64,000 bases of DNA from assembly GCF_055900595.2 (NCBI RefSeq), contig NZ_CM148325.1; one strand, written 5' to 3'. This document shows, piece by piece, positions 1 to 64,000 of the stretch. The position numbers were made by a program, and so were the translations under genes. The notes under the pieces were generated by a model. The model was not told the origin of the DNA and did not search any database. It saw nothing but the letters and a program-made list of their open reading frames with translations. Positions within the stretch are counted from its first letter, which is position 1, and each line of letters begins with the position of its first letter.

Positions 1-586
1 TGGTTCTTGATTCCTTTAATGGCGAGATCCCCTTAAACGGATTATCTGGCAGGTAACCGTTATCAACACCAAACTGGAACACGGCGTTAAGATTTGTCAT
101 GTAATTATTTACAGTTACAGCCGATCTCCCTGGTTGTGTAACAATATAGTTACTTTTGGGGATCTGGTATCCAGTCAGTAGCTCTTTACGAACCTCCAGT
201 AATTTTTCTTTATTAATCGATGAGGCAAGATTTTTTTCACCGATTATGCTCAGGATATTTTTGATGACGGCACGGTATGTGTTGAGTGATGTTTTGGCGA
301 CTTCAGTTTCTTTCAGTGCCAGAAATTTTTCAGCCAGTTCTTTTATGGTTAAATCTTGTCGGGCCTCACCAAATTTTTCCAGATTGCGTGAGGAGGGAAA
401 CTGTTTTGCATAGTCGAAAACACCAGTTTTTATTGCGTAACAAACAGAGGCGCGTAGTTCACCTGCAACGCGCCTGTTTTTTGCTGTGTCAGGAACCCCC
501 AGATTTTCCCTGACTCTTACGCCTTTATAAACAAACCAGATACGTAATTTCCCTCCATGGTTTTCCACGCCTGTCGGATATTTCAT
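1..586 (-). CDS. Phage integrase, N-terminal part (gene continues past the window start)
   Basis: Minus-strand frame open from ATG at 584-586 to the window edge; translation MKYPTGVENHGGKLRIWFVYKGVRVRENLG... resembles the arm-binding N-domain of lambdoid tyrosine integrases; adjacent to xis. Confidence 0.8.
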   Translation of the reverse strand, partial: MKYPTGVENHGGKLRIWFVYKGVRVRENLGVPDTAKNRRVAGELRASVCYAIKTGVFDYAKQFPSSRNLEKFGEARQDLTIKELAEKFLALKETEVAKTSLNTYRAVIKNILSIIGEKNLASSINKEKLLEVRKELLTGYQIPKSNYIVTQPGRSAVTVNNYMTNLNAVFQFGVDNGYLPDNPFKGISPLKESRT

Positions 587-620
587 TTCAACCTCTCTCA
601 TTAGTTAGTGTGGCTTTTAG

Positions 621-872
621 TCAAGTAAGATGACGTCTTGGTCTCGCTGATGCCTGGCGCTCAATCCAGCGATCAATTTCTTCCAGGTTGTAAAAGCATG
701 GACTGTTATCCCATGGCATACCGTCATGAGCGACATGCTTATATTCCCTTCCTTCCATAAACGATTTTTCCCGGGCCTTTTTTAACGTACCTTTTTTTAT
801 TCCTTTCAGCGCAATTAACTGCTCTTCGGATACCCATTTGCCGGGAGAGACAATCATGATTACTTCGCTCAT
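621..872 (-). CDS. Excisionase-like protein
   Basis: 83-aa ORF directly upstream of int on the same strand; small basic protein typical of prophage Xis. Confidence 0.7.
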   Translation of the reverse strand: MSEVIMIVSPGKWVSEEQLIALKGIKKGTLKKAREKSFMEGREYKHVAHDGMPWDNSPCFYNLEEIDRWIERQASARPRRHLT

Positions 873-944
873 CGATTTCTTTATCTCTTACATCAGACGA
901 GCGCCGGTTGCAGAATACCAGTCACAACCGGCGACAGTTGAACA

Positions 945-3416
945 TTAAGAATCAGCCTGACTCGGGATCAGTTTTTGCCAGATAACTGAAACGTATTTTG
1001 CCTGGTAACGGGCGTCATCAAGTGCATTATGCCGCTCACCTTCGAATGGAATAGCCGTTCTGGCATCGAAGTCTATGGCTTTCCCCAGCTCAACGATTGT
1101 GCGTACATCGCGATCGTTGTAGTAACGCCACGGGCAGGGGATCCCCTGCCGTTCGTATGAACGGCGCAAAATCGTGTTGTCGAAGTTGGCTCCATTTCCC
1201 CAGACCTGAACAAAAAATTCACCGGAGTTTTCGTCGATAAATTCCCGCAATTGTAACAGTGCATCATCTAACGGGATTTCATCGGTCATAATGGCAGACT
1301 GCGCTTCACGTGATTGCTTCAGCCACCATTTAATGACGTCACGATCAATGACTCCGCCAGCAGTATTCAGATCTATGGTCTTGCTAAATTCCGGTCCCAT
1401 ATCTCCGGTTTGTGGATCGAAAAATATTGCGCCTATTGAGATAATCGGGGCATCAGGATTTTTTCCCATGGTTTCAAGGTCGATCATTAGATGGTCACAC
1501 GTCCTGCTGGTGGATGTGATAACGTGATGACCGTTCACCGTAATTAAGGGATCTGCCGTCTCGCCAGTTTCACTATCGCTGGCGTGATCCTGAGCGCTGC
1601 CAGCATTCTCCTTGTGTGGATGTTCAGCGCCTTCCATTTTCTCCGAATCGTCTTCCTGAACTTCAACCTGGTTCTTGTCATCGAATGTTTCCTGGTATGT
1701 TGCGTCGCCCATCACCGCACCACATTCAGGGCAGTTGCCGCCGCCGGTCTGACCGTAGGCGGTGCAGATTTTTTCCGCTTCCTGTTGCGCTACTGGCTCA
1801 GGTTGTTTCGTTTCTGGCTCGTTTTGTAACGCATTTGGGCTGTTTTGTTCCGCTTTCTGGTCGTTCTGTTCCGTTTCTTGCTGGTTCTGGTTCACTGAAT
1901 CGCGGGTTTCAATCCCCTTCACCCATTTCGGATCATTCGGATCGCTAATCCCTGCAACAAATTCACCACGTGATACAGCAAGCAACTGATTGGCGTCAGG
2001 CTGGCTGATATTGGCTGCCTGCATAATTTTGTTTACTTCGTCAGCGGTAATTTTTACCGGCTCTGGTTGTGCGGTCGTGTCAGATGCACCAGTATTTTGT
2101 TGTGAACCTGAGTATGTACCGTTTTTGCGGGCGAAATATTCTTCTTTCGTGATTTCAGTAGCCCCGGCAGCCAGCGCCTTATCCAGACCAGAAAGTTTGT
2201 TTGCGCGACCGTATTTTTCGCCATCCTTGTCGGTAAAGAGGAAGTAGAACGGCCCCTCACGCTCTACAGATGGTTCGACTTCCACTTTGCATTCAGTTTT
2301 TTCGTTGCCCGGAATTGCCGTTTCCACTGCATCAGTTTCTGGTACTGGCGACGAGAGAGTATCAGTTGCGCTCTGATTTGTTCCTTCATCTTCAAACACG
2401 CCCTTTGTAGTCAGGTATTTAGTAATGTATTTGTTCAGTGCCACAGGGTCTTTGTGAATGTCGATCGGACGTTCACGGACAAGGCCAAAAATAGTCTGGC
2501 GGTCGTAGCGAAGGGCATCAGGCTGTTTGCGCATTGATGCCGAGATACGCTTCCAGTCTTCGCGGTCGTTGTCGATAACTTCATTTTTTGCCCAGCGATG
2601 GATGCTGCCGTCAATGTTTCCGGCATCCACATCACCAGGCCAGAGAGCGTAGGCCAGTTCGTCATCCAGTGTTTTCCATGTCTGCTTGTATTCGCGATGA
2701 GTGGCAGCAATGACCGGGTTGATTTTTCCTGTTGAATTTTCAGTGTGCTGTTGATTGGCTCTGGCGCGGGCGAGATCAACAACAGACGTGTATTTTCCGG
2801 TTTCCTTGCGTTCATTTTCGCGACGTTTTTTCCAGATGCGCATCTCTGCCTGAATTTCGGGCCATTTAGCTCCAGGATTACATTTATGTTTAACCCACCC
2901 GATGGCATGCAGCTTAAGCTCCGGATACATGGCGTTAACTTCTGGCATTTTCATCAACGCTTCAACGATATGTCCGTCGAATGTTGCCATGTCTTCCTGC
3001 AACAATTCCTGCGCGCTAATCACCATATCAACGGTGATGTTTTCACATGTGTCGAACTTAACCATGACAGCGTTCTGTACTTCAGGGGCCAGCTTGTCAA
3101 AAGTGACGTTCATCGGATCTGATTCAGTCTCAACCGGGACAAAGGAAGCAGACTCCTCATCCCAGCGGTTTTCCTGCATATATTCAGCATCCCAGGAATC
3201 GAGGGCAGGGCGGGGTATACCGGGTTTATCCTCGCAAACAAGAAATTTATAAGCGCAGTCCTGAGCAACCGGATAATGTTCCAGGAATTGCCAGTGAAAT
3301 TTTGCGCGGGCGCGACGTTCATCACCGGCTTCAATGGCAGTGGCTACAGCGATTGCACCTTCTTCCTTTATTGCCTGTTCGTCCGGAATGGCGGCGCAAA
3401 TAAAGACTTTACTCAT
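945..3416 (-). CDS. Exonuclease-like early protein (823 aa) with C-terminal DnaQ/DEDDh-type 3'-5' exonuclease domain
   Basis: C-terminal motifs HLMIDLETMG, GANFDNTIL and HNALDDARYQAKY; central CPECG zinc-ribbon-like motif; Q/E-rich linker; position equivalent to lambda exo region. Confidence 0.75.
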   Translation of the reverse strand: MSKVFICAAIPDEQAIKEEGAIAVATAIEAGDERRARAKFHWQFLEHYPVAQDCAYKFLVCEDKPGIPRPALDSWDAEYMQENRWDEESASFVPVETESDPMNVTFDKLAPEVQNAVMVKFDTCENITVDMVISAQELLQEDMATFDGHIVEALMKMPEVNAMYPELKLHAIGWVKHKCNPGAKWPEIQAEMRIWKKRRENERKETGKYTSVVDLARARANQQHTENSTGKINPVIAATHREYKQTWKTLDDELAYALWPGDVDAGNIDGSIHRWAKNEVIDNDREDWKRISASMRKQPDALRYDRQTIFGLVRERPIDIHKDPVALNKYITKYLTTKGVFEDEGTNQSATDTLSSPVPETDAVETAIPGNEKTECKVEVEPSVEREGPFYFLFTDKDGEKYGRANKLSGLDKALAAGATEITKEEYFARKNGTYSGSQQNTGASDTTAQPEPVKITADEVNKIMQAANISQPDANQLLAVSRGEFVAGISDPNDPKWVKGIETRDSVNQNQQETEQNDQKAEQNSPNALQNEPETKQPEPVAQQEAEKICTAYGQTGGGNCPECGAVMGDATYQETFDDKNQVEVQEDDSEKMEGAEHPHKENAGSAQDHASDSETGETADPLITVNGHHVITSTSRTCDHLMIDLETMGKNPDAPIISIGAIFFDPQTGDMGPEFSKTIDLNTAGGVIDRDVIKWWLKQSREAQSAIMTDEIPLDDALLQLREFIDENSGEFFVQVWGNGANFDNTILRRSYERQGIPCPWRYYNDRDVRTIVELGKAIDFDARTAIPFEGERHNALDDARYQAKYVSVIWQKLIPSQADS

Positions 3417-3509
3417 TTTGTTTTAACCTCATGACAGATTTAAGGGTGAACAAATCCCTGCCATTGCTGGCATATAAGAATGAAATCGGATGTTTATTAC
3501 GGAACTGTT

Positions 3510-3701
3510 TTAAAGACCTGCCGGGATTTCGTTATTATCCTGGTGAATAACTTTATCGACAGGGTAACAGTTACCGGGAATTTTCTGTTCGGTTGCTGCA
3601 GTCACACACTCCTGCATTGTCCTGTGAACACTGACTGCAATATCAACTGGTTCTCCGGAAACAAGAAAAACTGTCAGAACAAGTGCAAATGCTGTATTCA
3701 T
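3510..3701 (-). CDS. ydfD: YdfD-like small protein (Qin-type)
   Basis: 63 aa from the internal start MNTAFALVLTVFLVSGEPVD...; hydrophobic N-terminus; directly downstream of dicB. Confidence 0.6.
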   Translation of the reverse strand: MNTAFALVLTVFLVSGEPVDIAVSVHRTMQECVTAATEQKIPGNCYPVDKVIHQDNNEIPAGL

Positions 3702-3886
3702 TGCCAGCATCCTTTTTGTATCGGACGTAAACGGGCCAGCATTGAAAGAATGCATACTTTATTTAATAGCTCCCGTTCTTGTTTTCTCTTGTTAATGGCA
3801 TCTTCAGTAAATACTGGGTTACTGATAGTGACACCAATTTCAAAACAACCTTCAGACGTATTAACGTTTGGTAATAACGTTTTCAT
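3698..3886 (-). CDS. dicB: Cell division inhibitor DicB
   Basis: 62 aa MKTLLPNVNTSEGCFEIGVTISNPVFTEDAINKRKQERELL... closely matches DicB as I recall it; GAGGA RBS 7 nt upstream; downstream of DicF. Confidence 0.8.
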   Translation of the reverse strand: MKTLLPNVNTSEGCFEIGVTISNPVFTEDAINKRKQERELLNKVCILSMLARLRPIQKGCWQ

Positions 3887-4057
3887 TATCGCGTCCTCAA
3901 CAATGAATTTTGTGATGCAGTGCCTGGTGCCTCCAGGTGACGTTAACCAGTTAACAATTAACGTCGGATACAGAGAATCCACCCATAACACTGTTTTTGG
4001 TTTTAACTGTTCCGCGTGCGCTCAGCCGCATTCACCGCATCACAAAATTCACTTTAA

Positions 4058-4113
4058 AAACGGCGGCAGAGCAGTCACGGAGTAAAACTGATACCGCTAA
4101 ACGTCACCAGAAA
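4058..4113 (-). ncRNA. dicF: DicF small RNA (ftsZ-targeting sRNA of Qin-type prophages)
   Basis: Minus-strand sequence ttttctggtgacgtttagcggtatcagttttactccgtgactgctctgccgccg followed by a T-run; near-identical to DicF as I recall it. Confidence 0.8.
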
Positions 4114-4372
4114 ATTGATAACAGAGGGCGTTGCAGCGGGGTTGTCACTTAAGCGTATGGTCAACCTGACAACCCGGTGTCCTCAACGGGGAAGGAATAA
4201 CCCCGCCATACTTACCGCCGCGCCATTTCGCGGGTTGCCACAACCGGAAGCGCACGGTCGAATTAAATTTAACGACACCGTACAGTGAGACGAACTTCGC
4301 CGTGCGCTTTCGTGTTGTGTGCCTGCTTTTAACCACGTCAGGCGAGGTGGTATCCTTAAAATCACCACAGTT

Positions 4373-4948
4373 TTAAGGATTCATTAAGCAATGTCGCAAC
4401 CACCAATAAATCCGCTTAAGAACATGAAAATTGATTACTGGTATAAAGCGCTTACAGTTGTTGGCGCTGCGTTGTTTGTCTTTAATGGAACGTCTTTTTT
4501 TGACAGATATTCCGTTGTTCCATTGGGTTTTTTGTCCTCCGGCATCTTTTTTATTGGTTTGGGGGAGTGGATTAATCACCCTCTCAAAGTGAGATTTATT
4601 GGTCCTGGAGTTTGGACTCGTGGATATAATCGTTCTTCGTGCGCACTCGGTATCATCTTCGACATACTTGGTTGTTTCCTGATTGTTACAGGAGTCGTCA
4701 AGTTCTTCTGATGTAAAACCGCAAATGGGGCACGTAACGGGAATTTTGAAAAGCGTTTCTCCGGGTTCCAGAACAAAATTTTCTGCGGTCTGATTTTGCT
4801 TCTCATATTTGTGCTCCGCGTCATTGTGAGAGCACATTCTTATTCTGAGGGCCTGTTTAAACTCACTGAAGCTGAGAGCTTCTTCGCCTTCGGCAAGGCC
4901 TTCGAAGTATTCTTCGTAAGCCTTTTCCATGATTGTGTCGAAATCCAT
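4373..4948 (-). CDS. Early-left ORF, YdfB/YdfC-like region (3' boundary uncertain)
   Basis: Acidic N-terminal part MDFDTIMEKAYEEYFEGLAEGEE... looks protein-like; C-terminal half is low-complexity and overlaps the plus-strand membrane ORF. Confidence 0.35.
   Translation of the reverse strand: MDFDTIMEKAYEEYFEGLAEGEEALSFSEFKQALRIRMCSHNDAEHKYEKQNQTAENFVLEPGETLFKIPVTCPICGFTSEELDDSCNNQETTKYVEDDTECARRTIISTSPNSRTNKSHFERVINPLPQTNKKDAGGQKTQWNNGISVKKRRSIKDKQRSANNCKRFIPVINFHVLKRIYWWLRHCLMNP
4391..4711 (+). CDS. Putative small membrane protein (3 predicted TM helices), opposite strand to the early-left operon
   Basis: 106-aa ORF with AAGGA RBS about 8 nt upstream of the ATG; hydrophobic segments ALTVVGAALFVF, VVPLGFLSSGIFFIGLGEWI, ALGIIFDILGCFLIVTGVV. 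Confidence 0.45.
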   Translation: MSQPPINPLKNMKIDYWYKALTVVGAALFVFNGTSFFDRYSVVPLGFLSSGIFFIGLGEWINHPLKVRFIGPGVWTRGYNRSSCALGIIFDILGCFLIVTGVVKFF

Positions 4949-4949
4949 A

Positions 4950-5105
4950 TCACTCACCTGAGTTTCTTTCCAGCCAGCGACGGGCACCATTTTCGGTTTT
5001 AAACGTTTTGCTTTTGGTATACGTCATCGCGGTGAACGTGCCGTCCTGGTTGGGAAACACGCCGTACACCAGAGATTCGCTGTTGCCAAGATCGATAGTA
5101 TCCAT
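4950..5105 (-). CDS. ydfA: YdfA-like small protein (first gene of early-left operon)
   Basis: 51 aa MDTIDLGNSESLVYGVFPNQDGTFTAMTYTKSKTFKTENGARRWLERNSGE with GAGG RBS; size and position match Qin ydfA. Confidence 0.55.
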   Translation of the reverse strand: MDTIDLGNSESLVYGVFPNQDGTFTAMTYTKSKTFKTENGARRWLERNSGE

Positions 5106-5311
5106 GCTGACCTCATTTCCCCTTAACGCCGGGGTAGCGGAACAAAAACCTGCTGCATAGTTATTAAAGTTGAACCCTGCCGTCATGTTCTTACGCCTCG
5201 GGCTGGCTACTTAACCCCTGACCACTGCCTGGTAACTCGACGTATTGCCCTGCATTCTGTGGGGCGGGGTGAGGGAATGAATGAAGTTTAGAAAAATGAA
5301 CATTTAAGGTC

Positions 5312-5333
5312 AATGTTTTTTTATCAAAACATT
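5312..5333. promoter_or_regulatory. Candidate left operator: palindrome AATGTTTT-N6-AAAACATT
   Basis: Inverted repeat in the cI-distal intergenic region; same half-site recurs next to the cI start; an extra AACATT half-site lies at 5299-5304. Confidence 0.35.
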
Positions 5334-5397
5334 TTAAGCAGGCAGCTGTTACGCCATCACTACGATGGCATACAGTTAATCAAATAGATGAGGTTGG

Positions 5398-6036
5398 TTA
5401 AATATCTTTTTGAATTTTAAAGCATACTCCCAATATGCAAGATAGATCATCCAGCATAATTGAAGGGTAGCGAGGATTCGTGGGGACTAAAAGAATATCC
5501 GGCCCTTCTATCTCCAGTTTGCGAATGACAGGCGTTGTGGTCCCTTTGGGTAAGGCAAGGACAATATTTCCTGGTTGTACGATTCGATCGGGATCAACAA
5601 AAACTGTTGAACCATTTGGGATGGAAACTCCACCACCAGATGTCGACATACTGTCACTCTCTAGAACAACAGCAAAGGTATTGGCCGGGATTTCTCCGAC
5701 AAGCTGCACACAAGAGGTTATTGAGGAATTTTTCATATAATCACTCCAGCTTGCTGCCTGCTGAAGTGATAGTAGCGGAACCGTTTTTATCGGCGGTAAA
5801 GATAGATCAAGCGAATCACCTGTATTTAACTCTCCTCCATTAAGAAGCCAATTTTCGTTTACTTTCAATATCTTTGCCAGTGAGCTTATGTAACGCGAGG
5901 ACGGCGCTCCTCCACCGTTCATCCATTGACTTACGGAGCCTTTTGATGCGCCAGTGGCATTGACAAGGTCTTTGCCTTTCAAGTTTAGCGCATGCATACG
6001 TTGGGTTATGCGTTCAGATATTGTTTGCTTGTTCAT
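5398..6036 (-). CDS. CI-like prophage repressor (HTH plus S24 LexA-like autopeptidase domain)
   Basis: 212 aa; N-terminal HTH region (LKGKDLVNATGASKGSVSQWMNG), C-terminal S24-like region; divergent from the cro-like gene. Confidence 0.85.
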   Translation of the reverse strand: MNKQTISERITQRMHALNLKGKDLVNATGASKGSVSQWMNGGGAPSSRYISSLAKILKVNENWLLNGGELNTGDSLDLSLPPIKTVPLLSLQQAASWSDYMKNSSITSCVQLVGEIPANTFAVVLESDSMSTSGGGVSIPNGSTVFVDPDRIVQPGNIVLALPKGTTTPVIRKLEIEGPDILLVPTNPRYPSIMLDDLSCILGVCFKIQKDI

Positions 6037-6054
6037 GTTTTGATTTTAAAACAC
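6034..6054. promoter_or_regulatory. Candidate right operator: ATGTTTT-N6-AAAACA palindrome
   Basis: Same half-sites as 5312-5333, located between cI and cro. Confidence 0.3.
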
Positions 6055-6069
6055 AGATGGTTTTGTTTC

Positions 6070-6099
6070 TTGACTTTCTTTGGTTTTGATTATTAAACT
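6070..6099 (+). promoter_or_regulatory. Candidate PR promoter (-35 TTGACT, -10 TAAACT, 18-bp spacer)
   Basis: Sigma70-like hexamers upstream of the cro-like gene with GGAG RBS at 6118-6121. Confidence 0.4.
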
Positions 6100-6128
6100 T
6101 TTGGCGTTCAGTTTTATGGAGCGAATCA

Positions 6129-6370
6129 TGAAAAAATCAGAAGTATTAGGCTATTTTGGCGGAGTTGTTAAAACAGCCGCCGCTCTAGGAACGTCAAAAA
6201 CCACAGTCAGCATGTGGGGGGAAGACGTTCCGTGGAAATGGGCGTTGCTAATTCAGGCAGTCACTGCCGGGGCGCTCAAATATGAGTTACACATACCGAC
6301 GGTTGTCATTCCCGGTTCTGATCATAATCCGCCTTCTAACCAAGGGGGGATTCATGAAAATCAAGCATGA
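6129..6370 (+). CDS. Cro-like HTH regulator
   Basis: MKKSEVLGYFGGVVKTAAALGTSKTTVSMWGEDVPW... small HTH protein divergent from cI. Confidence 0.75.
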
Positions 6371-6779
6371 ACACATCCGCATGGCGATGAATGCCTGGGC
6401 ACGTCCTGATGGCGAAAAAGTTCCGGCAGCTGGAATAACCCAGGCTTATTTTGAGTTGGGTATGACGTTTCCTAAACTGTACGACGACAGCCATCCGGAA
6501 GCCCTGGCTCGCAATACCCAGAAAATTTTCCGCTGGATAGAGAAAGACACCCCTGATGCAGTTGAAAAAATTCAGGCGTTGTTACCAGCGATCGAAAAGG
6601 CAATGCCACCTTTGCTGGTGGCCAGAATGCGCAGCCACAGTTCAGCTTATTTTCGGGAGCTGGTGGAGACGCGGGAGCGACTGGTGAGAGACGCTGATGA
6701 TTTTGTCGCAGTGGCAATCGCCGGTTTCAATCAGATGAACCGTGGTGGCCCGGCTGGAAATGCTGTGGCAGTACATTGA
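6354..6779 (+). CDS. CII-like / YdaT-family regulatory protein
   Basis: 141 aa starting MKIKHEHIRMAMNAWARPDGEK with a G-rich RBS; overlaps the end of cro. Confidence 0.6.
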   Translation: MKIKHEHIRMAMNAWARPDGEKVPAAGITQAYFELGMTFPKLYDDSHPEALARNTQKIFRWIEKDTPDAVEKIQALLPAIEKAMPPLLVARMRSHSSAYFRELVETRERLVRDADDFVAVAIAGFNQMNRGGPAGNAVAVH

Positions 6780-6850
6780 CTGACAATAGCCATATCGAAT
6801 CGCTTCCGGCAACTCGTGAGTAAAAAGATTCGGTATCAGAAGAGGTGAGT

Positions 6851-7921
6851 ATGGCTAACGCCTGGCTCAGATTATGGCATGACATGCCAAATGACCCTAA
6901 GTGGCGAACAATTGCCAGGGTGTCAGGGCAGCCAATTGCAACAGTGATGGCAGTGTATATCCACCTCCTGGTGAGCGCGTCACGAAATGTCACGCGAGGT
7001 CACATTGATGTCACGACAGAAGATTTGGCAAGTGCGCTCGACGTGACAGAAGAGGTAATTGATTCAATTTTGCAGACGATGCAGGGGCGGGTACTTGATG
7101 GTGATTTAATCACTGGATGGGAAAAACGCCAGGTGCTGAAAGAGGACAACGGTAATATTTCGCAAACCGCAAAATCTCCGGCAGAGCGCAAGAGGGCGCA
7201 GCGAGAGAGGGAAAGAAAGCGGGAACAAAATGGCGATTGTCACGGCGAGTCACGAAATGTCACGCACATGTCACGACGAGTCACGACAGATAAAGATACA
7301 GATAAAGATACAGATCAAGAAGATCAAAACACTATGGTCCATGGCGTAAAAAACGCCGCGAACCAGGCAGGGGATGTTCAGACCGTCAATCTTGGTCAGC
7401 CAGCAGGCACGACACCGGAAGCCGATTCAGCGTATGCGCTGAAAGCCGATTCGGGCGCTGTGCAGCAGGTGATGACCGCAAGGCAGGAGCAATCACACCA
7501 ACTTCAGCAGCCTGAAGCCGATTCCGCCATTCAGCGGGAAGCCGATCGGGTAGTCCCGGAAAACACCGGGCAGCCTGTGGGACGAGTGGATTATCCTGAT
7601 GTGTTCGAACAGGTCTGGCGGGAATACCCGTTGCGTGCCGGGGCAAACCCGAAGAAATCCGCTTTCAGTGCCTGGAAGGCCAGATTACGCGAGGGGGTGC
7701 CACCAGAGGCCATGCTGGATGGCGTGAGGCGTTACGCAAGATACCTGGCGGCTACCGGGAAAACGGGAACGGAATTTGTTCAGCGAGCGACGACGTTTTT
7801 TGGACCGGACCGGAATTTTGAAAACCCCTGGTTGCTCCCGGTAAGCGGTACGAACAACCAGCGTTGTGTGAATCATATTTCTGAACCGGATACCGAAATT
7901 CCACCGGGCTTCAGGGGGTAA
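6851..7921 (+). CDS. Replication initiation protein (O-like, DUF1376/YdaU-type N-terminus) containing origin iterons
   Basis: N-terminal MANAWLRLWHDMPNDPKWRTIARVSG...; GAGG RBS; two clusters of GTCACG repeats inside the gene. Confidence 0.7.
   Translation: MANAWLRLWHDMPNDPKWRTIARVSGQPIATVMAVYIHLLVSASRNVTRGHIDVTTEDLASALDVTEEVIDSILQTMQGRVLDGDLITGWEKRQVLKEDNGNISQTAKSPAERKRAQRERERKREQNGDCHGESRNVTHMSRRVTTDKDTDKDTDQEDQNTMVHGVKNAANQAGDVQTVNLGQPAGTTPEADSAYALKADSGAVQQVMTARQEQSHQLQQPEADSAIQREADRVVPENTGQPVGRVDYPDVFEQVWREYPLRAGANPKKSAFSAWKARLREGVPPEAMLDGVRRYARYLAATGKTGTEFVQRATTFFGPDRNFENPWLLPVSGTNNQRCVNHISEPDTEIPPGFRG
6979..7019. repeat. Iteron cluster 1 (GTCACG-type repeats at about 10-bp phasing)
   Basis: gtcacgaaatgtcacgcgaggtcacattgatgtcacgacag. 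Confidence 0.7.
7239..7315. repeat. Iteron cluster 2 plus adjacent tandem repeat gataaagataca x2
   Basis: gtcacggcgagtcacgaaatgtcacgcacatgtcacgacgagtcacgacag, then ataaagatacagataaagatacagat; the 16-mer tcacgaaatgtcacgc is shared exactly with cluster 1. Confidence 0.7.
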
Positions 7922-7961
7922 GTGTGTATTTCAGGTCATGAGGTAATTTTCAGGAGGACTT

Positions 7962-8387
7962 GTGGCAAAAGTTTTTACACAAGAAGAGCGAGAAAAAATT
8001 AAGGGGCAGGTTGTTGAACTTGTACGTCTGAGTGGTCGCGAGACGTTACGGGCTCTGGAGGCTAAAACCGGTGCATCAAGGTATTACATAAGCACTCTCG
8101 CCAGAGAGCTGGTTGCCAGCGGCGATGTATACAACTCTGGTTACGGATTATTCCCGTCTGAACAGGCTCGTAAGGACTGGCAAAATGCCCGCAAAAAACT
8201 CTCAAGGGCAAAGCTGAAGAAAAAAACATCTGTGGTTGATCCGGACCTTATCTGGTCATTACCTGACGGAGAAATACGTCGCTACGACAGTCGTCTAAAC
8301 ATAATCTGTCGCGAGTGCCGGAAGAGCGAAGTTATGCAGCGCATACTGGCATTTTATCAGGGAAATGTTTGGTATTTATTGAAATGA
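7962..8387 (+). CDS. Hypothetical phage protein (possible HTH), replication-module position
   Basis: 141-aa ORF with GTG start 4 nt after AGGAGG; no recognisable catalytic motif. Confidence 0.5.
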   Translation: MAKVFTQEEREKIKGQVVELVRLSGRETLRALEAKTGASRYYISTLARELVASGDVYNSGYGLFPSEQARKDWQNARKKLSRAKLKKKTSVVDPDLIWSLPDGEIRRYDSRLNIICRECRKSEVMQRILAFYQGNVWYLLK

Positions 8388-8595
8388 CGAGATTAAAGAG
8401 CATTAGTTCAGATATTAATTGACACTTCGGTTGCATAAGACTAGAACTAGTGTGATTGGCATCTTTGTACCAAAAACGGACATTACAGTGTATGGTTAAT
8501 TCTGCCTGTCAAATAACTTACATTCATCAAATGATCGAAATTATGACTTAGCTCAACAATTAGGTTTAGCATGGGTCATATGACTAGAGTGTAGC

Positions 8596-8612
8596 AACTT
8601 TCTGCTATAATT
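8596..8612 (+). promoter_or_regulatory. Candidate extended -10 promoter (TGcTATAAT)
   Basis: ctgctataat upstream of the KTSC-like gene with AAGGA RBS. Confidence 0.4.
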
Positions 8613-8627
8613 TAATAAGGATAAAAA

Positions 8628-8855
8628 ATGCCAGCTTATGCTAATAAAGGCGGTAATTCGGGTATAGTGTTTTATGAGATTACTCCAGATGCTATCACAG
8701 TACAGTTTAAAGATGGATGGAAATACGTTTACGATTCTACAAAACCAGGGGCTTCAACGGTCTCTAGGATGAAAGAGTTAGCCCAGGCTGGGCATGGGCT
8801 AAATAGTTTTATTAGTAGTGTGGTTAAGAAAAATTTCTCACGTAAATACCTTTAA
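8628..8855 (+). CDS. KTSC-domain-like small protein
   Basis: 75 aa with VFYEITPDAITVQFKDGWKYVY motif; good RBS. Confidence 0.55.
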   Translation: MPAYANKGGNSGIVFYEITPDAITVQFKDGWKYVYDSTKPGASTVSRMKELAQAGHGLNSFISSVVKKNFSRKYL

Positions 8856-9008
8856 TTTTAATTGAGGGTGGGAAGGACTATCACCCTCATAATTCTTCAC
8901 CATTCAATCAAGAGCAATTCAAGGTGATTTGCTCTGTACATAGTCGGTTAGTTAGCACTTCGTAATTTATTGAATAGAAGGCTTTTGGAACAGTATCTTC
9001 ACTCGTGC

Positions 9009-9257
9009 TTATCGCCCAGCAGATTTAGCAAGAATAGTCTCGAGCATTTCTGGTACGTTGCCTTTAGCATTGATAGTTGCTGTTCGGTAAGCTAGTTGAT
9101 TTTTTGAGAGATTGATTCCTGTAAGTGCTTCAATTTCGTTGCAGGCCTTACCCCATTCTACCCAGTTTTCAGACAAAAAAGATTCAAGATGATCCGCAAA
9201 TATAGCAATATCATTAGTAACTGTTGCAGCTGGAATATAGACTATGCGAAAAGCCAT
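9009..9257 (-). CDS. Hypothetical protein (82 aa), possibly Rem-like
   Basis: Clean 82-aa ORF convergent with the KTSC gene; size and position near hok recall Qin rem; no motif recognised. Confidence 0.4.
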   Translation of the reverse strand: MAFRIVYIPAATVTNDIAIFADHLESFLSENWVEWGKACNEIEALTGINLSKNQLAYRTATINAKGNVPEMLETILAKSAGR

Positions 9258-9579
9258 TGGTTGACTACTTCAATGTATCCTGTATCAACAATGAAAATGT
9301 CCGTTCTTCGCTCACAGAATTAGTGCGACAGCTTCGCACCAAGAGCTGACATTGTAATATCCGACAGGCTATTGCCTGTCAGTTAACAGTTACGTGTTAT
9401 AAAAGGTCAGGCGGGATCCTGACTAGGTGTGTTTAAAGAAGTGCTGGTGGTGAGCGGGTGTTGTGTCCAATTTCCACAGAAAAAAATCTGAGAAACTATA
9501 CCCAATAGTTGTATTGAATCACTGACGAGACAGCCTCATATTTATCAGGACTGGTGTACTTCCAATTCAGGAGGTTGTC

Positions 9580-9669
9580 GTGCTGGTTCTCAAATGTGCG
9601 CTAGCTATTGCGGCTGTAATGGCAATTTATTGTCTTGCTGTTGTTCTTACGGATCGCCTTTCTGATTGA
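9580..9669 (+). CDS. Candidate small hydrophobic peptide (29 aa, GTG start)
   Basis: AGGAGG at 9569-9574, 5 nt before GTG; encodes VLVLKCALAIAAVMAIYCLAVVLTDRLSD; absent from the ORF track because of size and GTG start. Confidence 0.35.
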   Translation: MLVLKCALAIAAVMAIYCLAVVLTDRLSD

Positions 9670-9823
9670 TTTTATATTGGCGAGGTGACGTGAGTTAAGT
9701 AGAATTGCTGCGGGTGCTTGAGGCTATCTGCCTCAGGCATGAACACCAACGGCAGATAGAGAAAAGCCCCAGTTAACATTACGCGTCCTGCAAGACGCTT
9801 AACATTAATCTGAGGCCAATTTC

Positions 9824-10036
9824 ATGCTAGACACATGTAGGTTAGCCTCTTACGTGCCGGAAGGCAAGGAGAAGCAGGCTATGAAGCAGCAAAAGGCGAT
9901 GTTAATCGCCCTGATCGTCATCTGTTTAACCGTCATAGTGACGGCACTGGTAACGAGGAAAGACCTCTGCGAGGTACGAATCCGAACCGGCCAGACGGAG
10001 GTCGCTGTCTTCACAGCTTACGAACCTGAGGAGTAA
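9824..10036 (+). CDS. mok: mok-like reading frame overlapping hok
   Basis: 70-aa frame that starts upstream of and reads through hok, as in hok/sok loci. Confidence 0.5.
   Translation: MLDTCRLASYVPEGKEKQAMKQQKAMLIALIVICLTVIVTALVTRKDLCEVRIRTGQTEVAVFTAYEPEE
9881..10036 (+). CDS. hok: Hok/Gef-family type I toxin
   Basis: 51 aa MKQQKAMLIALIVICLTVIVTALVTRKDLCEVRIRTGQTEVAVFTAYEPEE, Hok family (HokD/RelF-like as I recall it). Confidence 0.85.
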   Translation: MKQQKAMLIALIVICLTVIVTALVTRKDLCEVRIRTGQTEVAVFTAYEPEE

Positions 10037-10106
10037 GAGACTAAGCGGGGGAGAAATCCCTCGCCACCTCTGATGAGTCAGGCATCCTCAATGCACCCGC
10101 GCTTAA

Positions 10107-10125
10107 CCCGCTTCGGCGGGTTTTT
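10107..10125 (+). terminator. Rho-independent terminator after hok
   Basis: cccgcttcggcgggttttt. Confidence 0.7.
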
Positions 10126-10140
10126 CTAGCATCTACCTGG

Positions 10141-10170
10141 TTGACAAAGTCGATGTTAAATGGAAATATG
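10141..10170 (+). promoter_or_regulatory. Candidate promoter of the 10203-11959 cassette (TTGACA-N17-AAATAT)
   Basis: Perfect -35 hexamer at 10141-10146, weak -10; a second TTGACA at 10172-10177. Confidence 0.3.
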
Positions 10171-10202
10171 GTTGACACCAAAACAACAAGGATATTACGG
10201 TC

Positions 10203-10817
10203 ATGCAGAATTTATCTCAACAGTTGTTAGAAGCATATGACAAGGAGTGCCGCAAAGAGCTTTCGATCGCGTTAGCACAGGCTTATCTTCATTCGCATAT
10301 GAAGGCAAAAGAGTTTGGTTCTTTTTGGGCTCAAGCACAGTCATATTTGCGCTGGTTTTATGCCGATGCATTGCTTGAGAATGCGGCTAAGCGTGTGGGG
10401 CTGGATTTTGAAGTCGGTAGCAATGCTGCTAAAAATTGTAAACACATTGCGATTCACTCGAACAACTGGAAAATGACGGCACATCATTTATCGGGTAATG
10501 CGCCACTTCCTAAGCAGGCATTGTATAGAGCTGTTTACGCTAATCAAAATTATGAATTGAATTTTGGGGATGAAAATGCCGACTCCCTGGATGGGAGAGC
10601 GTCTGGTGGACATGTTTATATGTTACATGATGGCAGTAATCAGCACTTGTCCAAACTGAATTTAACTGTTCCTTCTTCGGATAATTACGGGATTCTTTAT
10701 ACTGAGTCTTTACCAATTATGACGATGGTAGAAGTTGAAGCAGAAAATGTGGATTCTGAGATTGAAGATAAAATCAAGATTCTTACCGAACAAATAATTA
10801 AATCACAGCAATCATGA
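10203..10817 (+). CDS. Hypothetical protein (204 aa), first gene of a two-gene accessory cassette
   Basis: ORF with AAGGA RBS; no recognisable domain; stop overlaps the start of the next gene (ATGA). Confidence 0.6.
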   Translation: MQNLSQQLLEAYDKECRKELSIALAQAYLHSHMKAKEFGSFWAQAQSYLRWFYADALLENAAKRVGLDFEVGSNAAKNCKHIAIHSNNWKMTAHHLSGNAPLPKQALYRAVYANQNYELNFGDENADSLDGRASGGHVYMLHDGSNQHLSKLNLTVPSSDNYGILYTESLPIMTMVEVEAENVDSEIEDKIKILTEQIIKSQQS

Positions 10818-11959
10818 GCATGAATATCGCACAAACACCATTTACTGATAAATCGTTTAATCCTCGTCGCCTTGAGGAGGCAAGAGAGGCAAAAGGGTTG
10901 ACGATGGCTGAACTTGCCAGAGTGCTCAATATTTCAAGACAAGCTATTTCGTCATTTGAGAAGGGGTTGAAGTCTCCCTCTGCTGATACACTTTCTGCAA
11001 TAGCCAAGGTGTTAGGATTTCCAGAACGATTTTTCTTAGCCTCCAGTGCTTCTCCATCTCTGGAGGGGGCGATTCATTTTAGAAGTCGTTCAACTGCGAC
11101 CAAAAAGGCTCGAGTTACAGGGAAAACACGTGGGCGTTGGGCGGCATTAATATTGGATGAATGTCTAAAATATGCTCAATTACCAGATGTGGTTCTGCCT
11201 GAATTCGATATTATTGATTTTGAGGTTCTGTCTCTATCTGATATTGAGGATATGTCCACCCAATTAAGGCGTTTTTGGGGGTTAGGTGATGGTCCAATAC
11301 TCAATTTAACTAGACTTGTTGAAAATAAAGGAATCGTGGTTTCTCATTTACCTTCTGGTGAGAAAGTTGATGCCTTTTCGTTCTGGCATAATGGGCGGCC
11401 TTTAATTATGTTAGATAGCTCGAAGACGGCTGTTCGCATGCGATTTAGTCTTGCTCATGAACTTGGCCATTTAATTATGCATAGGGCAGTGGAGGATGAC
11501 TACCTGAATGATAAAGAATTATTCGACCTGGTGGAGTTGCAGGCCGATTATTTTGCCTCCAGCTTTTTAATGCCAGCCACCACTTTCGGGCGTGAATTTT
11601 ATAGTCCAAATTTATCAGCGTTAGAACGATTAAAACTACGTTGGATTACATCTATCGGTAGTATTGCCATGAGGAGTCATAGCCTTAAGTTAATCAGCGA
11701 TAATCAGAAAAGCTATATATTTAAGCAATTAGCGCCATTCCATCGTAGGGAGCCGTTAGATGATGCAATCCCAAAAGAAGAGCCTGAGTTACTTAATAAG
11801 TTACTTTTACTTCTTGATAAGCATTCAATCATAAAGGTAACTGAGTTAACTGATATCTTTGCTCTTCCCTTAAATGAGTTATCTGCAATTACACGATTTA
11901 AAGAATCAGATATGATTCATTCTGACAATGTTATTTCATTTACCATAAAACAAAAATAA
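10814..11959 (+). CDS. HTH_XRE - ImmA/IrrE (COG2856, M78-like) zinc metallopeptidase fusion protein
   Basis: N-terminal XRE HTH (LTMAELARVLNISRQAISSFEKG); HEXXH motif HELGHLIMH at 11456-11470 followed by ELQADYFASSFLMP, typical of ImmA/IrrE. Confidence 0.8.
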   Translation: MSMNIAQTPFTDKSFNPRRLEEAREAKGLTMAELARVLNISRQAISSFEKGLKSPSADTLSAIAKVLGFPERFFLASSASPSLEGAIHFRSRSTATKKARVTGKTRGRWAALILDECLKYAQLPDVVLPEFDIIDFEVLSLSDIEDMSTQLRRFWGLGDGPILNLTRLVENKGIVVSHLPSGEKVDAFSFWHNGRPLIMLDSSKTAVRMRFSLAHELGHLIMHRAVEDDYLNDKELFDLVELQADYFASSFLMPATTFGREFYSPNLSALERLKLRWITSIGSIAMRSHSLKLISDNQKSYIFKQLAPFHRREPLDDAIPKEEPELLNKLLLLLDKHSIIKVTELTDIFALPLNELSAITRFKESDMIHSDNVISFTIKQK

Positions 11960-11971
11960 TTCTCATTCATA

Positions 11972-11994
11972 CCCGCCTCGGCGGGTTTTTGTTT
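11972..11994 (+). terminator. Rho-independent terminator after the cassette
   Basis: cccgcctcggcgggtttttgtttt. Confidence 0.7.
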
Positions 11995-12065
11995 TACGTA
12001 TTCTGGTTTACAATCCACAGGCCAGCCTGAACAACTGGCACCTGCTGCGCCAGCAGAGACAACCG

Positions 12066-12344
12066 ATGGCGCACGATACCAAATTACACAATTCTGATGA
12101 TTCTGCCGTCTTTGCCAGCAGGCACGGGCGGCGCTCTCACGCATTTAAATCTGATTGGTACCAGCATCCCCCATGCACTGAAGAACAGGCCGAATGGCTG
12201 ATTCATTCTTACCGCAGGCGCGGGTTCGAGGTTAAGAAAGCTCTCAGTCTCGACTATCGGCACTGGATAATCTCTGTCAGGCTGCCTTATTCCGAACGCC
12301 CACCACGTGCGTCCCGCACTTTCCAGCAACGGATCTGGAGGTAA
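12066..12344 (+). CDS. Hypothetical protein (92 aa), possibly a frame-separated N-terminal piece of the DUF968 gene
   Basis: Protein-like ORF whose 3' end overlaps the DUF968 ORF in another frame. Confidence 0.35.
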   Translation: MAHDTKLHNSDDSAVFASRHGRRSHAFKSDWYQHPPCTEEQAEWLIHSYRRRGFEVKKALSLDYRHWIISVRLPYSERPPRASRTFQQRIWR

Positions 12345-13395
12345 CGTGCGGGTATTACTTAGACCTGTTCTGGTGCCAGAGCTTGGGCTGGTGGTCCTTA
12401 AACTAGGCCGTGAATCCATGCCGGTATTCCACAATACCCGGGTACTGGTGGAGCCGGAACCGAAAAGCATGCGTAATCTGCCGTCCGGGGTCGTTCCTGC
12501 CGTTCGCCAGCCGCTGGTGGAAGACAAAACATTGCTGCCGTTTTTCAGTAACGCACGGGTGATTCGTGCTGCTGGTGGTGCTGGTGCATTGTCTGACTGG
12601 CTGTTGCGCCATATTAAATCCTGCCAGTGGCCGCACGGCGATTATCATCACAGCGAAACCGTCATTCACCGTTATGGTACCGGCGCAATGGTGTTGTGCT
12701 GGCACTGCGACAACCAACTGCGTGACCAGACATCCGAATCACTCGAGCAACTTGCTCATCAAAACCTGTCAGCATGGATGATTGACGTCATCGGTCACGC
12801 AATAAGCGGTACGCAGGAGCGTGAATTATCTCTGGCTGAATTATCCTGGTGGGCGCTCCGCAATCAGGTGGCGGACGCGCTACCGGAAGCGGTATTACGT
12901 CGTTCGCTGGGATTACCAGCGGAAAAAATCTGCTCGGTGTACCGCGAGAGCGACATCGTACCGGGAGAGCAGACCGCCACCAGCATATTGAAACAACGCA
13001 CAAAAAATCTTGCACCGTTGCCTTACGCCCACCAGCAACAAAAACCACCACAGGAAAAGACGGTGGTAAGCATCACCGTTGATCCAGAGTCTCCGGAATC
13101 TTTCATGAAGCTGCCTAAACGTCACCGTTGGGTTAAGGAGAAATACACACGCTGGGTTAAGACACAGCCGTGTGCTTGCTGCGGGATGCCAGCCGACGAT
13201 CCGCATCATCTGATTGGTCACGGGCAGGGCGGAATGGGAACCAAAGCACATGATCTCTTTGTGTTGCCTTTGTGCAGAAAGCATCACGACGAGTTGCATA
13301 CGGATACCGTGGTATTTGAAGAGAAGTATGGCTCCCAACTGGAGCTGATTTTTCGATTTATCGATCGCGCGCTGGCAATTGGTGTGCTGGCCTAA
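12307..13395 (+). CDS. DUF968-family protein with C-terminal HNH-like motif (YdfU-like); start uncertain
   Basis: C-terminal [17 protein letters not shown]...HHDELH zinc-finger/HNH-like motif; located just upstream of Q. Confidence 0.65.
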
Positions 13396-13412
13396 TTTTG
13401 TGGAGTAAGTTG

Positions 13413-13790
13413 ATGCGTGATATTCAGATGGTTCTTGAGCGTTGGGGGGCATGGGCGGCTAATAATCATGAAGATGTGACCTGGTCGTCCATTGCCGCTG
13501 GTTTTAAGGGATTAATTCCTTCAAAAGTAAGATCTCGTCCGCAATGCTGTGACGATGACGCGATGATCATTTGTGAATGTATGGCTCGCCTGAGAAAAAA
13601 CAACAGCGATTTACATGGTTTATTGGTGGACTATTATGTCGGCGGCATGACTTTTATGGCGCTTGCACGTAAGCATGGGCGATCTGATTGTTGGGTTGGC
13701 AGGATGCTCCAGAAAGCTGAGGGCGTAGTGGAGGGCATGCTGATGGTATTGGATCTCCGATTGGAGATGGATGCTGATTGTTCGAAATAA
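13413..13790 (+). CDS. Late antiterminator Q (phage 82/21 QuuD type)
   Basis: [31 protein letters not shown]...[16 protein letters not shown] matches the QuuD-like Q family. Confidence 0.85.
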
Positions 13791-13889
13791 TTAAAGGAAA
13801 AGTTGCTGTCTGATTGTCATTAGTCTAACATTTTAAATGTTGGAATCGCAACGTAGTTATTATCATATAACAGCTTGTTTCCTGATTTA

Positions 13890-13918
13890 GCCAGCCTCCC
13901 CAAAGGCTGGTTTTTTTC
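13890..13918 (+). terminator. Candidate tR' terminator downstream of Q
   Basis: agccagcctccccaaaggctggttttttt. Confidence 0.6.
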
Positions 13919-13945
13919 TAATAAGTATCATTTCGGGTAGGGATT

Positions 13946-14476
13946 TTATTGTTTAACCCATAATAATTCATTGACATTGAATCCCAACTTTTGAGCGGTT
14001 CGCACATAGTCTGCTTTTACTTTATCTGGAATAGTTGGGGTCCTTGCCAGAATCCATAGGTATTCTCTGTTCGAACCACTAACAAGAGCATACTTATACT
14101 CATCATCCAGTTTGATTACATTATAGCCACCATAGAAGGGGCCAAAAAACGAAACCTTCAACGCTGCAGTTTTAGTATCTCCAGTAAAGTATGCTTTACC
14201 TTCGCTCTCGCTCCATTTATTTTTCGTTGGATCGTATCCACGGTTAAGTACACGAATCCCTCCGTCGTTCCGTTTTCCATAAGTAGCGCTGACCTGCTCC
14301 AGACCACGTTCGAACCGGTTCTCGAGGCGAGCTATTTCATACCATTTTCCGAGGTAGCGGTTGGCGTCAAAATTTGTAATCGGCTGCACACCTTTAGGTG
14401 GTGTCGGGGCCTTACATGCTATAAGAGTGAAAGAGAGTGCAATGCCAGTCAACACAGGCCATAACTTCATAATCAA
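13946..14476 (-). CDS. blc: Bacterial lipocalin Blc-like outer-membrane lipoprotein (moron)
   Basis: Lipobox LIAC; KWYEIARLENRFERGLEQV and FFGPFYGGYNVI motifs match Blc. Confidence 0.85.
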   Translation of the reverse strand: MIMKLWPVLTGIALSFTLIACKAPTPPKGVQPITNFDANRYLGKWYEIARLENRFERGLEQVSATYGKRNDGGIRVLNRGYDPTKNKWSESEGKAYFTGDTKTAALKVSFFGPFYGGYNVIKLDDEYKYALVSGSNREYLWILARTPTIPDKVKADYVRTAQKLGFNVNELLWVKQ

Positions 14477-14662
14477 TCCTGTACTTTTGATAGTTGAGAG
14501 TAAGTATGAAAGATAGATGATTACGACCGATCACTTAAAGAACTTTCATACTATATTAGGAATAGTCCATAACAGAAAAATTGTCAGTGATGACGTCAGA
14601 AAGGCAATTTATTCCGTGCACTACACAGTTTATGTGTTAATGAATTAGTCAAGGGGGAGGAT

Positions 14663-15622
14663 ATGATAAAAAAACCTGTGATTGGAATCAGCGGTTGTTT
14701 GGCCGGTTCTGCTGTTCGTTTTGATGGTGGTCACAAAAGAGCTGACTTTTTAATGGACAAATTAGTGGAATGGGTAACATTCAGACCAGTATGTCCGGAA
14801 ATGGCTATAGGGCTGCCAGTTCCGCGTCCTGCTCTACGTCTTGTGCGCTCGAAGCAAGGAAATATACGGATGTGTTTCAGCCACGACCAGAATGAGGATG
14901 TGACAGAGAGAATGACAGAGTTTAGTCGTTCTTATATGCACAAATTAAAGGATGTATCGGGGTTTGTGGTTTGTGCTAAATCTCCCAGCTGTGGCATGGA
15001 GCGCGTGCGTGTCTATGATGAAAATGGTAATCGAGGTCGTAAAGATGGAGTGGGACTATTTACGAGCACTTTGATGGAAAAGTTTTCCTGGCTACCGGTT
15101 GAAGAGGATGGGCGATTACATGATCCAGTGCTTCGTGAGAATTTTGTTGAAAGAGTTTTTGCTTTGCATGAGCTCAATCACCTTTACAAGGAGAAATTAT
15201 CAAGAAGAGAGTTATTAGCTTTTCATAGTCGTTATAAGCTTCAGTTGTTGGCGCATAGTCAGGCAGGCTATAAAGATATGGGACCATTTGTGGCTGCAAT
15301 ACACGAGTGGGCGGACCTTGAATCATACTTTGAGGTGTATCGTGATAAGCTGATGGCGATTCTCAGAAAACCTGCATCACGTAAAAATCACACGAATGTG
15401 CTGATGCATATACAGGGGTATTTTAGTAATTACTTAAGTACACGCCAGCGTAAAGAGTTGACCGAGGTTATACTTAACTATCGCTTTGGCACATTGCCTC
15501 TTCTTGCGCCGTTGACTCTGCTGAAGCATTATCTGGGTGAGTATCCTAATGATTACTTGCTTACACAGAATTACTTCGATCCCTATCCGGAAGAACTGGC
15601 TCTAAGACTGATGGTGAATTAA
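14663..15622 (+). CDS. DUF523 (TudS-like) / DUF1722 two-domain protein (YbgA family)
   Basis: N-terminal GISGCLAG with further conserved Cys; C-terminal DUF1722-like half. Confidence 0.65.
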   Translation: MIKKPVIGISGCLAGSAVRFDGGHKRADFLMDKLVEWVTFRPVCPEMAIGLPVPRPALRLVRSKQGNIRMCFSHDQNEDVTERMTEFSRSYMHKLKDVSGFVVCAKSPSCGMERVRVYDENGNRGRKDGVGLFTSTLMEKFSWLPVEEDGRLHDPVLRENFVERVFALHELNHLYKEKLSRRELLAFHSRYKLQLLAHSQAGYKDMGPFVAAIHEWADLESYFEVYRDKLMAILRKPASRKNHTNVLMHIQGYFSNYLSTRQRKELTEVILNYRFGTLPLLAPLTLLKHYLGEYPNDYLLTQNYFDPYPEELALRLMVN

Positions 15623-16019
15623 CTGTATGCGATATCATCTGAAAGTGATGAGTTCCTGTATGCAGGATATTTACAATCGTAAAAACTACACTATGATACC
15701 CATAGTGTCAGTTTGTATAAAAATCCTGTTCACGCTGAAGAAAACATTGAGATGCAATTTAATGTTGGTAAACATACCAGCCCCAAAAGATTTTATTCAA
15801 TCTGTTTTTATATGAAGATATTTCAAGTGAATATTAAGAGTATATAATATTATTATTGCACGCAGCTATTATAATATAACAGATTAGTTTAATGATTTGT
15901 TTTTTGTGAGTTAAACACATGGTTTTATAGTTGTGATGCAATGAGATTTTCCTTATTGTTGAACTGGCGAATATTGATTTTCCACCTATACTTACCTGGT
16001 GTAACCCCAGTGATATCAG

Positions 16020-16742
16020 GTGGATAATATGCCATACATATGTTCTGTCATTTTGGTGTTGAACTCGTTTGGTGTCCGAATTGGTAAAGAAGATATTTTG
16101 TTTAAAAAAGGAAGTGCTGTCCTCATCGAATACAATTTAAAAGATCTTTTTTCGTCAAATACAGATCATCTAATGATCGTAGATGTTGAGGAGAAAACAG
16201 TTAATGATTTCTTTAAAAACTACACACTCTCACCTTTTTCTGTAAGAAGGTTTTATCCGTCATACTTGATAGTAGAATGTGAAGATTTTTCATTGTTAAG
16301 GAACTTGGTTGCATGCTTGAATTGTGATAGCAAAACCGTGGATGTAGTTAGAAATCAAATATCACTTGCATGTCTTGCTGTCTTATCTTCAGAGAAAATA
16401 GTGCAAAGTTTTTTGTTCGGAAGTCTTAATAGCTTAGGTTGTAAAGTTAAGGCTATTATTCACTCGGATATCTCAGCGTCATGGAGACTTTGTGATATAT
16501 CTTCAAGATTATATATGAGCGAGAGTTTGTTAAAAAGAAAATTAAAAGACGAAGGATTATCGTTTAGTAAATTAATTCTTGAAGAACGAATGATGATGGC
16601 GCAAAGATTATTGATCTACAGTAACCATACTGTCGGCAAGGTGGCGGGAATATGCGGGTATGACAATGCATCATATTTTGTAAGTGTTTTTAGAGGATAT
16701 TTTGGTGTGCCTCCGCACCAATATTTATCAAGATTTTCTTAG
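16020..16742 (+). CDS. AraC-family transcriptional regulator (AppY/YbcM-like moron)
   Basis: C-terminal AraC HTH (ICGYDNASYFVSVFRGYFGVPPHQY); AT-rich flanks. Confidence 0.8.
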   Translation: MDNMPYICSVILVLNSFGVRIGKEDILFKKGSAVLIEYNLKDLFSSNTDHLMIVDVEEKTVNDFFKNYTLSPFSVRRFYPSYLIVECEDFSLLRNLVACLNCDSKTVDVVRNQISLACLAVLSSEKIVQSFLFGSLNSLGCKVKAIIHSDISASWRLCDISSRLYMSESLLKRKLKDEGLSFSKLILEERMMMAQRLLIYSNHTVGKVAGICGYDNASYFVSVFRGYFGVPPHQYLSRFS

Positions 16743-16932
16743 AAGATATGATGTGATGGCATTTTATAAAGTTATTTTTTGAAGTGTAAGATTATACGAT
16801 ATTTTTAGCTACGCCAGAATAATTGCTGGCGTTTTTCTTTTTGAATAGATGTTCGGGCCTTACGCTAATGTAACTTCTTTCCTTCTTCGAACCAAACCGT
16901 GTACACCATCCGTTATCTGCGGAGGTGAGGCT

Positions 16933-17148
16933 ATGAAATCCATGGATAAGTTAACAACGGGCATCGCCTACAGCACCTCTGCAGGCAGTGCTGGCTACTG
17001 GTTTTTACAGTTGCTCGATAAAGTCACGCCCTCACAGTGGGCGGCAATAGGTGTATTGGGTAGTCTGGTATTTGGCATGCTGACGTATCTGACAAACCTT
17101 TATTTCAAGATTAAAGAAGACAGGCGTAAGGTTGCGAGAAGAGAGTAA
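16933..17148 (+). CDS. Phage 21 S21-type pinholin with dual-start motif
   Basis: [31 protein letters not shown]...IKEDRRK close to S21/EssD; strong RBS GGAGGTGAGG; second ATG at 16942. Confidence 0.85.
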
Positions 17149-17152
17149 TCCA

Positions 17153-17704
17153 ATGACTCAAGACTATGAACTGGTTGTGAAAGGAGTTCGCAATTTTGAG
17201 AATAAAGTGGCGGTAACTGTAGCCTTACGGGACAAAAAACACTTTGACGGTGAAATTTTTGACCTGGACATCTCGCTGGACCGTGTTGAAGGTGCCGCGC
17301 TGGAGTTTTATGAGGCAGCAGCCAGAAGGAGCATCAGACAGGTCTTCCTGGATGTTGCTGCCGGGTTATGTGAAGGGGATGAGCAGTCGCCGGAAAAGCG
17401 CCCCATAATTTTAGAGGCGCAGAATGTGTGGATAACCTACAAAGGAAAGCTACCGGGAAGAATTACTGGTTCTCTGAAGACGCCACCGACGGCATTGCGG
17501 TCAGAAAAAGATGATATTGAATCGCCCATTGAAAAACTGGAGGGCAGCGTCGCTGATCTGAATAAAAAATTGTCGGTGCTGATTCCTTCTGAAGATGAAA
17601 AAAAACGCCGCGATGAGCAGTTTGCGGCGTTTTACGATTATTGCATTGAAGTTACTCGCAGGAATTTTGTGAAGATTTTTGAGGAGGGTAAATCTCTTCA
17701 GTAA
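17153..17704 (+). CDS. YdfR-like (DUF1327) protein with long C-terminal extension
   Basis: MTQDYELVVKGVRNFENKV... matches the YdfR N-terminus as I recall it; about 183 aa here. Confidence 0.6.
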   Translation: MTQDYELVVKGVRNFENKVAVTVALRDKKHFDGEIFDLDISLDRVEGAALEFYEAAARRSIRQVFLDVAAGLCEGDEQSPEKRPIILEAQNVWITYKGKLPGRITGSLKTPPTALRSEKDDIESPIEKLEGSVADLNKKLSVLIPSEDEKKRRDEQFAAFYDYCIEVTRRNFVKIFEEGKSLQ

Positions 17705-17912
17705 GCTTATTGGCGGACGCTGCAATTAATTCAGGAAGGTCCGCAAGGTCATCTGTCAGTGGATATGATGAAAAATCGGCGGCAGTTCTGTTAAGAAGCG
17801 CTTTAACTAATTCCTTTTCCTTCTCCGGCAACAAGTTGATTAGAGCTACGACTGCTTGCCTGAGTGCGATTAAATCAGCAAAAGTTTGTTTAGGTAGATT
17901 TGTGTAATCCAT
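17652..17912 (-). CDS. Hypothetical protein (86 aa) antisense inside the lysis cassette
   Basis: ORF with GAGG RBS 6 nt upstream of its ATG; non-repetitive sequence; 3' end overlaps the ydfR-like gene convergently. Confidence 0.45.
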   Translation of the reverse strand: MDYTNLPKQTFADLIALRQAVVALINLLPEKEKELVKALLNRTAADFSSYPLTDDLADLPELIAASANKLTEEIYPPQKSSQNSCE

Positions 17913-18025
17913 AGTCGCCTCTGTGTTTATCAGATTGACATCCTCCTCCCGCCAGTGCCCATCACTGGTGAGGTAAGATTTAACATATCCGGGGATTTGA
18001 AGCCGATAAATCCTGATAAATATCC

Positions 18026-19053
<1,028 letters not shown>

Positions 19054-19416
19054 ATTAATATTAAATCGGATTATTTTTAGCGCTGAATGTGAAATTTAAA
19101 TAAAAAGGACTCTTCCATGAGTCAAAATCCTTGAAATCTTAAGGGTAAGATAAAAGGTCATTAGACAGAATGACACGTTTTATTAATAAATAAAGCTATT
19201 GTTTCATTCGTGTGTTTTTCTTTACAAAAGTAATCCTTGCTATGGTTGGTTAATCATGCGTTAATGGTGTTCTGGTTTGTTACAAAATTATCTGAAGCAG
19301 TCATTGTTATAATTTTATTATTTGTACCTCTTGAGATTTCCTTGTTGGTTTTTCTCTCTGATATTTTTTTTCGGACCATTCTGCCCAAGGGCTAACTTCT
19401 TCAAAAGGTAATAATG

Positions 19417-19629
19417 ATGTCTAACAAAATGACTGGTTTAGTGAAATGGTTTAACCCTGAAAAAGGTTTTGGTTTCATCACGCCGAAAGATGGTAGCAAA
19501 GATGTGTTTGTCCATTTCTCAGCTATTCAGAGCAACGATTTCAAAACGTTAACTGAGAATCAGGAAGTCGAATTTGGTATTGAGAACGGACCTAAAGGCC
19601 CCGCGGCTGTTCATGTTGTGGCACTTTGA
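19417..19629 (+). CDS. cspI: Cold shock protein (CspI-like)
   Basis: [38 protein letters not shown]... cold-shock domain. Confidence 0.9.
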
Positions 19630-19828
19630 GGTAGATAATATTACAAACCATATTCACTTTAGATGCCCGTGTTGCCATGGTTCTCAGTATAGAACATCAT
19701 CTTTTGATGTTTCTGACAGGAATCCTTTCGGGGCAAAATGTATCTTTTGTAAATCAATGATGATTACATTTGATAATATTTCACAATACTTAAATGTTAG
19801 CCGTCTATCGTTAGATTTAAGAAAGTGA
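19613..19828 (+). CDS. Possible small Cys4 zinc-ribbon protein
   Basis: [10 protein letters not shown]...CIFCKS motif; weak RBS; start overlaps the csp stop. Confidence 0.3.
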
Positions 19829-19900
19829 AAATGAAGGCTCCTTCGGGAGCTTTTTTTCTTAGTGTCTAGTCGATGGATACTCACATAATACGGTAACATT

Positions 19901-20131
19901 ATGAAAAAAATAATAGTTTTTTTTAACTCTGAACCAGCAATGGTAGTGCCAGTGATGACCGGAGTTAACACCATCATGCGTGAATATCCAAATGGCGAAA
20001 CAACACACCTCACTGTAATGGCTGCAGGGTTTCCATCTCTGACCGGAGATCATAAAATCATTTATGTAGCAGCGGATCGACATGTAACTTCAGAAGAAAT
20101 TCTGGAAGCAGCAATGAGACTCTTGAATTGA
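19901..20131 (+). CDS. Hypothetical protein (76 aa)
   Basis: Clean ORF in the cold-shock moron cluster. Confidence 0.45.
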   Translation: MKKIIVFFNSEPAMVVPVMTGVNTIMREYPNGETTHLTVMAAGFPSLTGDHKIIYVAADRHVTSEEILEAAMRLLN

Positions 20132-20303
20132 TTTGATTCTAATGCATTGATAATAAATGATAATCATCTTTATCTGTTTGTGTGAAATTTAGACCGTCGT
20201 ATGTTGATTATTGCGATGTTTCATCTTATCTTTTATACGTTTGCTCCATATAATTGACACTACTGTGTACCAGGAAAGTCATAACAGACTAAAAGAGGAA
20301 ATG

Positions 20304-20477
20304 ATGAACATTGAAGAGTTAAAAACAAAAACAGAAGCAGATATTTCTGAATATATAACAAAAAAAATCATTGAGCTTAAGAAAAAGACCGGGAAAGAAG
20401 TTACCAGTATCCAGTTTACTGCACGGGAAAAAATGACTGGTCTTGAAAGCTATGATATCAAGATTGATTTAATCTAG
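20304..20477 (+). CDS. gnsB: GnsA/GnsB-family protein
   Basis: MNIEELKTKTEADISEYITKKIIELKKKTGKEVTSIQFTAREKMTGLESYDIKIDLI; AGAGGAA RBS. Confidence 0.8.
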   Translation: MNIEELKTKTEADISEYITKKIIELKKKTGKEVTSIQFTAREKMTGLESYDIKIDLI

Positions 20478-20770
20478 TCTGTTTAGTATTAGCATCAATT
20501 TCTCATCAGATGCTATTCAACAATACAAATTACCCATAAACCTCGTTTTTACGGGGTTTTGTTATATTTAAACATTACCGAATAGGTATAAATCTCGATT
20601 GTCGATGGTATTGGTTGTGTGACAATACCTAGTCTTTCCGGTATGCCTGATGAGAATACAAACGACAGATTATGTAAGGGAAACGCGCTGAATCTTTAAC
20701 TCTTTCATGCTGAGTGATTTGACGTTATATTTTTAGCCGTAAGTGAAGAGCAAACGCATGGAGCGACAAA

Positions 20771-20977
20771 ATGCATAAAGATCAATACACTGATGCCCCC
20801 TCCCAGGAGCAGGTTCGTGTAAAAACTATGCTTAATAGCACCATTTCGATGGGTTACCCGGATGTTGTAATTGCATGTATAGAACATCAAGTGTCTCTGG
20901 AAGCATTCAGGGCAATTGAGGCCGCGTTAGTAAAGCACGATAAGAATACGAAGGATTATTCCCTGGTGGTTGACTGA
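20771..20977 (+). CDS. Hypothetical protein (68 aa)
   Basis: ORF upstream of the terminase region. Confidence 0.4.
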
Positions 20978-21299
20978 TCACCATAACTGCTAACCATTCT
21001 GACCATTTCACAAGTGACAGAGTCAATATCGTATTCTGTCACTGTCAGGCTAATACAGCAATGCAATTCAACTACAGCAATGCCTCGTATTTAGGTGAAT
21101 TTACAATATCGTCCAGTTCGGATGCCGGCTGCATTTCTGAAGATAAGGCATTTCGGTTCTCGTATTTTCCCCTCATGCTCGTCAGTCCTGCGCGTAGTAA
21201 GAAACAGGACACTCACACTAATTTGTGTGGGCATGCTGTGATGTCCTTCTGAATTATCCCCATGCCATTATGTAAAGCTCTGTTACAGATGCTCGTCAC

Positions 21300-21400
21300 G
21301 GTTGTCAGGCTGTCGGGTCCTCCCAGTGGGGGGCCCTGCCACGGGGCGGGAGCGTCGCGGAAAAAGGCTAGTTTTTGCATTTCCATGGCGGCGGCAGCAT
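21300..21400. other. Candidate cos / packaging-site region
   Basis: GC-rich island (cacggggcgggagcgtcgcgg, ggcggcggcagc) in an AT-rich intergenic region just upstream of the small terminase gene. Confidence 0.3.
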
Positions 21401-21527
21401 GTTTGGTAATTTATTGATAATTAAAAGTTATTTCCCTTTTCACCTGTACAATATTTTTTTCTTCCTGTCATTAGACCAGTTTGCAATTAATTGAAATATA
21501 TAAATAAACCTGATTTTCACCTGCCAG

Positions 21528-22067
21528 ATGGAGTTGCTTATGTCAAATGTGAGCGGGATCGGTGATGCTTATTACTGGAGTGTTTTTAAAATCGCCGAGG
21601 CCTTTGGGCTTCACCGGGACACAGTAAAAAAACGGCTCCTCGCGGCCAACACTCCTGTGGCTGCGACTGTCAGGGGGAACCCCGTTTACGCCCTGCAGCA
21701 TGTCGGGCCCGCCCTGTTTAGTGTGAAGCATGAGGCAGCAGACTCTGTTCATGATCCATCCCGTATGGAGCCGAAAGAGAGAAAGGACTGGTACCAGTCT
21801 GAAAATGAAAGGATCAAGCTGGAAAAGGAGCAGCGAAAACTCATCCCAGTTGATGAAGTAGTCATCGTCTATTCGTCCATGAGAAAGGCTGTCGTCCAGG
21901 TTCTGGAGACAATTCCGGATGTTCTTGAACGCGATTGCGCTCTGACTCCTCAGGCCGTCGGCGTTGTACAGCAGGCCATTGATGACCTGCGATACACTCT
22001 TCAGGAAAAATCCTACGAGGCTTGTGCTGCTGAATTAATTCCTGATGAGGAAGGAGAGAGTCTCTAG
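21528..22067 (+). CDS. Terminase small subunit (Nu1-like); start may be 21540
   Basis: Position and size; immediately upstream of the large terminase. Confidence 0.75.
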   Translation: MELLMSNVSGIGDAYYWSVFKIAEAFGLHRDTVKKRLLAANTPVAATVRGNPVYALQHVGPALFSVKHEAADSVHDPSRMEPKERKDWYQSENERIKLEKEQRKLIPVDEVVIVYSSMRKAVVQVLETIPDVLERDCALTPQAVGVVQQAIDDLRYTLQEKSYEACAAELIPDEEGESL

Positions 22068-22075
22068 GAGGAATA

Positions 22076-24175
22076 ATGGGTTTTTCATCAGCCCGAAATT
22101 TGGGAAGGGACATATCGGCAGGATTTTCCCCACCACGTCGCATGCCGATTTCGGAGGCTGTTAAAAAATTCATGCGTGTTCCCAAGGGGGCTGGTAACTC
22201 GGTGCCATGGGATCCTGAACTGACACCCTACATCATTGAGCCCATGAACTGCCTGGCATCGCGTGAATACGATGCGGTGATTTTTGTTGGTCCTGCGCGA
22301 ACAGGGAAGACCATTGGTCTGATCGATGGATGGATTGTCTATACCATCGTTTGCGATCCTTCGGACATGCTCGTTGTGCAGATGACCGAAGATAAGGCCC
22401 GCGAGCATTCTAAAAAGCGCCTCGACAGAACGTTCAGAAGCAGTGCGGCGGTAAAGAAAAGAATGAGTCCACGTCGTAACGACAATAATGTCCATGATAA
22501 GACGTTCAGGGATGGCTCGTTCCTTAAAATTGGTTGGCCCTCGGTCAACATTATGTCGTCGTCGGATTACCGGTTTGTCGCCTTAACCGATTACGACCGT
22601 TTTCCGGAGAATATCGACAGCGAGGGTGATGGTTTCTCCCTGGCCTCAAAACGTACCACCACATTTATGTCCGCCGGGATGACTCTGGTGGAGAGCTCGC
22701 CGGGACGTGACATCTGCGACAGCAAATGGCGACGTAAGTCGCCTCATGAAGCGCCACCGACGACTGGTATTCTTTCCCTTTACAATCGTGGTGACCGCCG
22801 CCGCTGGTACTGGCCATGTCCGCACTGCGGTGAATATTTTCAGCCAGCTATGGATGCCATGACCGGCTACCGTAATGAACCGGATCCCTTTAAAGCCAGT
22901 GAGGCGGCGTATCTACTTTGCCCGCACTGCAGCGGCATTATCACTGCGGAGAAAAAGCGTGAGCTCAATAGTGCAGGAGTCTGGTTGCGTGAAGGTCAGG
23001 TCATTGATCGTAACGGCAACGTTTCCGGTGAACCGCGCCGCTCCCGTATCGCCAGTTTCTGGATGGAAGGGCCAGCTGCTGCGTATCAGACCTGGGCGCA
23101 ACTGGTTTACAAATTACTGACTGCAGAACAGGAGTATGAAGCGACAGGAAGCGAAGAAACACTCAGGGCGGTTATCAACACCGACTGGGGATTGCCTTAT
23201 CTTCCTCGTGCCAGCATGGAGCAACGAAAAAGTGAACTGCTTGAGCAGCGGGCAGAGCCAGTTCCTTCCTGCAGTGTGCCGGATGGCGTTAATTTCCTTG
23301 TGGCGACAGTGGATGTGCAGGCGGGACGTCATCGCCGTTTTGTGGTTCAGGTAACTGGCTATGGCAGTCGTGGCGAACGCTGGATTATTGATCGTTACAA
23401 TATCACGCAGTCATTGCGCAGTGACTGCGACGGGGAGAGCCAGCGAATTGATCCGGCCAGCTATCCGGAAGACTGGGATGTCCTGCTGACGGATGTTTTT
23501 CATAAAAGCTGGCCGCTGGCCTCCGATCCTTCTCAACAAATGCGACTGATGGCAATGGCGGTGGACTCCGGCGGTGAAGACGGGGTCACTGATAATGCCT
23601 ATAAATTCTGGCGTCGTTGCCGTCGTGATGGCCTTGGTAAACGTATTTACCTGTTTAAGGGCGACAGCATCCGGCGCGCAAAACTGATCACCCGTACATT
23701 CCCTGATAACACCGGACGAACGGGCCGACGGGCGCAGGCCGCAGGTGATGTGCCGCTCTGGCTTCTTCAGACGGATGCACTGAAAGACCGGGTGAATAAC
23801 GCGTTATGGCGTGACTCGCCAGGTCCCGGCTATGTGCATTTCCCTGACTGGCTGGGGAGCTGGTTTTACGACGAACTGACGTATGAAGAGCGGAGCAGTG
23901 ACGGGAAATGGAGTAAGCCGGGTCGCGGTGCCAACGAAGCTTTTGACCTGATGGTGTATGCCGAGGCTCTGGTCATTCTGCATGGATACGAAAAGATCCG
24001 CTGGCCGGATGCACCGGAGTGGGCGAGCCGGGAAACCTGGCTGGAGTGTGTCCCGGACAGTACCGAACCGTCACCCTCACCGGAACCGGTATCCACGCCT
24101 GTTAAAAAACAAAAACGGAAGAAAACAGTAACTGACGATGTTAACCCCTGGCTGACTTCCGGAGGATGGTTATGA
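22076..24175 (+). CDS. Terminase large subunit (lambda gpA-like)
   Basis: 699 aa with Walker A (GPARTGKT) and C-terminal nuclease-type regions. Confidence 0.9.
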   Translation: MGFSSARNLGRDISAGFSPPRRMPISEAVKKFMRVPKGAGNSVPWDPELTPYIIEPMNCLASREYDAVIFVGPARTGKTIGLIDGWIVYTIVCDPSDMLVVQMTEDKAREHSKKRLDRTFRSSAAVKKRMSPRRNDNNVHDKTFRDGSFLKIGWPSVNIMSSSDYRFVALTDYDRFPENIDSEGDGFSLASKRTTTFMSAGMTLVESSPGRDICDSKWRRKSPHEAPPTTGILSLYNRGDRRRWYWPCPHCGEYFQPAMDAMTGYRNEPDPFKASEAAYLLCPHCSGIITAEKKRELNSAGVWLREGQVIDRNGNVSGEPRRSRIASFWMEGPAAAYQTWAQLVYKLLTAEQEYEATGSEETLRAVINTDWGLPYLPRASMEQRKSELLEQRAEPVPSCSVPDGVNFLVATVDVQAGRHRRFVVQVTGYGSRGERWIIDRYNITQSLRSDCDGESQRIDPASYPEDWDVLLTDVFHKSWPLASDPSQQMRLMAMAVDSGGEDGVTDNAYKFWRRCRRDGLGKRIYLFKGDSIRRAKLITRTFPDNTGRTGRRAQAAGDVPLWLLQTDALKDRVNNALWRDSPGPGYVHFPDWLGSWFYDELTYEERSSDGKWSKPGRGANEAFDLMVYAEALVILHGYEKIRWPDAPEWASRETWLECVPDSTEPSPSPEPVSTPVKKQKRKKTVTDDVNPWLTSGGWL

Positions 24176-24384
24176 ACCAGAATGATATCGAAGCCATGAT
24201 TCAGCGTTATACGGAAGCTGAAATGGCGGTGCTGGACGGAAAATCCGTCACCTTTAATGGTCAGCAGATGACCATGGAAAACTTATCTGAGATCCGGCAG
24301 GGACGGCAGGAGTGGGAGCGCCGCCTTGCGGCTCTGATTACACGACGACGGGGGCATCCCGGGTACCGGCTGGCGAGGTTCTGA
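24166..24384 (+). CDS. Head-tail joining protein (gpW-like)
   Basis: Small ORF between terminase and portal, overlapping both. Confidence 0.7.
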   Translation: MVMNQNDIEAMIQRYTEAEMAVLDGKSVTFNGQQMTMENLSEIRQGRQEWERRLAALITRRRGHPGYRLARF

Positions 24385-25892
24385 TGGCAATTCTTGATGA
24401 TGTGATTGGCGTTTTTTCACCAGGATGGAAAGCGGCAAGGCTGCGTTCCCGGGCGGTGATCCAGGCTTATGAGGCCGTAAAAACGACGCGGACACACAAA
24501 GCCCGGCGGGAAAACCGAACTGCCGACCAGTTAAGCCTCTACGGGGCCGTGTCGTTACGTGAGCAGGCCCGTTACCTTGATAACAACCACGATCTGGTCA
24601 TTGGTGTATTTGACAAGCTGGAAGAACGGGTGGTGGGGAAAAACGGGATTATTGTCGAGCCACATCCGGTATTACGCAATGGGGCCATTGCCCGTGATCT
24701 GGCAGCGGAGATACGCACCCGATGGAGTGAATGGTCTGTCAGTCCGGAAGTTACCGGGCAGTTTACCCGTCCGATGCTGGAACGTCTGATGCTGCGTACC
24801 TGGCTGCGCGATGGTGAGGTGTTTGCCCAGATGGTTTCCGGGCGCATAAACAGCCTGACGCCTTCTGCCGGTGTTCATTTCTGGCTGGAGGCACTCGAGC
24901 CAGACTTTATTCCCATGACCAGTGATGAGAGCAACAGGCTGAATCAGGGCGTGTTTGTTGATGACTGGGGGCGTCCCGAAAAATATCTGGTGTATAAAAG
25001 TCGTCCTGTATCCGGACGGCAGATGGAAACCAAAGAAGTGGATGCAGAGCGAATGCTGCATCTTAAATTTGTTCGCCGTCTGCACCAGATGCGCGGGACG
25101 TCTTTATTGTCCGGTGTGCTGATCCGCCTCAGTGCCCTGAAAGAATATGAAGATTCTGAGCTGACTGCAGCAAGGATCGCTGCTGCTCTGGGGATGTACA
25201 TCCGCAAAGGCGACGGACAGAGCTATGAAACGGATGGTAATGACAGCAAGGAGAATGAACGCGAGCTTACCATTCAGCCAGGCATTATTTACGACGATCT
25301 GAAACCCGGCGAAGAAATCGGAATGGTGAAGTCGGATCGCCCCAATCCTAACCTTGAAACTTTTCGTAATGGTCAGTTGCGTGCCGTGGCGGCGGGCAGT
25401 CGTCTGAGTTTTTCCAGTACAGCGCGCAACTATAACGGCACTTACAGCGCCCAGCGTCAGGAGCTGGTTGAATCCACTGATGGCTACCTGATCCTGCAGG
25501 ACTGGTTTATTGGTGCCGTCACCCGCCCGATGTATCGTGCCTGGCTGAAACAGGCTGTGGCATCCGGTGTTATCAGGCTACCCCGCGATCTTGACCGTTC
25601 TTCACTGTATACCGCGGTGTATTCCGGACCGGTGATGCCGTGGATTGACCCTGTTAAGGAGGCTGAGGCCTGGAAAATTCAGATTCGTGGTGGAGCGGCG
25701 ACAGAATCAGACTGGGTACGTGCAGGTGGTCGTAATCCGGATGATGTCAAACGTCGGCGCAAGGCAGAAATTGATGAAAACCGCAAGCTGGATCTGGTAT
25801 TTGATACCGATCCGGCCAGTGATAAAGGAGGCAGCAGTGCCGCAACGAAACGACAGGAGCCGCAGCACACCGACGACCAGTCCGAAGAATAA
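24384..25892 (+). CDS. Portal protein (lambda gpB-like)
   Basis: About 500 aa starting MAILDDVIG; ATG overlaps the W stop (TGATG). Confidence 0.85.
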   Translation: MAILDDVIGVFSPGWKAARLRSRAVIQAYEAVKTTRTHKARRENRTADQLSLYGAVSLREQARYLDNNHDLVIGVFDKLEERVVGKNGIIVEPHPVLRNGAIARDLAAEIRTRWSEWSVSPEVTGQFTRPMLERLMLRTWLRDGEVFAQMVSGRINSLTPSAGVHFWLEALEPDFIPMTSDESNRLNQGVFVDDWGRPEKYLVYKSRPVSGRQMETKEVDAERMLHLKFVRRLHQMRGTSLLSGVLIRLSALKEYEDSELTAARIAAALGMYIRKGDGQSYETDGNDSKENERELTIQPGIIYDDLKPGEEIGMVKSDRPNPNLETFRNGQLRAVAAGSRLSFSSTARNYNGTYSAQRQELVESTDGYLILQDWFIGAVTRPMYRAWLKQAVASGVIRLPRDLDRSSLYTAVYSGPVMPWIDPVKEAEAWKIQIRGGAATESDWVRAGGRNPDDVKRRRKAEIDENRKLDLVFDTDPASDKGGSSAATKRQEPQHTDDQSEE

Positions 25893-25905
25893 TTCCTGGT
25901 TCAGG

Positions 25906-27864
25906 ATGCAGGCTGGTCACCAGAGTGACGCGGATATTTATATTTATGACGAGATTGGTTTCTGGGGTGTTACAGCGAAGCAGTTTATCAGTGATCTGAA
26001 TGCACTGGGCGATATCACCCACATTAATCTCCATATCAATTCACCGGGTGGCGATGTCTTTGAAGGCATCGCCATTTTTAATGCGCTGAAAACACATGGT
26101 GCGTCCATTACCGTTTATGTCGACGGTGTGGCGGCGTCAATGGCGTCGGTCATTGCGATGGTGGGAAACCCGGTCATTATGCCGGAAAACACCTTCATGA
26201 TGATTCATAAACCATTTGGCTTTACGGGCGGTGATGCGGAGGACATGCGCACCTATGCCGACCTGCTCGATAAGGTTGAGGCGGTTCTGTTACCCGCTTA
26301 TGCACAGAAAACCGGGAAAACCACCGATGAAATTGCTGCCATGCTGGCGGATGAGACCTGGATGTCCGGTGCCGAATGTCTGGCACATGGATTTGCTGAT
26401 CAGGTGACGCCAGCCGTTAAGGCAATGGCATGTATTCAGTCAAAACGTACAGAGGAATTTAAAAAGATGCCGGAATCCATTCGAAACATGATTACTCCGC
26501 CACGCAACAGTGCTCCACGCGTACAGGATGATGAACCTGCAGCCTCCCGGACGCCAGTGCAGGCAGCAGCACCCGTGGTGGATGAAAACAGTATCCGTGC
26601 GCAGGTACTGGCAGAGCAAAAAGCGCGTGTAAACGGTATTAATGATCTGTTTGCCATGTTTGGCGGGCGTTATCAGACGCTGCAGGCTCAGTGTCTTGCC
26701 GATCCTGAGTGTTCGCTGGAGCAGGCCCGCGAAAAGCTGTTGAACGAGATGGGGCGCGAGTCCACGCCATCCAATAAAAATACACCGGCTCATATTTATG
26801 CTGGTAACGGTAATTTTGTGGGGGACGGGATCCGCCAGGCGCTGATGGCGCGTGCCGGATTTGAAAAAACCGAACGTGATAATGTCTACAACGGGATGAC
26901 CCTGCGTGAATATGCCCGTATGTCACTGACTGAACGGGGTATTGGGGTTTCCGGTTATAACCCGATGCAGATGGTCGGTGCGGCGTTCACCCACAGTACG
27001 TCTGACTTCGGTAATATTCTGCTGGATGTTGCGAACAAAGCCATTCTGCAGGGCTGGGAAGATGCTCCTGAAACCTATGAACAATGGACGCGGAAAGGTC
27101 AGTTGTCTGATTTTAAAATTGCCCATCGTGTGGGTATGGGGGGCTTCAGTGCTCTGCGTCAGGTGCGTGAAGGGGCGGAATATAAATACGTCACCACCGG
27201 AGATAAACAGGCCACTATTGCACTGGCGACCTATGGCGAGCTGTTCAGTATCACCCGTCAGGCCATTATCAATGATGATCTGAATATGCTGACCGATGTC
27301 CCGATGAAACTGGGCCGTGCGGCGAAATCCACTATTGCCGATCTGGTTTATGCCATTCTGACGTCTAACCCGAAAATCTCCACAGATAATGTAAGTCTGT
27401 TCGATAAAGCGAAACATGCAAACGTACTGGAGAGCGCTGCAATGGACGTGGCATCGCTGGATAAAGCCCGCCAGTTGATGCGCGTTCAGAAAGAGGGGGA
27501 GCGTCATCTGAATATTCGTCCTGCGTTCGTACTGGTACCGACGGCGATGGAGTCTGTTGCTAACCAGGTCATTCGCTCCTCAAGTGTCAAGGGGGCTGAC
27601 ATTAACGCCGGTATTATTAACCCGGTGAAAGATTTTGCGACCGTTATTGCAGAGCCTCGTCTTGATGATAACAGCCAGACCACCTTCTACCTGGCTGCGT
27701 CAAAAGGCTCCGATACGATTGAAGTGGCTTATCTCAACGGTGTGGATACGCCATATATTGATCAGATGGAGGGCTTCAGTGTGGATGGCGTGACAACGAA
27801 AGTGCGTATTGACGCCGGTGTCGCGCCAGTTGATCACCGCGGTCTGGTGAAATGTACGGCGTAA
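25906..27864 (+). CDS. Head maturation protease (ClpP/S49-like) fused to major capsid domain; start uncertain
   Basis: N-terminal ClpP-like region (DEIGFWGV...HINSPGGDVFEG...MIHKP); C-terminal capsid-like domain. Confidence 0.75.
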   Translation: MQAGHQSDADIYIYDEIGFWGVTAKQFISDLNALGDITHINLHINSPGGDVFEGIAIFNALKTHGASITVYVDGVAASMASVIAMVGNPVIMPENTFMMIHKPFGFTGGDAEDMRTYADLLDKVEAVLLPAYAQKTGKTTDEIAAMLADETWMSGAECLAHGFADQVTPAVKAMACIQSKRTEEFKKMPESIRNMITPPRNSAPRVQDDEPAASRTPVQAAAPVVDENSIRAQVLAEQKARVNGINDLFAMFGGRYQTLQAQCLADPECSLEQAREKLLNEMGRESTPSNKNTPAHIYAGNGNFVGDGIRQALMARAGFEKTERDNVYNGMTLREYARMSLTERGIGVSGYNPMQMVGAAFTHSTSDFGNILLDVANKAILQGWEDAPETYEQWTRKGQLSDFKIAHRVGMGGFSALRQVREGAEYKYVTTGDKQATIALATYGELFSITRQAIINDDLNMLTDVPMKLGRAAKSTIADLVYAILTSNPKISTDNVSLFDKAKHANVLESAAMDVASLDKARQLMRVQKEGERHLNIRPAFVLVPTAMESVANQVIRSSSVKGADINAGIINPVKDFATVIAEPRLDDNSQTTFYLAASKGSDTIEVAYLNGVDTPYIDQMEGFSVDGVTTKVRIDAGVAPVDHRGLVKCTA

Positions 27865-27950
27865 ACGTCGCAGACAACAACTCTGATGGCCCGTAAGGGC
27901 TTTTTTTGTACCTGAAATCAGCCCCTGAACGGGGCTGTGCGGAGACAGTT

Positions 27951-28274
27951 ATGGCAAAGAATTTTGTAGAAGAAGGAAAAACGGTGGCGATTGTTGCCAG
28001 TGCAGCCATCAGCAGCGGAGAGCTGGTGCAGGTGGGTGATGTTTTTGCGGTGGCGCTGACCGATATTCCACAGGGTGAAACAGGCGACGGCATGACCGAA
28101 GGTGTGTTTATGCTGCCTAAGCTGAAAACGGATGACATGAAAACGGGTAAGAAGGTTTATCTGAAGTCCGGAAAAGTTCAGCTGACTAACAGCGGCTCTG
28201 ATCCGCTGGTCGGGGTTGTCTGGGCAGATGCCGGAACCAGTGCAGAAGAAGTGCCGGTAAAACTCAATGTCTGA
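27951..28274 (+). CDS. Head protein (lambda Fi position)
   Basis: 107 aa with GGAG RBS between the capsid and FII-like genes. Confidence 0.5.
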   Translation: MAKNFVEEGKTVAIVASAAISSGELVQVGDVFAVALTDIPQGETGDGMTEGVFMLPKLKTDDMKTGKKVYLKSGKVQLTNSGSDPLVGVVWADAGTSAEEVPVKLNV

Positions 28275-28542
28275 TCCCTTTTCCCGGCTGGCAGCGCGTA
28301 TGGATGCGATCACGGTCAGAAAGATGGGAAAGACAGCCTCGATTAATGATGTCGATATGACTGTGATCCCGGGAGAAACACTGGCAGAGCTGAATGCTCT
28401 GTCCGGACCTGCGGTCTCTCTGGTGGTGTTTTCTTCGGGATACCGCCCACGGCGCGGGGATCGCGTTGTTTATGACGGACAACAATGGACGGTCACACGG
28501 CATGAACGCTTTAACGGTAAGCCAATGATCTTTATTGAGTAA
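28267..28542 (+). CDS. Head-tail joining protein (FII-like)
   Basis: RRGDRVVYDGQQWTVTRHERF resembles the lambda FII C-terminus. Confidence 0.65.
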   Translation: MSDPFSRLAARMDAITVRKMGKTASINDVDMTVIPGETLAELNALSGPAVSLVVFSSGYRPRRGDRVVYDGQQWTVTRHERFNGKPMIFIE

Positions 28543-28553
28543 AGAGGTGTGGG

Positions 28554-29144
28554 ATGAAGGGGCTTGAGAATGCCATCCGCAATCTGAACAGCCTTGATAC
28601 CCGTATGGTGCCACAGGCCAGCGCATGGGCGATAAACCGTGTGGCACAGAAAGCGGTCTCGGTTGCCACCCGGCAGGTTGCCGGGAATACCGTTGCGGGA
28701 GATAACCAGGTGAAAGGGATCCCCCTGAAACTGGTACGTCAGCGTGTCCGGGTGTTTAAAGCCAGTCCGTCAGGAAAAATGACGGCCAGGATCCGCGTTA
28801 ACCGGGGCAATCTGCCCGCCATCAAACTGAACACAACACGGCGGCGTGCTGGTGAAGGACTGAGAGTGGGAAAATACTTTTTCCGGGGGGCATTTGTTCA
28901 GCAACTGGCGAATGGCCGCTGGCATGTTCTGAGGCGTCTTCCTGAAGCGCGTTTTGCAACAGGGCATGACCATCAGGGCAGGCCAAGAAAAAATCGTCTT
29001 CCTGTGGAGGTAGTGAAAATCCCGCTGTCCGGACCGCTGACACAGGCATTTGAAGATGCCCGCGACCACATCATTGCTGCGGAAATGCCGAAACAGCTGG
29101 GGTATGCACTGAAACAACAACTGAGGTTATGGCTGACCCGATGA
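28554..29144 (+). CDS. Tail completion protein (Z-like)
   Basis: Position between FII and U. Confidence 0.65.
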   Translation: MKGLENAIRNLNSLDTRMVPQASAWAINRVAQKAVSVATRQVAGNTVAGDNQVKGIPLKLVRQRVRVFKASPSGKMTARIRVNRGNLPAIKLNTTRRRAGEGLRVGKYFFRGAFVQQLANGRWHVLRRLPEARFATGHDHQGRPRKNRLPVEVVKIPLSGPLTQAFEDARDHIIAAEMPKQLGYALKQQLRLWLTR

Positions 29145-29542
29145 ACCGACATACACAAATCCGCCAGGTCGTACTGGCACGCCTTCGGGAACAGTGTGGA
29201 GACAGCGCCACGTTTTTTGACGGGCTTCCGGCATTTATTGATGCGCAGGAACTGCCTGCCGTGGCGGTGTGGCTGAGTGATGCTCAGTACACCGGAAAAA
29301 TGACGGATGAAGATGACTGGCAGGCTGTTCTGCATATTGCCGTCTTCATCCGGGCACAGGCACCGGATTCAGAGCTGGATATGTGGATGGAGAGCACCAT
29401 TTTCCCGGCCCTGAATGATGTACCGGCACTTTCCGGACTCATCGACACCCTGAACCCACTCGGTTTTAACTATCAACGTGATAATGAGATGGCCACCTGG
29501 GCGATGGCGGAAATCACGTACCAGATCACGTACACGAATTAA
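29129..29542 (+). CDS. Tail terminator protein (gpU-like)
   Basis: ATFFDGLPAFIDAQELPAVAVWLSDAQYTG...DSELDMWMES matches lambda U. Confidence 0.9.
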   Translation: MADPMNRHTQIRQVVLARLREQCGDSATFFDGLPAFIDAQELPAVAVWLSDAQYTGKMTDEDDWQAVLHIAVFIRAQAPDSELDMWMESTIFPALNDVPALSGLIDTLNPLGFNYQRDNEMATWAMAEITYQITYTN

Positions 29543-29552
29543 GGAGGTGGTA

Positions 29553-30296
29553 ATGACCACACCAAATCCACTGGCAAAGACGAAAGGTGCGGGGACGACG
29601 TTCTGGATGTATACCGGCAACGGCGATGCGTTTGCGAACCCTTTGTCGGACACTGACTGGCTGCGTCTTGCGATGGTGAAGGATCTGCAACCTGGCGAAA
29701 TGACCGCTGATGCAGAAGATGACACTTATCTCGATGATGAAGATGCAGACTGGAAAACGACAACCCAGGGGCAGAAATCCGTTGGTGATACTTCGGCGAC
29801 GCTGGCCTGGCGTCCGGGTGACAGCGGGCAGAAAAAACTGGTTCAGTTGTTCGACTCCGGTGAAGTCTGCGCGTTTCGTATCAAATATCCCAACGGCACT
29901 GTTGATGTTTTCCGTGGCTGGCTGAGCTCACTGGGTAAAACCATTGCCTCAAAAGACGTGATGACCCGCACTGTGAAAATCAGCGGTGTGGGGCGTCCGT
30001 ATCTGGCAGAGGAAGGCACTGAAACCGTGAGCGTTACCGGGCTGACAGTATCACCGGCGTCTGCCAGTGTAAAAGTGGGAGCAACCACCACGCTGACCTT
30101 TACAGTAAAACCTGACGGAGCCAGTGACAAAGCGATCAGTGTGCATTCGTCAGATCCACAGACTGCCACGGTTACCCTGAACGGACTTGTGGCCACGGTA
30201 AAAGGCGTGAAGCAGGGCAGTGTCAGCATTGTGGGCATGACCGCTGACGGGAATTTTGTGGCTGTGACTGCGGTGACTGTCAGCGCAGCAGGTTAA
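29553..30296 (+). CDS. Major tail protein (gpV-like) with C-terminal Ig-like domain
   Basis: MTTPNPLAKTKGAGTTFWMYTG...LDDEDADWKTT matches lambda V. Confidence 0.9.
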   Translation: MTTPNPLAKTKGAGTTFWMYTGNGDAFANPLSDTDWLRLAMVKDLQPGEMTADAEDDTYLDDEDADWKTTTQGQKSVGDTSATLAWRPGDSGQKKLVQLFDSGEVCAFRIKYPNGTVDVFRGWLSSLGKTIASKDVMTRTVKISGVGRPYLAEEGTETVSVTGLTVSPASASVKVGATTTLTFTVKPDGASDKAISVHSSDPQTATVTLNGLVATVKGVKQGSVSIVGMTADGNFVAVTAVTVSAAG

Positions 30297-30316
30297 CAGG
30301 ACGATACTCATCATTT

Positions 30317-30340
30317 GCCCCGGTTATGCGGGGCTTTTTT
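30317..30340 (+). terminator. Intrinsic terminator-like hairpin between V and G
   Basis: gccccggttatgcggggc followed by tttttt. Confidence 0.55.
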
Positions 30341-30356
30341 GCAGGTGGAGAACATG

Positions 30357-30743
30357 ATGTTTCTGAAACAGGACACGTTTAATTATGAAAAACAGTCCGT
30401 GGTGCTCAGTGAGCTGTCCGGGCTGCAGAGAATTGAATATCTGACGTTTGTTCAGCAGCGAACGGCAAAGTTTGATGCCGTGGAGGGAGAACTGCCGGAG
30501 GCTGAACGACAGATTGCTTTTCTGCGGATGGGGATGGATATCAATGCCTGGCTGGTTTCCCGCTCACTGTGGAATGCGGATCAGTCTAAGGATGTAGAGA
30601 CGCTTTGCGCATCCGTTATTACAACATGGTCGTATGATGCCCTGGGTGCGGGGGCGGAGATGGTTCTGTCGCTGAGCGGTATGGGGGCCATTGATAATGC
30701 CGTGGATGATGAGCATGAGGCGCTGACGCCGGAAAAGTCCTGA
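30357..30743 (+). CDS. Tail assembly chaperone G
   Basis: MFLKQDTFNYEKQSVVLSELSGLQRIEYL matches lambda G. Confidence 0.85.
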   Translation: MFLKQDTFNYEKQSVVLSELSGLQRIEYLTFVQQRTAKFDAVEGELPEAERQIAFLRMGMDINAWLVSRSLWNADQSKDVETLCASVITTWSYDALGAGAEMVLSLSGMGAIDNAVDDEHEALTPEKS

Positions 30744-31081
30744 CGCGGGAAATGCAGTTTGTCATGCGGCTTGCCCGGGAGTTCCGGCGGGCAGACTGGC
30801 GGCGGATGCTGTCGGAAATGTCGGCCACTGAGCTTGGTGAGTGGGGCGATTATTTCCGGATGCAGAGCTTCAGTGATGTGTGGATGGATGCGCAGTTTGC
30901 CTCGCTGAAGGCATTGATCGTGAGAATGGTGTCCGGCAGCAGTGATGCTGCGGTGGCTGATTTCAGCCTTTTACCGGAAGAGAACGGGATACCGGAGCGA
31001 ACGGACGAAGAACTGATGCATCTTGGGGAAGGTATTTCCGGAGGTGTGCGTTATGGACCAGATAGCCAACCTGGTCATTGA
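30677..31081 (+). CDS. Tail assembly protein T segment (expected as G-T fusion via -1 frameshift)
   Basis: -1 frame is open from 30677 across the G stop into the T-like ORF. Confidence 0.7.
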
Positions 31082-34000
31082 TTTGGGGATTGATGCGGCA
31101 GAGTTTAAAAATGAAATTCCCCGTATCAAAAACCTTCTGAATGGTGCAGCCAGCGATGCAGAACGGTCTTCTGCCCGTATGCAGCGTTTTATGGAGCGTC
31201 AGACTCAGGCCGCCCGGCAGACAACGCAGGCAGCTTCTTCGGCTGCAACAGCCGCATCCGTCCATGCGCAGACGGTGGAGAAGAACGCACAGGCTCATGA
31301 ACGCATGGCCCGCGAGGTGGAGAAAACCCGCCAGCGCATGGAGGCACTGAGCCAGAAAATGCGCGAGGAACAGGCGCAGGCCATCGCTCTGGCGGAGGCT
31401 CAGGATAAAGCGGCTGCTGCGTTTTATCGTCAGATTGACAGTGTGAAACAGGCCAGTGCGGGGCTGCAGGAATTACAGCGTATTCAGCAGCAGATCCGAC
31501 AGGCCAGAAACAGTGGCGGGATTGGTCAGCAGGATTATCTGGCGCTGATTTCTGAGGTTACGGCGAAAACCCGTGTTCTTACGCAGGCTGAGGCAGAGGC
31601 TACCCGACAGAAAGTGGCGTTTATCCGTCAGCTTAAAGAGCAGGCAACCCGCCAGAATCTTTCTTCTTCTGAGTTGCTTCGTGCCAGGGCTGCCCAGCTG
31701 GGGGTAAGCAGTGCTGCAGAAGTGTATATCCGCAAAATGGAGCGGGCAGGAAAAGCCACGCATTCGCTGGGTCTGAAAAGTGCAGCGGCCCGCCAGGAGA
31801 TAGGCGTTCTGATAGGTGAACTGGCCCGCGGCAATTTAGGGGCGCTGAGGGGATCCGGGATAACGCTGGCTAACCGTGCCGGATGGATAGACACACTGAT
31901 GTCACCGAAAGGCATGATGCTGGGCGGGGTTATTGGCGGTATTACCGCGGCCGTCTATGGTCTGGGTAAAGCCTGGTATGACGGTCAGAAGGAGGGGGAA
32001 GAATTTAACCGCCAGCTGTCGCTGACGGGGCATTATGCCGGAGTCACTGCCGGGCAGCTGTGGACGCTCAGTCGTGCTATTTCCGGGAATGGTATCACGC
32101 AACATGCTGCAGCCGGTGCGCTGGCTCAGGTGGTGGGGAGTGGTGCATTTCGTGGAAACGATATCGGTATGGTGGCGAGAGCTGCCGCACAGATGGAGCG
32201 ATCGGTTGGCCAGTCGGTCAGCGATACCATAAATCAGTTTAAGCGGCTGAAGGATGATCCTGTAAATGCCGCGAAGTCTCTGGACAATGAGCTGCATTTT
32301 CTTACTGCCACTCAGCTTGAGCAGATACGCGTCCTTGGAGAGCAGGGGCGGTCCAGTGATGCGGCACGGATAGCCATGTCTGCACTGGCAGAGGAAACCG
32401 GTCGGCGTACTGCGGATATTGATAATAACCTCAATGCGCTGGGCAGTACGCTGCAAACTTTGTCTGACTGGTGGAAGCAGTTCTGGGATGCGGCCATGAA
32501 TATTGGTCGTGAAGATTCGCTGGATGCGCAGATTGCCACTTTGCAGGAGAAAGTGTCGCGGGCGAAAAGACTCCCCTGGACGGCATCATCTTCTCAGGTT
32601 GAATACGATCAGCAGCGTCTTAACGATCTTCAGGAGAAAAAACGCCAGAAGGATTTGCAGGATGCAAAAGAGCAGGCAGAGCGGAATTATCAGGAGCAAC
32701 AGAAACGCCGTAATGCTGAAAATGCTGCACTGAACCGGATGAATGAAACGGAAGCTGCACGACATCAGCGTGAAATTGCGCGTATTAATGCCATGCAGTA
32801 CGCCGATCAGGCTGTCAGGGATGCGGCGATACAACGTGAAAATGAACGTTACGAGAAAGCCCTGGCATCCGGTAAGAAAAAAACACGCGAAACCCGTAAT
32901 GATGAGGCCACCCGGTTATTGCTGCAGTACAGTCAGCAACAGGCACAGGTGGAAGGACAGATTGCTGCTGCCAGACAGTCAGCAGGCATTGCCACGGAAA
33001 GGATGACAGAAGCGCATAAACAGCTCCTGGCTCTGCAGCAGCGCATCAGCGACCTGGACGGGAAAAAACTGACGGCAGATGAAAAGAGTGTGCTGGCCCG
33101 TAAAGATGAACTGATTCAGGCACTGACGCTGCTGGATGTAAAACAGCAGGAGCTTCAGAAACAGACGGCACTCAACGAGCTGAAGAAAAAACAATTCAGC
33201 TGACCAGTCAACTGGCTGAAGAAGAGCGCGCTCAGCGTCAGCAACATGACCTGGATATCGCCACGGTGGGTATGGGTGATCAGCAGCGACAGCGATATCA
33301 GGTACAACTGAGTCTTCGCCAGAAATACCAGCAACAGCTGGAGCAGTTGAGGCGGGATAGTGAGCAGAAAGGGACATATAACACGGATGACTACAGAAAG
33401 GCCGAGCAGGCGCTGACGGAGAGCCTGAACCGACAACTGAATGAGAATCGCCGTTACTGGCAACAGCTTGAAGTTGTGCAGGGTAACTGGAAAAACGGAG
33501 TCCTGCGTGCATTTCAGGATTTTACCGTGGATGCAGATAATACGGCAGAAACAGCAGAACAGGTGTTCTCGTCAGCCTTCAGCAACATGGGAAATGGCCT
33601 GGCAACTTTTGTCACTACCGGCAAACTCAATTTCAAATCCTTCACCTCTTCTGTGCTGTCAGATATGGCGAAAATCCTGGCGCAGGCAACCATGATGAAA
33701 TCGATAAAAGGGATTGGCAGTGTACTGGGATTTGATCTCAGCAGCCTTTCCCTGAATGCCAATGGGGGGATTTATCAGTCTGCTGATTTGAGTCGTTACA
33801 GTGGCACGGTGGTTAACCGTCCGACGTTTTTTGCTTTTGCAAAAGGCGCGGGTGTGATGGGGGAAGCGGGACCTGAAGCCATTCTGCCATTGCGTCGTGG
33901 TGCTGACGGTAAGCTGGGGGTTGTGGCGGATATTGGGGGTTCAGGTATGGCGATGTTTTCCCCGCAGTACAACATCGAGATCAATAACGATGGCACGAAC

Positions 34001-34117
34001 GGGCAGATAGGTCCGGCTGCCCTGAAGGCGGTTTATGACCTCGGGAAAAAAGCGGCAGCGGACTTTATGCAACAGCAGGCCCGTGATGGTGGTCGGTTAA
34101 GTGGAGCATATCGGTAA
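31053..34117 (+). CDS. Tail tape measure protein (gpH-like), interrupted by an apparent frameshift near 33186-33203
   Basis: Two consecutive ORFs (frame 0 to 33203, -1 frame open from 33110) both with tape-measure character; GGAGGTG RBS before ATG 31053. Confidence 0.8.
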
Positions 34118-34446
34118 TGGAGACGTTTCACTGGAAAGTGCGCCCGGATATGAATGTGGTATCAGAGCCGAAAGTGGTGACAGTGAAGCTGGGCGATGGT
34201 TATGAACAGCGTCGTGCGGCGGGACTGAATAACCAGTTGTCGACTTACAGCGTGACGATACGTGTTCGTAAATGTGAACACCCATCTTTAAAAGCCTTTC
34301 TGGAACGGCACGGTGGCGTCCGTGCATTTCAGTGGACGCCACCTTATGACTGGAAACCGATCAGGGTGGTTTGTCGTAAATGGTCGGCAAGCGTGGGGGC
34401 GCTGTGGGTAACCATAACGGCAGATTTTGAACAGGTCGTGGCATAG
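34117..34446 (+). CDS. Minor tail protein M
   Basis: METFHWKVRPDMNVVSEP... matches lambda M. Confidence 0.9.
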   Translation: METFHWKVRPDMNVVSEPKVVTVKLGDGYEQRRAAGLNNQLSTYSVTIRVRKCEHPSLKAFLERHGGVRAFQWTPPYDWKPIRVVCRKWSASVGALWVTITADFEQVVA

Positions 34447-34455
34447 GAGGCTCTG

Positions 34456-35154
34456 ATGCAGGATATTCCACAGGAAACACATCATGAGACGACACGCCTC
34501 ACTCAGTCAGCCCAGGTGGTGCTCTGGGAAATCGATCTGACAGAGGTCGGTGGTGAACGTTATTTTTTCTGTAATGAGCAGAACGAAAAAGGTGAGCCGG
34601 TTACCTGGCAGGGGCGGCAGTATCAGGCATACCCCATTCAGGGGACGGGATTTGAACTGAACGGCAAGGGCAGTGCTGCCCGTCCGACACTGACGGTTTC
34701 TAACCTGCACGGAATGGTCACCGGGATGGCGGAAGACCTGCAGAGTCTGGTCGGCGGAACGGTGGTCAGGCGTAAGGTTTACGCCCGTTTTCTGGATGCG
34801 GTGAACTTCGTCAACGGAAACAGTGACGCCGATCCGGAGCAGGAGGTGATCAGCCGCTGGCGCATCGAGCAGTGCAGCGAACTGAGCGCGGTCAGTGCCT
34901 CTTTTGTACTGTCCACGCCGACGGAAACGGACGGTGCTGTTTTTCCGGGACGTATTATGCTGGCCAACACCTGCACCTGGACCTATCGCGGCGATGAGTG
35001 CGGTTATAGCGGTCCGGCGGTCGCGGATGAATATGATCAGCCGACGTCCGATATCACGAAGGATAAATGCAGCAAATGCCTGAGCGGCTGTAAGTTCCGC
35101 AATAACGTCGGCAACTTTGGCGGTTTTCTTTCCATTCACAAACTTTCGCAGTAA
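34456..35154 (+). CDS. Minor tail protein L
   Basis: Lambda L-like, conserved Cys cluster at the C-terminus. Confidence 0.9.
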   Translation: MQDIPQETHHETTRLTQSAQVVLWEIDLTEVGGERYFFCNEQNEKGEPVTWQGRQYQAYPIQGTGFELNGKGSAARPTLTVSNLHGMVTGMAEDLQSLVGGTVVRRKVYARFLDAVNFVNGNSDADPEQEVISRWRIEQCSELSAVSASFVLSTPTETDGAVFPGRIMLANTCTWTYRGDECGYSGPAVADEYDQPTSDITKDKCSKCLSGCKFRNNVGNFGGFLSIHKLSQ

Positions 35155-35158
35155 TTCC

Positions 35159-35902
35159 ATGACAGAGACAGAATCAGCGATTCTGGCGCACGCCCGGCGA
35201 TGTGCGCCAGCGGAGTCGTGCGGCTTCGTGGTGAGAGCGCCGGAGGGGGAAAGATATTTCCCCTGCGTGAATATCTCCGGTGAGCCGGAGGCGTATTTCC
35301 GGATGTCGCCGGAGGACTGGCTGCAGGCAGAGATGCAGGGTGAGATTGTGGCACTGGTCCACAGTCACCCCGGTGGTCTGCCCTGGCTGAGTGAGGCCGA
35401 CCGGCGGCTGCAGGTGCAGAGTGATTTGCCGTGGTGGCTGGTTTGCCGGGGAGCGATTCACAAGTTCCGCTGTGTGCCACATCTTTCCGGGCGGCGCTTT
35501 GAGCACGGGGTGACGGACTGTTACACGCTGTTCCGGGATGCTTACCATCTGGCGGGGATTGAGATGCCGGATTTTCATCGCGAGGATGACTGGTGGCGTA
35601 ACGGTCAGAATCTCTATCTGGATAATCTGGAGGCCACAGGGCTGTATCAGGTGCCGTTGTCAGCGGCGCAGCCGGGCGATGTGCTGCTGTGCTGTTTTGG
35701 TTCATCGGTGCCGAATCATGCCGCCATTTACTGTGGTGACAGCGAGCTGCTGCACCATATTCCTGAACAACTGAGCAAACGAGAGAGGTACACCGACAAA
35801 TGGCAGCGACGCACACACTCCCTCTGGCGTCACCGGGCATGGCACGCATCTGCCTTTACGGGGATTTACAACGATTTGGCCGCCGCATCGACCTTCGAGT
35901 GA
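35159..35902 (+). CDS. Tail assembly protein K (MPN/JAB plus NlpC/P60-like)
   Basis: VALVHSHPGG motif; lambda K-like. Confidence 0.9.
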   Translation: MTETESAILAHARRCAPAESCGFVVRAPEGERYFPCVNISGEPEAYFRMSPEDWLQAEMQGEIVALVHSHPGGLPWLSEADRRLQVQSDLPWWLVCRGAIHKFRCVPHLSGRRFEHGVTDCYTLFRDAYHLAGIEMPDFHREDDWWRNGQNLYLDNLEATGLYQVPLSAAQPGDVLLCCFGSSVPNHAAIYCGDSELLHHIPEQLSKRERYTDKWQRRTHSLWRHRAWHASAFTGIYNDLAAASTFE

Positions 35903-36447
35903 AAACGGGGTCCGAAGCCATCCGGGCGCTGGCCATGCAGATCCCGGCGTTTCGTCAGAAACTGAGCGACGGCTGGTACCAGGTACGCATTGCCGGGCGT
36001 GATGCCGGTGAAACCGAATTGTCTGCCCGTCTTAATGAGCCGCTGGCAAATGGTGCCGTGATCCACATCGTGCCGCGTCTGGCGGGAGCTAAAAGTGGCG
36101 GTGTGTTTCAGGTGGTGCTGGGGGCGGCGCTGATTGCGGTGGCATGGTGGAACCCTGTGGGCTGGCTGGGAGCCGCGGCTGTATCGGGTATGTATGCGGC
36201 AGGGGCCAGTATGATCCTGGGCGGAGTGGCGCAGATGCTGGCACCGAAAGCCAGGACGCCCACGGCAGCAAGTACAGATAACGGCAAACAGAACACCTAT
36301 TTCTCCTCACTGGATAACATGGTTGCCCAGGGCAATGTTCTGCCCGTTCTGTACGGTGAAATGCGCGTGGGGTCGCGGGTGGTCTCTCAGGAGATCAGCA
36401 CGGCAGACGAAGGGGATGGTGGTCAGGTTGTGGTGATTGGTCGCTGA
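35800..36447 (+). CDS. Tail assembly protein I
   Basis: MAATHTLPLASPGMARICLYGDLQRFG... matches lambda I; overlaps K. Confidence 0.9.
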   Translation: MAATHTLPLASPGMARICLYGDLQRFGRRIDLRVKTGSEAIRALAMQIPAFRQKLSDGWYQVRIAGRDAGETELSARLNEPLANGAVIHIVPRLAGAKSGGVFQVVLGAALIAVAWWNPVGWLGAAAVSGMYAAGASMILGGVAQMLAPKARTPTAASTDNGKQNTYFSSLDNMVAQGNVLPVLYGEMRVGSRVVSQEISTADEGDGGQVVVIGR

Positions 36448-36507
36448 TGAAAAACGTTTTATGTGAAACCGCCTCCGGGCGGTTTTGTCGTTTATGGAGC
36501 GTTAGGA

Positions 36508-39500
36508 ATGGGTAAAGGCAGCAGTAAGGGGCATACTCCGCGCGAAGCGAAGGACAACCTGAAGTCCACGCAGTTGCTGAGTGTGATCGATGCCATCAGC
36601 GAAGGGCCGGTTGAAGGTCCGGTAGATGGATTAAAAAGCGTGCTGCTGAACAGTACGCCAGTGCTGGACATTGAGGGGAATACCAACATCTCCGGCGTCA
36701 CGGTGGTGTTCCGGGCCGGTGAGCAGGAGCAAACACCGCCGGAGGGATTTGAATCCTCCGGCTCCGAGACGGTGCTGGGTACGGAAGTGAAATACGACAC
36801 GCCGATCACCCGGACCATCACGTCGGCAAACATTGACCGACTGCGTTTTACCTTCGGCGTGCAGGCACTGGTGGAAACCACCTCAAAGGGGGACAGGAAT
36901 CCGTCGGAAGTCCGCCTGCTGGTTCAGATACAACGTAACGGTGGCTGGGTGACGGAAAAAGACATCACCATTAAAGGCAAAACCACCTCACAGTATCTGG
37001 CCTCGGTGGTGGTGGGTAACCTGCCGCCGCGCCCGTTCAATATCCGGATGCGCAGGATGACGCCGGACAGCACCACAGACCAACTGCAGAACAAAACGCT
37101 CTGGTCGTCATACACCGAAATCATCGATGTGAAACAGTGCTACCCGAACACGGCACTGGTTGGCGTGCAGGTGGACTCGGAGCAGTTCGGCAGCCAGCAG
37201 GTGAGCCGTAATTATCATCTTCGCGGGCGCATTCTGCAGGTGCCGTCGAACTATAACCCGCAGACGCGGCAATACAGCGGTATCTGGGACGGAACGTTAA
37301 AACCGGCATACAGCAACAACATGGCCTGGTGTCTGTGGGATATGCTGACCCACCCGCGCTACGGCATGGGGAAACGTCTTGGTGCGGCAGATGTGGATAA
37401 ATGGGCGCTGTATGTCATCGGCCAGAATTGCGACCAGTCGGTGCCGGACGGCTTTGGCGGTACGGAGCCGCGCATCACCTGTAACGCTTACCTGACCACA
37501 CAACGTAAGGCGTGGGATGTGCTCAGTGATTTCTGCTCGGCGATGCGCTGTATGCCGGTATGGAGCGGGCAGACGCTGACGTTCGTGCAGGACCGACCGT
37601 CGGATAAGGTGTGGACCTATAACCGCAGTAATGTGGTGATGCCGGATGATGGCGCGCCGTTCCGCTACAGCTTCAGCGCCCTGAAAGACCGCCATAATGC
37701 CGTTGAGGTGAACTGGATTGACCCGGATAACGGCTGGGAGACGGCAACAGAGCTTGTGGAGGACTCGCAGGCCATTGCCCGTTACGGTCGTAACGTCACG
37801 AAGATGGATGCCTTTGGCTGTACCAGCCGGGGGCAGGCACACCGCGCCGGGCTGTGGCTGATTAAAACGGAGCTGCTGGAAACGCAGACGGTGGACTTCA
37901 GCGTGGGTGCCGAAGGGCTTCGCCATGTGCCGGGCGATGTTATTGAAATCTGCGATGATGACTATGCCGGTATCAGCATCGGTGGTCGCGTGCTGGCGGT
38001 GAACAGCCAGACCCGGACGCTGACGCTCGACCGTGAAATCACGCTGCCATCCTCCGGCACCACGCTGATAAGCCTGGTTGACGGTGAGGGTAATCCGGTC
38101 AGCGTGGAGGTCCAGTCCGTCACCGACGGCGTGAAGGTGAAAGTGAGCCGTGTTCCTGACGGCGTTGCTGAATACAGCGTGTGGGGGCTGAAGTTGCCGA
38201 CGTTGCGCCAGCGCCTGTTCCGCTGCGTGAGTATCCGTGAGAACGACGACGGCACGTATGCCATCACTGCCGTGCAGCATGTACCGGAGAAAGAGGCCAT
38301 CGTGGATAACGGGGCGCACTTTGACGGTGACCAGAGCGGCACGGTGAATGGTGTCACGCCGCCAGCAGTGCAGCACCTGACCGCAGAAGTCACTGCAGAC
38401 AGCGGGGAATATCAGGTGCTGGCGCGATGGGACACACCGAAGGTGGTGAAGGGCGTGAGCTTCCTGCTTCGCCTGACCGTGGCAGCGGATGACGGCAGTG
38501 AGCGGCTGGTCAGCACGGCCCGGACGACGGAAACCACTTACCGCTTCACACAACTGGCTCTGGGGAACTACAGGCTGACAGTCCGGGCAGTAAATGCGTG
38601 GGGGCAGCAGGGCGATCCGGCGTCGGTATCGTTCCGGATTGCCGCACCGGCAGCGCCGTCGCGGATTGAGCTGACGCCGGGCTATTTTCAGATAACCGCC
38701 ACGCCGCATCTTGCGGTTTATGATCCGACGGTACAGTTTGAGGTCTGGTTCTCGGAAAAACGGATTGCTGATATCAGGCAGGTTGAAACCAGCGCGCGTT
38801 ATCTTGGTACGGCGCTGTACTGGATAGCCGCCAGTATCAATATCAAACCGGGTCGTGATTATTACTTTTATATCCGCAGTGTGAACACCGTCGGCAAATC
38901 GGCATTCGTGGAGGCTGTTGGTCGGGCGAGCGATGATGCGGAAGGTTACCTGGATTTTTTCAAAGGCCAGATAACCGAATCCCATCTCGGCAAGGAGCTG
39001 CTGGAAAAAGTCGAGCTGACGGAGGATAACGCCAGCAGACTGGAGGAGTTTTCGAAAGAGTGGAAGGACGCCAGTGATAAGTGGAATGCCATGTGGGGCG
39101 TCAAAATTGAGCAGACCAAAGACGGCAAACATTATGTCGCGGGTATTGGCCTCAGTATGGAGGATACAGAGGAAGGCAAACTGAGTCAGTTTCTGGTTGC
39201 CGCCAATCGTATCGCGTTTATTGACCCGGCAAACGGGAATGAAACGCCGATGTTTGTGGCGCAGGGCAACCAGATATTCATGAACGACGTGTTCCTGAAA
39301 CGCCTGACGGCCCCCACCATTACCAGCGGCGGTAATCCTCCGGCATTTTCCCTGACACCGGATGGGCGGCTGACGGCGAAAAATGCCGATATCAGCGGTA
39401 ACGTGAATGCGAACTCCGGGACGCTCAACAACGTCACGATTAACGAGAACTGTCGGGTTCTGGGAAAACTGTCCGCGAACCAGATTGAAGGCGATCTCGT

Positions 39501-39903
39501 TAAAACAGTGGGCAAAGCTTTCCCCCGGGACTCCCGTGCACCGGAGCGGTGGCCATCAGGGACCATTACCGTCAGGGTTTATGACGATCAGCCGTTTGAC
39601 CGGCAGATTGTTATTCCGGCGGTGGCATTCAGCGGCGCTAAACATGAGAGAGAGCATACTGATATTTACTCCTCATGCCGTCTGATAGTGCGGAAAAACG
39701 GTGCTGAAATTTATAACCGTACCGCGCTGGATAATACGCTGATTTACAGTGGCGTTATTGATATGCCTGCCGGTCACGGTCACATGACGCTGGAGTTTTC
39801 GGTGTCAGCATGGCTGGTAAATGACTGGTATCCCACAGCAAGTATCAGCGATTTGCTGGTTGTGGTGATGAAGAAAGCCACCGCAGGCATCAGTATCAGC
39901 TGA
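36508..39903 (+). CDS. Host specificity protein J (central tail fibre)
   Basis: Near-identical to lambda J over most of its length as I recall it; C-terminal about 150 aa diverge. Confidence 0.9.
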
Positions 39904-39922
39904 ATTTTATAACCCATATACG

Positions 39923-39946
39923 GGCGCCAGAAATGGCGCCTTTTTT
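39923..39946 (+). terminator. Rho-independent terminator after J
   Basis: gggcgccagaaatggcgcctttttt. Confidence 0.7.
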
Positions 39947-39970
39947 ATTGCAGAAAAGCGAGAGGTAATT

Positions 39971-40570
39971 ATGCGTAAAGTTTGTGCAGCCATTTTGTCC
40001 GCAGCCATCTGTCTGTCCGTATCCGGTGCGCCTGCATGGGCATCTGAACATCAGTCCACGCTGAGCGCGGGGTATCTTCATGCCTCGACGAACGTTCCCG
40101 GCAGCGATGATCTTAACGGGATTAACATGAAATACCGTTATGAGTTTACGGACACACTGGGGCTGGTGACGTCATTCAGCTATGCAGGAGACAAGAATCG
40201 CCAGCTTACCCGTTACAGCAATACCCGCTGGCATGAAGATTCCGTGCGTAACCGCTGGTTCAGCGTGATGGTGGGGCCGTCTGTGCGCGTGAATGAATGG
40301 TTCAGCGCGTATGCGATGGCGGGTATGGCTTACAGCCGTGTGTCGACTTTTTCCGGGGATTATCTCCGCGTAACTGACAATAAGGGGAAAACGCACGATG
40401 TGCTGACCGGAAGTGATGACGGTCGCCACAGCAACACGTCTCTGGCGTGGGGAGCTGGCGTGCAGTTTAACCCGACCGAATCCGTGGCCATTGATATTGC
40501 TTATGAAGGCTCCGGCAGTGGTGACTGGCGCACTGACGGTTTCATCGTGGGTGTCGGTTATAAATTCTGA
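39971..40570 (+). CDS. lom: Lom-like outer-membrane protein (Ail/Lom family)
   Basis: Signal peptide plus beta-barrel, ends with aromatic residue; lambda Lom-like. Confidence 0.85.
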
Positions 40571-40596
40571 TTAGCCAGGTAACACAGTGTTATGAC

Positions 40597-40623
40597 AGCC
40601 CGCCGGTTCAGGCGGGCTTTTTG
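40597..40623 (+). terminator. Rho-independent terminator after lom
   Basis: agcccgccggttcaggcgggcttttt. Confidence 0.7.
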
Positions 40624-41330
40624 TGCACAGAAAACCCCCAGCTAGGCTGGGGGTTCCGGAAAGCTTTCAGCTTTGAGCCAGTTATTAAAACCCCTTTTGA
40701 TTTGTTAAAACACCTTGCGGTCTGGCAACTGCAAGTGTCAAACAAGAAATCAAAAGGGGGTCCCAATGGGGGACGAAAAGAGCTTAGCGCACACCCGCTG
40801 GAACTGTAAATATCACATAGTTTTTGCGCCGAAATACCGAAGACTGGCGTTTTACGGAGAGAAGCGTAGGGCGATAGGCAGTATTTTGAGAAAGCTGTGT
40901 GAGTGGAAAAGCGTACGGATTCTGGAAGCAGAGTGCTGCGCAGATCATATCCATATGCTTGTGGAAATCCCACCCAAAATGAGCGTATCCGGCTTTATGG
41001 GATATCTGAAAGGGAAAAGCAGTCTGATGCTTTACGAGCAGTTTGGGGATTTGAAATTCAAATACAGAAACAGGGAGTTCTGGTGCCGAGGGTACTATGT
41101 CGATACGGTGGGTAAGAACACGGCGAAGATACAGGACTACATAAAGCACCAGCTTGAAGAGGATAAAATGGGGGAGCAGTTATCGATTCCATATCCGGGC
41201 AGCCCGTTTACGGGCCGTAAGTAACGAAGTTGAATGCAAATGTCAGATCGTATGCGCCTGTTAGGGCGCGGCTGGTAACAGAGCCTTACAGGCGCATTTG
41301 AAAAACCTCCGGCTATGCCGGAGGATATTT
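40621..41330 (+). mobile_element. IS200-family insertion sequence (about 710 bp, boundaries approximate)
   Basis: Left-end hairpin cccccagctaggctggggg, second stem-loop over the RBS, tnpA, right-end hairpin cctccggctatgccggagg. Confidence 0.8.
40766..41224 (+). CDS. tnpA: IS200 transposase TnpA (HUH Y1 transposase)
   Basis: MGDEKSLAHTRWNCKYHIVFAPKYRR...HIHMLVEIPPKMSVS matches IS200 TnpA. Confidence 0.9.
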   Translation: MGDEKSLAHTRWNCKYHIVFAPKYRRLAFYGEKRRAIGSILRKLCEWKSVRILEAECCADHIHMLVEIPPKMSVSGFMGYLKGKSSLMLYEQFGDLKFKYRNREFWCRGYYVDTVGKNTAKIQDYIKHQLEEDKMGEQLSIPYPGSPFTGRK

Positions 41331-41345
41331 ATTTGTGGAGTGGAT

Positions 41346-43751
41346 ATGGCAGCAGTAAAAATCTCAGGTGTGCTGAAAGATGGTGCGGGAAAACCAATAC
41401 AGAACTGCACTATTCAACTGAAGGCAAAGCGTAACAGCACCACGGTACTGGTGAACACGGTGGCTTCTGAAAATCCGGATGAAGCCGGACGTTACAGCAT
41501 GGATGTTGAGTATGGCCAGTACAGCGTCACCCTGCTGGTTGAAGGTTTTCCGCCTTCACATGCCGGGACCATTACCGTCTATGAAGGCTCCAGACCAGGT
41601 ACGCTGAATGATTTTCTCGGTGCCATGACGGAAGATGATGTCATGCCGGAGGCATTGCGTCGTTTTGAGGCAATGGTGGAAGAAGTGGCACGCAACGCCG
41701 AAGCCGCCTCTCAGAGCGCAGCGGCGGCAAAGAAATCCGAAACTGCAGCGGCATCATCAAAGAACGCGGCGAAAACCTCAGAAACGAATGCAGCTAATAG
41801 TGCACAGGCGGCAGCGACCTCAAAGACTGCATCGGCAAACTCCGCGACAGCAGCCAAAAAATCAGAAACCAACGCGAAAAATAGCGAGACAGCCGCAAAG
41901 ACGAGCGAAACCAACGCAAAGTCCAGCCAGACGGCAGCGAAAACCAGCGAAACGAATGCCAAAGCCAGTGAAACTGCGGCAAAAAACAGCCAGGTTGCAG
42001 CAGCCCAAAGCGAGAGCGCGGCAGCCGGTTCTGCGACTTCAGCAGCTGGATCAGCAACTGCTGCGGCTAACAGCCAGAAAGCTGCGAAGACGAGTGAAAC
42101 TAACGCAAAGTCCAGCCAGACGGCAGCGAAGACCAGCGAAACGAATGCCAAAACCAGCGAAACTGCGGCGAAAAACAGTCAGGATGCAGCAGCCCAAAGC
42201 GAGAGTGCTGCAGCTGGTTCTGCAAGCGCGGCGGCTGCTTCTGCCACTGCATCAGCTAACAGTCAAAAAGCAGCAAAAACCAGTGAAACCAACGCAAAGG
42301 CGAGCGAGACTGCGGCGGCGAACTCGGCGCAAGCATCGGCAGCAAGCCAGACAGCAGCTAAAGCAAGTGAAGACGCAGCCAGAGAGTATGCAAGCCAGGC
42401 AGCGGAGCCGTATAAACAAGTTTTGCAGCCGTTGCCCGATGTGTGGATACCGTTTAATGATTCACTGGATATGATTACGGGCTTTTCGCCATCATATAAA
42501 AAAATTGTTATTGGCGACGATGAAATAACAATGCCTGGCGACAAGATTGTAAAGTTTAAACGCGCATCGAAAGCAACTTACATTAATAAATCTGGTGTGC
42601 TGACAGAGGCTGCCATTGACGAGCCACGATTTGAACGTGATGGCCTGCTTATTGAGGGGCAAAGAACTAACCTGCTAATCAATTCAACAAATCCGACTAA
42701 ATGGAACAAGTCGTCAAATATGATCTTAAGTGCATCAGGTGTAGATGATTTCGGATTCCAGTACGCAAAATTTACATTAAAACCAGAAATGGTAGGGCAA
42801 ATTTCAGCGATTAACATAGTAACCGTTTCCGGCAGTAAAGGTTTTGATGTAACAGGCGGAGAAAAGTATGTAACCATATCATGCAGGGTGCAAAGTGGCA
42901 CTCCAAATTTAAGATGCCGATTACGATTTGAAAACTATGATGGTTCTACCTACACATTCTTAGGTGACGCTTACTTAAATACGACAGATTTATCTATTGA
43001 TAAGACGGGTGGTGCCGCTAATCGCATTACTGCAAGGGCTGTTAAAGATGAAGCAAGCAAATGGATCTTTTTTGAGGCGACAATTAAGGCACTTGATACA
43101 GAAAATATGATAGGTGGAATGGTTCAGTATGCCCCGGCAAAAGGAGTGGGCACTGGCGCGGATGATTATATTTATATTGCGACCCCTCAAGTTGAAGGTG
43201 GGGCGTGCGCTTCATCGTTTATTATAACAGGCGCATCCCCTGTAACACGCGCCAGCGATATTGTGACGGTCCCCATTTCTCTAAATTGGTGCAATCCCGC
43301 TATTAGTTCATTAGCAGAAGTTAATACCAATTGGGATGAATCGCCAAACAAAGAAGGTAGCGCACGTATTCTTAATATTTCCACTACGGGAGATACAACT
43401 GAAATTGCAGATGAAAGTTATATGTATTTGGGGTATACATCTTTGGGAGCACGCGCAATCATTACAAATGGTAAAGGCACTAAAATAGAATATAAAAGCG
43501 TTATAGAACGACCAGAGAGAAAAAGCATTATCGGCTTTAGATTCACAGAAAGTCGAGAATTGTGTGTTGTGGTTAACGGTAATATTGGTGCTAAGGTAGT
43601 TTCTCCTTATAAAAAACACAAATATACAGGAGGCTTCATTAATATTGGTGGTCAATCATCATCCGGCAACCGTCACCTATTTGGACACGTTCGAAATCTG
43701 CGTATTTGGCACAAGGCATTGACTGATGCTCAGATGGGGGAGTCAATCTAA
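41346..43751 (+). CDS. Side tail fibre protein (Stf-like)
   Basis: N-terminus MAAVKISGVLKDGAGKPIQNCTIQLKAKRNSTTV matches Stf; Ala/Ser/Thr-rich repeats; divergent C-terminal domain. Confidence 0.85.
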   Translation: MAAVKISGVLKDGAGKPIQNCTIQLKAKRNSTTVLVNTVASENPDEAGRYSMDVEYGQYSVTLLVEGFPPSHAGTITVYEGSRPGTLNDFLGAMTEDDVMPEALRRFEAMVEEVARNAEAASQSAAAAKKSETAAASSKNAAKTSETNAANSAQAAATSKTASANSATAAKKSETNAKNSETAAKTSETNAKSSQTAAKTSETNAKASETAAKNSQVAAAQSESAAAGSATSAAGSATAAANSQKAAKTSETNAKSSQTAAKTSETNAKTSETAAKNSQDAAAQSESAAAGSASAAAASATASANSQKAAKTSETNAKASETAAANSAQASAASQTAAKASEDAAREYASQAAEPYKQVLQPLPDVWIPFNDSLDMITGFSPSYKKIVIGDDEITMPGDKIVKFKRASKATYINKSGVLTEAAIDEPRFERDGLLIEGQRTNLLINSTNPTKWNKSSNMILSASGVDDFGFQYAKFTLKPEMVGQISAINIVTVSGSKGFDVTGGEKYVTISCRVQSGTPNLRCRLRFENYDGSTYTFLGDAYLNTTDLSIDKTGGAANRITARAVKDEASKWIFFEATIKALDTENMIGGMVQYAPAKGVGTGADDYIYIATPQVEGGACASSFIITGASPVTRASDIVTVPISLNWCNPAISSLAEVNTNWDESPNKEGSARILNISTTGDTTEIADESYMYLGYTSLGARAIITNGKGTKIEYKSVIERPERKSIIGFRFTESRELCVVVNGNIGAKVVSPYKKHKYTGGFINIGGQSSSGNRHLFGHVRNLRIWHKALTDAQMGESI
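41901..42278 (+). repeat. Tandem direct repeat (about 189 bp x2) inside stf
   Basis: acgagcgaaaccaacgcaaagtccagccagacggcagcgaaaaccagcgaaacgaatgcc... repeated with few substitutions. Confidence 0.75.
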
Positions 43752-44032
43752 TGAAAGATTTAACACTCAAATTTGCCGACAGGGCCGACTTTTCGGCTTT
43801 TATGGGAAGTATTGGCTATTATAATGACGAGTCGATGCAGGATGATATTCTGATTGATGTGATAGGTAACGTGTACAAAGAAACCGGAGAGCTGACTGAA
43901 GATGGCGAACCGGTATGTGTTAAGGAAGATGGATATTTTGTAAACGTGCGCATCATTAAGGATACGCAAATATCGTCATTATTCGATGAATACGCGGTTG
44001 CTGTTGAGCATCAACTTCGTGGCTGGATGTGA
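43751..44032 (+). CDS. Hypothetical tail-fibre-associated protein (93 aa)
   Basis: ORF starting at the stf stop. Confidence 0.5.
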   Translation: MKDLTLKFADRADFSAFMGSIGYYNDESMQDDILIDVIGNVYKETGELTEDGEPVCVKEDGYFVNVRIIKDTQISSLFDEYAVAVEHQLRGWM

Positions 44033-44041
44033 GGTAGAGAA

Positions 44042-44746
44042 ATGGCTACATCAACAGTAATTCCGGGAGACATCACCACGCTGAAGGGAGATGTTAGTAA
44101 AGCAAAGGAAGATATTTCCTCTATTAACGGAAAAGTATCAACGCTTCAGACTGATATGGCCAGTGCAAAGCAGGATATCAGCACCAGATACACAAAAACT
44201 GAAGTTGATAATAAGCTGAAAAACAAAGTGGAAGTGAACGATCTGGAAAGTGGTCGTTATGGCGGAGATTTTTACCCGCTGACTGGCCGTGAAGCGTTTT
44301 ATTTATGGGGATTGGGCACAACTACAGCGGCGGCAAATCTTTATCTTAATCCTGACCCTGCAATTTCGTCTGTGCTGCGGTCAACATCGTCTATCCGCTA
44401 TAAACATTCAGTAGAGACGATAGATTCAGAGCACGCCGATCTCATTTTCAGGATGCGCCCTGTGTGGTACAGGTCGCAATGCGAAAATGACAGGCGTGAC
44501 TGGGGATTCTATGGATTGATTGCCGAGGAAGTTGGAGAAATTGCCCCTCAGTTTGTTCACTGGCGACCAGCCAACGAAGATGATGCACCGGAAACCATTT
44601 CCAGCAATGGCCTTGTTGCCGAAGGTGTAATGTACGAACGTCTGGTTGTTCCACTGATTCACCATATCCAGAAGCTGACTGAAAGAGTTGATGAACTTGA
44701 GTCAGAATTAAAGTTGTTATCCGTTTCCCGAAGCGATATCGGATAA
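44042..44746 (+). CDS. Tail-fibre-related protein with C-terminal chaperone-like (S74-type) domain
   Basis: N-terminal coiled-coil; C-terminal GFYGLIAEEVGEIAPQFVHWRP resembles the intramolecular chaperone domain of fibre/spike proteins. Confidence 0.5.
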   Translation: MATSTVIPGDITTLKGDVSKAKEDISSINGKVSTLQTDMASAKQDISTRYTKTEVDNKLKNKVEVNDLESGRYGGDFYPLTGREAFYLWGLGTTTAAANLYLNPDPAISSVLRSTSSIRYKHSVETIDSEHADLIFRMRPVWYRSQCENDRRDWGFYGLIAEEVGEIAPQFVHWRPANEDDAPETISSNGLVAEGVMYERLVVPLIHHIQKLTERVDELESELKLLSVSRSDIG

Positions 44747-44756
44747 AGGAGGCGTA

Positions 44757-45050
44757 ATGGATATAACACCTTTCCTTCATGCACTTTGTGCTGTGGCTGC
44801 GCAGGTACTGGTTGGTCTTTTTACCGGAAACTGGGCTTACGGGGCGATAGCTGGTTGTACGTTCTTCATTGCGCGTGAACATACCCAGGCAGAATATCGC
44901 TGGATTGAAATGTTCGGGCATGGCAAGCGTATGAATATGCCGTGGTGGGGCGGTTTTGATCCGCGTGCGTGGGATGTGGCAAGCCTGATGGATTTTGCTG
45001 TGCCGGTGGTGGCGTGTCTGCTGGTCTGGCTGTTGGTTAATCGTGGGTGA
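44757..45050 (+). CDS. Small membrane protein (97 aa, 2 TM)
   Basis: RBS AAGGAGG before the ATG; two hydrophobic helices. Confidence 0.5.
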   Translation: MDITPFLHALCAVAAQVLVGLFTGNWAYGAIAGCTFFIAREHTQAEYRWIEMFGHGKRMNMPWWGGFDPRAWDVASLMDFAVPVVACLLVWLLVNRG

Positions 45051-45064
45051 AAAAAGGTGAGCTG

Positions 45065-45178
45065 TATATGCAACGGAGGAAGAAACCTCGTTGCGGGAAG
45101 CCTTGAAGAAGTATCGGGTGTTGCTGAACCGTGTTGATACGTCAACTGCACAGGATATTGAATGGCCAGCACTGCCGT
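45065..45178 (+). pseudogene. Remnant of a tail fibre assembly gene (Tfa C-terminus only)
   Basis: Translation [34 protein letters not shown] matches the conserved Tfa C-terminus; no N-terminal part. Confidence 0.65.
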
Positions 45179-45277
45179 AGGGTAAAACATATAAATTCTA
45201 TAATTAGATGTATCTTTCCATTTACGGCAAGGAAGGGGGCTTGGAAGACGTAAGGCATCTCACACCGAGATTATTTT

Positions 45278-45868
45278 TTATATGTCAGGTGTCTGAAGTT
45301 TTGCTTTGGCTCTTAAAATGGTTTGCCGCGAGGTTTTGAATTCCCGGGCAATGGCACTTATACTTACACCTGACTTAATCCGTTCGAATACCACCTGTTT
45401 CTGTTCTTCATTTAACACAGGTGGTCGACCAAAACGTTTCCCTGCGCCCCGGGCTCTTACTATCCCGGAATGAGTGCGTTCAAGTAAAAGGTCTCGTTCA
45501 AATTCAGCGACTGCTGAAATTACTTGCATCATCATTTTTCCTGTTGGACTGGTCAGGTCAATGCCCCCCAATGCTAAGCAATGCACTCTGATACCTGTTT
45601 CGGTCAGTTGTTCCACTGTTTTCCTGATATCCATTGCATTACAACCAAGGCGATCCAGTTTTGTCACAATCAATTGATCACCACATTTCAGGCGAGCAAG
45701 CAACCGGTTAAAACCAGGACGCTCACTGGTTGCTGCTGAGCCGCTAATGTGTTCTTCGATTATTTGCTGAGGTTTGATTTTAAAACCTGCACTTTCGATT
45801 TCCCGGCGTTGATTTTCGGTGGTCTGATCCAGCGTTGATATCCGACAGTAAGCAAAAATTCGAGACAT
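45278..45868 (-). CDS. pin: Pin-type serine DNA invertase
   Basis: [29 protein letters not shown]... matches PinQ/PinR as I recall them. Confidence 0.9.
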
Positions 45869-46184
45869 AGTGAGACTCTATACGAAATTGGTGTTCATAT
45901 CATAATGCATCTCAGAAAATAATTTTGATTATTTTTGTGCATGTTTGTATGTACACGTTCGAAAATAAACGAATGCGTATGCAACCCCGTAATTTTGGTG
46001 AGACCCAAAATCGATTTTGTGAAAAATGGCTTTAACTCGGTTTGTTTTTCGAGTTCCGGGCGGACTCAAGGAAGAAGAATAGTGTTGCGTGTTATTTTAA
46101 CCAGATTTCAAGTTGTTTGGTCGTGGAAAAGTGGAGCAAAATGTTGTTAAAGTGGAAAAATGATAAAAAAGTAAGTTTATTATA

Positions 46185-46418
46185 TTACATTTTACCATTT
46201 AAATTTTGGTTGTCTTTAAGAACTGATATCGCTGTTTGTAATAATTCTTTGTTATCCAGCCATGATTTTTTCTTTATGTTTCCTTCAATGTAATCAAGCA
46301 ATGTTCTGGTATTGATAGGTCTTCCCTGTTTTGCTACTTCCACTACAGCATCCCCTAGGATAATTCTGACTTCAGGAAGCTGCGCAGGGAACCACTTTAG
46401 GGTGTCTTTTGATTTCAT
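46185..46418 (-). CDS. ydfK: YdfK-like cold-shock-associated protein
   Basis: 77 aa MKSKDTLKWFPAQLPEVRIILGDAVVEVAKQGRPINTRTLLDYIEG... matches YdfK/YnaE. Confidence 0.8.
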   Translation of the reverse strand: MKSKDTLKWFPAQLPEVRIILGDAVVEVAKQGRPINTRTLLDYIEGNIKKKSWLDNKELLQTAISVLKDNQNLNGKM

Positions 46419-47203
46419 GAATATATTCCTTAAAATATTATTGATTTTCATTGCGATATTGTATGTCTGATTCAGGATATGTTGACTTATACATCGGTTT
46501 TGTCTGGGTTATTGGATATGCCAATCCCTAATTTTATTAGAGCATGACTAAAAATGCTGAATATGATAAGGAGCGAAGTGATTATCAGTATGCTGTTCAT
46601 ATAGCCTCGAATTATTAATGTGTTATATATGATATAGTTGACAATTTTTATCCTGGGTGTTCTTAAAGTTCGTAGATAAACATTGTCGTTTCAGGTATAC
46701 AGGAATGCTAACAGATGGCGGCAAAAATCAGGCGGTTTATGGCGCAAGCTGAAGTGGCAACTGCAAACTATCTTATGCAGAGACTCTACACGGATTGGGT
46801 TTAAAAGTATACATAGATAACAGTTTTTATCTGAAGAAGAAAAATATCAAGGTGATATAGCCTATATGCCTTTGATGCGGAGGAATGAATGTGATGGGAG
46901 TGATGTATCTGAATAGTTGAAAAACCGCAGACACGCCTTATGCAAGAACGTGCTGCGGTTGGCTGGTAAATTTTTCGATAGTGCGAGTATTGAATGATTT
47001 CCAGCCGTTATTGATTTTACGCGTAACTCCATGAAAAAACTACTTATCTGTTGAGGAGTTTTTTTGGGGCATATATGGGACAGAAATAGGCCCCAGATAG
47101 ACACTGAGATCGAACTTAGGATGCTTTTTAAAAAATGCAACTATCTGAAAAAACCTAGAAAACGCCAAGGAAACCACAGGATGGGAAAAAACACCTGTGA
47201 ATC

Positions 47204-48487
47204 ATGGATTTCCAGTTATATTCGCTCGGCGCAGCGTTAGTGTTTCATGAAATATTTTTTCCTGAATCATCAACGGCAATGGCGTTAATTCTGGCAATGG
47301 GAACCTACGGTGCAGGTTATGTGGCGCGTATTGTCGGAGCATTTATTTTCGGCAAAATGGGCGACAGAATCGGGCGTAAAAAAGTGCTCTTTATTACCAT
47401 CACTATGATGGGGATCTGTACCACCTTAATTGGTGTGCTGCCGACCTATGCACAAATTGGTGTGTTTGCGCCAATTTTGCTGGTGACGCTGCGTATTATT
47501 CAGGGGCTGGGGGCAGGCGCGGAAATTTCCGGTGCCGGTACGATGCTGGCGGAATATGCGCCAAAAGGTAAGCGCGGAATTATCTCCTCATTTGTTGCTA
47601 TGGGGACTAACTGCGGAACCTTGAGCGCAACGGCAATCTGGGCCTTTATGTTCTTCATTCTCAGTAAAGAGGAACTGTTGGCGTGGGGATGGCGTATACC
47701 GTTCCTGGCGAGCGTTGTCGTGATGGTCTTTGCTATCTGGTTGCGTATGAATCTGAAAGAAAGCCCGGTCTTTGAGAAGGTTAACGACAGCAACCAACCG
47801 ACAGCAAAACCTGCACCTGCTGGTAGCATGTTCCAGAGCAAATCCTTCTGGCTGGCAACAGGGCTGCGTTTTGGTCAGGCTGGTAACTCAGGTTTAATTC
47901 AGACTTTCCTTGCAGGCTATTTAGTGCAGACGTTATTGTTTAACAAAGCAATTCCAACAGATGCATTGATGATCAGTTCGATTCTCGGCTTTATGACCAT
48001 TCCGTTCCTTGGTTGGTTATCCGATAAAATTGGTCGCCGGATCCCGTATATTATTATGAATACCTCTGCGATTGTGCTGGCGTGGCCAATGCTTTCTATC
48101 ATCGTAGATAAAAGCTATGCCCCGAGCACCATTATGGTTGCACTGATTGTGATTCATAACTGTGCGGTGCTGGGATTATTTGCTCTGGAAAACATTACCA
48201 TGGCAGAAATGTTCGGCTGTAAAAACCGCTTTACCCGGATGGCCATTTCTAAAGAAATTGGTGGTCTTATCGCTTCCGGTTTTGGTCCTATCCTGGCGGG
48301 TATTTTCTGCACCATGACGGAATCCTGGTATCCGATCGCCATTATGATCATGGCATATTCAGTGATTGGTTTAATCTCTGCGCTGAAAATGCCAGAAGTG
48401 AAAGACCGTGATTTAAGTGCACTGGAAGATGCCGCGGAAGATCAACCGCGTGTTGTAACAGCTGCGCAACCTTCAAGAAGTCTGTAA
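47204..48487 (+). CDS. ydfJ: MFS transporter YdfJ, 5'-truncated by the prophage insertion
   Basis: 427-aa MFS ORF starting at the prophage/host junction; matches the ydfJ C-terminal fragment. Confidence 0.8.
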   Translation: MDFQLYSLGAALVFHEIFFPESSTAMALILAMGTYGAGYVARIVGAFIFGKMGDRIGRKKVLFITITMMGICTTLIGVLPTYAQIGVFAPILLVTLRIIQGLGAGAEISGAGTMLAEYAPKGKRGIISSFVAMGTNCGTLSATAIWAFMFFILSKEELLAWGWRIPFLASVVVMVFAIWLRMNLKESPVFEKVNDSNQPTAKPAPAGSMFQSKSFWLATGLRFGQAGNSGLIQTFLAGYLVQTLLFNKAIPTDALMISSILGFMTIPFLGWLSDKIGRRIPYIIMNTSAIVLAWPMLSIIVDKSYAPSTIMVALIVIHNCAVLGLFALENITMAEMFGCKNRFTRMAISKEIGGLIASGFGPILAGIFCTMTESWYPIAIMIMAYSVIGLISALKMPEVKDRDLSALEDAAEDQPRVVTAAQPSRSL

Positions 48488-48576
48488 ATCCTCCATCCCT
48501 TCTCTTACCGGAGAGGGGATTTTTTATTCATATAACAAAACATGCAGCTTGCCATATTTAAATTTAAGGAATTGTT

Positions 48577-50037
48577 ATGGGAAATAATTTGTTATCAGCA
48601 AAAGCGACGCTCCCTGTTTATGATCGTAATAACCTGGCCCCAAGAATTGTTCATTTAGGCTTTGGTGCATTTCACCGTGCGCATCAGGGCGTGTATGCCG
48701 ATATTCTTGCTACGGAACATTTCAGTGACTGGGGATATTATGAGGTCAATTTAATCGGCGGCGAACAGCAAATTGCCGATTTACAACAGCAAGATAATCT
48801 TTATACCGTTGCGGAAATGTCGGCCGATGCGTGGACGGCTCGCGTCGTTGGCGTCGTTAAAAAAGCCTTGCACATACAAATAGATGGCTTAGAAACCGTG
48901 CTGGCTGCGATGTGTGAACCGCAAATCGCGATTGTCTCTCTGACAATCACCGAAAAAGGGTATTTCCACTCTCCGGCGACCGGACAGTTAATGCTCGATC
49001 ACCCGATGGTCGTTGCCGACGTGCAAAATCCCCACCAGCCGAAAACTGCAACAGGGGTGATTGTTGAGGCGCTGGCTCGCCGTAAAGCGGCAGGACTTCC
49101 CGCATTTACCGTCATGTCATGTGACAACATGCCAGAAAACGGTCATGTTATGCGTGACGTTGTCACTTCCTACGCGCAAGCTGTTGATGTAAAACTGGCA
49201 CAATGGATCGAAGAAAACGTGACTTTCCCATCAACAATGGTGGACCGTATTGTGCCCGCAGTGACGGAGGATACGCTGGCGAAAATCGAACAACTTACCG
49301 GTGTGCGCGATCCTGCTGGCGTTGCCTGTGAACCTTTCCGCCAGTGGGTAATAGAAGATAACTTTGTTGCCGGACGTCCGGAATGGGAAAAAGCGGGAGC
49401 CGAACTGGTTAGTGATGTGCTGCCTTATGAAGAGATGAAGTTGCGCATGCTCAACGGCAGTCATTCATTCCTGGCGTATCTGGGGTATCTTGCCGGATAT
49501 CAGCACATTAATGACTGCATGGAAGATGAACATTATCATCATGCAGCGTATGCCTTGATGTTGCAGGAACAAGCGCCCACGCTGAAAGTGCAGGGCGTTG
49601 ATTTGCAAGATTACGCTAACCGATTAATTGAACGCTATAGCAACCCGGCGCTACGTCATCGAACCTGGCAGATTGCGATGGATGGCAGCCAGAAATTGCC
49701 ACAGCGGATGTTGGATTCTGTTCGCTGGCATCTGGCGCATGACAGCAAGTTCGATCTGCTGGCGCTGGGCGTCGCGGGTTGGATGCGTTATGTCGGTGGT
49801 GTTGATGAACAGGGAAATCAGATAGAAATCAGTGACCCACTGTTACCTGTTATTCAGAAGGCAGTACAAAGTAGTGCTGAAGGGAAAGCGCGCGTCCAGT
49901 CATTGCTGGCGATTAAGGCGATCTTTGGTGATGATTTACCGGGCAATAGCTTGTTTACTGCAAAAGTGACGGAAGCGTACTTGTCTTTATTAGCGCATGG
50001 CGCAAAAGCGACCGTGGCGAAATATTCCGTGAAGTAA
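48577..50037 (+). CDS. ydfI: Mannitol/mannonate dehydrogenase family oxidoreductase
   Basis: 486 aa with N-terminal Rossmann motif [11 protein letters not shown]. Confidence 0.85.
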
Positions 50038-50072
50038 AAAAAGCAATGCCGCCATCGGCGGCATTCACACGC

Positions 50073-50276
50073 TTAGTTCATGCCGAGACGAATCAGGTCC
50101 AGAGGTGCCAGTTTCTCTTCACAACCTTCAACAACTACGGTTTTTCCGCGGCGGATTTGCTCAGCGGTCAGACCTTCAGTATCAATCGACAGGATCTTGC
50201 CAGTGTGACCGGTGCCGCTAACCATAACACGGCTGCCAGTGGTGATTGCGTTACGGTTACGATCGTAGGTCGTCAT
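50073..50276 (-). CDS. ydfZ: Small protein YdfZ
   Basis: 67-aa [32 protein letters not shown]... Confidence 0.75.
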
Positions 50277-50452
50277 AGGTGTTTTCTCCTTTCTGATTTA
50301 CAGTCGAAGCCCACGTAACGGGCGCAATATAAATACTCCTGTCGAGTGAAATATTTTTTGTTTTTGATCAAGCTCACATCTTTTTTGATGCATGCATGAG
50401 CCATATGACGGAGGGAAAAACTCTCACCCCGGATGGGATGAGAGGAAATGAA

Positions 50453-51139
50453 TTACTCTTCGCTAAACCAGTCGCTGTTTTCCTGGCGGATCTGGCGCAC
50501 GGATTCGCTGATTTCCTGCAAATGTTGCGTCATTGCACGTTCTACCGCATCGCCATCACGTTTTTGCAGGGCAGAGAAAATATCAAGATGCTGGCGTAAC
50601 AGCATTTCTGGTGGAGAAACGTGGTCGAAACTCATATAGCGCACGCGATCAACGGTCGCTTTCAGGTTCTCAATGGTATCCCACGCCAGTTGACAGTCGG
50701 CAATCTGCGTCAGGAGTTGATGGAAGTTGTCATCAAGTTCAAAAAAATCATCCAGTTGCTTGCGCTCAATGGCAATGCGTTGCTGGTGAAGATTTTGTTC
50801 CAGTTGGTAGCACTGGCTTTCGGTAATCATGCTCGCCGCCCGACGCGCCACCGCGCACTCAATGGCCTGACGGATAAAACTGCAGTTGCGCACCTGGGCC
50901 ATGGAAATTTTGTTGACGTAGCTGCCACGCTGCGGACGAATTTGAATCAGGCCGTTTTCCGCCAGTTTAATAAAGGCTTCACGAACCGGCTGGCGTGACA
51001 CATTGAAACGAACAGAAACTTCTTTTTCCGACAACGGTGTGCCTGGTGCAATCAGGCAATGGACAATGTCGCGGCGAAGAATACGATAAATCTGCTGATT
51101 GACAGGCTGTGTGGGATTAAGTTGCGTTTCGACGGTCAT
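50453..51139 (-). CDS. rspR: GntR/FadR-family transcriptional regulator
   Basis: N-terminal GntR HTH, FadR-like C-domain; ydfH/rspR position. Confidence 0.8.
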
Positions 51140-51227
51140 TCGTTCTTGCTTGTGAGTGAGTTAACTGCATGAGTCTACCACTTTTTTGTGACAAGCAATA
51201 ACCCGGCAGTTACGCCGGGTATAAAAA

Positions 51228-51974
51228 TTACTGACGGTGGACATTCAGTCCGGCATAGCTTTGGGTAACCGGCATCATTTCCAGGGTATTGATATTGACG
51301 TGAGCAGGCAGCGTTGACACCCACCAGACGGCTTCGCTGACATCTTCTGGCGTCAATGCAACTGTGTTTTGATAGGTTTTTTCCGCTTTACCGTCATCAC
51401 CTTTAAAGCGGACATTGGAAAACTCGGTGCCACCCACCAGTCCCGGTTCGATGTCTGTGACACGTACTGCCGTACCGTGCAGATCTGTGCGTAGATTAAG
51501 GCTGAACTGACGAACAAACGCTTTCGTCGCACCATAAACGTTACCACCAGCATACGGCCAGCTGCCTGCCGTGGAGCCAATGTTAATGATATGACCATGA
51601 TTACGTTCAACCATACCCGGTAAGACGGCCCGCGTCATATATACCAGGCCTTTGTTGTTGGTATCAATCATCGTTTCCCAGTCTTCAACGCTGGCTTTAT
51701 GCGCAGGCTCCATGCCCAGCGCCAGACCGGCATTGTTTACCAGGATATCAATATTGCACCACTCGGCAGGAAGCGATGCCAGCATCTCTTCAATAGCGGC
51801 GCGATTACGAACGTCCAGTTGGGCGATATACAGATTATCACCCAGTTCGTCTTTTAACTCCTGCAACCGCTCCTGGCGACGGCCAGTGGCGATAACTTTA
51901 TGCCCTTGTTGAATAAAACGACGAGTAATGCATTCACCAAAACCTGCCGTTGCTCCAGTTACTAAAACGATCAT
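51228..51974 (-). CDS. ydfG: NADP-dependent short-chain dehydrogenase (3-hydroxy acid dehydrogenase)
   Basis: MIVLVTGATAGFG Rossmann motif; SDR family. Confidence 0.85.
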   Translation of the reverse strand: MIVLVTGATAGFGECITRRFIQQGHKVIATGRRQERLQELKDELGDNLYIAQLDVRNRAAIEEMLASLPAEWCNIDILVNNAGLALGMEPAHKASVEDWETMIDTNNKGLVYMTRAVLPGMVERNHGHIINIGSTAGSWPYAGGNVYGATKAFVRQFSLNLRTDLHGTAVRVTDIEPGLVGGTEFSNVRFKGDDGKAEKTYQNTVALTPEDVSEAVWWVSTLPAHVNINTLEMMPVTQSYAGLNVHRQ

Positions 51975-52110
51975 CTCACTGTTCCTCAACGCTTTTGTGT
52001 GTCAATAACATAGCACGTGATGCTTAAGAGCGGGTAATACTGGTTTGCAAGATTGCACTCCGTTATCAGTAAGCCTACGCTATGGAACACCTCGCGTTCA
52101 GGAGAAGAAA

Positions 52111-54156
52111 ATGACAACAATGAATCCTTTCCTTGTGCAAAGCACACTGCCGTATCTGGCTCCCCATTTTGATCAAATTGCCAATCATCACTATCGACCG
52201 GCATTTGATGAGGGAATGCAGCAAAAGCGGGCCGAAATTGCCGCCATTGAGCTCAACCCGCAAACACCTGATTTCAACAATACTATTCTGGCACTGGAGC
52301 AGAGTGGGGAACTGCTGACCCGCGTCACCAGCGTTTTTTTTGCGATGACTGCGGCGCATACCAATGATGAATTACAGCGTCTTGATGAGCAGTTTTCCGC
52401 TGAACTGGCAGAACTGGCTAATGATATCTATCTGAACGGTGAATTATTCGCGCGAGTAGATGCTGTCTGGCAGCGCCGTGAATCCGAGGGGCTTGATAGT
52501 GAATCCATTCGCCTGGTGGAGGTTATTCATCAACGTTTTGTCCTTGCCGGAGCCAAACTTGCACAAGCTGATAAAGCAAAATTAAAAGTTCTTAATACAG
52601 AAGCTGCGACCCTGACCAGCCAGTTTAACCAGCGGTTACTTGCGGCAAATAAATCCGGCGGTCTGGTTCTGGACGATATTGCGCAACTGGCTGGGATGAG
52701 CGAGCAGGAGATTGCGCTGGCGGCAGAGGCGGCTCGCGAGAAAGGTCTGGATAACAAATGGCTTATTCCGCTGCTGAATACCACCCAGCAACCGGCGCTT
52801 GCTGAACTGCGCGATCGCGCGACGCGTGAAAAACTATTCACTGCGGGCTGGACTCGGGCAGAAAAAAATGACGCTAACGATACCCGTGCCATTATTCAAC
52901 GGCTGGTGGAGATCCGCGCGCAGCAGGCAAAACTGCTTGGTTTCCCTCATTATGCTGCATGGAAAATCGCCGATCAGATGGCAAAAACGCCTGAAGCAGC
53001 ACTCAACTTTATGCGGGAAATTGTCCCGGCCGCGCGTAAGCGAGCAGACGATGAACTTGCGTCTATTCAGACGGTTATTGAAAAGCAGCAAGGCGGATTT
53101 ATCGCCCAGCCTTGGGACTGGGCATTTTATGCCGAACAGGTACGGCGAGAGAAATTTGATCTTGATGAGGCGCAGCTCAAGCCATATTTTGAATTAAACA
53201 CGGTATTGAATGAAGGTGTATTCTGGACCGCGAATCAGCTCTTCGGTATTAAGTTTGTCGAACGTTTTGATATTCCTGTCTACCATCCTGACGTTCGTGT
53301 GTGGGAAATTTTTGATCATAATGGCGTGGGGCTGGCGTTATTTTACGGTGATTTCTTCGCCCGTGATTCAAAAAGCGGCGGTGCATGGATGGGCAATTTT
53401 GTTGAGCAATCAACGCTGAATGAAACGCATCCGGTAATTTATAACGTCTGCAATTATCAGAAACCCGCTGCCGGTGAACCTGCGTTGTTACTCTGGGATG
53501 ATGTGATAACCTTATTCCATGAATTTGGTCATACGCTGCACGGCCTTTTTGCCCGCCAGCGTTATACCACGCTTTCCGGTACCAACACGCCGCGTGATTT
53601 TGTCGAATTTCCATCGCAAATCAACGAACACTGGGCAACGTATCCGCAGGTATTCGCTCGCTACGCCCGGCATTATCAGAGCGGGGCAGCAATGCCTGAC
53701 GAACTGCAACAGAAAATGCGTAAAGCCAGCCTGTTCAACAAAGGGTATGAGATGAGCGAACTGCTTAGCGCCGCACTTCTCGATATGCGCTGGCATTGCC
53801 TGGAAGAAAACGAAGCAATACAGGATGTCGATGATTTCGAATTGCGGGCGCTGGTGGCGGAAAATATGGATCTTCCTGCTATACCGCCACGCTATCGCAG
53901 CAGTTATTTCGCCCATATTTTTGGTGGCGGATATGCCGCAGGTTATTACGCTTATCTGTGGACGCAAATGTTGGCCGATGATGGTTACCAGTGGTTTGTT
54001 GAGCAGGGCGGATTAACGCGTGAAAATGGGAGGCGTTTTCGCGAGGCGATCCTTTCCAGAGGTAACAGCGAAGATCTGGAACGCCTGTATCGACAATGGC
54101 GCGGTAAGGCTCCTCAGATTATGCCGATGCTGCAACATCGTGGCTTGAACGTATAA
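52111..54156 (+). CDS. dcp: Dipeptidyl carboxypeptidase Dcp (M3 metallopeptidase)
   Basis: MTTMNPFLVQSTLPYLAPHFDQIANHHYRP...; HEFGHTLH zinc motif. Confidence 0.9.
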   Translation: MTTMNPFLVQSTLPYLAPHFDQIANHHYRPAFDEGMQQKRAEIAAIELNPQTPDFNNTILALEQSGELLTRVTSVFFAMTAAHTNDELQRLDEQFSAELAELANDIYLNGELFARVDAVWQRRESEGLDSESIRLVEVIHQRFVLAGAKLAQADKAKLKVLNTEAATLTSQFNQRLLAANKSGGLVLDDIAQLAGMSEQEIALAAEAAREKGLDNKWLIPLLNTTQQPALAELRDRATREKLFTAGWTRAEKNDANDTRAIIQRLVEIRAQQAKLLGFPHYAAWKIADQMAKTPEAALNFMREIVPAARKRADDELASIQTVIEKQQGGFIAQPWDWAFYAEQVRREKFDLDEAQLKPYFELNTVLNEGVFWTANQLFGIKFVERFDIPVYHPDVRVWEIFDHNGVGLALFYGDFFARDSKSGGAWMGNFVEQSTLNETHPVIYNVCNYQKPAAGEPALLLWDDVITLFHEFGHTLHGLFARQRYTTLSGTNTPRDFVEFPSQINEHWATYPQVFARYARHYQSGAAMPDELQQKMRKASLFNKGYEMSELLSAALLDMRWHCLEENEAIQDVDDFELRALVAENMDLPAIPPRYRSSYFAHIFGGGYAAGYYAYLWTQMLADDGYQWFVEQGGLTRENGRRFREAILSRGNSEDLERLYRQWRGKAPQIMPMLQHRGLNV

Positions 54157-54200
54157 ACACAACCAATGGCTGTCCTGGAGATATCGCCAGGCCAGCCTGG

Positions 54201-54719
54201 TTATAGCAGTAATTGCAGCAGCTGGGCGAGGGCAAACCTCACCGCTAAAGCTAATACCGTTTCGCAGTCGCCAGCAAAATGCATAACCGCAGTGTAGTTC
54301 TGGCCTTTAATATGCCACGCGAACCAGACGGTACCCGCTGGCGTACCATCTTCACCGCCCTCCGGTCCGCCGTAGCCGGTAATGGCAATACTGACATCAG
54401 CATCCGCACGCTCTATGGCACCGGTTGCCATTTCTGCTGCCACTTTCTCACTCACCGCAGAATATCGTTCAAGAGATTGCTGGCTTACGCTGAGGATTTT
54501 CATCTTTGCCTGATCGGTGAAAGTAACAAAGCCTGCACCGTAAAATTTGGGTGTATCTTCAGCTGCACACAGGGCGCTAGCCAACTTACCGCCGGTGCAT
54601 GATTCGGCGGTAGTTAAGCGTAATTGATCCGCGATAAGTCTTTGACTCAACGCGGATGTCAGGTTTTCAATAGTGTCGGTATCTGCGAGTTGTACAATTT
54701 TATCTTTATTAATGTTCAC
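54201..54719 (-). CDS. ydeJ: CinA-like C-terminal domain protein
   Basis: 172-aa ORF matching YdeJ. Confidence 0.8.
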   Translation of the reverse strand: MNINKDKIVQLADTDTIENLTSALSQRLIADQLRLTTAESCTGGKLASALCAAEDTPKFYGAGFVTFTDQAKMKILSVSQQSLERYSAVSEKVAAEMATGAIERADADVSIAITGYGGPEGGEDGTPAGTVWFAWHIKGQNYTAVMHFAGDCETVLALAVRFALAQLLQLLL

Positions 54720-54994
54720 TGTTTTTTGTCCACGCTATTATATGTAAAGGTGATTTGCTTTTTCTGTATGCTCGTCCAATATAATAATTTTCAAACATAT
54801 AAATCCGATTATTCTGAAAATATGTTTAAGACTCTTCAATCTTCTTAACTTTAGTGAGTTAAATTCTCTGAATATTTGACAGCTAGTTGGCTGATTTTAA
54901 ATGCCTTATAACAATTGGCAGTATTCTTATTTGGCAATTATAAAAATAGCAACCAGACTTAATAAGTCAAACCAAACGCAATTAAGGAGTTAGT

Positions 54995-55387
54995 ATGAAA
55001 TTTCAGGCCATTGTATTAGCAAGTTTTCTTGTCATGCCTTATGCGTTGGCAGATGACCAGGGCGGTTTAAAACAGGATGCAGCGCCACCACCGCCTCATG
55101 CAATAGAAGATGGCTATCGCGGAACCGATGATGCAAAAAAAATGACCGTTGATTTCGCAAAAACCATGCACGATGGCGCTTCGGTTTCACTACGCGGTAA
55201 TTTGATTTCTCACAAAGGAGAGGACCGTTACGTTTTTCGCGATAAGAGCGGTGAAATTAATGTTGTTATTCCTGCGGCAGTCTTTGATGGACGAGAAGTT
55301 CAGCCGGACCAGATGATCAACATTAGCGGCAGTCTGGATAAGAAAAGCGCGCCGGCCGTCGTTCGGGTCACTCATTTGCAGAAATAA
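54995..55387 (+). CDS. ydeI: Periplasmic OB-fold (BOF) protein YdeI
   Basis: Signal peptide plus YdeI-like sequence. Confidence 0.85.
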
Positions 55388-55641
55388 AAATAAATTAGCC
55401 TGATGGCCTGAACTACTGGGCCATTAGGGTATTGGGTTATGCTATTTGTCATCCTTTTAATTGCGATAATGCAGAGTTAATTTATAGAATTAAACACTTT
55501 TTTATCTGCTGATTTTGTTTTAAATCACAATGTTATCTCAGAGATGGCTCATAACTTCGGATTTCTATGAAAATATTGACGTAATTTTGCTTTTCTCTCG
55601 TTAGAATAGCGCGCACAAGGAACTGTGAAAAAGGAGTGGCA

Positions 55642-56532
55642 ATGATCAAGAAGACAACGGAAATTGATGCCATCTTGTTAAATCTCAATAAGGCTATCGA
55701 TGCCCACTACCAGTGGCTGGTAAGTATGTTTCACAGCGTGGTCGCGAGAGATGCCAGTAAGCCAGAAATAACGGATAACCATTCTTATGGACTGTGCCAG
55801 TTTGGTCGGTGGATTGATCATCTGGGGCCACTCGATAACGATGAATTACCTTACGTTCGGCTAATGGATTCTGCCCATCAACATATGCATAACTGTGGTC
55901 GGGAATTAATGCTGGCTATTGTTGAAAATCACTGGCAGGACGCGCATTTCGACGCCTTTCAGGAAGGGTTGCTTTCTTTTACTGCGGCATTAACCGATTA
56001 CAAAATTTATTTGCTGACGATCCGTAGCAATATGGATGTTTTGACGGGTTTGCCGGGTCGTCGGGTTCTTGATGAATCCTTTGATCATCAGTTACGCAAC
56101 GCTGAACCTCTGAATCTTTATTTAATGTTGTTGGATATTGACCGATTTAAATTGGTTAATGATACCTACGGGCATTTAATCGGCGATGTAGTATTACGCA
56201 CCCTGGCAACTTACTTAGCCAGTTGGACGCGCGATTACGAAACGGTTTATCGCTACGGTGGCGAAGAATTTATCATTATTGTGAAAGCGGCTAATGATGA
56301 AGAAGCATGTCGTGCAGGTGTCAGAATTTGCCAGTTAGTCGATAACCATGCCATCACACATTCTGAAGGGCATATCAACATTACCGTGACTGCTGGTGTG
56401 AGTCGTGCATTTCCTGAAGAGCCTCTGGATGTGGTCATTGGAAAAGCGGACCGGGCAATGTATGAGGGTAAGCAAACCGGAAGAAATCGCTGTATGTTTA
56501 TTGACGAACAAAACGTGATTAACCGAGTTTAA
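55642..56532 (+). CDS. dgcZ: Diguanylate cyclase DgcZ (zinc-sensing domain plus GGDEF)
   Basis: MIKKTTEIDAILLNLNKAIDAHYQWL...; RYGGEEF GGDEF motif. Confidence 0.9.
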   Translation: MIKKTTEIDAILLNLNKAIDAHYQWLVSMFHSVVARDASKPEITDNHSYGLCQFGRWIDHLGPLDNDELPYVRLMDSAHQHMHNCGRELMLAIVENHWQDAHFDAFQEGLLSFTAALTDYKIYLLTIRSNMDVLTGLPGRRVLDESFDHQLRNAEPLNLYLMLLDIDRFKLVNDTYGHLIGDVVLRTLATYLASWTRDYETVYRYGGEEFIIIVKAANDEEACRAGVRICQLVDNHAITHSEGHINITVTAGVSRAFPEEPLDVVIGKADRAMYEGKQTGRNRCMFIDEQNVINRV

Positions 56533-56577
56533 GCTCCGTTTAACATTCATTGAGAAAACTGATGCTACTGTGTCAAC

Positions 56578-56677
56578 GATCCGTTATCAGTGCAGGAAAA
56601 TGCCTGTTAGCGTAAAAGCAAAACACAAATCTATCCATGCAAGCATTCACCGCCGGTTTACTGGCGGTTTTTTTTCG
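56578..56677 (+). ncRNA. mgrR: Candidate MgrR small RNA (boundaries approximate)
   Basis: Intergenic position between dgcZ and mgtS; ends at intrinsic terminator ccgccggtttactggcggtttttttt. Confidence 0.45.
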
Positions 56678-56750
56678 CCGTCATAAAAATCAGGCCCCTT
56701 GTACACAGTTGTAACAAGGGGCCGGTTAGGTGAGGGATTATCTCCGTTCA

Positions 56751-56846
56751 TTAGTCATCCCATTTGTGGCTGAAATACGCGGCCAGAAAACCAGAAAATA
56801 AAATTATTCCCAGTACGGCCATAAAAACATTCATATTACCCAGCAT
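56751..56846 (-). CDS. mgtS: Small membrane protein MgtS (YneM), 31 aa
   Basis: Minus-strand MLGNMNVFMAVLGIILFSGFLAAYFSHKWDD; not in the ORF track because of size. Confidence 0.8.
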   Translation of the reverse strand: MLGNMNVFMAVLGIILFSGFLAAYFSHKWDD

Positions 56847-56972
56847 TATTTGCCTCCGTTTATGGTGTGGTGTGTTTCCTCGCTTACCTTAATTTTCATC
56901 TCAATGAGAAAGATATTAGCAGAGGTAACCTAAACGAAGGCTGAATTAAATTTTTATTGTGTTCGACTTAAA

Positions 56973-58160
56973 TCAACAAAGCGCGGGCTGCCCCCACGGT
57001 CTTGCACGAATCCCTTTTAACATCAGCACCCACGCAGCAATGATCACCAACGCTAAGATGATAAACAGCGAGGAAGGCGGCAGGCTGGTTAGCACTACGC
57101 CACTCACTAATGGGTTAATCGCCGCACCAAGCCAGCCTAAAGACTGAGCGGAAAAATAGCTGGCTTTCATTCCTGCCGGCGCAATATGGTCAATCAACAT
57201 ATACTCGCCCGGCGCATAAATGATTTCACCGACAGTAAATACCGCAGCTGACATACCCCACAATAGCAGGCTGTTGCCGGAAAAAATAAAACCGACCAGC
57301 CCAATGACGAAACAGAGGGTGCCTGCTGTCATCAGCGCGCGGATGTTAGCCGGGTTAAGGCGGCGGCCCACGGAATATTGCAACGTAACCACCATGGCAG
57401 CATTCACCGGAAGAACAACCGCGACCACCTTTTCGGCAAAATCCCCATCAGCAATCACCATCACATATTGTGAAATGCATGAAGCAAATGCGCCGCTAAC
57501 AAAAGAAGCCAGAAAACCAGAGCAGGTAAACCACAACAGTGCTTTATCTTGTAATAAAACTTTCGGCGACCAGACACTGCCTGTTTCCGTGGCGATGATT
57601 TTCTCGCTGCGCTTTACCCAAATTTGAATGAAAAGCATGGGAAACGCGGAACAGATAGCTGCCAGCCAAAAGGGCAGATTGATGCTCTGCATCACCAACA
57701 GCGTGCCGAGCGGCGGACCGATGGTCCAGCCAATGTTGAGCATGGTGTAGTTGATTGAGAAGATTTTCGTTTTGCTGGTGGACGAAAGATTGTCGGCAAA
57801 CCAGGCTTTCAACACGGTAGCAAAAACGGAATAGGCGCAGTTAATAAGGGCAAAAAAGAGCACCACCAGCGTCACGTTATTCACTAAAGGAATGGCAATA
57901 AAACCGCTAGCGAAGGCGGTAATTGCCAGTAACATATAGCGTTTCTTGTCGAACTTATCCGCCAGGATACCAAAACCGAGGCTAAAAACGACGCCAATAG
58001 TGAGCGCAATTGTCATCGCATAACCGATTAGATCGACACTCAGGCTGTACTGGCGACTCAAGTAAATGGTCATAAATGGCAGCGTAGCGCCGCGTCCGAT
58101 GGTTAATAACAACGACGAGGCAAGAAGGGCGCTGGTAGAGCGTCGTAGGGATAAGTTCAT
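56973..58160 (-). CDS. ydeE: MFS transporter YdeE
   Basis: 395 aa, 12-TM MFS. Confidence 0.85.
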   Translation of the reverse strand: MNLSLRRSTSALLASSLLLTIGRGATLPFMTIYLSRQYSLSVDLIGYAMTIALTIGVVFSLGFGILADKFDKKRYMLLAITAFASGFIAIPLVNNVTLVVLFFALINCAYSVFATVLKAWFADNLSSTSKTKIFSINYTMLNIGWTIGPPLGTLLVMQSINLPFWLAAICSAFPMLFIQIWVKRSEKIIATETGSVWSPKVLLQDKALLWFTCSGFLASFVSGAFASCISQYVMVIADGDFAEKVVAVVLPVNAAMVVTLQYSVGRRLNPANIRALMTAGTLCFVIGLVGFIFSGNSLLLWGMSAAVFTVGEIIYAPGEYMLIDHIAPAGMKASYFSAQSLGWLGAAINPLVSGVVLTSLPPSSLFIILALVIIAAWVLMLKGIRARPWGQPALC

Positions 58161-58354
58161 TTGTCTGTCCGGCAGTGCGTTTCGTTATGTTTTGTTTTAG
58201 AGATGTAAAGAAATAGCATGGCAAAAATCCGAAGTATAGCGACTTATTTGCGCATTAATGCCGTCGTAACCGGCGACTAACGAATCAACTGTTAAAGAAA
58301 AGTAAATTCAGCTAAGTTGATTGCTTACAAAAGATGAAATTCAGAGGCGGTAGA

Positions 58355-59254
58355 ATGTCGCGAAAAGATGGGGTGTTGGCGCTACTGGTAGTGGTCGTAT
58401 GGGGGCTAAATTTTGTGGTCATCAAAGTGGGGCTTCATAACATGCCACCGCTGATGCTGGCCGGTTTGCGCTTTATGCTAGTCGCTTTTCCGGCCATCTT
58501 TTTTGTCGCACGACCGAAAGTACCACTGAATTTGCTGCTGGGGTATGGATTAACCATCAGTTTTGCGCAGTTTGCCTTTCTGTTCTGTGCCATAAATTTT
58601 GGTATGCCTGCTGGGCTGGCCTCACTGGTATTACAGGCTCAGGCGTTTTTTACTATTGTGCTCGGTGCGTTTACTTTTGGCGAACGGCTGCACGGTAAGC
58701 AACTGGCGGGGATCGCGTTAGCGATTTTTGGCGTACTGGTGTTAATCGAAGATAGTTTTAACGGTCAGCATGTGGCGATGCTCGGCTTTATGTTGACCCT
58801 GGCGGCAGCATTTAGTTGGGCGTGCGGCAATATCTTCAATAAAAAAATAATGTCACACTCAACGCGTCCGGCAGTGATGTCGCTGGTCATCTGGAGCGCA
58901 TTAATCCCGATCATTCCTTTCTTTGTTGCCTCGCTGATTCTCGATGGTTCCGCAACCATGATTCACAGCCTGGTCACTATCGATATGACCACCATCTTGT
59001 CTCTGATGTATCTGGCGTTTGTGGCGACAATTGTTGGTTATGGGATCTGGGGGACGTTACTGGGACGCTATGAAACCTGGCGGGTTGCACCGTTATCGTT
59101 ACTGGTGCCCGTAGTAGGACTGGCAAGTGCAGCACTATTATTGGATGAACGCTTAACGGGTCTGCAATTCTTTGGTGCGGTGCTCATTATGACCGGGCTA
59201 TATATCAATGTGTTTGGTATGCGGTGGCGTAAAACCGTGAAAGTGAGAGGCTAA
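58355..59254 (+). CDS. eamA: Cysteine/O-acetylserine exporter EamA
   Basis: MSRKDGVLALLVVVVWGLNFVVIKVGL...; EamA/DMT family. Confidence 0.85.
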   Translation: MSRKDGVLALLVVVVWGLNFVVIKVGLHNMPPLMLAGLRFMLVAFPAIFFVARPKVPLNLLLGYGLTISFAQFAFLFCAINFGMPAGLASLVLQAQAFFTIVLGAFTFGERLHGKQLAGIALAIFGVLVLIEDSFNGQHVAMLGFMLTLAAAFSWACGNIFNKKIMSHSTRPAVMSLVIWSALIPIIPFFVASLILDGSATMIHSLVTIDMTTILSLMYLAFVATIVGYGIWGTLLGRYETWRVAPLSLLVPVVGLASAALLLDERLTGLQFFGAVLIMTGLYINVFGMRWRKTVKVRG

Positions 59255-59284
59255 AAGGCCCCGAGATGTCGGGGCCAGAATAAA

Positions 59285-59503
59285 TTACATAGCGTGTTGA
59301 TTATAATAGGGCACGCCGAGCGCATCCGACTTATCACTGCCAGTACCCATGTGATTTAAATCAAACGGTGGTTGTTCCTGCGATGGGGGAACAACCACCA
59401 CATTGCCACAGGAAGTAACAACCGGCTGCGTGGTTTGTTCCGCAAAGCTCTGCGCAGAGAAGAGAATAAGCGCAGTTACCATTGCGGATAAAAGTGGTTT
59501 CAT
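59285..59503 (-). CDS. marB: MarB periplasmic protein
   Basis: 72 aa with signal peptide; downstream of marA. Confidence 0.85.
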   Translation of the reverse strand: MKPLLSAMVTALILFSAQSFAEQTTQPVVTSCGNVVVVPPSQEQPPFDLNHMGTGSDKSDALGVPYYNQHAM

Positions 59504-59534
59504 GATTGCCTCAGTGACGTTGTCACGTTATCAA

Positions 59535-59918
59535 CTAGCTGTTGTAATGATTTAATGGATGTAAAAAGCGCGATTCGCCCTGCATATTGGTCATCCGGTA
59601 TTTATGTGGCGGAACATCAAAGTAATTTTTGAAGGTTCGGGTCAGAGTTTGTTGCGACTCGAAGCCATATCGTTCTGCCAGATAGAGTATCGGCTCGTTA
59701 CTTTCCTTCAGCTTTTGCGCGATTTCCGTCATCTTACGGCTGCGGATGTATTGGCCTAATGAATGACCGGTTTCTTTTTTAAACATCCGTTGCAGGTGCC
59801 ATTTGGAGTAACCCGAACGCTCTGACACTTTCTCCAGTGACAGTGGCGATTCCAGGTTATCCTCGATCCAGTCCAAAATGCTATGAATGGTAATAGCGTC
59901 AGTATTGCGTCTGGACAT
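59535..59918 (-). CDS. marA: Multiple antibiotic resistance activator MarA (AraC family)
   Basis: [52 protein letters not shown]... Confidence 0.9.
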
Positions 59919-59937
59919 CGTCATACCTCTTTTTTGT

Positions 59938-60372
59938 TTACGGCAGGACTTTCTTAAGCAAATGCTCAAGTGTTGCCACTTCGTCCGCCGTCAGGTTTTT
60001 TGTTAATTCTTGATGCAGGTCCTGGCCAACTAATTGATGGCATTGTTCACATATTGCCGCGCCGCTGGTGGTAAGTTTTACCAGTACGCCGCGCTTATCA
60101 TTCGGGTTCGGCAACCTTTCCACCCAGCCTTTACAAACCAGGCGATCCAGCATACGGGTCAGCGCTCCCAGGTCGACCGACAACACTTTTTTCAGTTCAA
60201 CCGGAGTAATACACGACGCGCAGCGGATAGAGCAGAGCACCTTAAACTGTGCCGCGGTAATATCCAGCGGAGACAGATACTCGTTAAGCAGGCGATCTTT
60301 CTTCTGATTAACCATATGGATTAAGCGACCCAATGGAATAATTTCATTGAACAGATCGCTGGTACTTTTCAC
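59938..60372 (-). CDS. marR: Repressor MarR
   Basis: [51 protein letters not shown]... Confidence 0.9.
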
Positions 60373-60377
60373 ATTAG

Positions 60378-60424
60378 TTGCCCTGGCAAGTAATTAGTTG
60401 CAGGGGATAATATTGCCCAGGCAA
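60378..60424. promoter_or_regulatory. marO operator region with two MarR-type palindromes
   Basis: TTGCCCTGGCAA at 60378-60389 and TTGCCCAGGCAA at 60413-60424, directly upstream of marR. Confidence 0.7.
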
Positions 60425-60583
60425 GTATAAGTCAAATGAATGAATTGACCGATGCCACGTTTTGCTAAATCGGTTCAAGTTTTGGTCAATGCGATTCAAG
60501 GCTAGCTAAAGAGTGACACTTTATCGTTGTTTACCCCTTATACTTTTCGCTGATAACCCAGATACACAGGATAACAACCACTA

Positions 60584-61249
60584 ATGTTAGATTTGTTTAA
60601 AGCAATAGGCCTGGGGCTGGTGGTGTTACTGCCGTTAGCTAACCCATTAACAACTGTCGCGTTATTTCTTGGTCTGGCAGGCAACATGAACAGTGCCGAA
60701 CGTAATCGTCAGTCGTTGATGGCCTCGGTGTACGTCTTTGCCATCATGATGGTGGCGTATTACGCCGGGCAACTGGTGATGGATACATTTGGCATTTCGA
60801 TTCCCGGTCTGCGAATTGCAGGCGGCTTAATCGTCGCGTTTATCGGTTTTCGGATGCTCTTTCCGCAACAGAAAGCGATTGATTCACCGGAAGCGAAAAG
60901 CAAGTCGGAAGAGCTGGAAGATGAACCCAGCGCCAATATTGCCTTTGTACCTCTGGCAATGCCTAGTACCGCCGGTCCGGGAACCATTGCGATGATTATT
61001 AGCTCGGCGTCCACTGTGCGTCAGAGTTCAACCTTCGCTGATTGGGTACTGATGGCTGCGCCGCCGCTGATCTTTTTCCTGGTGGCGGTTATTTTGTGGG
61101 GAAGCCTACGCAGCTCTGGCGCAATTATGCGGCTGGTGGGCAAGGGGGGAATTGAAGCGATCTCCCGTCTGATGGGATTCCTGCTGGTATGTATGGGTGT
61201 GCAGTTTATTATTAACGGCATCCTGGAAATCATTAAAACGTATCATTAA
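60584..61249 (+). CDS. marC: MarC-family inner membrane protein
   Basis: 221-aa membrane protein divergent from marRAB. Confidence 0.85.
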
Positions 61250-61273
61250 AAAAGGCCCGAATGGGCCTTTCAA

Positions 61274-62464
61274 CTATTGCGTCTGTTCTTCGAGTGTCAC
61301 TGGCCAGCGGCGAAAAATGATGATTGACCATATTAACGCGGCAAAAGCAGGCACCGCGCCCACATAACCAATCATCGACATTGACCAGTGCAGACTGACC
61401 TGATTACCTACCAACGCGCCAGCGCCGATTCCAATATTAAATATTCCCGAGAATAGCGCCATCGCGACGTCGGTGGCATCTGGTGCCAGCGCCAGCACTT
61501 TAACCTGCATACCAAGCCCGATGATCATCATCGCGATCCCCCAGAAAATACTCAGCACCCCGAGGTGTATTTCACTGTTCGCCGCAGGTAGCAGCAGTGC
61601 GAGGCACACCAGCAACAACGCAATCGCCGTACTCACCAACGCAGACGCATACTGATTACCCAGTTTACCGAAAATCACGCTGCCAATAATGCCCGCACCA
61701 CCGAGTAATAACAGTAATGCCGTGGCAAAGTTGGCGCTGAATCCCGCAATGTTTTGCACAAAAGGCTCGATATAGCTGTATGCCGTGTAATGGGCGGTGA
61801 CAACCACCACAGTTAACAAATAAATGCTCATCAATGCCGGGCGGCGGAACAATAGCGGAAGGCTTTTCAACGACCCTGAATGCTCGCTGGGGAGTAAGGG
61901 AAGTAACTTAATCAGGCACAGAAGGGTGATAAATGCCCCGATACCGATCGCGAAGAAGGTCATACGCCAACCGAAATACTGCCCCACAATGCGCCCGAGA
62001 GGTAAACCTAATACCATCGCCAGAGCTGTACCGGTGGCAATTAAACTCAATGCCTGTGCTCGCTTTCCGGCCGGAGCCATACGGATCGCCAGAGACGCCG
62101 TAATCGACCAGAAAATCGCATGTGCAAAAGCTACACCAATGCGACTGATCACCAGAACGGTAAAGCTCCACGACAAAAAAGACAGTACATGGCTGGCAAT
62201 AAACACCACAAACAGGCAGATCAGTAATTTGCGGCGTTCAACCTGGCTTGTCATTAGCATAAAAGGCAATGACATTAGCGCCACTACCCATGCATAAATG
62301 GTTAACATGATACCGACTTGAGCGGTTTGCATATGGAAACTTTGTGCGATGTCAGAAAGCAGGCCAACAGGGACAAATTCGGTAGTATTGAAGATGAAAG
62401 CGGCGACTGCCAGCGTAACGACCCGTAGCCACGCCACTTTGCGGGAAACAGTGTTTGTTGTCAT
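61274..62464 (-). CDS. sotB: MFS sugar efflux transporter (SotB/YdeA)
   Basis: 396-aa MFS protein. Confidence 0.85.
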
Positions 62465-62611
62465 AACAGATTATCGGGTGAGTTGCGAAAAGTAATGAAA
62501 TGATCTTAAAACGGTTAATGATGTGAATACAATGCATTTGTGATCTGGATCGCATTTCCATCTCTCTGACGGTTGTTCTGTCACGCGTCAGAGAGTTGTT
62601 AACATCACATT

Positions 62612-63727
62612 TTAATGACGATCAGGAAGGTCTGGCGTTTTGGTGGCTGATGGTAAAGGTGGCCTCACAGGGGAACGAGGCCTGTTGTCCAGTAGTTCTT
62701 CGTTACTAATTTTGGGCGGAATTTCATTTTTTACAAAAAGTTTTAAAATCTTGCGTGCCATACGATGGATACTTTTATCTTCACTTAATAATGCCGGTAT
62801 CAACACATCATTCAGGTCATTTTCATTAGGTTTCATAAAAATTTGAAAGTGCAATAACATATTTGTAAAAAATAAGAATAGACTCTGAAAGTGAGGTATT
62901 TCTTTGTTTGATAAAAGCGATAAAAAGCAGATACAAACTTCAGGTAGTACTTGTTTGTTAGAACCTAATGAATCCATGAGGTTTTGTAATAACTCCTCTT
63001 TTAATGGGTTATCCTTTATGTCGTAGATGGCGGTGATTAAGTTTGGGTTTTTATTCGCGAACCACCTGTGGACCTGCGGCTTATTCCATAGTCGTGGGAG
63101 TATGACAAAATTACCACGAGAGATAAAGTTCAGTACGAATAAATCAAACTGACGTAAGTAATCTGCAGCGGTATGATGCTCAGGAGGAAGAGGTTCAATA
63201 TGTGGAGTATGAGACCTTTTGATGGGGACGCCGGGGCTGATCATTGGAAATTGTTCAATAAAGTCATTAAGAAACAGAAAGAGCACACGCTCGACGCCGG
63301 TCTGAAAGGCCCGACCCATAGTGACAGGCTTTGGGTCGGGAGCACAATAAATATTAATTTCCCCATCGTGGCGAAAATTATCTAAATAAATAGGGCTTAA
63401 ATTTATTACTACCTGAAATTCAATGTTTTCTTTATGTCTTCCATTCTTAACAGGATAAGTGAGTTTAAATTGAACCTTTTCATTGTATAGCGTGTCGTTA
63501 TCTCGGAAAGTTGTCCTCTGTATATAAGATAGGTTATCAAGATTATTGAATATCTTTTTGGTGTTTGAATTGATGTTTAAAGACGTACGCCACTCCTCAT
63601 CACATATTATAATGCTGAGCGCATCAATAAAATCCTTCAAAACTTCTTTTACCTGAGGTGCAATATTGCGAACGGGAAAATCATCAGGAAGTGAGATGAA
63701 ATTGCTGATGCTTACTGGCGTAACCAT
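62612..63727 (-). CDS. yneK: Uncharacterised protein (YneK-like)
   Basis: 371-aa ORF in AT-rich DNA; position next to ydeA matches yneK. Confidence 0.7.
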   Translation of the reverse strand: MVTPVSISNFISLPDDFPVRNIAPQVKEVLKDFIDALSIIICDEEWRTSLNINSNTKKIFNNLDNLSYIQRTTFRDNDTLYNEKVQFKLTYPVKNGRHKENIEFQVVINLSPIYLDNFRHDGEINIYCAPDPKPVTMGRAFQTGVERVLFLFLNDFIEQFPMISPGVPIKRSHTPHIEPLPPEHHTAADYLRQFDLFVLNFISRGNFVILPRLWNKPQVHRWFANKNPNLITAIYDIKDNPLKEELLQNLMDSLGSNKQVLPEVCICFLSLLSNKEIPHFQSLFLFFTNMLLHFQIFMKPNENDLNDVLIPALLSEDKSIHRMARKILKLFVKNEIPPKISNEELLDNRPRSPVRPPLPSATKTPDLPDRH

Positions 63728-63804
63728 ATTTGCCCCATATAGTCATAAGTCATCGGAACATCACTATATAGAGCATATGAGCTGCAAGAACTATCAAAAA
63801 TAGC

Positions 63805-64000
63805 TCATTGGGAAGACTGTTTTGCTGAGTCAGGCACATCGAGCAGTTGAATAAACGCTTCAAGAGGACGCGTTTTCGCACCGCGACGCCAGACCAGCCA
63901 GGTTGTTAACCAACGCCATTGCTCAGCCAACGGCCACGCTTCAACCTGGTGATGCCCCGGCATACTTTCCAGCATTGAGCGTGGGATAAGTGCAATGCCC
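63805..64000 (-). CDS. yneJ: LysR-family regulator, C-terminal part (gene starts beyond the window end)
   Basis: Minus-strand frame open to the window edge, ending ...[27 protein letters not shown]. Confidence 0.6.

Follow-up and report, generated by a model that had tools for sequence, protein, structure and literature searches.

The window analysed here is a 64,000-nucleotide stretch of contig NZ_CM148325.1 (NCBI RefSeq assembly GCF_055900595.2), in which a cluster of five small genes occupies positions 19417-20977. The cluster is flanked upstream by an Rz spanin gene (DUF2514; 18556-19053) and downstream by the genes for the small (21540-22067) and large (22076-24175) terminase, and it belongs to an intact Qin-like prophage that has full head, tail and terminase genes and adjoins rspB, the site of Qin. 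All five genes lie on the plus strand, in the order cspI, ynfQ, ynfN, gnsB and a YbcW-like open reading frame (ORF). The original prediction had placed a csp gene, a gns gene and three small ORFs between the lysis and packaging modules, and both the ORFs and their position hold, with Rz on one side and the terminase genes on the other. Also present, and not listed in that prediction, are a remnant of ynfR, two intrinsic terminators and a cspA-type thermosensor RNA.

Many E. coli chromosomes match the cluster region at 100% identity; it is found in identical or near-identical form in 2,646 of 5,426 complete E. coli genomes, and shares 98.7% identity with phages HannyBb and mEp460_ev081. Its gene order, Rz-CspI-YnfQ-YnfN-GnsB(-YbcW-TerS), is kept in almost all of 80 IMG/VR loci. 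Selection on ynfQ, ynfN, gnsB and the YbcW-like ORF is purifying, and all three small ORFs, whose conservation the original prediction had made its test, are conserved under it. Pfam matches were obtained for cspI, ynfQ and gnsB; there was none for ynfN or the YbcW-like ORF, which matched only PHROG families of unknown function. PHROG likewise assigned gnsB to a family of unknown function and cspI to a cold-shock family, and gave no match for ynfQ. Two minus-strand ORFs in the region (19684-20013 and 19859-20083) were dismissed for want of annotation or family support.

The first gene, cspI (19417-19629, plus strand; named as such by PGAP), encodes a 70-residue protein that is identical to K-12 CspI at 70 of 70 positions, which turns the CspI-like protein of the original prediction into CspI itself. 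The protein matches the Pfam CSD family (PF00313; E = 1.6e-31, residues 5-69), and its translation carries the RNP1 (KGFGFI) and RNP2 (VFVHF) motifs within a single cold-shock domain of ~70 residues. In 1999, Wang et al. reportedly found K-12 cspI to be induced on temperature downshift. Upstream of the gene, a putative promoter at 19237-19265 (plus strand) comprises a -35 element, TTGCTA (19237-19242), and an extended -10 element, TGcGTTAAT (19257-19265). With 8 of 12 consensus matches it falls under the threshold of a generic promoter scan, which itself returned sites no more numerous than expected by chance. The promoter core, ATCATGCGTTAAT, reads the same in the window, at cspI and cspG of K-12 and at a divergent phage locus. 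We infer that this element is the cspI promoter and that transcription starts near 19270. The long 5' untranslated region (UTR) that would result and the cspI coding region are together covered by a cspA-type RNA thermosensor (19259-19675, plus strand), identified by an Rfam RF01766 match over the full model, 1-428, that scores 112.8 bits where the gathering score is 78 (E = 4e-29). Other Rfam matches in the region (SNORA44 and Atu_C8) were below threshold and treated as noise, the latter merely reflecting the terminator described below.

The second gene, ynfQ (19640-19828, plus strand), is annotated by PGAP as a coding sequence with an ATT start whose 62-residue product is named 'cold shock small protein YmcF'. 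The protein shares 59 of 62 residues with K-12 YnfQ and scores 112.6 bits with the YmcF-like Pfam family PF23641, whose cut-off is 27. It carries two CxxC knuckles, C9/C12 and C34/C37; among 34 diverse homologues from more than 15 genera, C9, C12 and C37 never vary, and C11 and C34 reach at least 90% conservation. The gene shows a dN/dS of ~0.1-0.23, and its family is conserved across Enterobacterales. The Cys4 zinc-ribbon candidate of the original prediction is, judging from the PF23641 match and these invariant or nearly invariant cysteines, the published cold-shock small protein YnfQ/YmcF. An AF2 model of moderate confidence (pLDDT 72) places short strands around both CxxC motifs, and the top Foldseek matches of this model were all zinc-ribbon proteins (TFIIE-alpha, eL43 and PolD), the best at an E value of 0.6 that is not significant. 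None of YnfQ, YnfN and the YbcW-like protein had a match in sequence searches of the PDB. Qin encodes one other small zinc-binding protein, YnfU, which was considered as a relative of YnfQ and set aside as not homologous (hhalign probability 1.5%). D'Lima et al. reportedly demonstrated, in 2017, cold induction of the YmcF and YnfQ proteins in K-12, and they are said to have mapped the ATT starts of both by experiment. The ynfQ entry reads 'Qin prophage, cold shock induced' (PMC11228462), and neither YmcF nor YnfQ is mentioned in the bioRxiv version of Weaver et al. (2019).

At the junction of cspI and ynfQ (19627-19642, plus strand), a GAGG Shine-Dalgarno sequence (19628-19631) overlaps the cspI stop codon TGA (19627-19629), and after a spacer the ATT start follows at 19640-19642, 10 nt past the stop. 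The zinc-ribbon gene had originally been described as an ORF at 19613-19828 that overlaps the csp stop. Such an ATG ORF does exist in the window, contains the CPCC...CIFC motif and runs across the TGA at 19627-19629, but the conserved start of the gene is, on comparison of related loci, ATT 19640 and not ATG 19613; because it starts there, past the stop, ynfQ does not overlap cspI. ATT is found at the ynfQ start position in 84 of 85 related loci, whereas ATG 19613 is directly trailed by a TAG stop in 68 of the 85, including K-12, and the window is a case where the upstream ATG happens to be open.

That the zinc-ribbon protein is instead the 71-residue product of the 19613-19828 ORF, made by ordinary AUG initiation overlapping the cspI stop, we regard as very unlikely. 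ATG 19613 is in frame and open to 19828 in the window, 8 contigs carry a deposited 'cold-shock protein' with exactly this 71-residue sequence, and annotations of some Citrobacter and phage entries give 70-71 residues. However, this ATG owes its existence solely to the His-Val codons of cspI, where a synonymous GTT-to-GTA change suffices to create the TAG that closes it, and it is preceded by no good Shine-Dalgarno sequence, whereas the GAGG is correctly spaced for ATT. The PF23641 model agrees with the shorter protein, its positions 1-61 aligning to residues 10-70 of the ATG ORF and thus starting only at residue 10, and the PGAP and K-12 annotations both use ATT. When the junction (19585-19700) was folded, no structure beyond chance was obtained (z = -0.08), and a local thermosensor hairpin over the ATT was left unsupported by this fold.

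The start at ATT 19640 is part of a wider pattern. Start codons of the YmcF family were surveyed in 106 species-level loci, comprising 62 that are csp-adjacent and 44 that lack csp. Where an intact csp gene is adjacent, only AUH starts (AUU, AUC or AUA) are available in 54 of 62 loci, compared to 5 of 44 where csp is missing, and 35 of the latter 44 have an ATG start (Fisher p = 1.2e-15 for start codon against csp adjacency, in a test that treats loci as independent of shared ancestry). The same survey speaks against the 71-residue product: among the 62 csp-adjacent loci, no canonical start lies within 20 codons upstream of the first cysteine in 38, and none lies at the conserved position (3-12 codons upstream) in 54. 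Across Enterobacterales, the csp stop codon is followed by GG or AGG in 51 of the 62 csp-adjacent loci, with a stop-to-start spacing that is mostly 6-10 nt.

This link between start codon and csp adjacency, a by-product of the analysis that may be new, suggests translational coupling. We propose tentatively, at what we judge to be somewhat less than an even chance, that the csp-ymcF/ynfQ junction is a conserved termination-reinitiation device, in which a Shine-Dalgarno sequence overlapping the csp stop and, 6-10 nt on, an AUU, AUC or AUA start kept weak would leave the Cys4 protein to be made solely by ribosomes just off Csp, as a small fixed fraction of Csp output, and that lineages which lost csp switched to AUG. 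If true, this would constitute a natural form of translational coupling that sets the ratio of a very abundant protein to a rare partner. A terminator hairpin starts 5-7 nt past the ynfQ/ymcF stop codon and, speculatively, a ribosome terminating on ynfQ could block this hairpin, so that read-through into ynfN and gnsB would depend on translation of ynfQ.

In the window, the hairpin is that of an intrinsic terminator at 19833-19861 (plus strand), which was identified by a terminator scan and closes the cspI-ynfQ unit with a GGCUCC-UUCG-GGAGC stem-loop followed by seven U. It is kept in all relatives examined, namely divergent phage loci, K-12 ymcF, Salmonella and Dickeya. An extended stem around it (19803-19878; -32.1 kcal/mol, z = -5.5) has mismatches in K-12 and is absent from the divergent phage group, and was treated as not conserved. 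The scan identified a second intrinsic terminator after gnsB (20538-20567, plus strand), with a 9-bp stem and a T-rich tail. Overlapping the first hairpin is the remnant of ynfR (19831-19869, plus strand), consisting of 12 codons, MKAPSGAFFLSV, and flagged by PGAP as 'too short'. The gene is cut by a TAT-to-TAG change at 19867-19869 and, as read from this change, is inactivated in the window. K-12 YnfR is a 21-residue protein that is cold-induced (PMC6001520); among 71 loci, 59 have this form whole and 9 have it truncated. The ynfR gene, which overlies a conserved terminator, is probably a lineage-specific ORF.

The next gene, ynfN (19901-20131, plus strand), is present in its full-length form of 76 residues, called 'protein YnfN' by PGAP, and matches phrog_3425 over residues 1-76 (E = 2e-55). 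Of 71 loci, 57 keep the 76-residue ORF intact; in K-12, loss of 1 nt from a T8 run leaves a YnfN of 51 residues. Purifying selection acts on the N-terminal 25 codons, and the MKKxxVFFN N-terminus is kept in homologues of 51-59% identity. An exhaustive HMM search yielded 46 cluster representatives only, nearly all of ~75 residues and matching from residue 1, which describes a small stand-alone family with no tie to a larger domain in that search. On the alignments, the K-12 reference YnfN is a frameshift remnant of a conserved 76-residue protein.

The fourth gene, gnsB (20304-20477, plus strand), encodes a 57-residue protein with 53 of 57 residues identical to K-12 GnsB, so that the GnsB-like protein of the original prediction is GnsB. 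It matches Pfam PF08178 over model positions 1-54 of 54 (E = 2.1e-33) and the solved GnsA structures 4xo1 and 4xo2 (E = 8e-20). A TATAAT hexamer at 20249-20254 (plus strand), conserved in K-12 and Tritos, is a possible -10 element of gnsB; a promoter scan upstream of the gene found no good -35 element, and a weak promoter at this site is possible. According to the literature, cells that overexpress gnsA or gnsB contain more unsaturated fatty acids, and their growth at low temperature is rescued.

Pfam and PGAP call this family a toxin ('GnsA/GnsB family addiction module toxin'), and ymcE-gnsA is given in some papers as a type II toxin-antitoxin pair, with YnfN occupying the position of YmcE and both proteins having 76 residues. 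From these points it could be argued that the prophage is stabilised by YnfN and GnsB acting as a toxin-antitoxin (addiction) pair, with any cold-shock role secondary. We consider this highly improbable. YnfN was compared with YmcE as a candidate homologue and rejected, the forced alignment giving 17 of 76 identities, and ynfN and gnsB do not overlap, being 172 nt apart. The two also occur independently, with ynfN at 13 species-level loci and gns at 9 but both at only 4, and of 58 phage loci, 7 have a frameshift in gnsB without losing ynfN. No conserved toxin-antitoxin partner for GnsB was found in these comparisons, PADLOC returned no defence-system match for any small protein of the cluster, and the published gnsA and gnsB phenotypes are suppressed growth defects, not toxicity.

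The last gene is a YbcW-like ORF of 68 residues (20771-20977, plus strand) that matches phrog_657 (E = 5e-48) and has a GGAG Shine-Dalgarno sequence 8 nt upstream. A homologue of it, a hypothetical coding sequence of 68 codons, is annotated at the right end of phage Lambda imm21 together with a ribosome-binding site of its own; between the two copies dN/dS is ~0.4, and the C-terminal 50 residues are nearly identical. This ORF is a conserved lambdoid gene adjoining the packaging region, without a known link to cold shock. The original prediction had counted it in the cold-shock cluster, but it is a gene that lambda has as well.

Taken together, we consider it very likely that a Qin-type lambdoid prophage here carries cspI-ynfQ-(ynfR)-ynfN-gnsB as a cargo (moron) module, with the YbcW-like gene next in line, and that the module carries host cold-adaptation cargo and not a phage structural or lysis function. 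The cold-shock moron reading first put forward for these genes gains from the identities of CspI and GnsB, from the PF23641 and RF01766 matches and from transcription in a related lysogen: RNA-seq of the Tritos lysogen found cspI at 93x and ynfN at 27x the prophage background, and classed them as morons (PMC9928086). Further marks of a moron are the promoter-like element conserved with cspG, the terminators after ynfQ and gnsB, and the different cargo that lambda holds in the slot between Rz and cos. The cspI-ynfQ pair appears to be a textbook moron because it has a csp-type promoter, a cspA-type thermosensor and a terminator of its own.

We also weighed whether the cluster belongs to the late operon of the phage and works for lytic growth, say in late mRNA translation or packaging, in place of benefiting the host. 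All five genes lie on the late-operon strand between Rz and terminase, where Q-antiterminated transcription should traverse them, and the YbcW-like gene is kept beside the packaging region even in lambda. Nonetheless this explanation is very unlikely, as the promoter-like element, thermosensor and terminator of cspI-ynfQ are its own, and the uninduced Tritos lysogen transcribes cspI and ynfN highly. Moreover, K-12 has a paralogous set, cspG-ymcF-ymcE-gnsA, at a site where no prophage is annotated, many genera carry csp-ymcF pairs on the chromosome, and in lambda csp, ynfQ, ynfN and gnsB are missing and bor stands in their place.

For the host-cargo module, we envisage the following sequence of events. 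In the lysogen, the csp-type sigma-70 promoter near 19237-19265 would give rise to a transcript with a 5' UTR of ~145 nt, and this UTR and the cspI coding region, to go by the Rfam match, would fold as a cspA-type thermosensor. As for other members of that family, the mRNA would be unstable and yield little protein at 37 °C, whereas low temperature would stabilise it and allow its translation, and CspI, an OB-fold RNA chaperone, would be produced in bulk. Ribosomes ending at the cspI UGA would then meet GAGG and, 10 nt on, the inefficient AUU start, so that little YnfQ (62 residues) would be made; the arrangement and its conservation are observed, and the coupling that they point to would set the CspI:YnfQ ratio. 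The intrinsic terminator 5 nt past the ynfQ stop would halt most transcripts, and read-through, possibly supplemented by the weak promoter before gnsB, would supply YnfN (76 residues) and GnsB, which when overproduced is reported in the literature to suppress cold-sensitive mutants alongside its effect on unsaturated fatty acids. During lytic growth, by analogy with lambda, Q-modified late transcription should cross the entire cluster.

The cassette itself is already known: the annotations of K-12 Qin and of thousands of E. coli genomes include every gene of it. What the analysis contributes is a corrected gene model, with ynfQ starting at ATT 19640 and leaving the csp stop clear, the recognition of the 51-residue K-12 YnfN as a remnant of a conserved protein, and evidence against GnsB as a toxin paired with a neighbouring gene. 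The lead of most note is the non-AUG start that is tightly tied to direct adjacency to the csp stop across Enterobacterales.

Among the closest known systems is the cryptic prophage Qin of K-12, where cspI-ynfQ-ynfR-ynfN-gnsB (b1552, b4724, b4749, b1551 and b1550) have the same order, orientation and place, after rzpQ, and which has the ATT start, the terminator and the prophage site adjoining rspB in common with the window. The two differ in that the prophage of the window is intact and Qin is cryptic, that ynfN encodes 76 residues in the window and 51 in K-12 owing to the 1-nt deletion, and that ynfR is cut to 12 codons in the window by its nonsense change. In addition, the window lacks the DUF1398 gene (ydfO/ybcV) and has the YbcW-like gene instead, and the upstream ATG that is open in the window is closed by TAG in K-12. 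The K-12 cspG-ymcF-ymcE-gnsA locus repeats the same arrangement, with a csp gene, 10 nt, an ATT-started Cys4 small protein, a terminator hairpin and a Gns protein, and its promoter core is common to cspI of the window. Its proteins are more distant (CspG 55/70, YmcF 42/62 and GnsA 36/57 identities to those of the window), its middle gene, ymcE, is unrelated to ynfN and overlaps both its neighbours and, unlike the cluster of the window, it lies outside any annotated prophage.

Among phages, Tritos (LF82), mEp460_ev081, HannyBb and 2H10 carry the same cassette between spanin and packaging genes at 92-99% nucleotide identity. The 92%-identical Tritos prophage has an extra opposite-strand DUF1398 gene (ybcV) between gnsB and ybcW, and its ynfN is annotated at 51 residues although the 76-codon ORF is intact. 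Lambda fills the same slot, from Rz/Rz1 to cos, with bor as moron cargo and another ORF, both on the opposite strand, in place of csp, ynfQ, ynfN and gnsB, while the right-end ORF of Lambda imm21 is the counterpart of the YbcW-like gene, with ~82% nucleotide identity and 53 of 68 amino acids identical to the window.

The cassette at 19417-20977 of this Qin-like lambdoid prophage is already known, every gene in it being covered by existing annotation. All of the ORFs of the original prediction were found in their places when the sequence was read for ORFs, and all lie on the plus strand: cspI (19417-19629, 70 aa; PGAP and K-12 annotation, Pfam CSD), ynfQ (19640-19828; ynfQ/ymcF "cold shock small protein" in PGAP, Pfam PF23641 YmcF-like at 112.6 bits), ynfN (19901-20131, 76 aa; PHROGs phrog_3425), gnsB (20304-20477; Pfam PF08178, GnsAB; phrog_2301) and a 68-aa YbcW-like ORF annotated as a hypothetical protein (20771-20977; phrog_657). 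Existing annotation also has a ynfR remnant, a "too short" pseudo-CDS, at 19831-19869 (+). The location between the lysis and packaging modules likewise held, with the lysozyme gene and the Rz spanin gene (18556-19053, DUF2514) upstream and the small (21540-22067, DUF1441/phrog_141) and large (22076-24175) terminase genes downstream. Identity to the K-12 proteins is 70/70 for CspI, 59/62 for YnfQ and 53/57 for GnsB; the chromosomal paralogues CspG, YmcF and GnsA match the window proteins at 55/70, 42/62 and 36/57 residues, respectively. The interpretation as a cold-shock moron cluster stood as well, with the exception of the start assigned to the zinc-ribbon ORF and the counting of the last, lambda-type ORF as a cold-shock gene.

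The zinc-ribbon ORF had been proposed to begin at ATG 19613, overlapping the cspI TGA at 19627-19629. In PGAP as in K-12, ynfQ is annotated from ATT 19640, and a comparison of 85 related loci (80 from IMG/VR, with K-12 Qin, the K-12 ymcF locus, the temperate phage Tritos and the window) contradicts the upstream start: the codon at the start position is ATT in 84 of 85 and ATC in one, while the upstream ATG is directly followed by TAG in 68, K-12 included, and its frame is open in only 16, including the window. ATG 19613 is a by-product of the cspI His-Val codons, and a synonymous GTT to GTA change in cspI is enough to shut the frame. The first position of the Pfam PF23641 model falls on residue 10 of the ATG-19613 ORF, and a GAGG Shine-Dalgarno sequence overlapping the cspI stop lies 8 nt before the ATT, which is itself 10 nt from the stop. 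Both YmcF and YnfQ are reportedly cold-induced, with ATT starts mapped, in the work of D'Lima et al. in J Proteome Res, 2017. The ynfQ entry reads "Qin prophage, cold shock induced" (PMC11228462).

The relationship between this start codon and csp adjacency is the sole lead in the cassette with some novelty. Scanning one genome per species with a GAKCIFCK-encoding pattern gave 120 stretches and 106 usable YmcF-like loci. Where an intact csp ends directly upstream (n=62), 54 loci offer only AUU, AUC or AUA, four ATG and four GTG/TTG; where csp is absent or decayed (n=44), the corresponding counts are 5, 35 and 4 (Fisher p = 1.2e-15 over the 106 species-level loci, not corrected for phylogeny). 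Start codons of the csp-adjacent loci include ATT in 43, ATC in 12 and ATA in 4; the csp stop runs into GG or AGG (TAAGG, TGAGG, TAAAGG) in 51/62, and stop-to-start distances are mostly 6-10 nt. The window junction at 19627-19642, where the Shine-Dalgarno sequence overlaps the csp stop, is an example. In several stand-alone loci, such as that of K. oxytoca, a decayed csp 3' end still precedes the ATG. The simplest reading is that YmcF/YnfQ may be translated by ribosomes terminating on csp: retention of the weak start would hold its level far under that of Csp, and upon loss of csp the start codon would turn into ATG. RNA folding across the cspI-ynfQ junction gave no support for local structure.

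Conservation of the zinc-ribbon ORF, which the original prediction had named as its own test, was borne out across genera, with dN/dS against the window of 0.11-0.24, comparisons at dS 0.65-0.9 included. YnfQ homologues occur in Citrobacter, Salmonella, Klebsiella, Enterobacter, Kosakonia, Raoultella, Yokenella, Kluyvera, Shimwellia and Dickeya, and YmcF-like loci were also found by DNA pattern in Proteus, Providencia, Morganella, Xenorhabdus, Pantoea, Erwinia and Serratia. The cysteines (CPCC...CIFC in the window) form two CxxC knuckles with 21 residues between them; among the homologues C9, C12 and C37 never vary, and conservation reaches at least 90% at C11 and C34. AF2 gave a moderate model (pLDDT 72), whose top Foldseek matches, none of them significant, were without exception zinc-ribbon proteins (TFIIE-alpha, eL43, PolD). 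Because of these non-significant matches and the moderate model, we regard the zinc ribbon of YnfQ as a well-motivated prediction rather than a demonstrated fold. A second small CxxC...CxxC family, YnfU (PF23499), also adjoins csp genes, namely cspB in K-12 Qin (L003, 6306-6476) and a CSD gene in Shimwellia (L087, 1704-1871); homology between YnfU and YnfQ was not detectable by hhalign (probability 1.5%).

A full-length cspA thermoregulator RNA spans 19259-19675 (Rfam; 112.8 bits, gathering score 78). The core ATCATGCGTTAAT of the putative cspI promoter, preceded at 17 nt by TTGCTA, is the same in cspG and in a divergent phage copy, and intrinsic terminators follow ynfQ (19833-19861) and gnsB (20538-20567). 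The cspI-ynfQ pair is thus a self-contained promoter-gene-terminator unit that fits the classical definition of a moron. In a Tritos lysogen, cspI and ynfN are transcribed at 93x and 27x the prophage background (PMC9928086), levels consistent with partial read-through at the first terminator. This terminator sits within a long extended stem (19803-19878; MFE -32.1 kcal/mol, z = -5.5) in which the ynfQ 3' end pairs with the ynfR region; the stem is probably not a conserved element, since it is mismatched in K-12 and absent from the divergent phage group.

K-12 YnfR is a cold-induced 21-aa peptide (PMC6001520) whose ORF starts 2 nt past the ynfQ stop and crosses the terminator hairpin. The 21-aa form is intact in 59/71 loci; in the window, TAT to TAG at 19867-19869 leaves 12 codons. 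The ynfR ATG is missing from the divergent phage group and the ymcF locus, and the hairpin is present in all loci compared, which points to the terminator rather than the peptide as the conserved element. The chromosomal ymcE ORF also crosses the equivalent hairpin and encodes a similar peptide (LPRGAFF compared with APSGAF).

The 76-codon ynfN ORF is intact in 57/71 loci, and the 51-aa form of K-12 (L003, 3455-3610) arose by loss of one T from a T8 run. Over codons 1-25, divergent homologues (dS >1) show 10.5-11.5 synonymous changes at 16.8 sites and 7.5 nonsynonymous changes at 58.2 sites. MKKxxVFFN is kept in homologues of 51-59% identity and the K-12 start, Met26, is not. This selection and conservation show that the real gene encodes the 76-aa protein, the K-12 51 aa being a remnant. 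Tritos ynfN is annotated as 51 aa despite an intact 76-codon ORF. Frameshifts at homopolymer tracts occur in a minority of related loci, 14/71 for the ynfN T8 (19921-19928) and 7/58 for the gnsB A8 after codon 20 (20355-20370), and may reflect either on/off variation or assembly error.

Structures of GnsA have been solved (4xo1, 4xo2), and in the literature overexpression of GnsA or GnsB increases unsaturated fatty acids and rescues low-temperature growth defects. The Gns family owes its "addiction module toxin" label to the proposal that ymcE and gnsA form a pair. YnfN and YmcE are unrelated, ynfN and gnsB are 172 nt apart, and across species ynfN follows ymcF at 13 loci, gns at 9 and both at only 4, independently; a YnfN-GnsB toxin-antitoxin pair was therefore rejected. 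The YbcW-like ORF has a GGAG ribosome-binding site and a homologue in phage Lambda imm21, whose right end is annotated with a hypothetical ORF of 68 codons (53 of 68 residues identical; dN/dS ~0.4). It is a conserved lambdoid gene beside the packaging region, with no known link to cold shock.

The 2-kb cassette stretch is present in 2,646 of 5,426 complete E. coli genomes, at 100% identity to many E. coli chromosomes, and in phages HannyBb and mEp460_ev081 (98.7% identity) and Tritos (92%). Of 80 IMG/VR loci, nearly all keep the order Rz-CspI-YnfQ-YnfN-GnsB(-YbcW-TerS). The wider window holds an intact lambdoid prophage adjoining rspB, where the cryptic prophage Qin sits in K-12, and the window prophage also carries DicF, hokD/sok and dicB. 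Rfam families above gathering score elsewhere in the window are DicF (4061-4112, -), sok with hokD (9712-9886, +) and the Hfq-binding sRNA families STnc490 (40633-40756, +) and STnc560 (56544-56757, +). An 86-aa ORF (17652-17912, -; phrog_2572) interrupts the lysis cassette between a truncated ydfR pseudogene and the lysozyme gene. From the Q antiterminator to the holin (~13940-16750, from 14897-17693 of stretch L085) lie lipocalin-family (opposite strand), YbgA-family and helix-turn-helix genes.

Lambda has bor in the slot where the window prophage has the cspI-ynfQ unit. The DUF1398 gene of Tritos and K-12 Qin (ybcV/ydfO) is missing from the window prophage, where a 293-bp gap (20478-20770) separates gnsB from the YbcW-like ORF. 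In the second moron slot, between Q and the holin, K-12 Qin has cspB and cspF, whereas the window prophage carries a different cargo set.

Follow-up and report, generated by a model that had tools for sequence, protein, structure and literature searches.

The presence of a short GC-rich island just ahead of the small terminase gene of an E. coli prophage raises the question of whether this DNA is the site at which the phage genome is cut into cohesive ends and, if it is, whether the site still works. The initial annotation of the window, as we call the whole 64,000-nucleotide stretch of contig NZ_CM148325.1 that was analysed, had proposed a candidate cos site at 21300-21400 from its resemblance to the lambda cosN neighbourhood. 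This proposal is supported by the spacing of cosQ, the left half of the end, the CG pairs, the position relative to terS and terL and the conservation of the site in about 70 related loci. In all, with a probability of roughly 0.88, the segment from 21315 to approximately 21527 is the functional cos of an apparently intact lambdoid prophage of about 47 kb integrated at Qin.

The prophage and its terminase genes

The prophage is Tritos/cdtI-like and extends from about position 1 to about 46400 of the window, in the Qin locus of E. coli, where rspB and a truncated ydfJ flank it; the last 17 kb or so of the window are chromosome, from ydfJ to the mar operon and sad. Annotated as intact are the integrase, the excisionase, regulators, lysis genes, terminase, portal, a protease-capsid fusion and a full tail module. 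In RefSeq, the genes for the side tail fibre and for tail-fibre assembly are marked as truncated, and that for YdfR as partial. Retained genes with Qin names are dicB, ydfA-D, hokD, essQ, rrrQ, rzpQ, cspI, ynfN, gnsB, pinQ and ydfK. Rfam matches at gathering level were the DicF sRNA (4061-4112, - strand), the sok antitoxin RNA adjoining hokD (9712-9886, +), a cspA-type thermoregulator 5' UTR upstream of cspI (19259-19675, +), STnc490 in the prophage tail-fibre region (40633-40756, +) and STnc560 in the chromosomal flank (56544-56757, +). Strain CB209 (H12/H13; window 1-25000) is otherwise identical and is interrupted by an IS2, so that the match falls in two pieces with a span longer by about 1.3 kb.

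Chi sequences (GCTGGTGG) are unevenly distributed, with eight on the top strand and two on the bottom strand of 1-21343, which forms the right arm of the virion DNA; the 25-kb structural arm at 21344-46400 has none. Lambdoid phages of the Tritos class that lack anti-RecBCD are reported to have Chi clustered at the right end (PMC12315714); the asymmetry in the window matches this pattern and is consistent with a cos orientation that exposes the right end to RecBCD.

Downstream of the island (Table 1), terL encodes a 699-aa product and is followed by a lambda-family portal gene. In an alignment of 627 columns (E 7e-22), TerL and lambda gpA are 24% identical; TerL matches only the ATPase and nuclease families of gpA, with no assignment to the headful-type terminases (P22, T4, SPP1, Mu). 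The characterised members of the gpA family make 5' cohesive ends (terminase classification cited in PMC12315714 and PMC5764929).

The start of terS is not consistent among records: cdtI uses an upstream ATG (21528), for a product of 179 aa, and in RefSeq and Tritos the gene starts with the ATG at 21540 and encodes 175 aa. The latter start is preceded, 6 nt upstream, by a Shine-Dalgarno sequence GGAG (21530-21533) and is conserved in the A2 alignment. The sole Pfam match of TerS is DUF1441, outside the Nu1 family, and a BLASTP comparison with Nu1 yielded no significant similarity (E 4.6). In hhalign, a profile of 15 DUF1441 TerS aligned residues 12-58 with residues 2-49 of the Nu1 winged helix-turn-helix (wHTH), with E 1.5e-4 and a probability of 51%. 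We therefore consider TerS an analogue of Nu1 or a very remote homologue, and not a member of its family. The terminase, which had been described as lambda-like, is only distantly so, with a divergent gpA-family large subunit and a small subunit of the DUF1441 type. An AlphaFold (AF2) model of TerS with a mean pLDDT of 77.7 folds residues 12-60 into a beta-alpha-alpha-beta-beta-alpha domain, after which come long helices; its best Foldseek matches in the PDB are MerR-type wHTH domains, with probabilities up to 0.99 and weak E-values (>=0.14). Comparing the TerS sequence with the PDB gave no meaningful match. From the model, the N-terminal domain is predicted to be a MerR-like winged HTH.

Table 1. 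Location of the terminase genes and of the proposed cos elements in the window (slashes within sequences mark the predicted nicks)
Feature	Position	Strand	Basis
cosQ heptamer GGGTCCT	21315-21321	+	Identical to lambda cosQ; its end is separated from the predicted top-strand nick by 22 nt (23 nt in lambda)
cosN, 22 bp, CCACG/GGGCGGGAGCGT/CGCGG	21339-21360	.	Junction alignment with lambda, cdtI and Tritos
Predicted nicks	21343/21344; 21355/21356	top; bottom	
Predicted 12-nt 5' cohesive end GGGCGGGAGCGT	21344-21355	+	Record starts of Tritos and cdtI; yong2 boundary
I2-like conserved block CGCGGAAAAAGGCTAGTTTTTGCATTTC	21356-21383	+	Near-invariant columns in alignment A1; between cosN and cosB
Position equivalent to lambda R3 (putative)	21398-21404	-	Inferred; degenerate CATGTTT in the window, CAGGTGA or CATGTGA in relatives
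Putative IHF site TATCAATAAATTA, lambda I1 position	21407-21419	-	Perfect consensus match
Candidate TerS-binding site TTTTCACCTG, R2 position	21437-21446	+	TCACCTG-type core at 21440-21446
Conserved block TGTCATTAGACCAGTTT	21466-21482	+	Alignment A1; kept in all relatives with TerS >=90% identical, flanks vary
Candidate TerS-binding site TTTTCACCTG, R1 position	21514-21523	+	Core at 21517-21523; just upstream of the terS Shine-Dalgarno
Mosaic block: cosB, terS and first ~32 codons of terL	21384-22171	+	Replaced whole in mEp460/PhiR40-type phages
terS, DUF1441-type small terminase	21540-22067	+	PF07278 E 1.7e-44; phrog_141 'terminase small subunit' E 8e-65
terL, gpA-family large terminase, ATPase and endonuclease domains	22076-24175	+	PF05876 E 5e-81; PF20454 E 2.3e-86

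The cos core and the ends of related phages

The string that had drawn attention to the island, cacggggcgggagcgtcgcgg, lies at 21340-21360 on the + strand and, as had been described, within a local GC peak ahead of the small terminase gene: GC content is 0.66 at 21300-21399, versus 0.25-0.48 in the flanking 100-nt windows, and the string precedes terS by 184 nt (longest-ORF start, 21528) or 196 nt (RefSeq/Tritos start, 21540). It is identical to the lambda sequence TACGGGGCGGCGACCTCGCGG at 16 of 21 positions and is the sole site in the window with at least 15. Nevertheless, 15% of locally shuffled windows contained at least one match of 16/21, so the resemblance of this 21-mer is, by itself, weak evidence. 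A search of the window with a lambda 20-mer, allowing up to three mismatches, returned no match because the site carries four. We used instead the composite pattern GGGTCCT-N(18-26)-CGGGGCGG-N6-CG, with its CG-GGGCGG core, which has a single occurrence in the window and none in 100 shuffles that preserved dinucleotide content. A second GGGCGG-N6-CG, at 36477, was dismissed as it has no cosQ and none of the flanking elements. Searches of Rfam at the gathering threshold (20900-21600) found no family, and a scan for sigma-70-like promoters and intrinsic terminators (20900-21700) found none.

For a junction alignment we combined the window, the joined lambda ends (J02459) and two phage records found by megablast, Tritos and cdtI. 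The lambda sequence, ACGGGTCCT-23 nt-nick followed by TTACG/GGGCGGCGACCT/CGCGGG, and that of the window, TCGGGTCCT-22 nt-nick followed by CCACG/GGGCGGGAGCGT/CGCGGA, aligned in full register. The alignment with lambda that the initial annotation had proposed as a check thus gave an exact cosQ, the GGGCGG left half of the end and the CG flanks of both nicks. These CG pairs (CCACG/GGG on the left and CGT/CGCGG on the right) are conserved in relatives, and the heptamer is kept in all close ones; the dyad symmetry of cosN is 6/11 in the window versus 5/11 in lambda. The predicted end GGGCGGGAGCGT equals the lambda end GGGCGGCGACCT at eight of its 12 positions (1-6, 10 and 12), with mismatches at 7, 8, 9 and 11. 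The 7-bp cosQ is highly conserved among lambda-like phages (Feiss 2015, PMC4669245), whose cos group comprises lambda, 434, phi80, 21, N15, Monarch and Gifsy-1; natural variation in this group spares cosQ, the CG flanks and end positions 1-6 and affects positions 7-12, and changes in this right half have no measurable effect on cos cleavage (PMC4669245). All the mismatches between the window and lambda fall in this variable, tolerant half, and we therefore count them in favour of a functional cos. By analogy with lambda, we infer the nick positions as well as the polarity and length of the overhang, and we consider the exact nicks and the 12-nt overhang to be probable.

The boundaries of four independent phage records (Tritos, cdtI, LLS and yong2) coincide with the predicted nicks. 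The TerS of Tritos (OV696610, linear) and cdtI (AB285204) is 100% identical to that of the window, and both records start at the equivalent of 21344 and finish in ...CCACG; neither carries a cos feature annotation. The structural arm of the window is 97.7% identical to that of Tritos, and 97-98% to those of Tritos and cdtI, and the window and Tritos are identical in cosQ, cosN and at least 90 nt downstream, with two substitutions in the cosQ-cosN spacer. The record of the Hafnia phage yong2 ends in GGGTCCT-22 nt-...GAG/GGGGCAGCGACA and starts with CGCGGG; this boundary falls at the nick predicted for the bottom strand and is offset rightward by 12 nt from that of the Tritos, cdtI and LLS records. 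At the homologous place, the LLS record annotates a 12-nt "5' extended single-strand cohesive site", GGGCGGCGCGCT, whose ends, by the authors' own statement, are inferred with reference to Vahanian et al. 2017 and M. Feiss (PMC12315714). The Ayreon record was opened arbitrarily at terS and is thus uninformative about ends. Tritos, which is prophage 3 of E. coli LF82, forms virions and has been plaque-purified, in a paper that gives no description of virion ends (PMC9928086). The literature that we reached, short of the cdtI description and the 2017 cosN survey, contains no physical mapping of virion ends for the Tritos/cdtI-type lineage, and the origins of these records may have been set by analogy with lambda.

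The same architecture is widely conserved. The arrangement CCACG/12-mer/CGCGG occurs 129-195 nt before terS in Fels-1, PSTCR8lys, PhiR40_1, Eeyore and LLS, which have a DUF1441-type TerS, and about 70 IMG/VR viral loci with the same TerS type keep the cos architecture, with variation mostly at end positions 7-12. All the close relatives in IMG/VR contain GGGTCCT-22/23 nt-CG/12-mer/CGCGG at 195-197 nt before the ATG; their 12-mer is mostly GGGCGGGAGCGT, and the few that differ do so only at position 7 or 12. The architecture also persists in loci with 55-92% TerS identity, whose 12-mers differ (for example, AGGCGGCGGCCC, AGGCGGCGCGCG and GGGGCGAGGACA). The distance between CG pairs is altered in VT1-Sakai (locus L010, ~475-500; 11 nt, GGGCGGGCGGG) and in Gifsy-2 (locus L008, ~500-530; 14 nt, GGTGGCTTCGGGCT), so that a 12-nt stagger is not universal among sequences of the DUF1441-TerS family; these distances could mean that the overhang varies in length, that the sequences contain errors or that the cos sites of those prophages are defective.

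Candidate cosB elements and a possible packaging cassette

The interval proposed by the initial annotation, 21300-21400, holds cosQ, cosN and the I2-like block; it proved too short on its right side, where the probable cosB continues to about 21527. The I2-like block is common even to phages with a different TerS type, and megablast homology to mEp460_ev081 stops at about 21383. To the right of this block, we counted the offsets of candidate elements from the right nick across 12 representatives with TerS identities of 42-100%. The site in the R3 position is found at +42 in 7/12 representatives, and an IHF consensus match at +51 to +53 in eight of 12 diverged representatives. All groups have a TCACCTG-type core at +84/85; in the group with 55% TerS identity it is inverted. 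TCACCTG lies at +160/161 in 10 of the 12 and at +165 in L083, and was not detected in L073. Some groups only contain an extra site, at +111. The conserved block TGTCATTAGACCAGTTT has TGTCACCTCAA as its aligned counterpart in the 55% group. The R cores of lambda are found at +53, +155 and, in inverted orientation, +114; I1 separates those at +53 and +114, and Nu1 starts at +191.

A general search for direct repeats in cosB found none, and a custom scan recovered the exact 10-mer pair TTTTCACCTG, of modest significance as such a repeat arises in 2.6% of shuffles, together with a second pair. Both pairs are spaced 77 bp (GyAATTwATTGA at 21406-21419 and 21483-21496; TTTTCACCTG at 21437-21446 and 21514-21523), which suggests an ancient tandem duplication of a unit formed by an AT-rich bend site and an R site. 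Binding of IHF and of TerS to these elements would follow by analogy with lambda. As deduced from the sequence patterns, our specific assignment of R sites is tentative, with odds slightly short of even.

Comparison with PhiR40_1 indicated that this region could be exchanged as a unit. Homology to this phage is lost within 21383-21433 and comes back at 22172, and the flanking DNA, including cosQ and cosN, is shared; the differing block therefore consists of cosB, terS and some 32 codons of terL. Work of the Feiss laboratory with lambda/21 hybrids reportedly showed that the same unit carries packaging-initiation specificity, through the TerS-cosB contacts and the interface between the TerS C-terminus and the TerL N-terminus. 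The mosaic block may be a self-contained cassette for initiation specificity, with TCACCTG-type R sites distinct from those of lambda, 21 and N15, and recombinationally exchanged between phages of the Tritos/cdtI and mEp460/PhiR40 types that share cosQ-cosN-I2; we rate the chances of this proposal as even. If true, co-resident prophages of the two types would discriminate at initiation and could terminate on each other's cos, and the boundary spanning cosB, terS and the N-terminus of TerL would be a natural example of modular exchange of packaging specificity.

Alternative readings, packaging model and known systems

The prophage could be defective, and the site a genuine cos by descent that is no longer used and is cut only by the terminase of a related helper phage. 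This would agree with the truncated side tail-fibre and tail-fibre assembly genes and the partial YdfR gene flagged by RefSeq, with the two spacer substitutions relative to Tritos and with the condition of K-12, which we take to carry a decayed Qin prophage remnant at the same locus. Laboratory strains of lambda, though, lack functional side tail fibres. Besides, the genes from the integrase to the full tail module are annotated as intact, the structural arm is nearly identical to that of Tritos, which forms plaques (PMC9928086), and cosQ, cosN and the following 90 nt have not diverged from it. We consider this reading improbable because the prophage is structurally complete.

It is less probable still, in our view, that the GC island is a minus-strand gene for a small protein (ORF 21213-21386, 57 aa) whose likeness to cos is incidental. 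The ORF matches phrog_35283, of unknown function, with E 3e-19, and in the HannyBb record the region is covered by hypothetical proteins. However, its frame over cosN is not conserved (the window reads RDAPAPW, whereas PhiR40_1, L064 and Eeyore read RRSRPV), frame-shifting indels occur, neither the start nor the C-terminus is conserved, and there is no Pfam match; stop-free stretches are, besides, expected in GC-rich DNA. Since relatives in which the DNA elements persist do not preserve the frame, we rejected this ORF as a gene; phrog_35283 is probably a spurious protein family made of the translated cos DNA of close relatives. The + strand ORFs at 21262-21417 and 21061-21252 have no convincing family. 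Equally hard to sustain is that the island is a chance match or unrelated conserved DNA, in a phage that packages by headful (pac) or has its cos elsewhere. The frequency with which shuffled windows match or exceed the 16/21 of the 21-mer would allow it, but the composite of cosQ and cosN was absent from all 100 shuffles, the other GGGCGG-N6-CG lacks cosQ, and the four independent record boundaries fall at the predicted nicks. Headful packaging is unlikely because TerL belongs to the gpA family and cosQ and cosN are complete.

With the island as a functional cos, packaging could proceed as follows. During late replication, the DUF1441 TerS would bind cosB through its N-terminal wHTH, at the candidate TCACCTG sites, with the degenerate inverted site at 21398-21404 as a further candidate contact, and IHF would bend the DNA at its putative site and so aid the assembly of TerS. 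Bound to cosB, TerS would position the gpA-family TerL on cosN, and TerL would then nick both strands at the predicted positions to generate the 12-nt 5' ends. Packaging would run rightward, with the terS end first, and would end at the next cos, where cosQ would be needed for the terminal cut.

This cos site is very probably an ordinary member of a well-studied class, of a kind whose family the Feiss laboratory has reportedly surveyed, and the finding is unsurprising. Indeed, the cdtI (2007) and Tritos records, by the base at which they begin, already imply the identical site; what is mildly new is limited to the cosB anatomy and the cassette limits proposed here for the lineage with a DUF1441 terminase, and the current understanding of cos packaging is unchanged. 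The position of cos fixes the virion map, with terS at the left end and the lysis/moron region at the right end, and predicts which DNA of the flanks, bacterial or prophage, might be packaged in error. It also extends the rule of Feiss (cosQ, positions 1-6 and CG flanks fixed; 7-12 free) to the DUF1441-terminase lineage, which is common in prophages of E. coli and Salmonella, including virulence phages of the Stx, Cdt and Gifsy types.

Compared with lambda, the site in the window shares the cosQ heptamer, end positions 1-6, 10 and 12, the CG pairs at both nicks and a TerL of the gpA family, and the distance from cos to terS (184-196 nt) is similar to that from the lambda left end to Nu1 (190 nt). 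The proposed cosB layout is parallel, with a putative IHF site between a proximal and a distal candidate repeat and a third one just before terS (R3-I1-R2-R1 in lambda). In contrast, the repeat sequences are unrelated (core TCACCTG in the window, CGTTTCC in lambda), the spacer between cosQ and the nick is 1 nt shorter (22 versus 23 nt), end positions 7, 8, 9 and 11 differ, TerS is a DUF1441 protein without significant similarity to Nu1 and TerL is only 24% identical to gpA. Gifsy-2, a close relative of Gifsy-1, and Fels-1 share with the window a DUF1441 TerS (35-40% identity), a gpA-type TerL and a head module with a protease-capsid fusion, and Fels-1 has the same kind of site, CCACG/GGGCGGCAGCGG/CGCGG; however, in Fels-1 and in the Gifsy-2 sequence analysed AGGTACTCC replaces GGGTCCT, and the CG pairs of Gifsy-2 are separated by 14 nt. 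The end of Gifsy-1 differs from that of lambda at positions 8, 9 and 11 (PMC4669245), a subset of the differences in the window, which adds position 7.

Tritos and cdtI differ from this prophage in their integration site and early regions; cdtI, for instance, integrates in prfC (PMC5764929), and the prophage described here at Qin. Finally, LLS, mEp213, mEp460 and PhiR40_1 share the cosQ-cosN-I2 architecture, with an identical 12-mer in PhiR40_1, whereas their TerS is only 41-42% identical and their cosB is unrelated from about 21384, which suggests that these phages apply a different packaging-initiation specificity to a shared cleavage and termination site.

Follow-up and report, generated by a model that had tools for sequence, protein, structure and literature searches.

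A conserved terminator-type hairpin between the tail tube gene V and the chaperone gene G of an mEp460-type tail module and its possible roles in the late operon

The V–G junction and its hairpin

The 64,000-nucleotide stretch of DNA analysed here, referred to as the window (NCBI RefSeq assembly GCF_055900595.2, contig NZ_CM148325.1), contains the tail genes V, G, T and H on its plus strand (Table 1). These gene identities, given in the original prediction from the sequence alone, proved correct by Pfam domains, and the coordinates of V, which encodes a tail tube protein of the lambda type, match those of the coding sequence mEp460_010 of phage mEp460. The frameshift in the tape-measure gene H is due to an indel at about 33180–33185, where the window has six A residues and mEp460 has seven, and splits the gene into two open reading frames (31023–33203 and 33266–34117). 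Despite the frameshift, the DNA of H shares 98.3% identity with its intact counterpart in mEp460; the indel would reflect a sequencing error in the homopolymer or else a prophage with defective tails. Further upstream, cargo is found between the antiterminator gene Q and the holin gene, comprising the genes of a 2-thiouracil desulfurase/DUF1722 protein (14663–15622) and of an AraC-type regulator (16020–16742), the latter followed by the terminator-like site at 16811.

Table 1. Positions of genes and sequence elements of the late operon in the window.
Feature	Position	Strand	Basis
Q, Q-type late antiterminator, Q21 family	13398–13790	+	PF06530, E=3e-50
Promoter-like TTGCTG-17 nt-TAACAT ahead of the tR′-like site	13803–13831	+	read by eye; not returned by the scan
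tR′-like terminator, about 100 nt after Q, T7	13889–13919	+	strict scan; −11.1 kcal/mol
Further strong terminator-like site, immediately ahead of the holin gene (16849)	16811–16841	+	strict scan
Hairpin and T7 after the protease/scaffold/capsid fusion gene (stop 27864)	27888–27907	+	pattern scan
V, major tail tube protein with C-terminal Ig-like Big_2 domain	29553–30296	+	PF16461, E=5e-67; PF02368, E=2e-12
Hairpin 5′ arm, GCCCCG	30317–30322	+	sequence, pattern scan, folding
Hairpin loop, GTTATG	30323–30328	+	sequence, comparison with relatives, folding
Hairpin 3′ arm, CGGGGC	30329–30334	+	sequence, pattern scan, folding
T6 tract directly 3′ of the stem (U-tract in the RNA)	30335–30340	+	sequence
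Shine-Dalgarno sequence of G, GGTGGAG	30345–30351	+	sequence
G, tail assembly chaperone (start ATG 30354, stop 30743)	30354–30743	+	PF06894, E=6e-40; mEp460_011
T segment of the G-T chaperone	30752–31081	+	PF06223, E=4e-15
H, tape-measure gene, frameshifted	31053–34117	+	tape-measure domains
Strong terminator-like site after the J-like tail tip gene (36463–39903)	39922–39946	+	scan, folding

The stop codon of V (TAA, 30294–30296) is followed, 20 nt downstream and on the same strand, by the inverted repeat GCCCCG-GTTATG-CGGGGC and the sequence TTTTTT. Hairpin and T-run (30317–30340) end 13 nt ahead of the start codon of G, within a V–G spacer of 57 nt. The 6-bp GC stem with six T residues, which the original prediction had placed between V and G right after the V stop codon, is thus present with a gap of 20 nt, and was recovered by an independent pattern scan as a hairpin of six pairs, all of them G-C, with a 6-nt loop. 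Folding of the isolated hairpin yields −12.5 kcal/mol. Compared with most relatives, in which the loop reads GTTATC, a C-to-G change at 30328 opens a seventh G-C pair.

The element displays the anatomy of an intrinsic terminator. Its G+C-rich stem and its loop lie within the usual ranges of about 5–14 bp and 3–8 nt, respectively, the U-tract is situated immediately 3′ of the stem, and the hairpin is co-oriented and located downstream of the stop codon, with room to fold behind a terminating ribosome. Its position after V is at the same time the one expected of an mRNA stabiliser, in which a stable hairpin closes off the upstream, more highly expressed cistron at its 3′ end. In the 76-nt context around the hairpin, folding is no better than that of shuffled sequences (z = −0.4), which indicates that the signal consists of the local hairpin and the T-run and does not extend to a larger structure. 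A terminator on the reverse strand was rejected; since the minus strand lacks a T-run after the hairpin, the site is unidirectional. No Rfam covariance model matches the V–G site. The five matches in the window, all above the gathering score, lie elsewhere: DicF (4061–4112, minus strand), sok antitoxin RNA (9712–9886, plus strand), the cspA thermoregulator 5′ UTR (19259–19675, plus strand), which lies in the prophage between its lysis genes and its terminase genes, STnc490 (40633–40756, plus strand) just after a lom-like gene, and STnc560 (56544–56757, plus strand).

Terminator-like sites were defined strictly, by a perfect stem of 6 bp or longer that includes five or more G-C pairs, a loop of 3–8 nt and at least six T residues in the next 8 nt. 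About 11 distinct sites of this kind are found in the 64-kb window, compared with a mean of 0.25 and a maximum of 3 in 100 dinucleotide shuffles. The particular pattern GCCCCG-N6-CGGGGC is expected 0.09 times. Both as a member of its class and individually, the V–G site is no chance match. A second occurrence of the pattern at 59258 was rejected as an unrelated hairpin after a host gene, having a different loop and no T-run. Moreover, a search of the window with a covariance model of the element gave no further copy at E < 0.05, and a dispersed (REP-like) repeat is excluded.

Terminator-like sites are enriched between positions 22000 and 40000 (35 versus 15.1 ± 4.2 in shuffled sequences). In the same region sigma-70-like promoters are depleted, with 3 found versus 11.0 ± 3.4 expected from shuffles, which is consistent with one long operon. 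Behind the hairpin that follows the capsid fusion gene, a further one (CAGCCCC-TGAAC-GGGGCTG, 27919–27937) immediately precedes the ribosome-binding site of the gene for the cement protein. A hairpin of other sequence (CCGGCACGGCGTGCCGG) occupies the equivalent position in Gifsy-2, suggesting a conserved 5′-end structure for the segment downstream of the capsid gene.

Distribution and conservation of the stem

The region 29400–31200 is 97–99.8% identical to 17 sequenced phages of the mEp460/cdtI/Ayreon/Tritos/PhiR55_1 group. A "rho-independent terminator" annotated in mEp460 (JQ182728.1, 8751–8774) corresponds base for base to positions 30317–30340 of the window, and the terminator annotated in Ayreon (MF807953.1, 8742–8782) is equivalent to the V–G site; the hairpin after the capsid gene (27888–27907) is likewise annotated as a terminator in both phages. 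The V–G terminator hairpin is therefore already known, being annotated in near-identical phages and of a textbook kind. Element and position are the same as in mEp460 and Ayreon, with 97–98% identity over the surrounding 1.8 kb. The window differs in the base change at 30328 with the resulting open seventh pair, and the public terminator annotations are predictions. A literature search found no experimental test of a V–G terminator for any lambdoid phage; the "terminator" of a paper on TP901-1 turned out to be the tail terminator protein and not a transcription terminator.

The V–G junction is present in about a third of the complete E. coli genomes (1834 of 5426). In O157 prophages, the homologous V–G junctions show 97% identity. 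No V–G hairpin was found in lambda, in phi80, where the gap between both genes is 10 nt, or in an Stx2a phage, which shows that the basic design works without the element. It is specific to the tail module of the cdtI/mEp460/Gifsy-2 type. Two loci with rearrangements were encountered. In E. coli PA11 (NZ_CP145942.1; locus L088, 2617–3925), what looked like a mosaic boundary at the hairpin is an insertion of IS1203 (IS3 family) 3 nt upstream of it and no hairpin variant; the insertion is flanked by a TTT target duplication, places V and G about 1.3 kb apart and has a terminal sequence (TGAACCGCCCCGGG) similar to the hairpin arm GCCCCGG. In the other locus (L052, 1140–1190), a rearrangement joint lies inside the hairpin loop, so that only the 3′ arm, the T-run and G are left; the sequence upstream of the joint is unrelated, and G matches over residues 1–90 only.

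Relatives were collected by scanning viral contigs twice with the G protein as query, which yielded loci with G identities from 97% down to 56%. Because MAFFT placed the arms of lineages with 5-nt loops out of register, a hand-anchored parse was used instead. A covariance-model search at E <= 10 drew in terminators that are unrelated and did not recover the lineages lacking a U-tract, and the formal pair count was restricted to 11 distinct E. coli-type sequences. The commonest form of the element is GCCCCGG-TTAT-CCGGGGC, a 7-bp stem closed by a tetraloop (−15.0 kcal/mol) and followed by T5–T6. In groups with 66–67% G identity it reads ACCCCGG-TATG-CCGGGGT, followed by T6–T7; here the basal G-C pair has been replaced by A-U through changes on both sides, and the flanks have diverged. 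A group with 64% G identity carries a TTCG loop, and Gifsy-2-type phages possess a weak stem (GTCCT/GGGGC, −4.0 kcal/mol) together with T7. Three groups with 57–58% G identity display the perfect GCCCCG/CGGGGC stem without a U-tract (ATCTTCTG, CCTCTTAC and ATCTTCAA), with loops CCTGT, CCTGC and TCTGT and stem energies of −10.5 to −11.6 kcal/mol. These three lineages look closely related and may go back to a single loss event; since the loss, the stem has been held while loop and flanks changed.

In the hand-anchored parse, all six core pairs are standard in 14 of 14 lineage representatives, and a U-tract of T5–T7 is present in 11 of them and lost in 3. The loops vary freely (TTAT, TATG, TTCG, ACAT, CCTGT, CCTGC, TCTGT). 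Among the 11 distinct E. coli-type sequences, 97.4% of the cells are paired, as opposed to at most 70% with the 3′ partner slid. Covariation is limited to one pair changed on both sides, a score reached by 51 of 500 shuffles and thus not significant; taken alone, covariation proves nothing. Stronger evidence for the stem is provided by relative conservation. Over 12 lineages, mean pairwise identity amounts to 0.90 for the 12 stem-arm bases, but to 0.42 for the 12 nt upstream of the stem, 0.56 for the 8-nt tail after the stem and 0.52 for the third codon positions of G. As the first and second codon positions of G reach 0.84, the constraint on the stem is at least as high as that on amino-acid-determining positions. 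By this sequence comparison, the stem is shown to be under purifying selection across related tail modules. In conclusion, the V–G element is a conserved stem-loop of the Rho-independent-terminator type.

Late transcription and possible roles of the hairpin

The Q protein encoded in the window shows distant similarity to the Q21 structures PDB 6P18/6JNX (E=5e-10 over 83 residues). According to the structural study of Q21 (10.1101/651190), the protein builds a nozzle at the RNA exit channel and sterically prevents terminator hairpins from forming, processively over tens of kilobases, a block described as effectively absolute. The same working mode as for Q21 has been reported for Q-lambda (PMC9388147). 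By analogy, Q should make late transcription resistant to the V–G hairpin, with the efficiency of read-through being assumed. The promoter-like sequence and the terminator following Q (Table 1) represent the classic pR′-tR′ arrangement. The V–G site (−12.5 kcal/mol, T-tract score 4.7) matches the tR′-like site (−11.1 kcal/mol, 5.5) in strength and is thus not an intrinsically "partial" terminator. Moreover, every lysis and structural gene is located downstream of both the 13889 and the 16811 terminator-like sites. Since two comparably strong sites precede the structural genes, late transcription must be terminator-resistant before it reaches V–G, and the polymerases arriving there should be the resistant ones.

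The best explanation, held with a confidence that stops somewhat short of even, is that the hairpin forms a stop for ordinary polymerase, is read through under Q and then acts in 3′-end protection, raising V over the chaperones and the tape measure. Because the V–G site is as strong as the tR′-like terminator, ordinary RNA polymerase would be expected to terminate efficiently at the hairpin. Transcription that does not start at the Q-controlled late promoter, for instance stray transcription in a lysogen, would stop without reaching G, T, H and the genes of the distal tail. In lytic growth, read-through would be achieved by polymerase carrying the Q21-family protein, as at the two earlier terminators. 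Once the RNA has left the polymerase, the hairpin would fold within the long late mRNA and form a barrier to 3′-to-5′ exonucleases, and cleavage might plausibly take place in the U-rich single strand behind the hairpin. RNA fragments with V at their end would then persist longer than the G-T-H segment. A lambda-type tail requires many more copies of V than of G, T or H. Accumulation of V, of which hundreds of copies are required, would be kept above that of chaperones and tape measure by RNA stability more than by partial termination.

A stabilising role is supported by the finding that hairpins follow the two highest-copy genes, those for capsid and tail tube. It would also fit the retention of the stem without a U-tract in three lineages, where a hairpin-only role in the RNA may be at work, since something other than termination must keep the stem there. 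However, the U-tract retained in 11 of 14 lineages would be superfluous for a pure stabiliser and suggests that termination itself is selected, be it because some leakiness persists under Q or because lysogens are thereby insulated from transcription that does not depend on Q. With somewhat less confidence, it is conceivable that the hairpin is kept mainly for its role in the finished RNA, in place of a stop to transcription, and that segments of different stability set the stoichiometry of the structural proteins post-transcriptionally. In a late operon read by Q-loaded, hairpin-blind polymerase, the hairpins behind the genes of capsid and tail tube would then be 3′-end protectors dividing one 26-kb transcript; the lineages with a perfect stem and no U-tract would represent the purest form of this.

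The original prediction held that the hairpin could act as a partial terminator setting the ratio of V to G, T and H. As far as the element is concerned this stands, since the site is canonical, non-random and conserved, and is called a rho-independent terminator by the annotators of both mEp460 and Ayreon. That it is leaky, stopping a fixed fraction of late lytic transcription so that G, T, H and the distal tail genes remain below V, would make sense of the stoichiometry and agrees with the canonical anatomy, with the U-tract in 11 of 14 lineages, with the position right after a high-copy gene, which has its twin after the capsid gene, and with the same layout predicted in SPP1 (PMC6316719). 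However, a ratio-setting partial role in lytic growth is doubtful: the site is strong, an antiterminator of the Q21 family, for which a near-absolute processive block is reported (10.1101/651190), is present, two comparably strong sites have already been passed by the arriving polymerases, and the stem has been kept while the U-tract was dropped in three lineages. A leaky terminator appears rather unlikely. A role in setting the V:G/T/H ratio is plausible as such, although it would more likely be exerted through RNA stability.

With still less probability, the element is an insulator for the lysogen only, which stops Q-independent stray or read-in transcription of the tail genes and has no quantitative role in lytic growth. 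The strength of the site towards unmodified polymerase (folding, T-tract score), the wide occurrence of the element in resident prophages (1834 of 5426 complete E. coli genomes) and the several such sites punctuating the late operon would be in line with this. However, promoters are already depleted between 22000 and 40000 (3 versus 11.0), which leaves little to insulate against, and neither the specific placement of hairpins after the capsid and tail tube genes nor the retention of the stem without a U-tract would be explained. It is very improbable that the hairpin uncouples translation, i.e. keeps ribosomes that finish V from re-initiating on G and thereby holds chaperone synthesis low. Its position between the V stop codon (30296) and the Shine-Dalgarno sequence of G (30345), which stays unsequestered, and the very short V–G gaps of phages lacking the hairpin would suit such a function, but the conserved U-tract is left unaccounted for.

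A hairpin with a U-tract is also the usual Hfq-binding module, and the 3′ region of V could give rise to an Hfq-binding small RNA that ends with the element. Terminator hairpins of lambdoid phages do yield Hfq-bound small RNAs, as exemplified by LPR1/PreS of lambda (10.1101/2024.10.31.621285) and by StxS (PMC7547250), the latter study being accompanied by a Term-seq and dRNA-seq deposit for EHEC Sakai (GEO GSE143631). Such an origin is nevertheless highly improbable at this site, where no Rfam family matches, where the 20-nt spacer upstream is unconserved between lineages (0.42 identity) and thus offers no conserved seed, and where no promoter-like site is found upstream in V. The mEp460-associated sRNA-17 of E. 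coli K1 was considered as the V–G element and rejected, as it is located in an intergenic region of more than 1 kb.

As a standard, annotated predicted terminator in a very common prophage tail module of E. coli, the hairpin is of small practical importance. It provides, however, a natural test case for the role of strong intrinsic terminators in operons read by Q-loaded polymerase. According to the older view, the ratios of lambda late-gene products are set by translation initiation alone. If a stabilising role holds true, a setting of capsid and tail ratios by RNA stability would refine this view and would be relevant to the engineering of phage tail or tailocin operons.

Comparison with known systems

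The window shares with lambda the homologous V-G-T-H order and a Q-dependent late operon. In contrast, the V–G gap of lambda comprises 15 nt and has no hairpin. A strong hairpin with a UUCG tetraloop (GGCCC-TTCG-GGGCC; NC_001416, 7160–7202, corresponding to 2161–2203 of locus L003) lies in lambda within the 41-nt gap behind E, the gene of the major capsid protein; the tail after the hairpin is rich in T but interrupted (TGTTTCTCTG). Lacking a clean T-run, this hairpin fits the RNA-stabiliser mechanism.

The mechanism of the original prediction is that of two other systems. In T7, the T-phi terminator sits after the capsid gene 10, and in filamentous phages a terminator follows the coat gene VIII. 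Both resemble the V–G site in that a terminator placed after the most abundant structural gene leaves less transcript downstream; however, their late genes are not transcribed by a terminator-resistant, Q-loaded host polymerase. Intercistronic stabiliser hairpins are known from malEFG (REP), the Rhodobacter puf operon and pap. In these, as proposed for V–G, the end of the upstream cistron is shielded from 3′ exonucleases, which gives rise to unequal expression from one transcript, and in the sib/tI retroregulation of lambda the fate of a terminator hairpin depends on antitermination of the polymerase. None of these elements lies at a V–G junction, and the stabilising role proposed for the window is suggested by its context and by the lineages that kept the stem while lacking a U-tract.

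The same layout is found in the Bacillus phage SPP1, in which terminators are predicted after the capsid gene 13 (8775–8815) and after the tail tube gene 17.1* (11255–11304), the latter preceding the chaperone gene 17.5 (PMC6316719). As in the window, one hairpin with a T-run follows the major capsid gene and another separates the tail tube gene from the frameshifting chaperone gene. SPP1 is an unrelated phage with an unrelated host and sequence, it is not known to involve an antiterminator of the Q type, and its sites are predictions only. The predicted SPP1 terminators behind the genes of capsid and tail tube would fit the RNA-stabiliser mechanism.

What the first reader, a model, noticed from the sequence alone, without database searches (positions are those of the whole stretch)
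30677..30751. G-T programmed -1 frameshift window
The -1 frame is open from 30677 through the G stop (30741-30743) into the T-like ORF, as in lambda. The heptamer GGAAAAG at 30731-30737 resembles lambda GGGAAAG but is not a perfect XXXYYYZ site, so the exact slip position is unresolved.
Basis: partly seen in the sequence, partly recalled or inferred. Interest (0 to 1): 0.35.

Follow-up and report, generated by a model that had tools for sequence, protein, structure and literature searches.

The report
Phage tail chaperone G-T frameshift site
This is the programmed -1 ribosomal frameshift site that joins the tail-assembly chaperone genes G and T of a lambda-like E. coli prophage, a well-known device whose slippery sequence here differs by one base from lambda's and whose fusion product is not annotated in the records I checked.

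Summary
The finding is real and ordinary in kind, with one factual error. G (30357-30743, Pfam Phage_TAC_2) and a -1-frame T segment (to 31081, Pfam Phage_tail_T) lie between the tail-tube and tape-measure genes of a Qin-site lambdoid prophage (mEp460/cdtI type).

The heptamer GGAAAAG is at 30731-30737 and reads G_GAA_AAG in the G frame. The -1 frame is not open from 30677. It has five stops between 30692 and 30718 and opens only at 30719, so the overlap is 25 nt. That overlap holds a single shift-prone motif, which settles the slip position by computation.

The slip-site Lys aligns exactly with the mapped slip-site Lys of lambda GT, so lambda's G_GGA_AAG differs by one base. CCGGAAAAG followed by one codon and a stop is invariant in every relative found, down to 54% G identity, including Gifsy-1, Gifsy-2 and Fels-1. 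The annotated T start ATG (30752) is not conserved and has no Shine-Dalgarno match.

I found no stimulatory RNA structure and no conserved upstream Shine-Dalgarno element. Published work treats G_GAA_AAG as weakly slippery, so efficiency is the open question.

The site occurs in 1845 of 5426 complete E. coli genomes. None of the six records of this phage type that I inspected joins G and T. Verdict: new member of a known kind, low-to-moderate interest.

The parts
29553..30296 (+). V-like major tail tube gene, immediately upstream of G
   Evidence: PF16461 Phage_TTP_12 E=6.5e-67 plus Big_2. The start is mapped from the PGAP CDS of E. coli THO-008 with a +155 offset. The anti-SD match is -14.5 kcal/mol.
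30317..30340 (+). Terminator-like hairpin GCCCCGGTTATGCGGGGC followed by T6, between V and G
   Evidence: Found by the consensus scan. The equivalent site in phage mEp460 is annotated as a rho-independent terminator.
30357..30743 (+). Gene G, the tail assembly chaperone in the zero frame. An alternative ATG lies at 30354. The stop is TGA 30741-30743.
   Evidence: PF06894 Phage_TAC_2 E=5.9e-40. PGAP calls it 'gpG: phage tail assembly chaperone G'. Most relatives begin MFLK with a single Met.
30719..30743 (+). The true G/T overlap: 25 nt where the -1 frame is open while G is still being read
   Evidence: The last -1-frame stop is TGA 30716-30718 and the G stop is at 30741-30743.
30731..30737 (+). 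Slippery heptamer G_GAA_AAG (P-site codon GAA, A-site codon AAG). It contains the A_AAG tetramer at 30734-30737.
   Evidence: It is the only Z_ZZN motif in the overlap. It is invariant in all relatives. It occupies the same position as lambda's G_GGA_AAG.
30737..31081 (+). T segment of the GT fusion, read in the -1 frame after base 30737 is re-read (VLTREMQFVMRLAREF...; 114 aa; stop TGA 31079-31081)
   Evidence: PF06223 Phage_tail_T E=2.1e-14 in the fusion. The -1-frame residues upstream of the annotated ATG are conserved as far as lambda; E133 is invariant.
30752..30754 (+). ATG used as the T start in database annotation; probably an internal Met codon
   Evidence: Six inspected records start T here or further downstream. 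The ATG is absent in Gifsy-1, Gifsy-2, Fels-1, L067, L114, L119 and L138. The best anti-SD match is only -3.3 kcal/mol.
31053..33203 (+). Tape measure gene H (5' part), starting inside the 3' end of T. In this window it is cut short by a 1-nt deletion in an A-run near 33186.
   Evidence: PF06791 TMP_2 E=2.6e-49. The window has A6 where THO-008 has A7, which creates the stop at 33201-33203.

Best explanation
This is the recoding site of a lambda-type tail assembly chaperone pair.

Shown: most ribosomes would read G (30357-30743) to its TGA and make the chaperone G. A -1 shift on G_GAA_AAG (30731-30737) gives a 241-aa GT fusion with the junction ...ALTPEK|VLTREMQF.... In the shifted frame the ribosome reads GTC at 30737-30739 next, passes the G stop, and continues to 31081.

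Inferred mechanism: with GAA in the P site and AAG in the A site, the single E. coli tRNA-Lys (anticodon mnm5s2U-U-U) re-pairs from AAG to the better-matched AAA. tRNA-Glu re-pairs from GAA to GGA, keeping positions 1 and 3 and forming a G-U pair at position 2. An alternative route, in which only tRNA-Lys slips on A_AAG, gives the same protein.

Inferred function, by homology with lambda: the G part binds the tape measure protein and the T part recruits the tail tube protein. A small fixed GT:G ratio would therefore be set by the slip frequency.

Not shown: the efficiency. With no detectable stimulator, and a P-site codon that published in vitro work treats as unfavourable, it is probably below lambda's ~4%.
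For: - Identity and order: G matches PF06894 and the fusion matches PF06223, and the genes sit between a lambda-type tube gene and a tape measure gene.
- Frames: T is in the -1 frame, the overlap is 25 nt, and it holds one shift-prone motif.
- Positional homology: K128 is an invariant column that aligns with lambda GT K135, and the distance to the conserved LARE motif is the same. My lambda fusion equals UniProt P03735 'Tail assembly protein GT'.
- Conservation in close and mid-distance relatives: CCGGAAAAG plus one codon plus TGA is present in all 38 distinct sequence variants carrying the motif (IMG/VR loci, reference phages and the window). It is also present in Gifsy-1, Gifsy-2 and Fels-1 (G identity 54-57%), while the codons just upstream vary freely.
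- Conservation in distant relatives: those with 35-41% G identity keep GCG_GAA_AAG or use G_GCA_AAA_TAG or G_GAA_AAA_TAG at the same place. The first G of the heptamer is invariant although it is a synonymous third position (CCG, GCG or CTG).
- The lambda clade always has G_GGA_AAG at this position.
- T cannot generally start on its own. The ATG at 30752 is missing in many lineages and has no SD match (-3.3 kcal/mol, against -13 to -14.5 for V and H). Yet the -1-frame residues between the heptamer and that ATG are conserved.
- Chance: 0.03 in-frame A_AAG motifs are expected in the overlap, and of the five shift-prone sites tested only this one opens a long -1 ORF.
- Literature: A_AAG is the most shift-prone tetramer in E. 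coli, and NNA_AAG sites are used naturally (PMC4066793; PMC5009743). Lambda G/GT biology and the roughly 30:1 ratio are in PMC5009743 and PMC3296357.
Against: - No protein-level evidence exists here.
- G_GAA_AAG is not a canonical X_XXY_YYZ. Peng et al. used exactly this sequence as their 'less slippery' control and saw mainly zero-frame product in vitro (PMC6924986).
- A_AAG alone gave about 0.15% without a stimulator and 5.6% only with a strong pseudoknot (PMC4066793).
- I found no stimulator. The downstream fold has z = -0.82. The alignment fold has a positive covariation term and no compensatory pairs. No Rfam family matches.
- The upstream GAGG is an unremarkable anti-SD match: -5.6 kcal/mol, and 34% of equal-sized blocks in G-T do as well.
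- Nucleotide invariance inside a dual-coding overlap is partly explained by protein constraints in the two frames.
- In this window the tape measure gene is frameshifted, so the tail module may no longer work in this host.
Confidence: 0.85

Rival explanations
1. There is no frameshift. T is made as a separate protein from ATG 30752 (or ATG 30764) by termination-reinitiation after the G stop, as current annotation implies.
For: ATG 30752 lies 8 nt after the G stop. All six inspected records annotate T as a separate CDS, five from this ATG and one from further downstream. The ATG is kept in the window clade and in L037, L039, L040 and L054.
Against: The ATG is absent in Gifsy-1, Gifsy-2, Fels-1, L067, L114, L119, L120 and L138, which keep the heptamer. 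It has no SD match (-3.3 kcal/mol). The -1-frame residues upstream of it (VLTRE, with E133 invariant) are conserved as far as lambda. In lambda the T segment is known only as part of GT (PMC5009743).
Confidence: 0.06
2. The shift is real but is not tandem slippage. Only tRNA-Lys slips on A_AAG, either in the A site or as peptidyl-tRNA in the P site before UCC is decoded. The preceding G_GA is conserved for coding reasons. The protein product is identical.
For: Distant relatives use G_GCA_AAA and G_GAA_AAA, where P-site re-pairing is poor, so the constant element is A_AAR. Single-tRNA NNA_AAG sites are used naturally by IS1222 and occur in B. subtilis cdd (PMC5009743). Peng et al. regard GAA to GGA as a non-cognate second-position mismatch.
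Against: The first base of the heptamer is G in every lineage even though it is a synonymous third position of Pro, Ala or Leu codons. This suggests that first-position re-pairing of the P-site tRNA matters.
Confidence: 0.3
3. The site is an intact relic. In this host the prophage tail module is decaying, so the G-T signal is no longer under selection here.
For: The tape measure gene has a 1-nt deletion in an A-run and stops at 33203. There is a further 1-nt gap near 35153. The prophage sits at the Qin site, which is known for defective prophages. Singleton in-frame G-T deletion fusions exist in other genomes.
Against: G, the heptamer and T are 100% identical to copies in many genomes. They are 97-99.9% identical to phages deposited as complete genomes, several with a stated E. 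coli host (mEp460, cdtI, Ayreon, Tritos). The A-run difference could be a homopolymer sequencing error. This rival concerns current use, not what the element is.
Confidence: 0.25

Closest known systems
Bacteriophage lambda G/GT programmed -1 frameshift at G_GGA_AAG (Levin, Hendrix & Casjens 1993; Xu, Hendrix & Duda 2004, 2013, 2014; as reviewed in PMC5009743)
   Same: The gene order is V-G-T-H and the Pfam families are the same. T is in the -1 frame. The slip-site Lys is in the same alignment column. The A-site shift is AAG to AAA by tRNA-Lys. The -1 frame reads Gly-Lys across the site.
   Different: The P-site codon is GAA (Glu) rather than GGA (Gly), a one-base difference that makes the heptamer non-canonical. 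The overlap is 25 nt rather than 64 nt. The G stop comes one codon after the heptamer rather than five. The GT proteins are only 34% identical.
Salmonella prophages Gifsy-1, Gifsy-2 and Fels-1 G/T
   Same: They have the identical CCGGAAAAG-NCC-TGA junction with T in the -1 frame. The Gifsy-1 and Gifsy-2 records already describe T as part of gpG 'by translational frameshifting'.
   Different: Their G proteins are 54-57% identical to the window's G, and their T proteins 52-66%. They have no ATG at the position used as the T start in E. coli records. Their fusion is not deposited as a joined product either: the Gifsy-1 GT sequence is absent from the protein collection.
Hexanucleotide or tetranucleotide -1 shift sites NNA_AAG / A_AAG (IS1222 G_CGA_AAG, B. 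subtilis cdd A_CGA_AAG; Sharma et al. 2014; PMC5009743)
   Same: A-site tRNA-Lys slips from AAG to AAA, and the preceding codon cannot re-pair perfectly.
   Different: From my own knowledge, those sites rely on a downstream structure or an upstream Shine-Dalgarno stimulator, and none is detectable here. Their P-site codon is CGA rather than GAA.
E. coli dnaX A_AAA_AAG
   Same: The A-site codon and tRNA are the same, and so is the direction of the shift.
   Different: dnaX has a perfect heptamer plus an upstream SD and a downstream hairpin, and shifts at about 50-80%. The shift there shortens the product rather than extending it (PMC6924986; PMC3711429; PMC6787027).

Membership tests
Lambda-type G/GT tail assembly chaperone with conserved -1 frameshift (Xu et al. 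2004) | Two ORFs between the major tail (tube) gene and the tape measure gene | tested here: met
   V-like tube gene 29553-30296, G 30357-30743, T frame to 31081, tape measure gene from 31053.
Lambda-type G/GT tail assembly chaperone with conserved -1 frameshift (Xu et al. 2004) | Sequence homology to gpG and gpT | tested here: met
   PF06894 E=5.9e-40 and PF06223 E=2.1e-14. The fusion is 34% identical to lambda GT over its full length.
Lambda-type G/GT tail assembly chaperone with conserved -1 frameshift (Xu et al. 2004) | The downstream ORF is in the -1 frame, overlaps the end of the upstream ORF, and has no conserved start of its own | tested here: met
   T is in the -1 frame with a 25-nt overlap. 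The -1 relation holds in all relatives except four with indels inside T. ATG 30752 is not conserved and lacks an SD match.
Lambda-type G/GT tail assembly chaperone with conserved -1 frameshift (Xu et al. 2004) | A conserved slippery sequence within the overlap, at the position of the lambda site | tested here: met
   G_GAA_AAG is invariant, and its Lys aligns with the lambda slip-site Lys.
Lambda-type G/GT tail assembly chaperone with conserved -1 frameshift (Xu et al. 2004) | GT fusion protein produced at a low fixed ratio and required for tail assembly | not testable with these tools
   This needs protein detection or genetics. No exact GT sequence of this clade is in the protein collection.
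Canonical X_XXY_YYZ tandem-slippage heptamer | Three identical bases XXX followed by YYY, so that both tRNAs re-pair at positions 1 and 2 | tested here: not met
   The heptamer is GGA AAA G, so XXX = GGA. No canonical heptamer exists anywhere in G.
Z_ZZN / NNA_AAG single-tRNA -1 shift sites | A_AAG in the zero frame, so that tRNA-Lys can move from AAG to AAA | tested here: met
   A_AAG lies at 30734-30737, with AAG as a zero-frame codon.
Z_ZZN / NNA_AAG single-tRNA -1 shift sites | A stimulator (downstream hairpin or pseudoknot, or an upstream SD-like sequence) that raises efficiency | tested here: inconclusive
   The downstream fold has z = -0.82. The alignment fold has no covariation. The anti-SD match upstream is -5.6 kcal/mol and unremarkable in the window, but strong in one relative lineage (L054, AAGGAGGTG, -14.5).
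dnaX-type frameshift cassette | A_AAA_AAG with an SD about 10 nt upstream and a stable hairpin 5-9 nt downstream | tested here: not met
   The heptamer is different, there is no significant SD or hairpin, and there is no Rfam match.

The most novel reading that the evidence does not exclude
G_GAA_AAG is a truly weak heptamer, yet it is fixed in a clade of tail modules present in a third of complete E. coli genomes. One possibility is that these phages assemble tails with a GT:G ratio well below lambda's 1:30. The other is that an unrecognised stimulator compensates. Candidates are the zero-frame stop fixed one codon downstream, the nascent ...TPEK peptide, or unusual second-position G-U tolerance of tRNA-Glu. 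tRNA-Glu, like tRNA-Lys, carries mnm5s2U34, so both slipping tRNAs would depend on the same thiolation pathway.
Probability: 0.3. Interest if true: 0.45.

Novelty: new member of a known kind. Interest (0 to 1): 0.25.

Why it matters
The main value is for annotation and as a natural test case.

- **Annotation.** The GT fusion of this tail module is not annotated in any of the six records I inspected. The exact protein is absent from a 15-billion-sequence collection, although the module occurs in 1845 of 5426 complete E. coli genomes and in sequenced phages. T is instead given a start codon that is not conserved.
- **Mechanism.** Alongside lambda, this clade forms a natural one-base pair (G_GGA_AAG against G_GAA_AAG) at a homologous position in homologous genes. 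That is a clean system for asking how much P-site re-pairing contributes to -1 frameshifting in vivo, and how much GT a siphophage tail really needs.

It does not change what is known about the G-T mechanism.

Tried and rejected
1. **Upstream Shine-Dalgarno-like stimulator, as in dnaX or cdd.** By eye, most lineages have GAGG, AGGA or GGAGG 9-14 nt upstream of the heptamer. Anti-SD duplex energies showed that this is unremarkable in the window: -5.6 kcal/mol, and 34% of equal-sized blocks in G-T do as well. The same holds in most lineages. It is strong only in the L054 lineage (-14.5) and moderate in the Ayreon-like lineage (-9.2). I rejected it as a conserved feature.
2. **Downstream stimulatory structure.**
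   - The minimum-free-energy fold of 30738-30830 is no better than shuffled sequence (z = -0.82).
   - RNAalifold on 9 lineages gave -14.3 kcal/mol with a positive covariation term and no compensatory pairs.
   - The only recurrent helix, UCCUG/CGGGA, starts directly after the heptamer with no spacer and is broken in Gifsy-2.
3. **Rfam.** There is no family at the junction at gathering score. Only chance C/D-box matches appear at E up to 10.
4. **Other slip sites in G.** There is no canonical heptamer. The other in-frame tetramers, for example G_GCA_AAG at 30464, run into -1 stops within 1-2 codons.
5. **Solved structures.** No PDB sequence relative of GT was found.
6. **Literature on G_GAA_AAG in phage tail genes.** I found nothing in the held library or in the PRFect supplement. 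Xu et al. 2004 and Licznar et al. 2003 are not held, so I could not check whether they list this heptamer.
7. **Already-annotated GT fusions of this clade.** I found only four singleton proteins that carry both domains. All are in-frame deletion derivatives 212-233 aa long, not slippage products.

Full report
**1. What is in the sequence**

The G ORF runs in the frame whose codon starts are divisible by 3. It has ATG codons at 30354 and 30357 and stops at TGA 30741-30743. Its last codons are GAG GCG CTG ACG CCG GAA AAG TCC TGA.

The next ORF is in the -1 frame and ends at TGA 31079-31081.

The -1 frame is not open from 30677. It has stops at 30692, 30695, 30707, 30710 and 30716, and opens only at 30719.

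The real overlap is therefore 25 nt (30719-30743). This helps the interpretation rather than hurting it. The overlap contains exactly one shift-prone motif, the A_AAG tetramer inside G_GAA_AAG, and G contains no canonical X_XXY_YYZ anywhere.

**2. What the genes are**

- G matches Pfam PF06894, 'lambda tail assembly chaperone, protein G' (E=5.9e-40).
- The conceptual fusion also matches PF06223, 'minor tail protein T' (E=2.1e-14).
- The gene upstream is a lambda-type tail tube protein (PF16461, E=6.5e-67).
- The gene downstream is a tape measure protein (PF06791, E=2.6e-49).

This is the lambda order V-G-T-H.

The window is a lambdoid prophage at the Qin (ydfJ) site. It is 99.8% identical to one in E. 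coli THO-008. Its G-T region is 97-99.9% identical to phages mEp460, cdtI, Ayreon, Tritos and others. The 801-bp region occurs in 1845 of 5426 complete E. coli genomes.

**3. Is the slip site homologous to lambda's?**

I built conceptual GT fusions by re-reading the last base of the heptamer. For lambda this reproduces UniProt P03735 'Tail assembly protein GT' exactly, which validates the procedure.

In a nine-sequence alignment, the Lys encoded by the AAG of the heptamer (K128) is an invariant column. It coincides with lambda K135, the Lys of G_GGA_AAG. The spacing to the conserved LARE motif is the same in both. The two sites are thus positionally homologous and differ by one base: GGA (Gly) against GAA (Glu) in the zero frame, and GGG against GGA (both Gly) in the -1 frame.

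**4. Conservation**

| Group | G identity to window | Junction in the G frame |
|---|---|---|
| IMG/VR relatives and reference phages | mostly 64-97% | CCG GAA AAG + one codon + TGA |
| Gifsy-1, Gifsy-2, Fels-1 | 54-57% | same |
| L138 | 39% | GCG GAA AAG TCC TGA |
| L139, L141, L142, L149 | 35% | GCG GAA AAG CGC TAA |
| Seven loci (L130, L131, L133, L136, L137, L143, L147) | 34-41% | CTG GCA AAA TAG |
| L134 | 38% | CTG GAA AAA TAG |
| Lambda clade, 22 junction contexts | not compared | GCG GGA AAG + five codons + TGA |

- The motif was found in 38 distinct sequence variants, counting IMG/VR loci, reference phages and the window, and the codons just upstream diverge freely.
- T is in the -1 frame everywhere except in four loci that have indels inside T.
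- The common core is G_GNA_AAR. The first G is invariant even though it is a synonymous third position of Pro, Ala or Leu codons. This points to selection at the nucleotide level.

**5. Can T be made on its own?**

Database records start T at ATG 30752 or further downstream. Three things argue against an independent start.

- The ATG is absent in Gifsy-1, Gifsy-2, Fels-1, L067, L114, L119, L120 and L138.
- Its best anti-SD match is -3.3 kcal/mol. The values are -14.5 for V, -13.3 for H and -7.0 for G.
- The -1-frame residues between the heptamer and the ATG (VLTRE) are conserved as far as lambda, and E133 is invariant.

**6. Chance**

In-frame A_AAG occurs at 16 of 3711 codons in the neighbouring late genes, so 0.03 are expected in the seven overlap codons. 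Of five in-frame shift-prone sites tested there, including a canonical G_GGA_AAG at 28326, only 30731 is followed by a long -1 reading frame: 114 aa against 1-8 aa.

**7. Mechanism**

The frames, the junction peptide (...ALTPEK|VLTREMQF...) and the homology are shown.

The rest is inferred from established knowledge. tRNA-Lys (mnm5s2UUU) moves from AAG to AAA. tRNA-Glu moves from GAA to GGA with a second-position G-U pair. Alternatively, tRNA-Lys slips alone. The two routes give the same protein.

The relevant literature says the following.

- A_AAG is the most shift-prone tetramer in E. coli. It gave 5.6% only with a strong pseudoknot and about 0.15% without one (PMC4066793).
- NNA_AAG sites are used naturally (PMC5009743).
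- G_GAA_AAG itself was used as the 'less slippery' control and gave mainly zero-frame product in a reconstituted system (PMC6924986).
- Lambda's site gives about 4%, a ratio of roughly 30:1, and that ratio matters for assembly.

**8. Stimulators**

I found none. The downstream fold is not better than shuffles (z = -0.82). The alignment fold shows no covariation. No Rfam family matches.

An upstream GAGG looked promising by eye, but it is statistically unremarkable in the window. It is strong only in one relative lineage.

One pattern may be relevant. In the non-canonical clades the zero-frame stop is fixed zero or one codon after the slip site. In the canonical lambda clade it is five codons away. 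I could not test whether this matters.

Efficiency is therefore the open point. It is probably lower than in lambda.

**9. What is known and what is new**

The kind is textbook. Annotators of Gifsy-1 and Gifsy-2 already wrote that T is made 'by translational frameshifting'.

For the E. coli lineage, none of the six records I inspected joins G and T. The exact GT sequences of the window and of Gifsy-1 are absent from a 15-billion-protein collection, while lambda GT is present. The only proteins with both domains are four singleton in-frame deletion derivatives.

I could not read Xu et al. 2004 or Licznar et al. 2003, so I cannot say whether this exact heptamer has been listed before.

**10. Caveat for this window**

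The tape measure gene has A6 where THO-008 has A7. This creates a stop at 33201-33203. It could be prophage decay or a homopolymer sequencing error. It does not change what the G-T site is, but it may mean the site is not in use in this host.

**Verdict**

The slip position is resolved by computation to G_GAA_AAG at 30731-30737. This is a new member of a known kind, with a one-base variant of lambda's heptamer. Interest is low to moderate.

Noticed in passing
window 31053-34117 (A-run at about 33186-33191): The tape measure gene H is split. The window has A6 where the 99.8%-identical THO-008 prophage has A7 (GAAGAAAAAAACAA), which gives a stop at 33201-33203. The rest of H continues in another frame to 34117. 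This could be a pseudogene, a homopolymer sequencing error, or something rescued at a low level by slippage on the A-run.
   Followed up: partly
window 30317-30340: A terminator-like hairpin (GCCCCGGTTATGCGGGGC followed by T6) lies between the tube gene V and G. The equivalent site in mEp460 is annotated as a rho-independent terminator. It could lower G/T/H transcription relative to V.
   Followed up: partly
window 1-50765 (whole prophage): The window is a near-complete lambdoid prophage at the Qin/ydfJ site. It carries DicF (4061-4112, minus strand), dicB, hokD/sok (9712-9886), cspI with a cspA-type thermoregulator (19259-19675), STnc490 (40633-40756) and STnc560 (56544-56757). No tRNA genes were found.
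   Followed up: partly
window 40626-41327: A segment of about 700 bp is present in the window but absent from the otherwise 99%-identical THO-008 prophage, just after the lom-like gene. It overlaps the STnc490 match.
   Followed up: no
window 28326-28332: An in-frame canonical G_GGA_AAG, identical to lambda's slippery heptamer, lies inside the small head-tail gene 28267-28542. A -1 shift there would end after 4 codons, so it would only truncate the protein.
   Followed up: partly
window 30464-30470: A second in-frame shift-prone site, G_GCA_AAG, lies inside G itself. A -1 shift there meets a stop after one codon (TGA 30473).
   Followed up: partly
window near 35153 and 38086: Further 1-nt differences from THO-008: a deletion at the L/K gene junction (CGCAGT-AATTCC) and a compensated pair of indels in J.
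   Followed up: no
L054, L056, L060, L066 (IMG/VR), 17 to 9 nt upstream of the heptamer: One relative lineage has a perfect Shine-Dalgarno sequence, AAGGAGGTG (-14.5 kcal/mol), ending 8 nt before the heptamer. It is the strongest anti-SD match in its whole G-T region and has dnaX-like spacing. The Ayreon-like lineage has GAGGTG (-9.2). These may be lineage-specific stimulators.
   Followed up: partly
L130-L137, L143, L147 (IMG/VR): Distant relatives place the zero-frame stop directly after the slip site (G_GCA_AAA_TAG or G_GAA_AAA_TAG). This would allow P-site slippage of tRNA-Lys in competition with termination. Across clades, weaker heptamers go with closer stops.
   Followed up: partly
L038 (IMGVR_UViG_2551306526_000001); L007, L030, L032, L033; proteins P0016, P0017, P0018, P0031: Damaged copies exist. 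One locus has lost G up to about 20 nt before the heptamer. Four loci have 1-nt indels inside T. Four singleton database proteins are in-frame genomic G-T deletion fusions of 212-233 aa.
   Followed up: partly

Follow-up and report, generated by a model that had tools for sequence, protein, structure and literature searches.

Genomic context of the tape measure locus

The window analysed here, a 64,000-nucleotide stretch of contig NZ_CM148325.1, contains a lambdoid, mEp460-like prophage located at the Qin site of an Escherichia coli chromosome, between rspB and ydfJ. It begins inside the integrase gene adjoining rspB and continues with xis, exo, dicB, the immunity region, Q and the genes for lysis. 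Genes for the terminase, the portal and a protease-capsid fusion follow, and after them the tail genes, arranged as Z, U, V, G, T, tape measure, M, L, K, I and J. Behind these lie lom and the genes for the tail fibres; the end of the window is chromosomal, from ydfJ through marRAB. The virion module is about 99% identical to those of the plaque-forming phages mEp460, Ayreon, Tritos and PhiR47_1. Strain 300033, the closest complete genome (99.7–99.95% identical over the prophage), served for annotation mapping, and a comparison of the 24-kb prophage core with 5,426 complete E. coli genomes gave a best match of 99.7%. The features at and around the tape measure gene are collected in Table 1.

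Table 1. Position of the tape measure gene, its lesion and the adjoining tail genes in the window.
Feature	Position	Strand	Remarks
Tail assembly chaperone genes G (30357–30743) and T (30752–31081, -1 frame)	30357–31081	+	intact; support the identification of the tape measure gene
Tail tape measure (lambda gpH-type) pseudogene	31053–34117	+	3,065 nt; RefSeq annotation of relatives mapped on the window
N-terminal fragment ORF	31053–33203	+	713 native residues plus out-of-frame QFS, 716 aa in all, then TGA
Second A7 tract, GKKKT region of the tape measure gene	32877–32883	+	intact in the window
Open -1 frame with lambda-type C-terminal domain	33110–34117	+	native C-terminal 308 residues from 33191 on
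A6 tract, site of the one-base deletion	33186–33191	+	A7 in intact alleles (AAG AAA AAA ACA, K K K T)
Premature TGA resulting from the frameshift	33201–33203	+	codon reading
Tail tip genes M, L, K, I, J	34117–39903	+	lengths equal to those in intact relatives

Upstream of the tape measure gene, the overlap between G and T (30729–30743) reads CCG GAA AAG TCC TGA and holds the heptamer G_GAA_AAG, with T in the -1 frame as expected. The corresponding heptamer of lambda is G_GGA_AAG.

A tape measure gene in two reading frames

The start of the tape measure gene is ATG 31053 according to the annotation of relatives, and its length of 3,065 nt compares with 3,066 nt (1,021 aa) in intact relatives. 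The zero frame ends as AAG (33183–33185), AAA (33186–33188), AAA (33189–33191), CAA, TTC, AGC and TGA (33201–33203). When translated from 33053, the -1 frame meets stops at 33080, 33101 and 33107 and is then open from 33110 to a TAA at 34115–34117. This arrangement had been described in the first-pass annotation, every coordinate of which proved exact on re-reading. The same annotation had named the aaaaaa at 33186–33191 as the only homopolymer in the overlap of the two frames (33110–33203), and an A6 run is indeed present there and is the longest homopolymer of the overlap.

Both parts are recognisable as tape measure sequence. The 716-aa N-terminal part matches phrog_24, “tail length tape measure protein” (E 4e-214, residues 1–714), and the Pfam families TMP_2 and TMP_4 (PF06791, PF24622); a search of the NCBIfam profiles with this fragment matched no family. 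The part in the -1 frame, which had been proposed to continue as tape measure sequence, matches TIGR01541 (tape_meas_lam_C) with 254.5 bits against a cutoff of 104.75, as well as phrog_6747 (E 1e-181). Gene callers see it as a 283-aa ORF starting at GTG 33266, which matches PF09718. Since the TIGR01541 match covers profile positions 51–332, the break lies about 50 positions inside the conserved lambda-type C-terminal domain.

Most features of the lambda-type tape measure family are therefore present, namely the C-terminal domain, the N-terminal and central regions, and the place between G/T and M-L-K-I-J. The locus shares with lambda gpH and with the mEp460-like tape measure protein (WP_001587081.1) the gene order V, G, T, tape measure, M, L, K, I, J and the TMP_2/TMP_4 and TIGR01541 domains, but the window copy is broken after residue 713 by a -1 deletion. 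The single uninterrupted reading frame expected of the gpH family is absent, and with its one frame interrupted by the TGA at 33201–33203 the gene is classified as a pseudogene of this family rather than as a functional member. In practical terms, the ORFs at 31053–33203 and 33266–34117 should be merged in annotation and flagged as one frameshifted tape measure pseudogene.

One A is missing relative to intact relatives

All 40 of the 40 best E. coli matches to positions 32700–33700 span 1,002 bases, compared to 1,001 bases in the query. The sole alignment gap falls in the homopolymer, which has six A in the window and seven in Ecol_316 and IAI39; alignment to intact homologous tape measure genes, a check proposed with the first-pass annotation, thus places the single missing base inside the tract. 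Over the whole gene, the window differs from its A7 counterparts in Ecol_316 and strain 300033 by no substitution and by nothing besides the tract; comparison with loci L001 and L004 shows no substitution and one indel. In the intact relatives the gene is a single 3,066-nt ORF for a product of 1,021 aa annotated as “phage tail tape measure protein”. Given the complete lack of substitutions, the window DNA with one A added is exactly the gene for WP_001587081.1 (1,021 aa), a protein present on at least 1,000 contigs. An indel inside a mononucleotide run, with the rest of the gene conserved, is the pattern of a slipped-strand pseudogene, and the lesion, judged by this alignment, is a specific change and not a chance one.

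The A6 allele in independent assemblies

An obvious concern is that the genome truly carries A7 and that the homopolymer was under-called in the record, as homopolymer indels are the usual errors of long-read sequencing. Some of the data would agree with this. The sole complete RefSeq genome with A6, that of strain 204446, has several genes annotated as “frameshifted” close by, and two of the loci retrieved (L014 and L015) show additional indels in the gene that also affect the second A7 tract. However, the exact 716-aa truncated product was called on 67 independent contigs from three sources (NCBI, ENA and Logan), SPAdes-type Illumina contigs and Logan assemblies among them, and every locus of this product that was fetched has A6. 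Eleven fetched loci with a window-type gene (0–1 substitution) have A6, some of them from the same contigs. Three of the A6 loci (L008, L019 and L021) are the same as the window over the stretches aligned (5.0–8.2 kb), and the complete agreement of L008 and L021 speaks against an error; L011 differs by one SNP. In L007, L009 and L010 the tape measure gene is the same as in the window and the downstream L/K haplotypes are different. Taken over L007–L013, L016, L017 and L019–L021, the A6 loci show 99.2–100% identity to the window in the aligned stretches, and their downstream L/K haplotypes number at least three.

The quality of the record itself also argues against under-calling. Over 44 kb aligned to the closest relative, only one other homopolymer-length difference was found, T8 versus T7 in ynfN, and the remaining indels are intergenic or self-cancelling. 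The second A7 tract, which provides an internal control against systematic under-calling of homopolymers, is whole in the window and has lost length only in L014 and L015, two indel-rich assemblies. The possibility that the window is an error-rich long-read record was accordingly discarded, no other gene-breaking indel being present in 44 kb compared to a relative that is 99.7–99.95% identical. A sequencing or assembly error, one of the options raised in the first-pass annotation, is effectively excluded by the 67 contigs with the truncated protein and by A6 loci whose identity to the window reaches 100%, and we consider it very unlikely. Restoration of a single frame on resequencing had been named as the result that would refute the apparent frameshift; independent assemblies in effect give the answer, and in them the frame stays broken. 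On these comparisons we regard the A6 allele as a real and heritable mutation. More generally, a search of independent assemblies for an exact protein can tell a genuine homopolymer mutation apart from an error of sequencing even where reads are inaccessible.

Two observations were made alongside. The ynfN difference (19917–19924) is T8 in the window and T7 in strain 300033, and it is the ynfN of strain 300033 that is annotated as “frameshifted”. The A7 run at 32877–32883 constitutes another potential slippage site within the tape measure gene.

Distribution of A6 and A7 alleles

The 81-nt context of the tract is contained in 1,807 records among the 5,426 complete E. coli genomes. The exact A7 context occurs in 1,214 of these records, most of the remaining ones differing through substitutions, and the exact A6 context occurs in a single one (1/1,807), that of strain 204446. 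There, the tape measure gene (CXW77_RS25210) belongs to the same family, has the same A6 tract and was already flagged as “frameshifted” by NCBI PGAP. Unlike the window, however, which shows one clean lesion corroborated by independent assemblies, this gene has 5 indel columns and two neighbouring genes are also annotated as “frameshifted”; the record is probably error-rich. The extra base is present in all phage records that cover the region (17/17), including the plaque-formers mEp460, Ayreon, Tritos and PhiR47_1. With A6 rare, and with a single ORF containing A7 standard in prophages and phage isolates alike, the division into two ORFs is not conserved in this gene. A scan of species-representative genomes for the tract as A6 to A8 gave no match and was uninformative on provenance.

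Probable recurrence of changes in tract length

The downstream 283-aa ORF was called on 136 contigs, and its contexts reveal a second haplotype (L018). This haplotype also has A6, but its gene differs from that of the window by 38 substitutions and the nearest flanking SNP (33026) is different as well; its own 716-aa product is present on 16 contigs. An A8 allele of the window haplotype was found on one Logan contig, and an A5 allele was not found in the assembly collection. In all, A6 is seen on two haplotypes, with 67 contigs for one and 16 for the other, and A8 on a single contig. Three further loci (L003, L014 and L015) were set aside as independent A6 events, as additional indels are present in their copies of the gene and affect the other A7 tract as well.

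The simplest reading of A6 on two haplotypes is that of independent slippage events. Alternatively, recombination may have moved an A6 segment of at most about 900 bp, as delimited by the flanking differences at 33026 and 33940, from one haplotype to the other. The several flank haplotypes found around the same A6 gene could also stem from recombination that followed one event, instead of from recurrence. Nevertheless, the occurrence of A6 on two haplotypes together with an A8 allele suggests that the tract is a recurrent hotspot of slipped-strand mutation, and the A7 tract may thus represent a small mutational hotspot by which mEp460-like prophages turn cryptic.

Unlikely alternatives: recoding or a functional split gene

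The first-pass annotation had also considered slippage-dependent expression. Here the full-length protein would be produced by -1 ribosomal frameshifting on AAA AAA or by transcriptional insertion of an A, either as a programmed event or as a leak that maintains viability at a low yield. The geometry of the site is partly favourable. A -1 shift of the A-site tRNA-Lys from AAA (33189–33191) to AAA (33188–33190) would allow perfect re-pairing and would regenerate the exact wild-type K K K T, the restored-frame junction peptide running across ELKKKTIQLTSQ; the truncated product ends in ELKKKQFS. The A6 alleles, moreover, persist on 67 and 16 contigs. Precedents exist in the non-programmed frameshift suppression documented on lysine-rich heptamers in E. 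coli (PMC10861913) and in the rescue of a homopolymer indel by low-level frameshifting in herpesvirus thymidine kinase (PMC5009743).

Several lines of evidence stand against a programmed event. The two-ORF state is not conserved, exact A7 being found in 1,214 records and exact A6 in 1, with A7 in every phage isolate. The heptamer in the zero frame is G_AAA_AAA, in which the shift of the P-site codon from AAA to GAA creates a first-position mismatch, so that only the A site re-pairs perfectly. The 90 nt from 33186 to 33275 have a predicted folding energy of -22.1 kcal/mol, compared to a mean of -21.5 for shuffled sequences (z = -0.20), and reading of the sequence 6–17 nt upstream of the tract revealed no Shine-Dalgarno-like or GGAGG-like element. 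Transcriptional slippage is disfavoured by the length of the run, 6 nt, whereas about 9 nt are generally needed for efficient slippage in most bacteria (PMC1088944). Finally, the persistence of A6 in lysogens requires no expression at all, as the tail genes of a prophage are silent and neutral. A programmed frameshift was rejected on grounds of conservation, of a heptamer that is only half slippery, and of the lack of a predicted stimulatory structure. Dependence of expression on slippage in any of these forms is unlikely. Low adventitious -1 slippage on AAA AAA, regenerating the wild-type protein, is possible, although it would probably have little functional relevance.

Two known systems are instructive in this respect. 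The programmed -1 frameshift of lambda G/GT operates in the same tail module, one gene upstream, and also involves a tRNA-Lys codon (PMC5009743), but its overlap is conserved in all relatives and phage isolates, whereas the tape measure split is rare and shows no recoding signals. The closest known analogue for rescue by slippage is the “savior” indel in the G7 run of herpes simplex thymidine kinase (PMC5009743), a one-base indel in a 7-nt homopolymer of a viral gene that is rescuable by slippage in principle. In contrast to that case, there is here no evidence of rescue and no known selective benefit.

It might also be argued that the 716-aa N-terminal fragment and a separately initiated 283-aa C-terminal fragment (from GTG 33266) together replace the single protein. 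Both ORFs are predicted by gene callers, and the C-terminal fragment does hold most of the conserved domain. Yet no Shine-Dalgarno sequence precedes GTG 33266 or ATG 33272, about 25 residues would be lost between the break and the restart, the break falls within the TIGR01541 domain at about profile position 50, and the arrangement is present in no phage isolate. The ruler protein must be one chain, as established by lambda gene H genetics. A functional split gene hence appears extremely improbable.

Proposed origin and consequences of the lesion

The reading that we favour, with a probability of roughly 85%, is that the loss of one A from the A7 tract in the tape measure gene of this mEp460-like prophage represents a real, inherited, inactivating mutation. 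The -1 deletion would have arisen by slipped-strand mispairing at A7 during DNA replication. Translation is then predicted to stop three codons past the tract, giving a 716-aa fragment that lacks most of the lambda-type C-terminal domain, and this domain would be left in the -1 frame, which offers it no convincing start site. Mutants of lambda gene H make no tails, and tail length tracks the length of the single gpH chain. By analogy with these genetics, tail-less particles are expected: normal tails would not be assembled, and induction would yield no or very few infectious particles. The prophage is thus likely to be tail-defective, and possibly the defect is slightly leaky and revertible. 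The suggestion of the first-pass annotation that the split marks an inactivating mutation in a defective prophage gains support from the A7 tract and single ORF of relatives and free-living phages, the defect itself being proposed by analogy.

All other late genes are as long as those of intact relatives, and the break in the tape measure gene is the only lesion seen in the virion module. Since the remaining virion genes of the window continue to match intact relatives, the inactivation is recent. The lesion also occurs in several lineages. We suggest scoring this prophage as tail-defective despite the otherwise complete appearance of its virion module.

It is tempting to speculate that the A7 tract serves as a reversible switch of tail production, in which slippage from A7 to A6 turns virion production off in a lysogen lineage, rare -1 ribosomal slippage on AAA AAA or reversion from A6 to A7 in induced replication yields a few infectious particles that keep the prophage transmissible, and the recurrence of A6 owes something to selection besides mutation pressure. 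Phase-variable contingency loci share with this locus a length polymorphism at one site (A6, A7 and A8 here) that recurs on different haplotypes. In contrast to such loci, the tract is short (7 nt) and the off state is rare (1 of 1,807 complete-genome records; 67 contigs versus at least 1,000), and a switch of this kind seems quite unlikely. The locus is best described as an ordinary frameshifted pseudogene of a known gene family in a known type of prophage, and implies no new mechanism. It is mildly noteworthy in that the A6 allele is real and occurs across dozens of assemblies, and in that the A7 tract has been hit more than once.

Other features of the prophage and its flanks

Downstream of the tape measure gene, the segment 34950–35400, comprising the 3′ end of L, the L-K spacer and the 5′ end of K, contains about 26 clustered differences from the closest relatives. 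Here the spacer is one base shorter than in these relatives, a TAA stop replaces TGA, and the A6-bearing loci fall into at least three haplotypes. The segment resembles a small patch of recombination within tail modules that are otherwise identical.

An IS200-family element of about 700 bp (40625–41328, with a tnpA ORF at 40766–41224 on the + strand) lies directly downstream of the lom terminator, ahead of the tail fibre gene. The transposase that it encodes matches NF033573 with 144 bits (cutoff 55), and the element is absent in strain 300033. A polar effect on the side tail fibre genes is conceivable. At 41880–42317, the tail fibre gene contains internal direct repeats of about 250 bp, which appear as off-register matches of 83.5% identity to the relative's copy of the gene.

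In the early region, an ORF of 823 aa with an exonuclease domain (945–3416, - strand) is whole in the window and is split by IS1F in the closest relative (junction near 3195–3205). With this ORF intact, the early region of the window prophage is less decayed than that of its nearest relative among complete genomes.

The chromosomal flank at 47000–64000, from ydfJ to yneK through marRAB, has a best match of 99.1% among the 5,426 complete E. coli genomes. Within this flank, about 475 bp (54280–54755) around a 172-aa ORF (54201–54719, - strand) have no counterpart in strain 300033, which retains only a gene remnant. Beyond 54755 the flank is only 95.4% identical to strain 300033, compared to about 99.7% for the prophage; the prophage and the host backbone have different histories.
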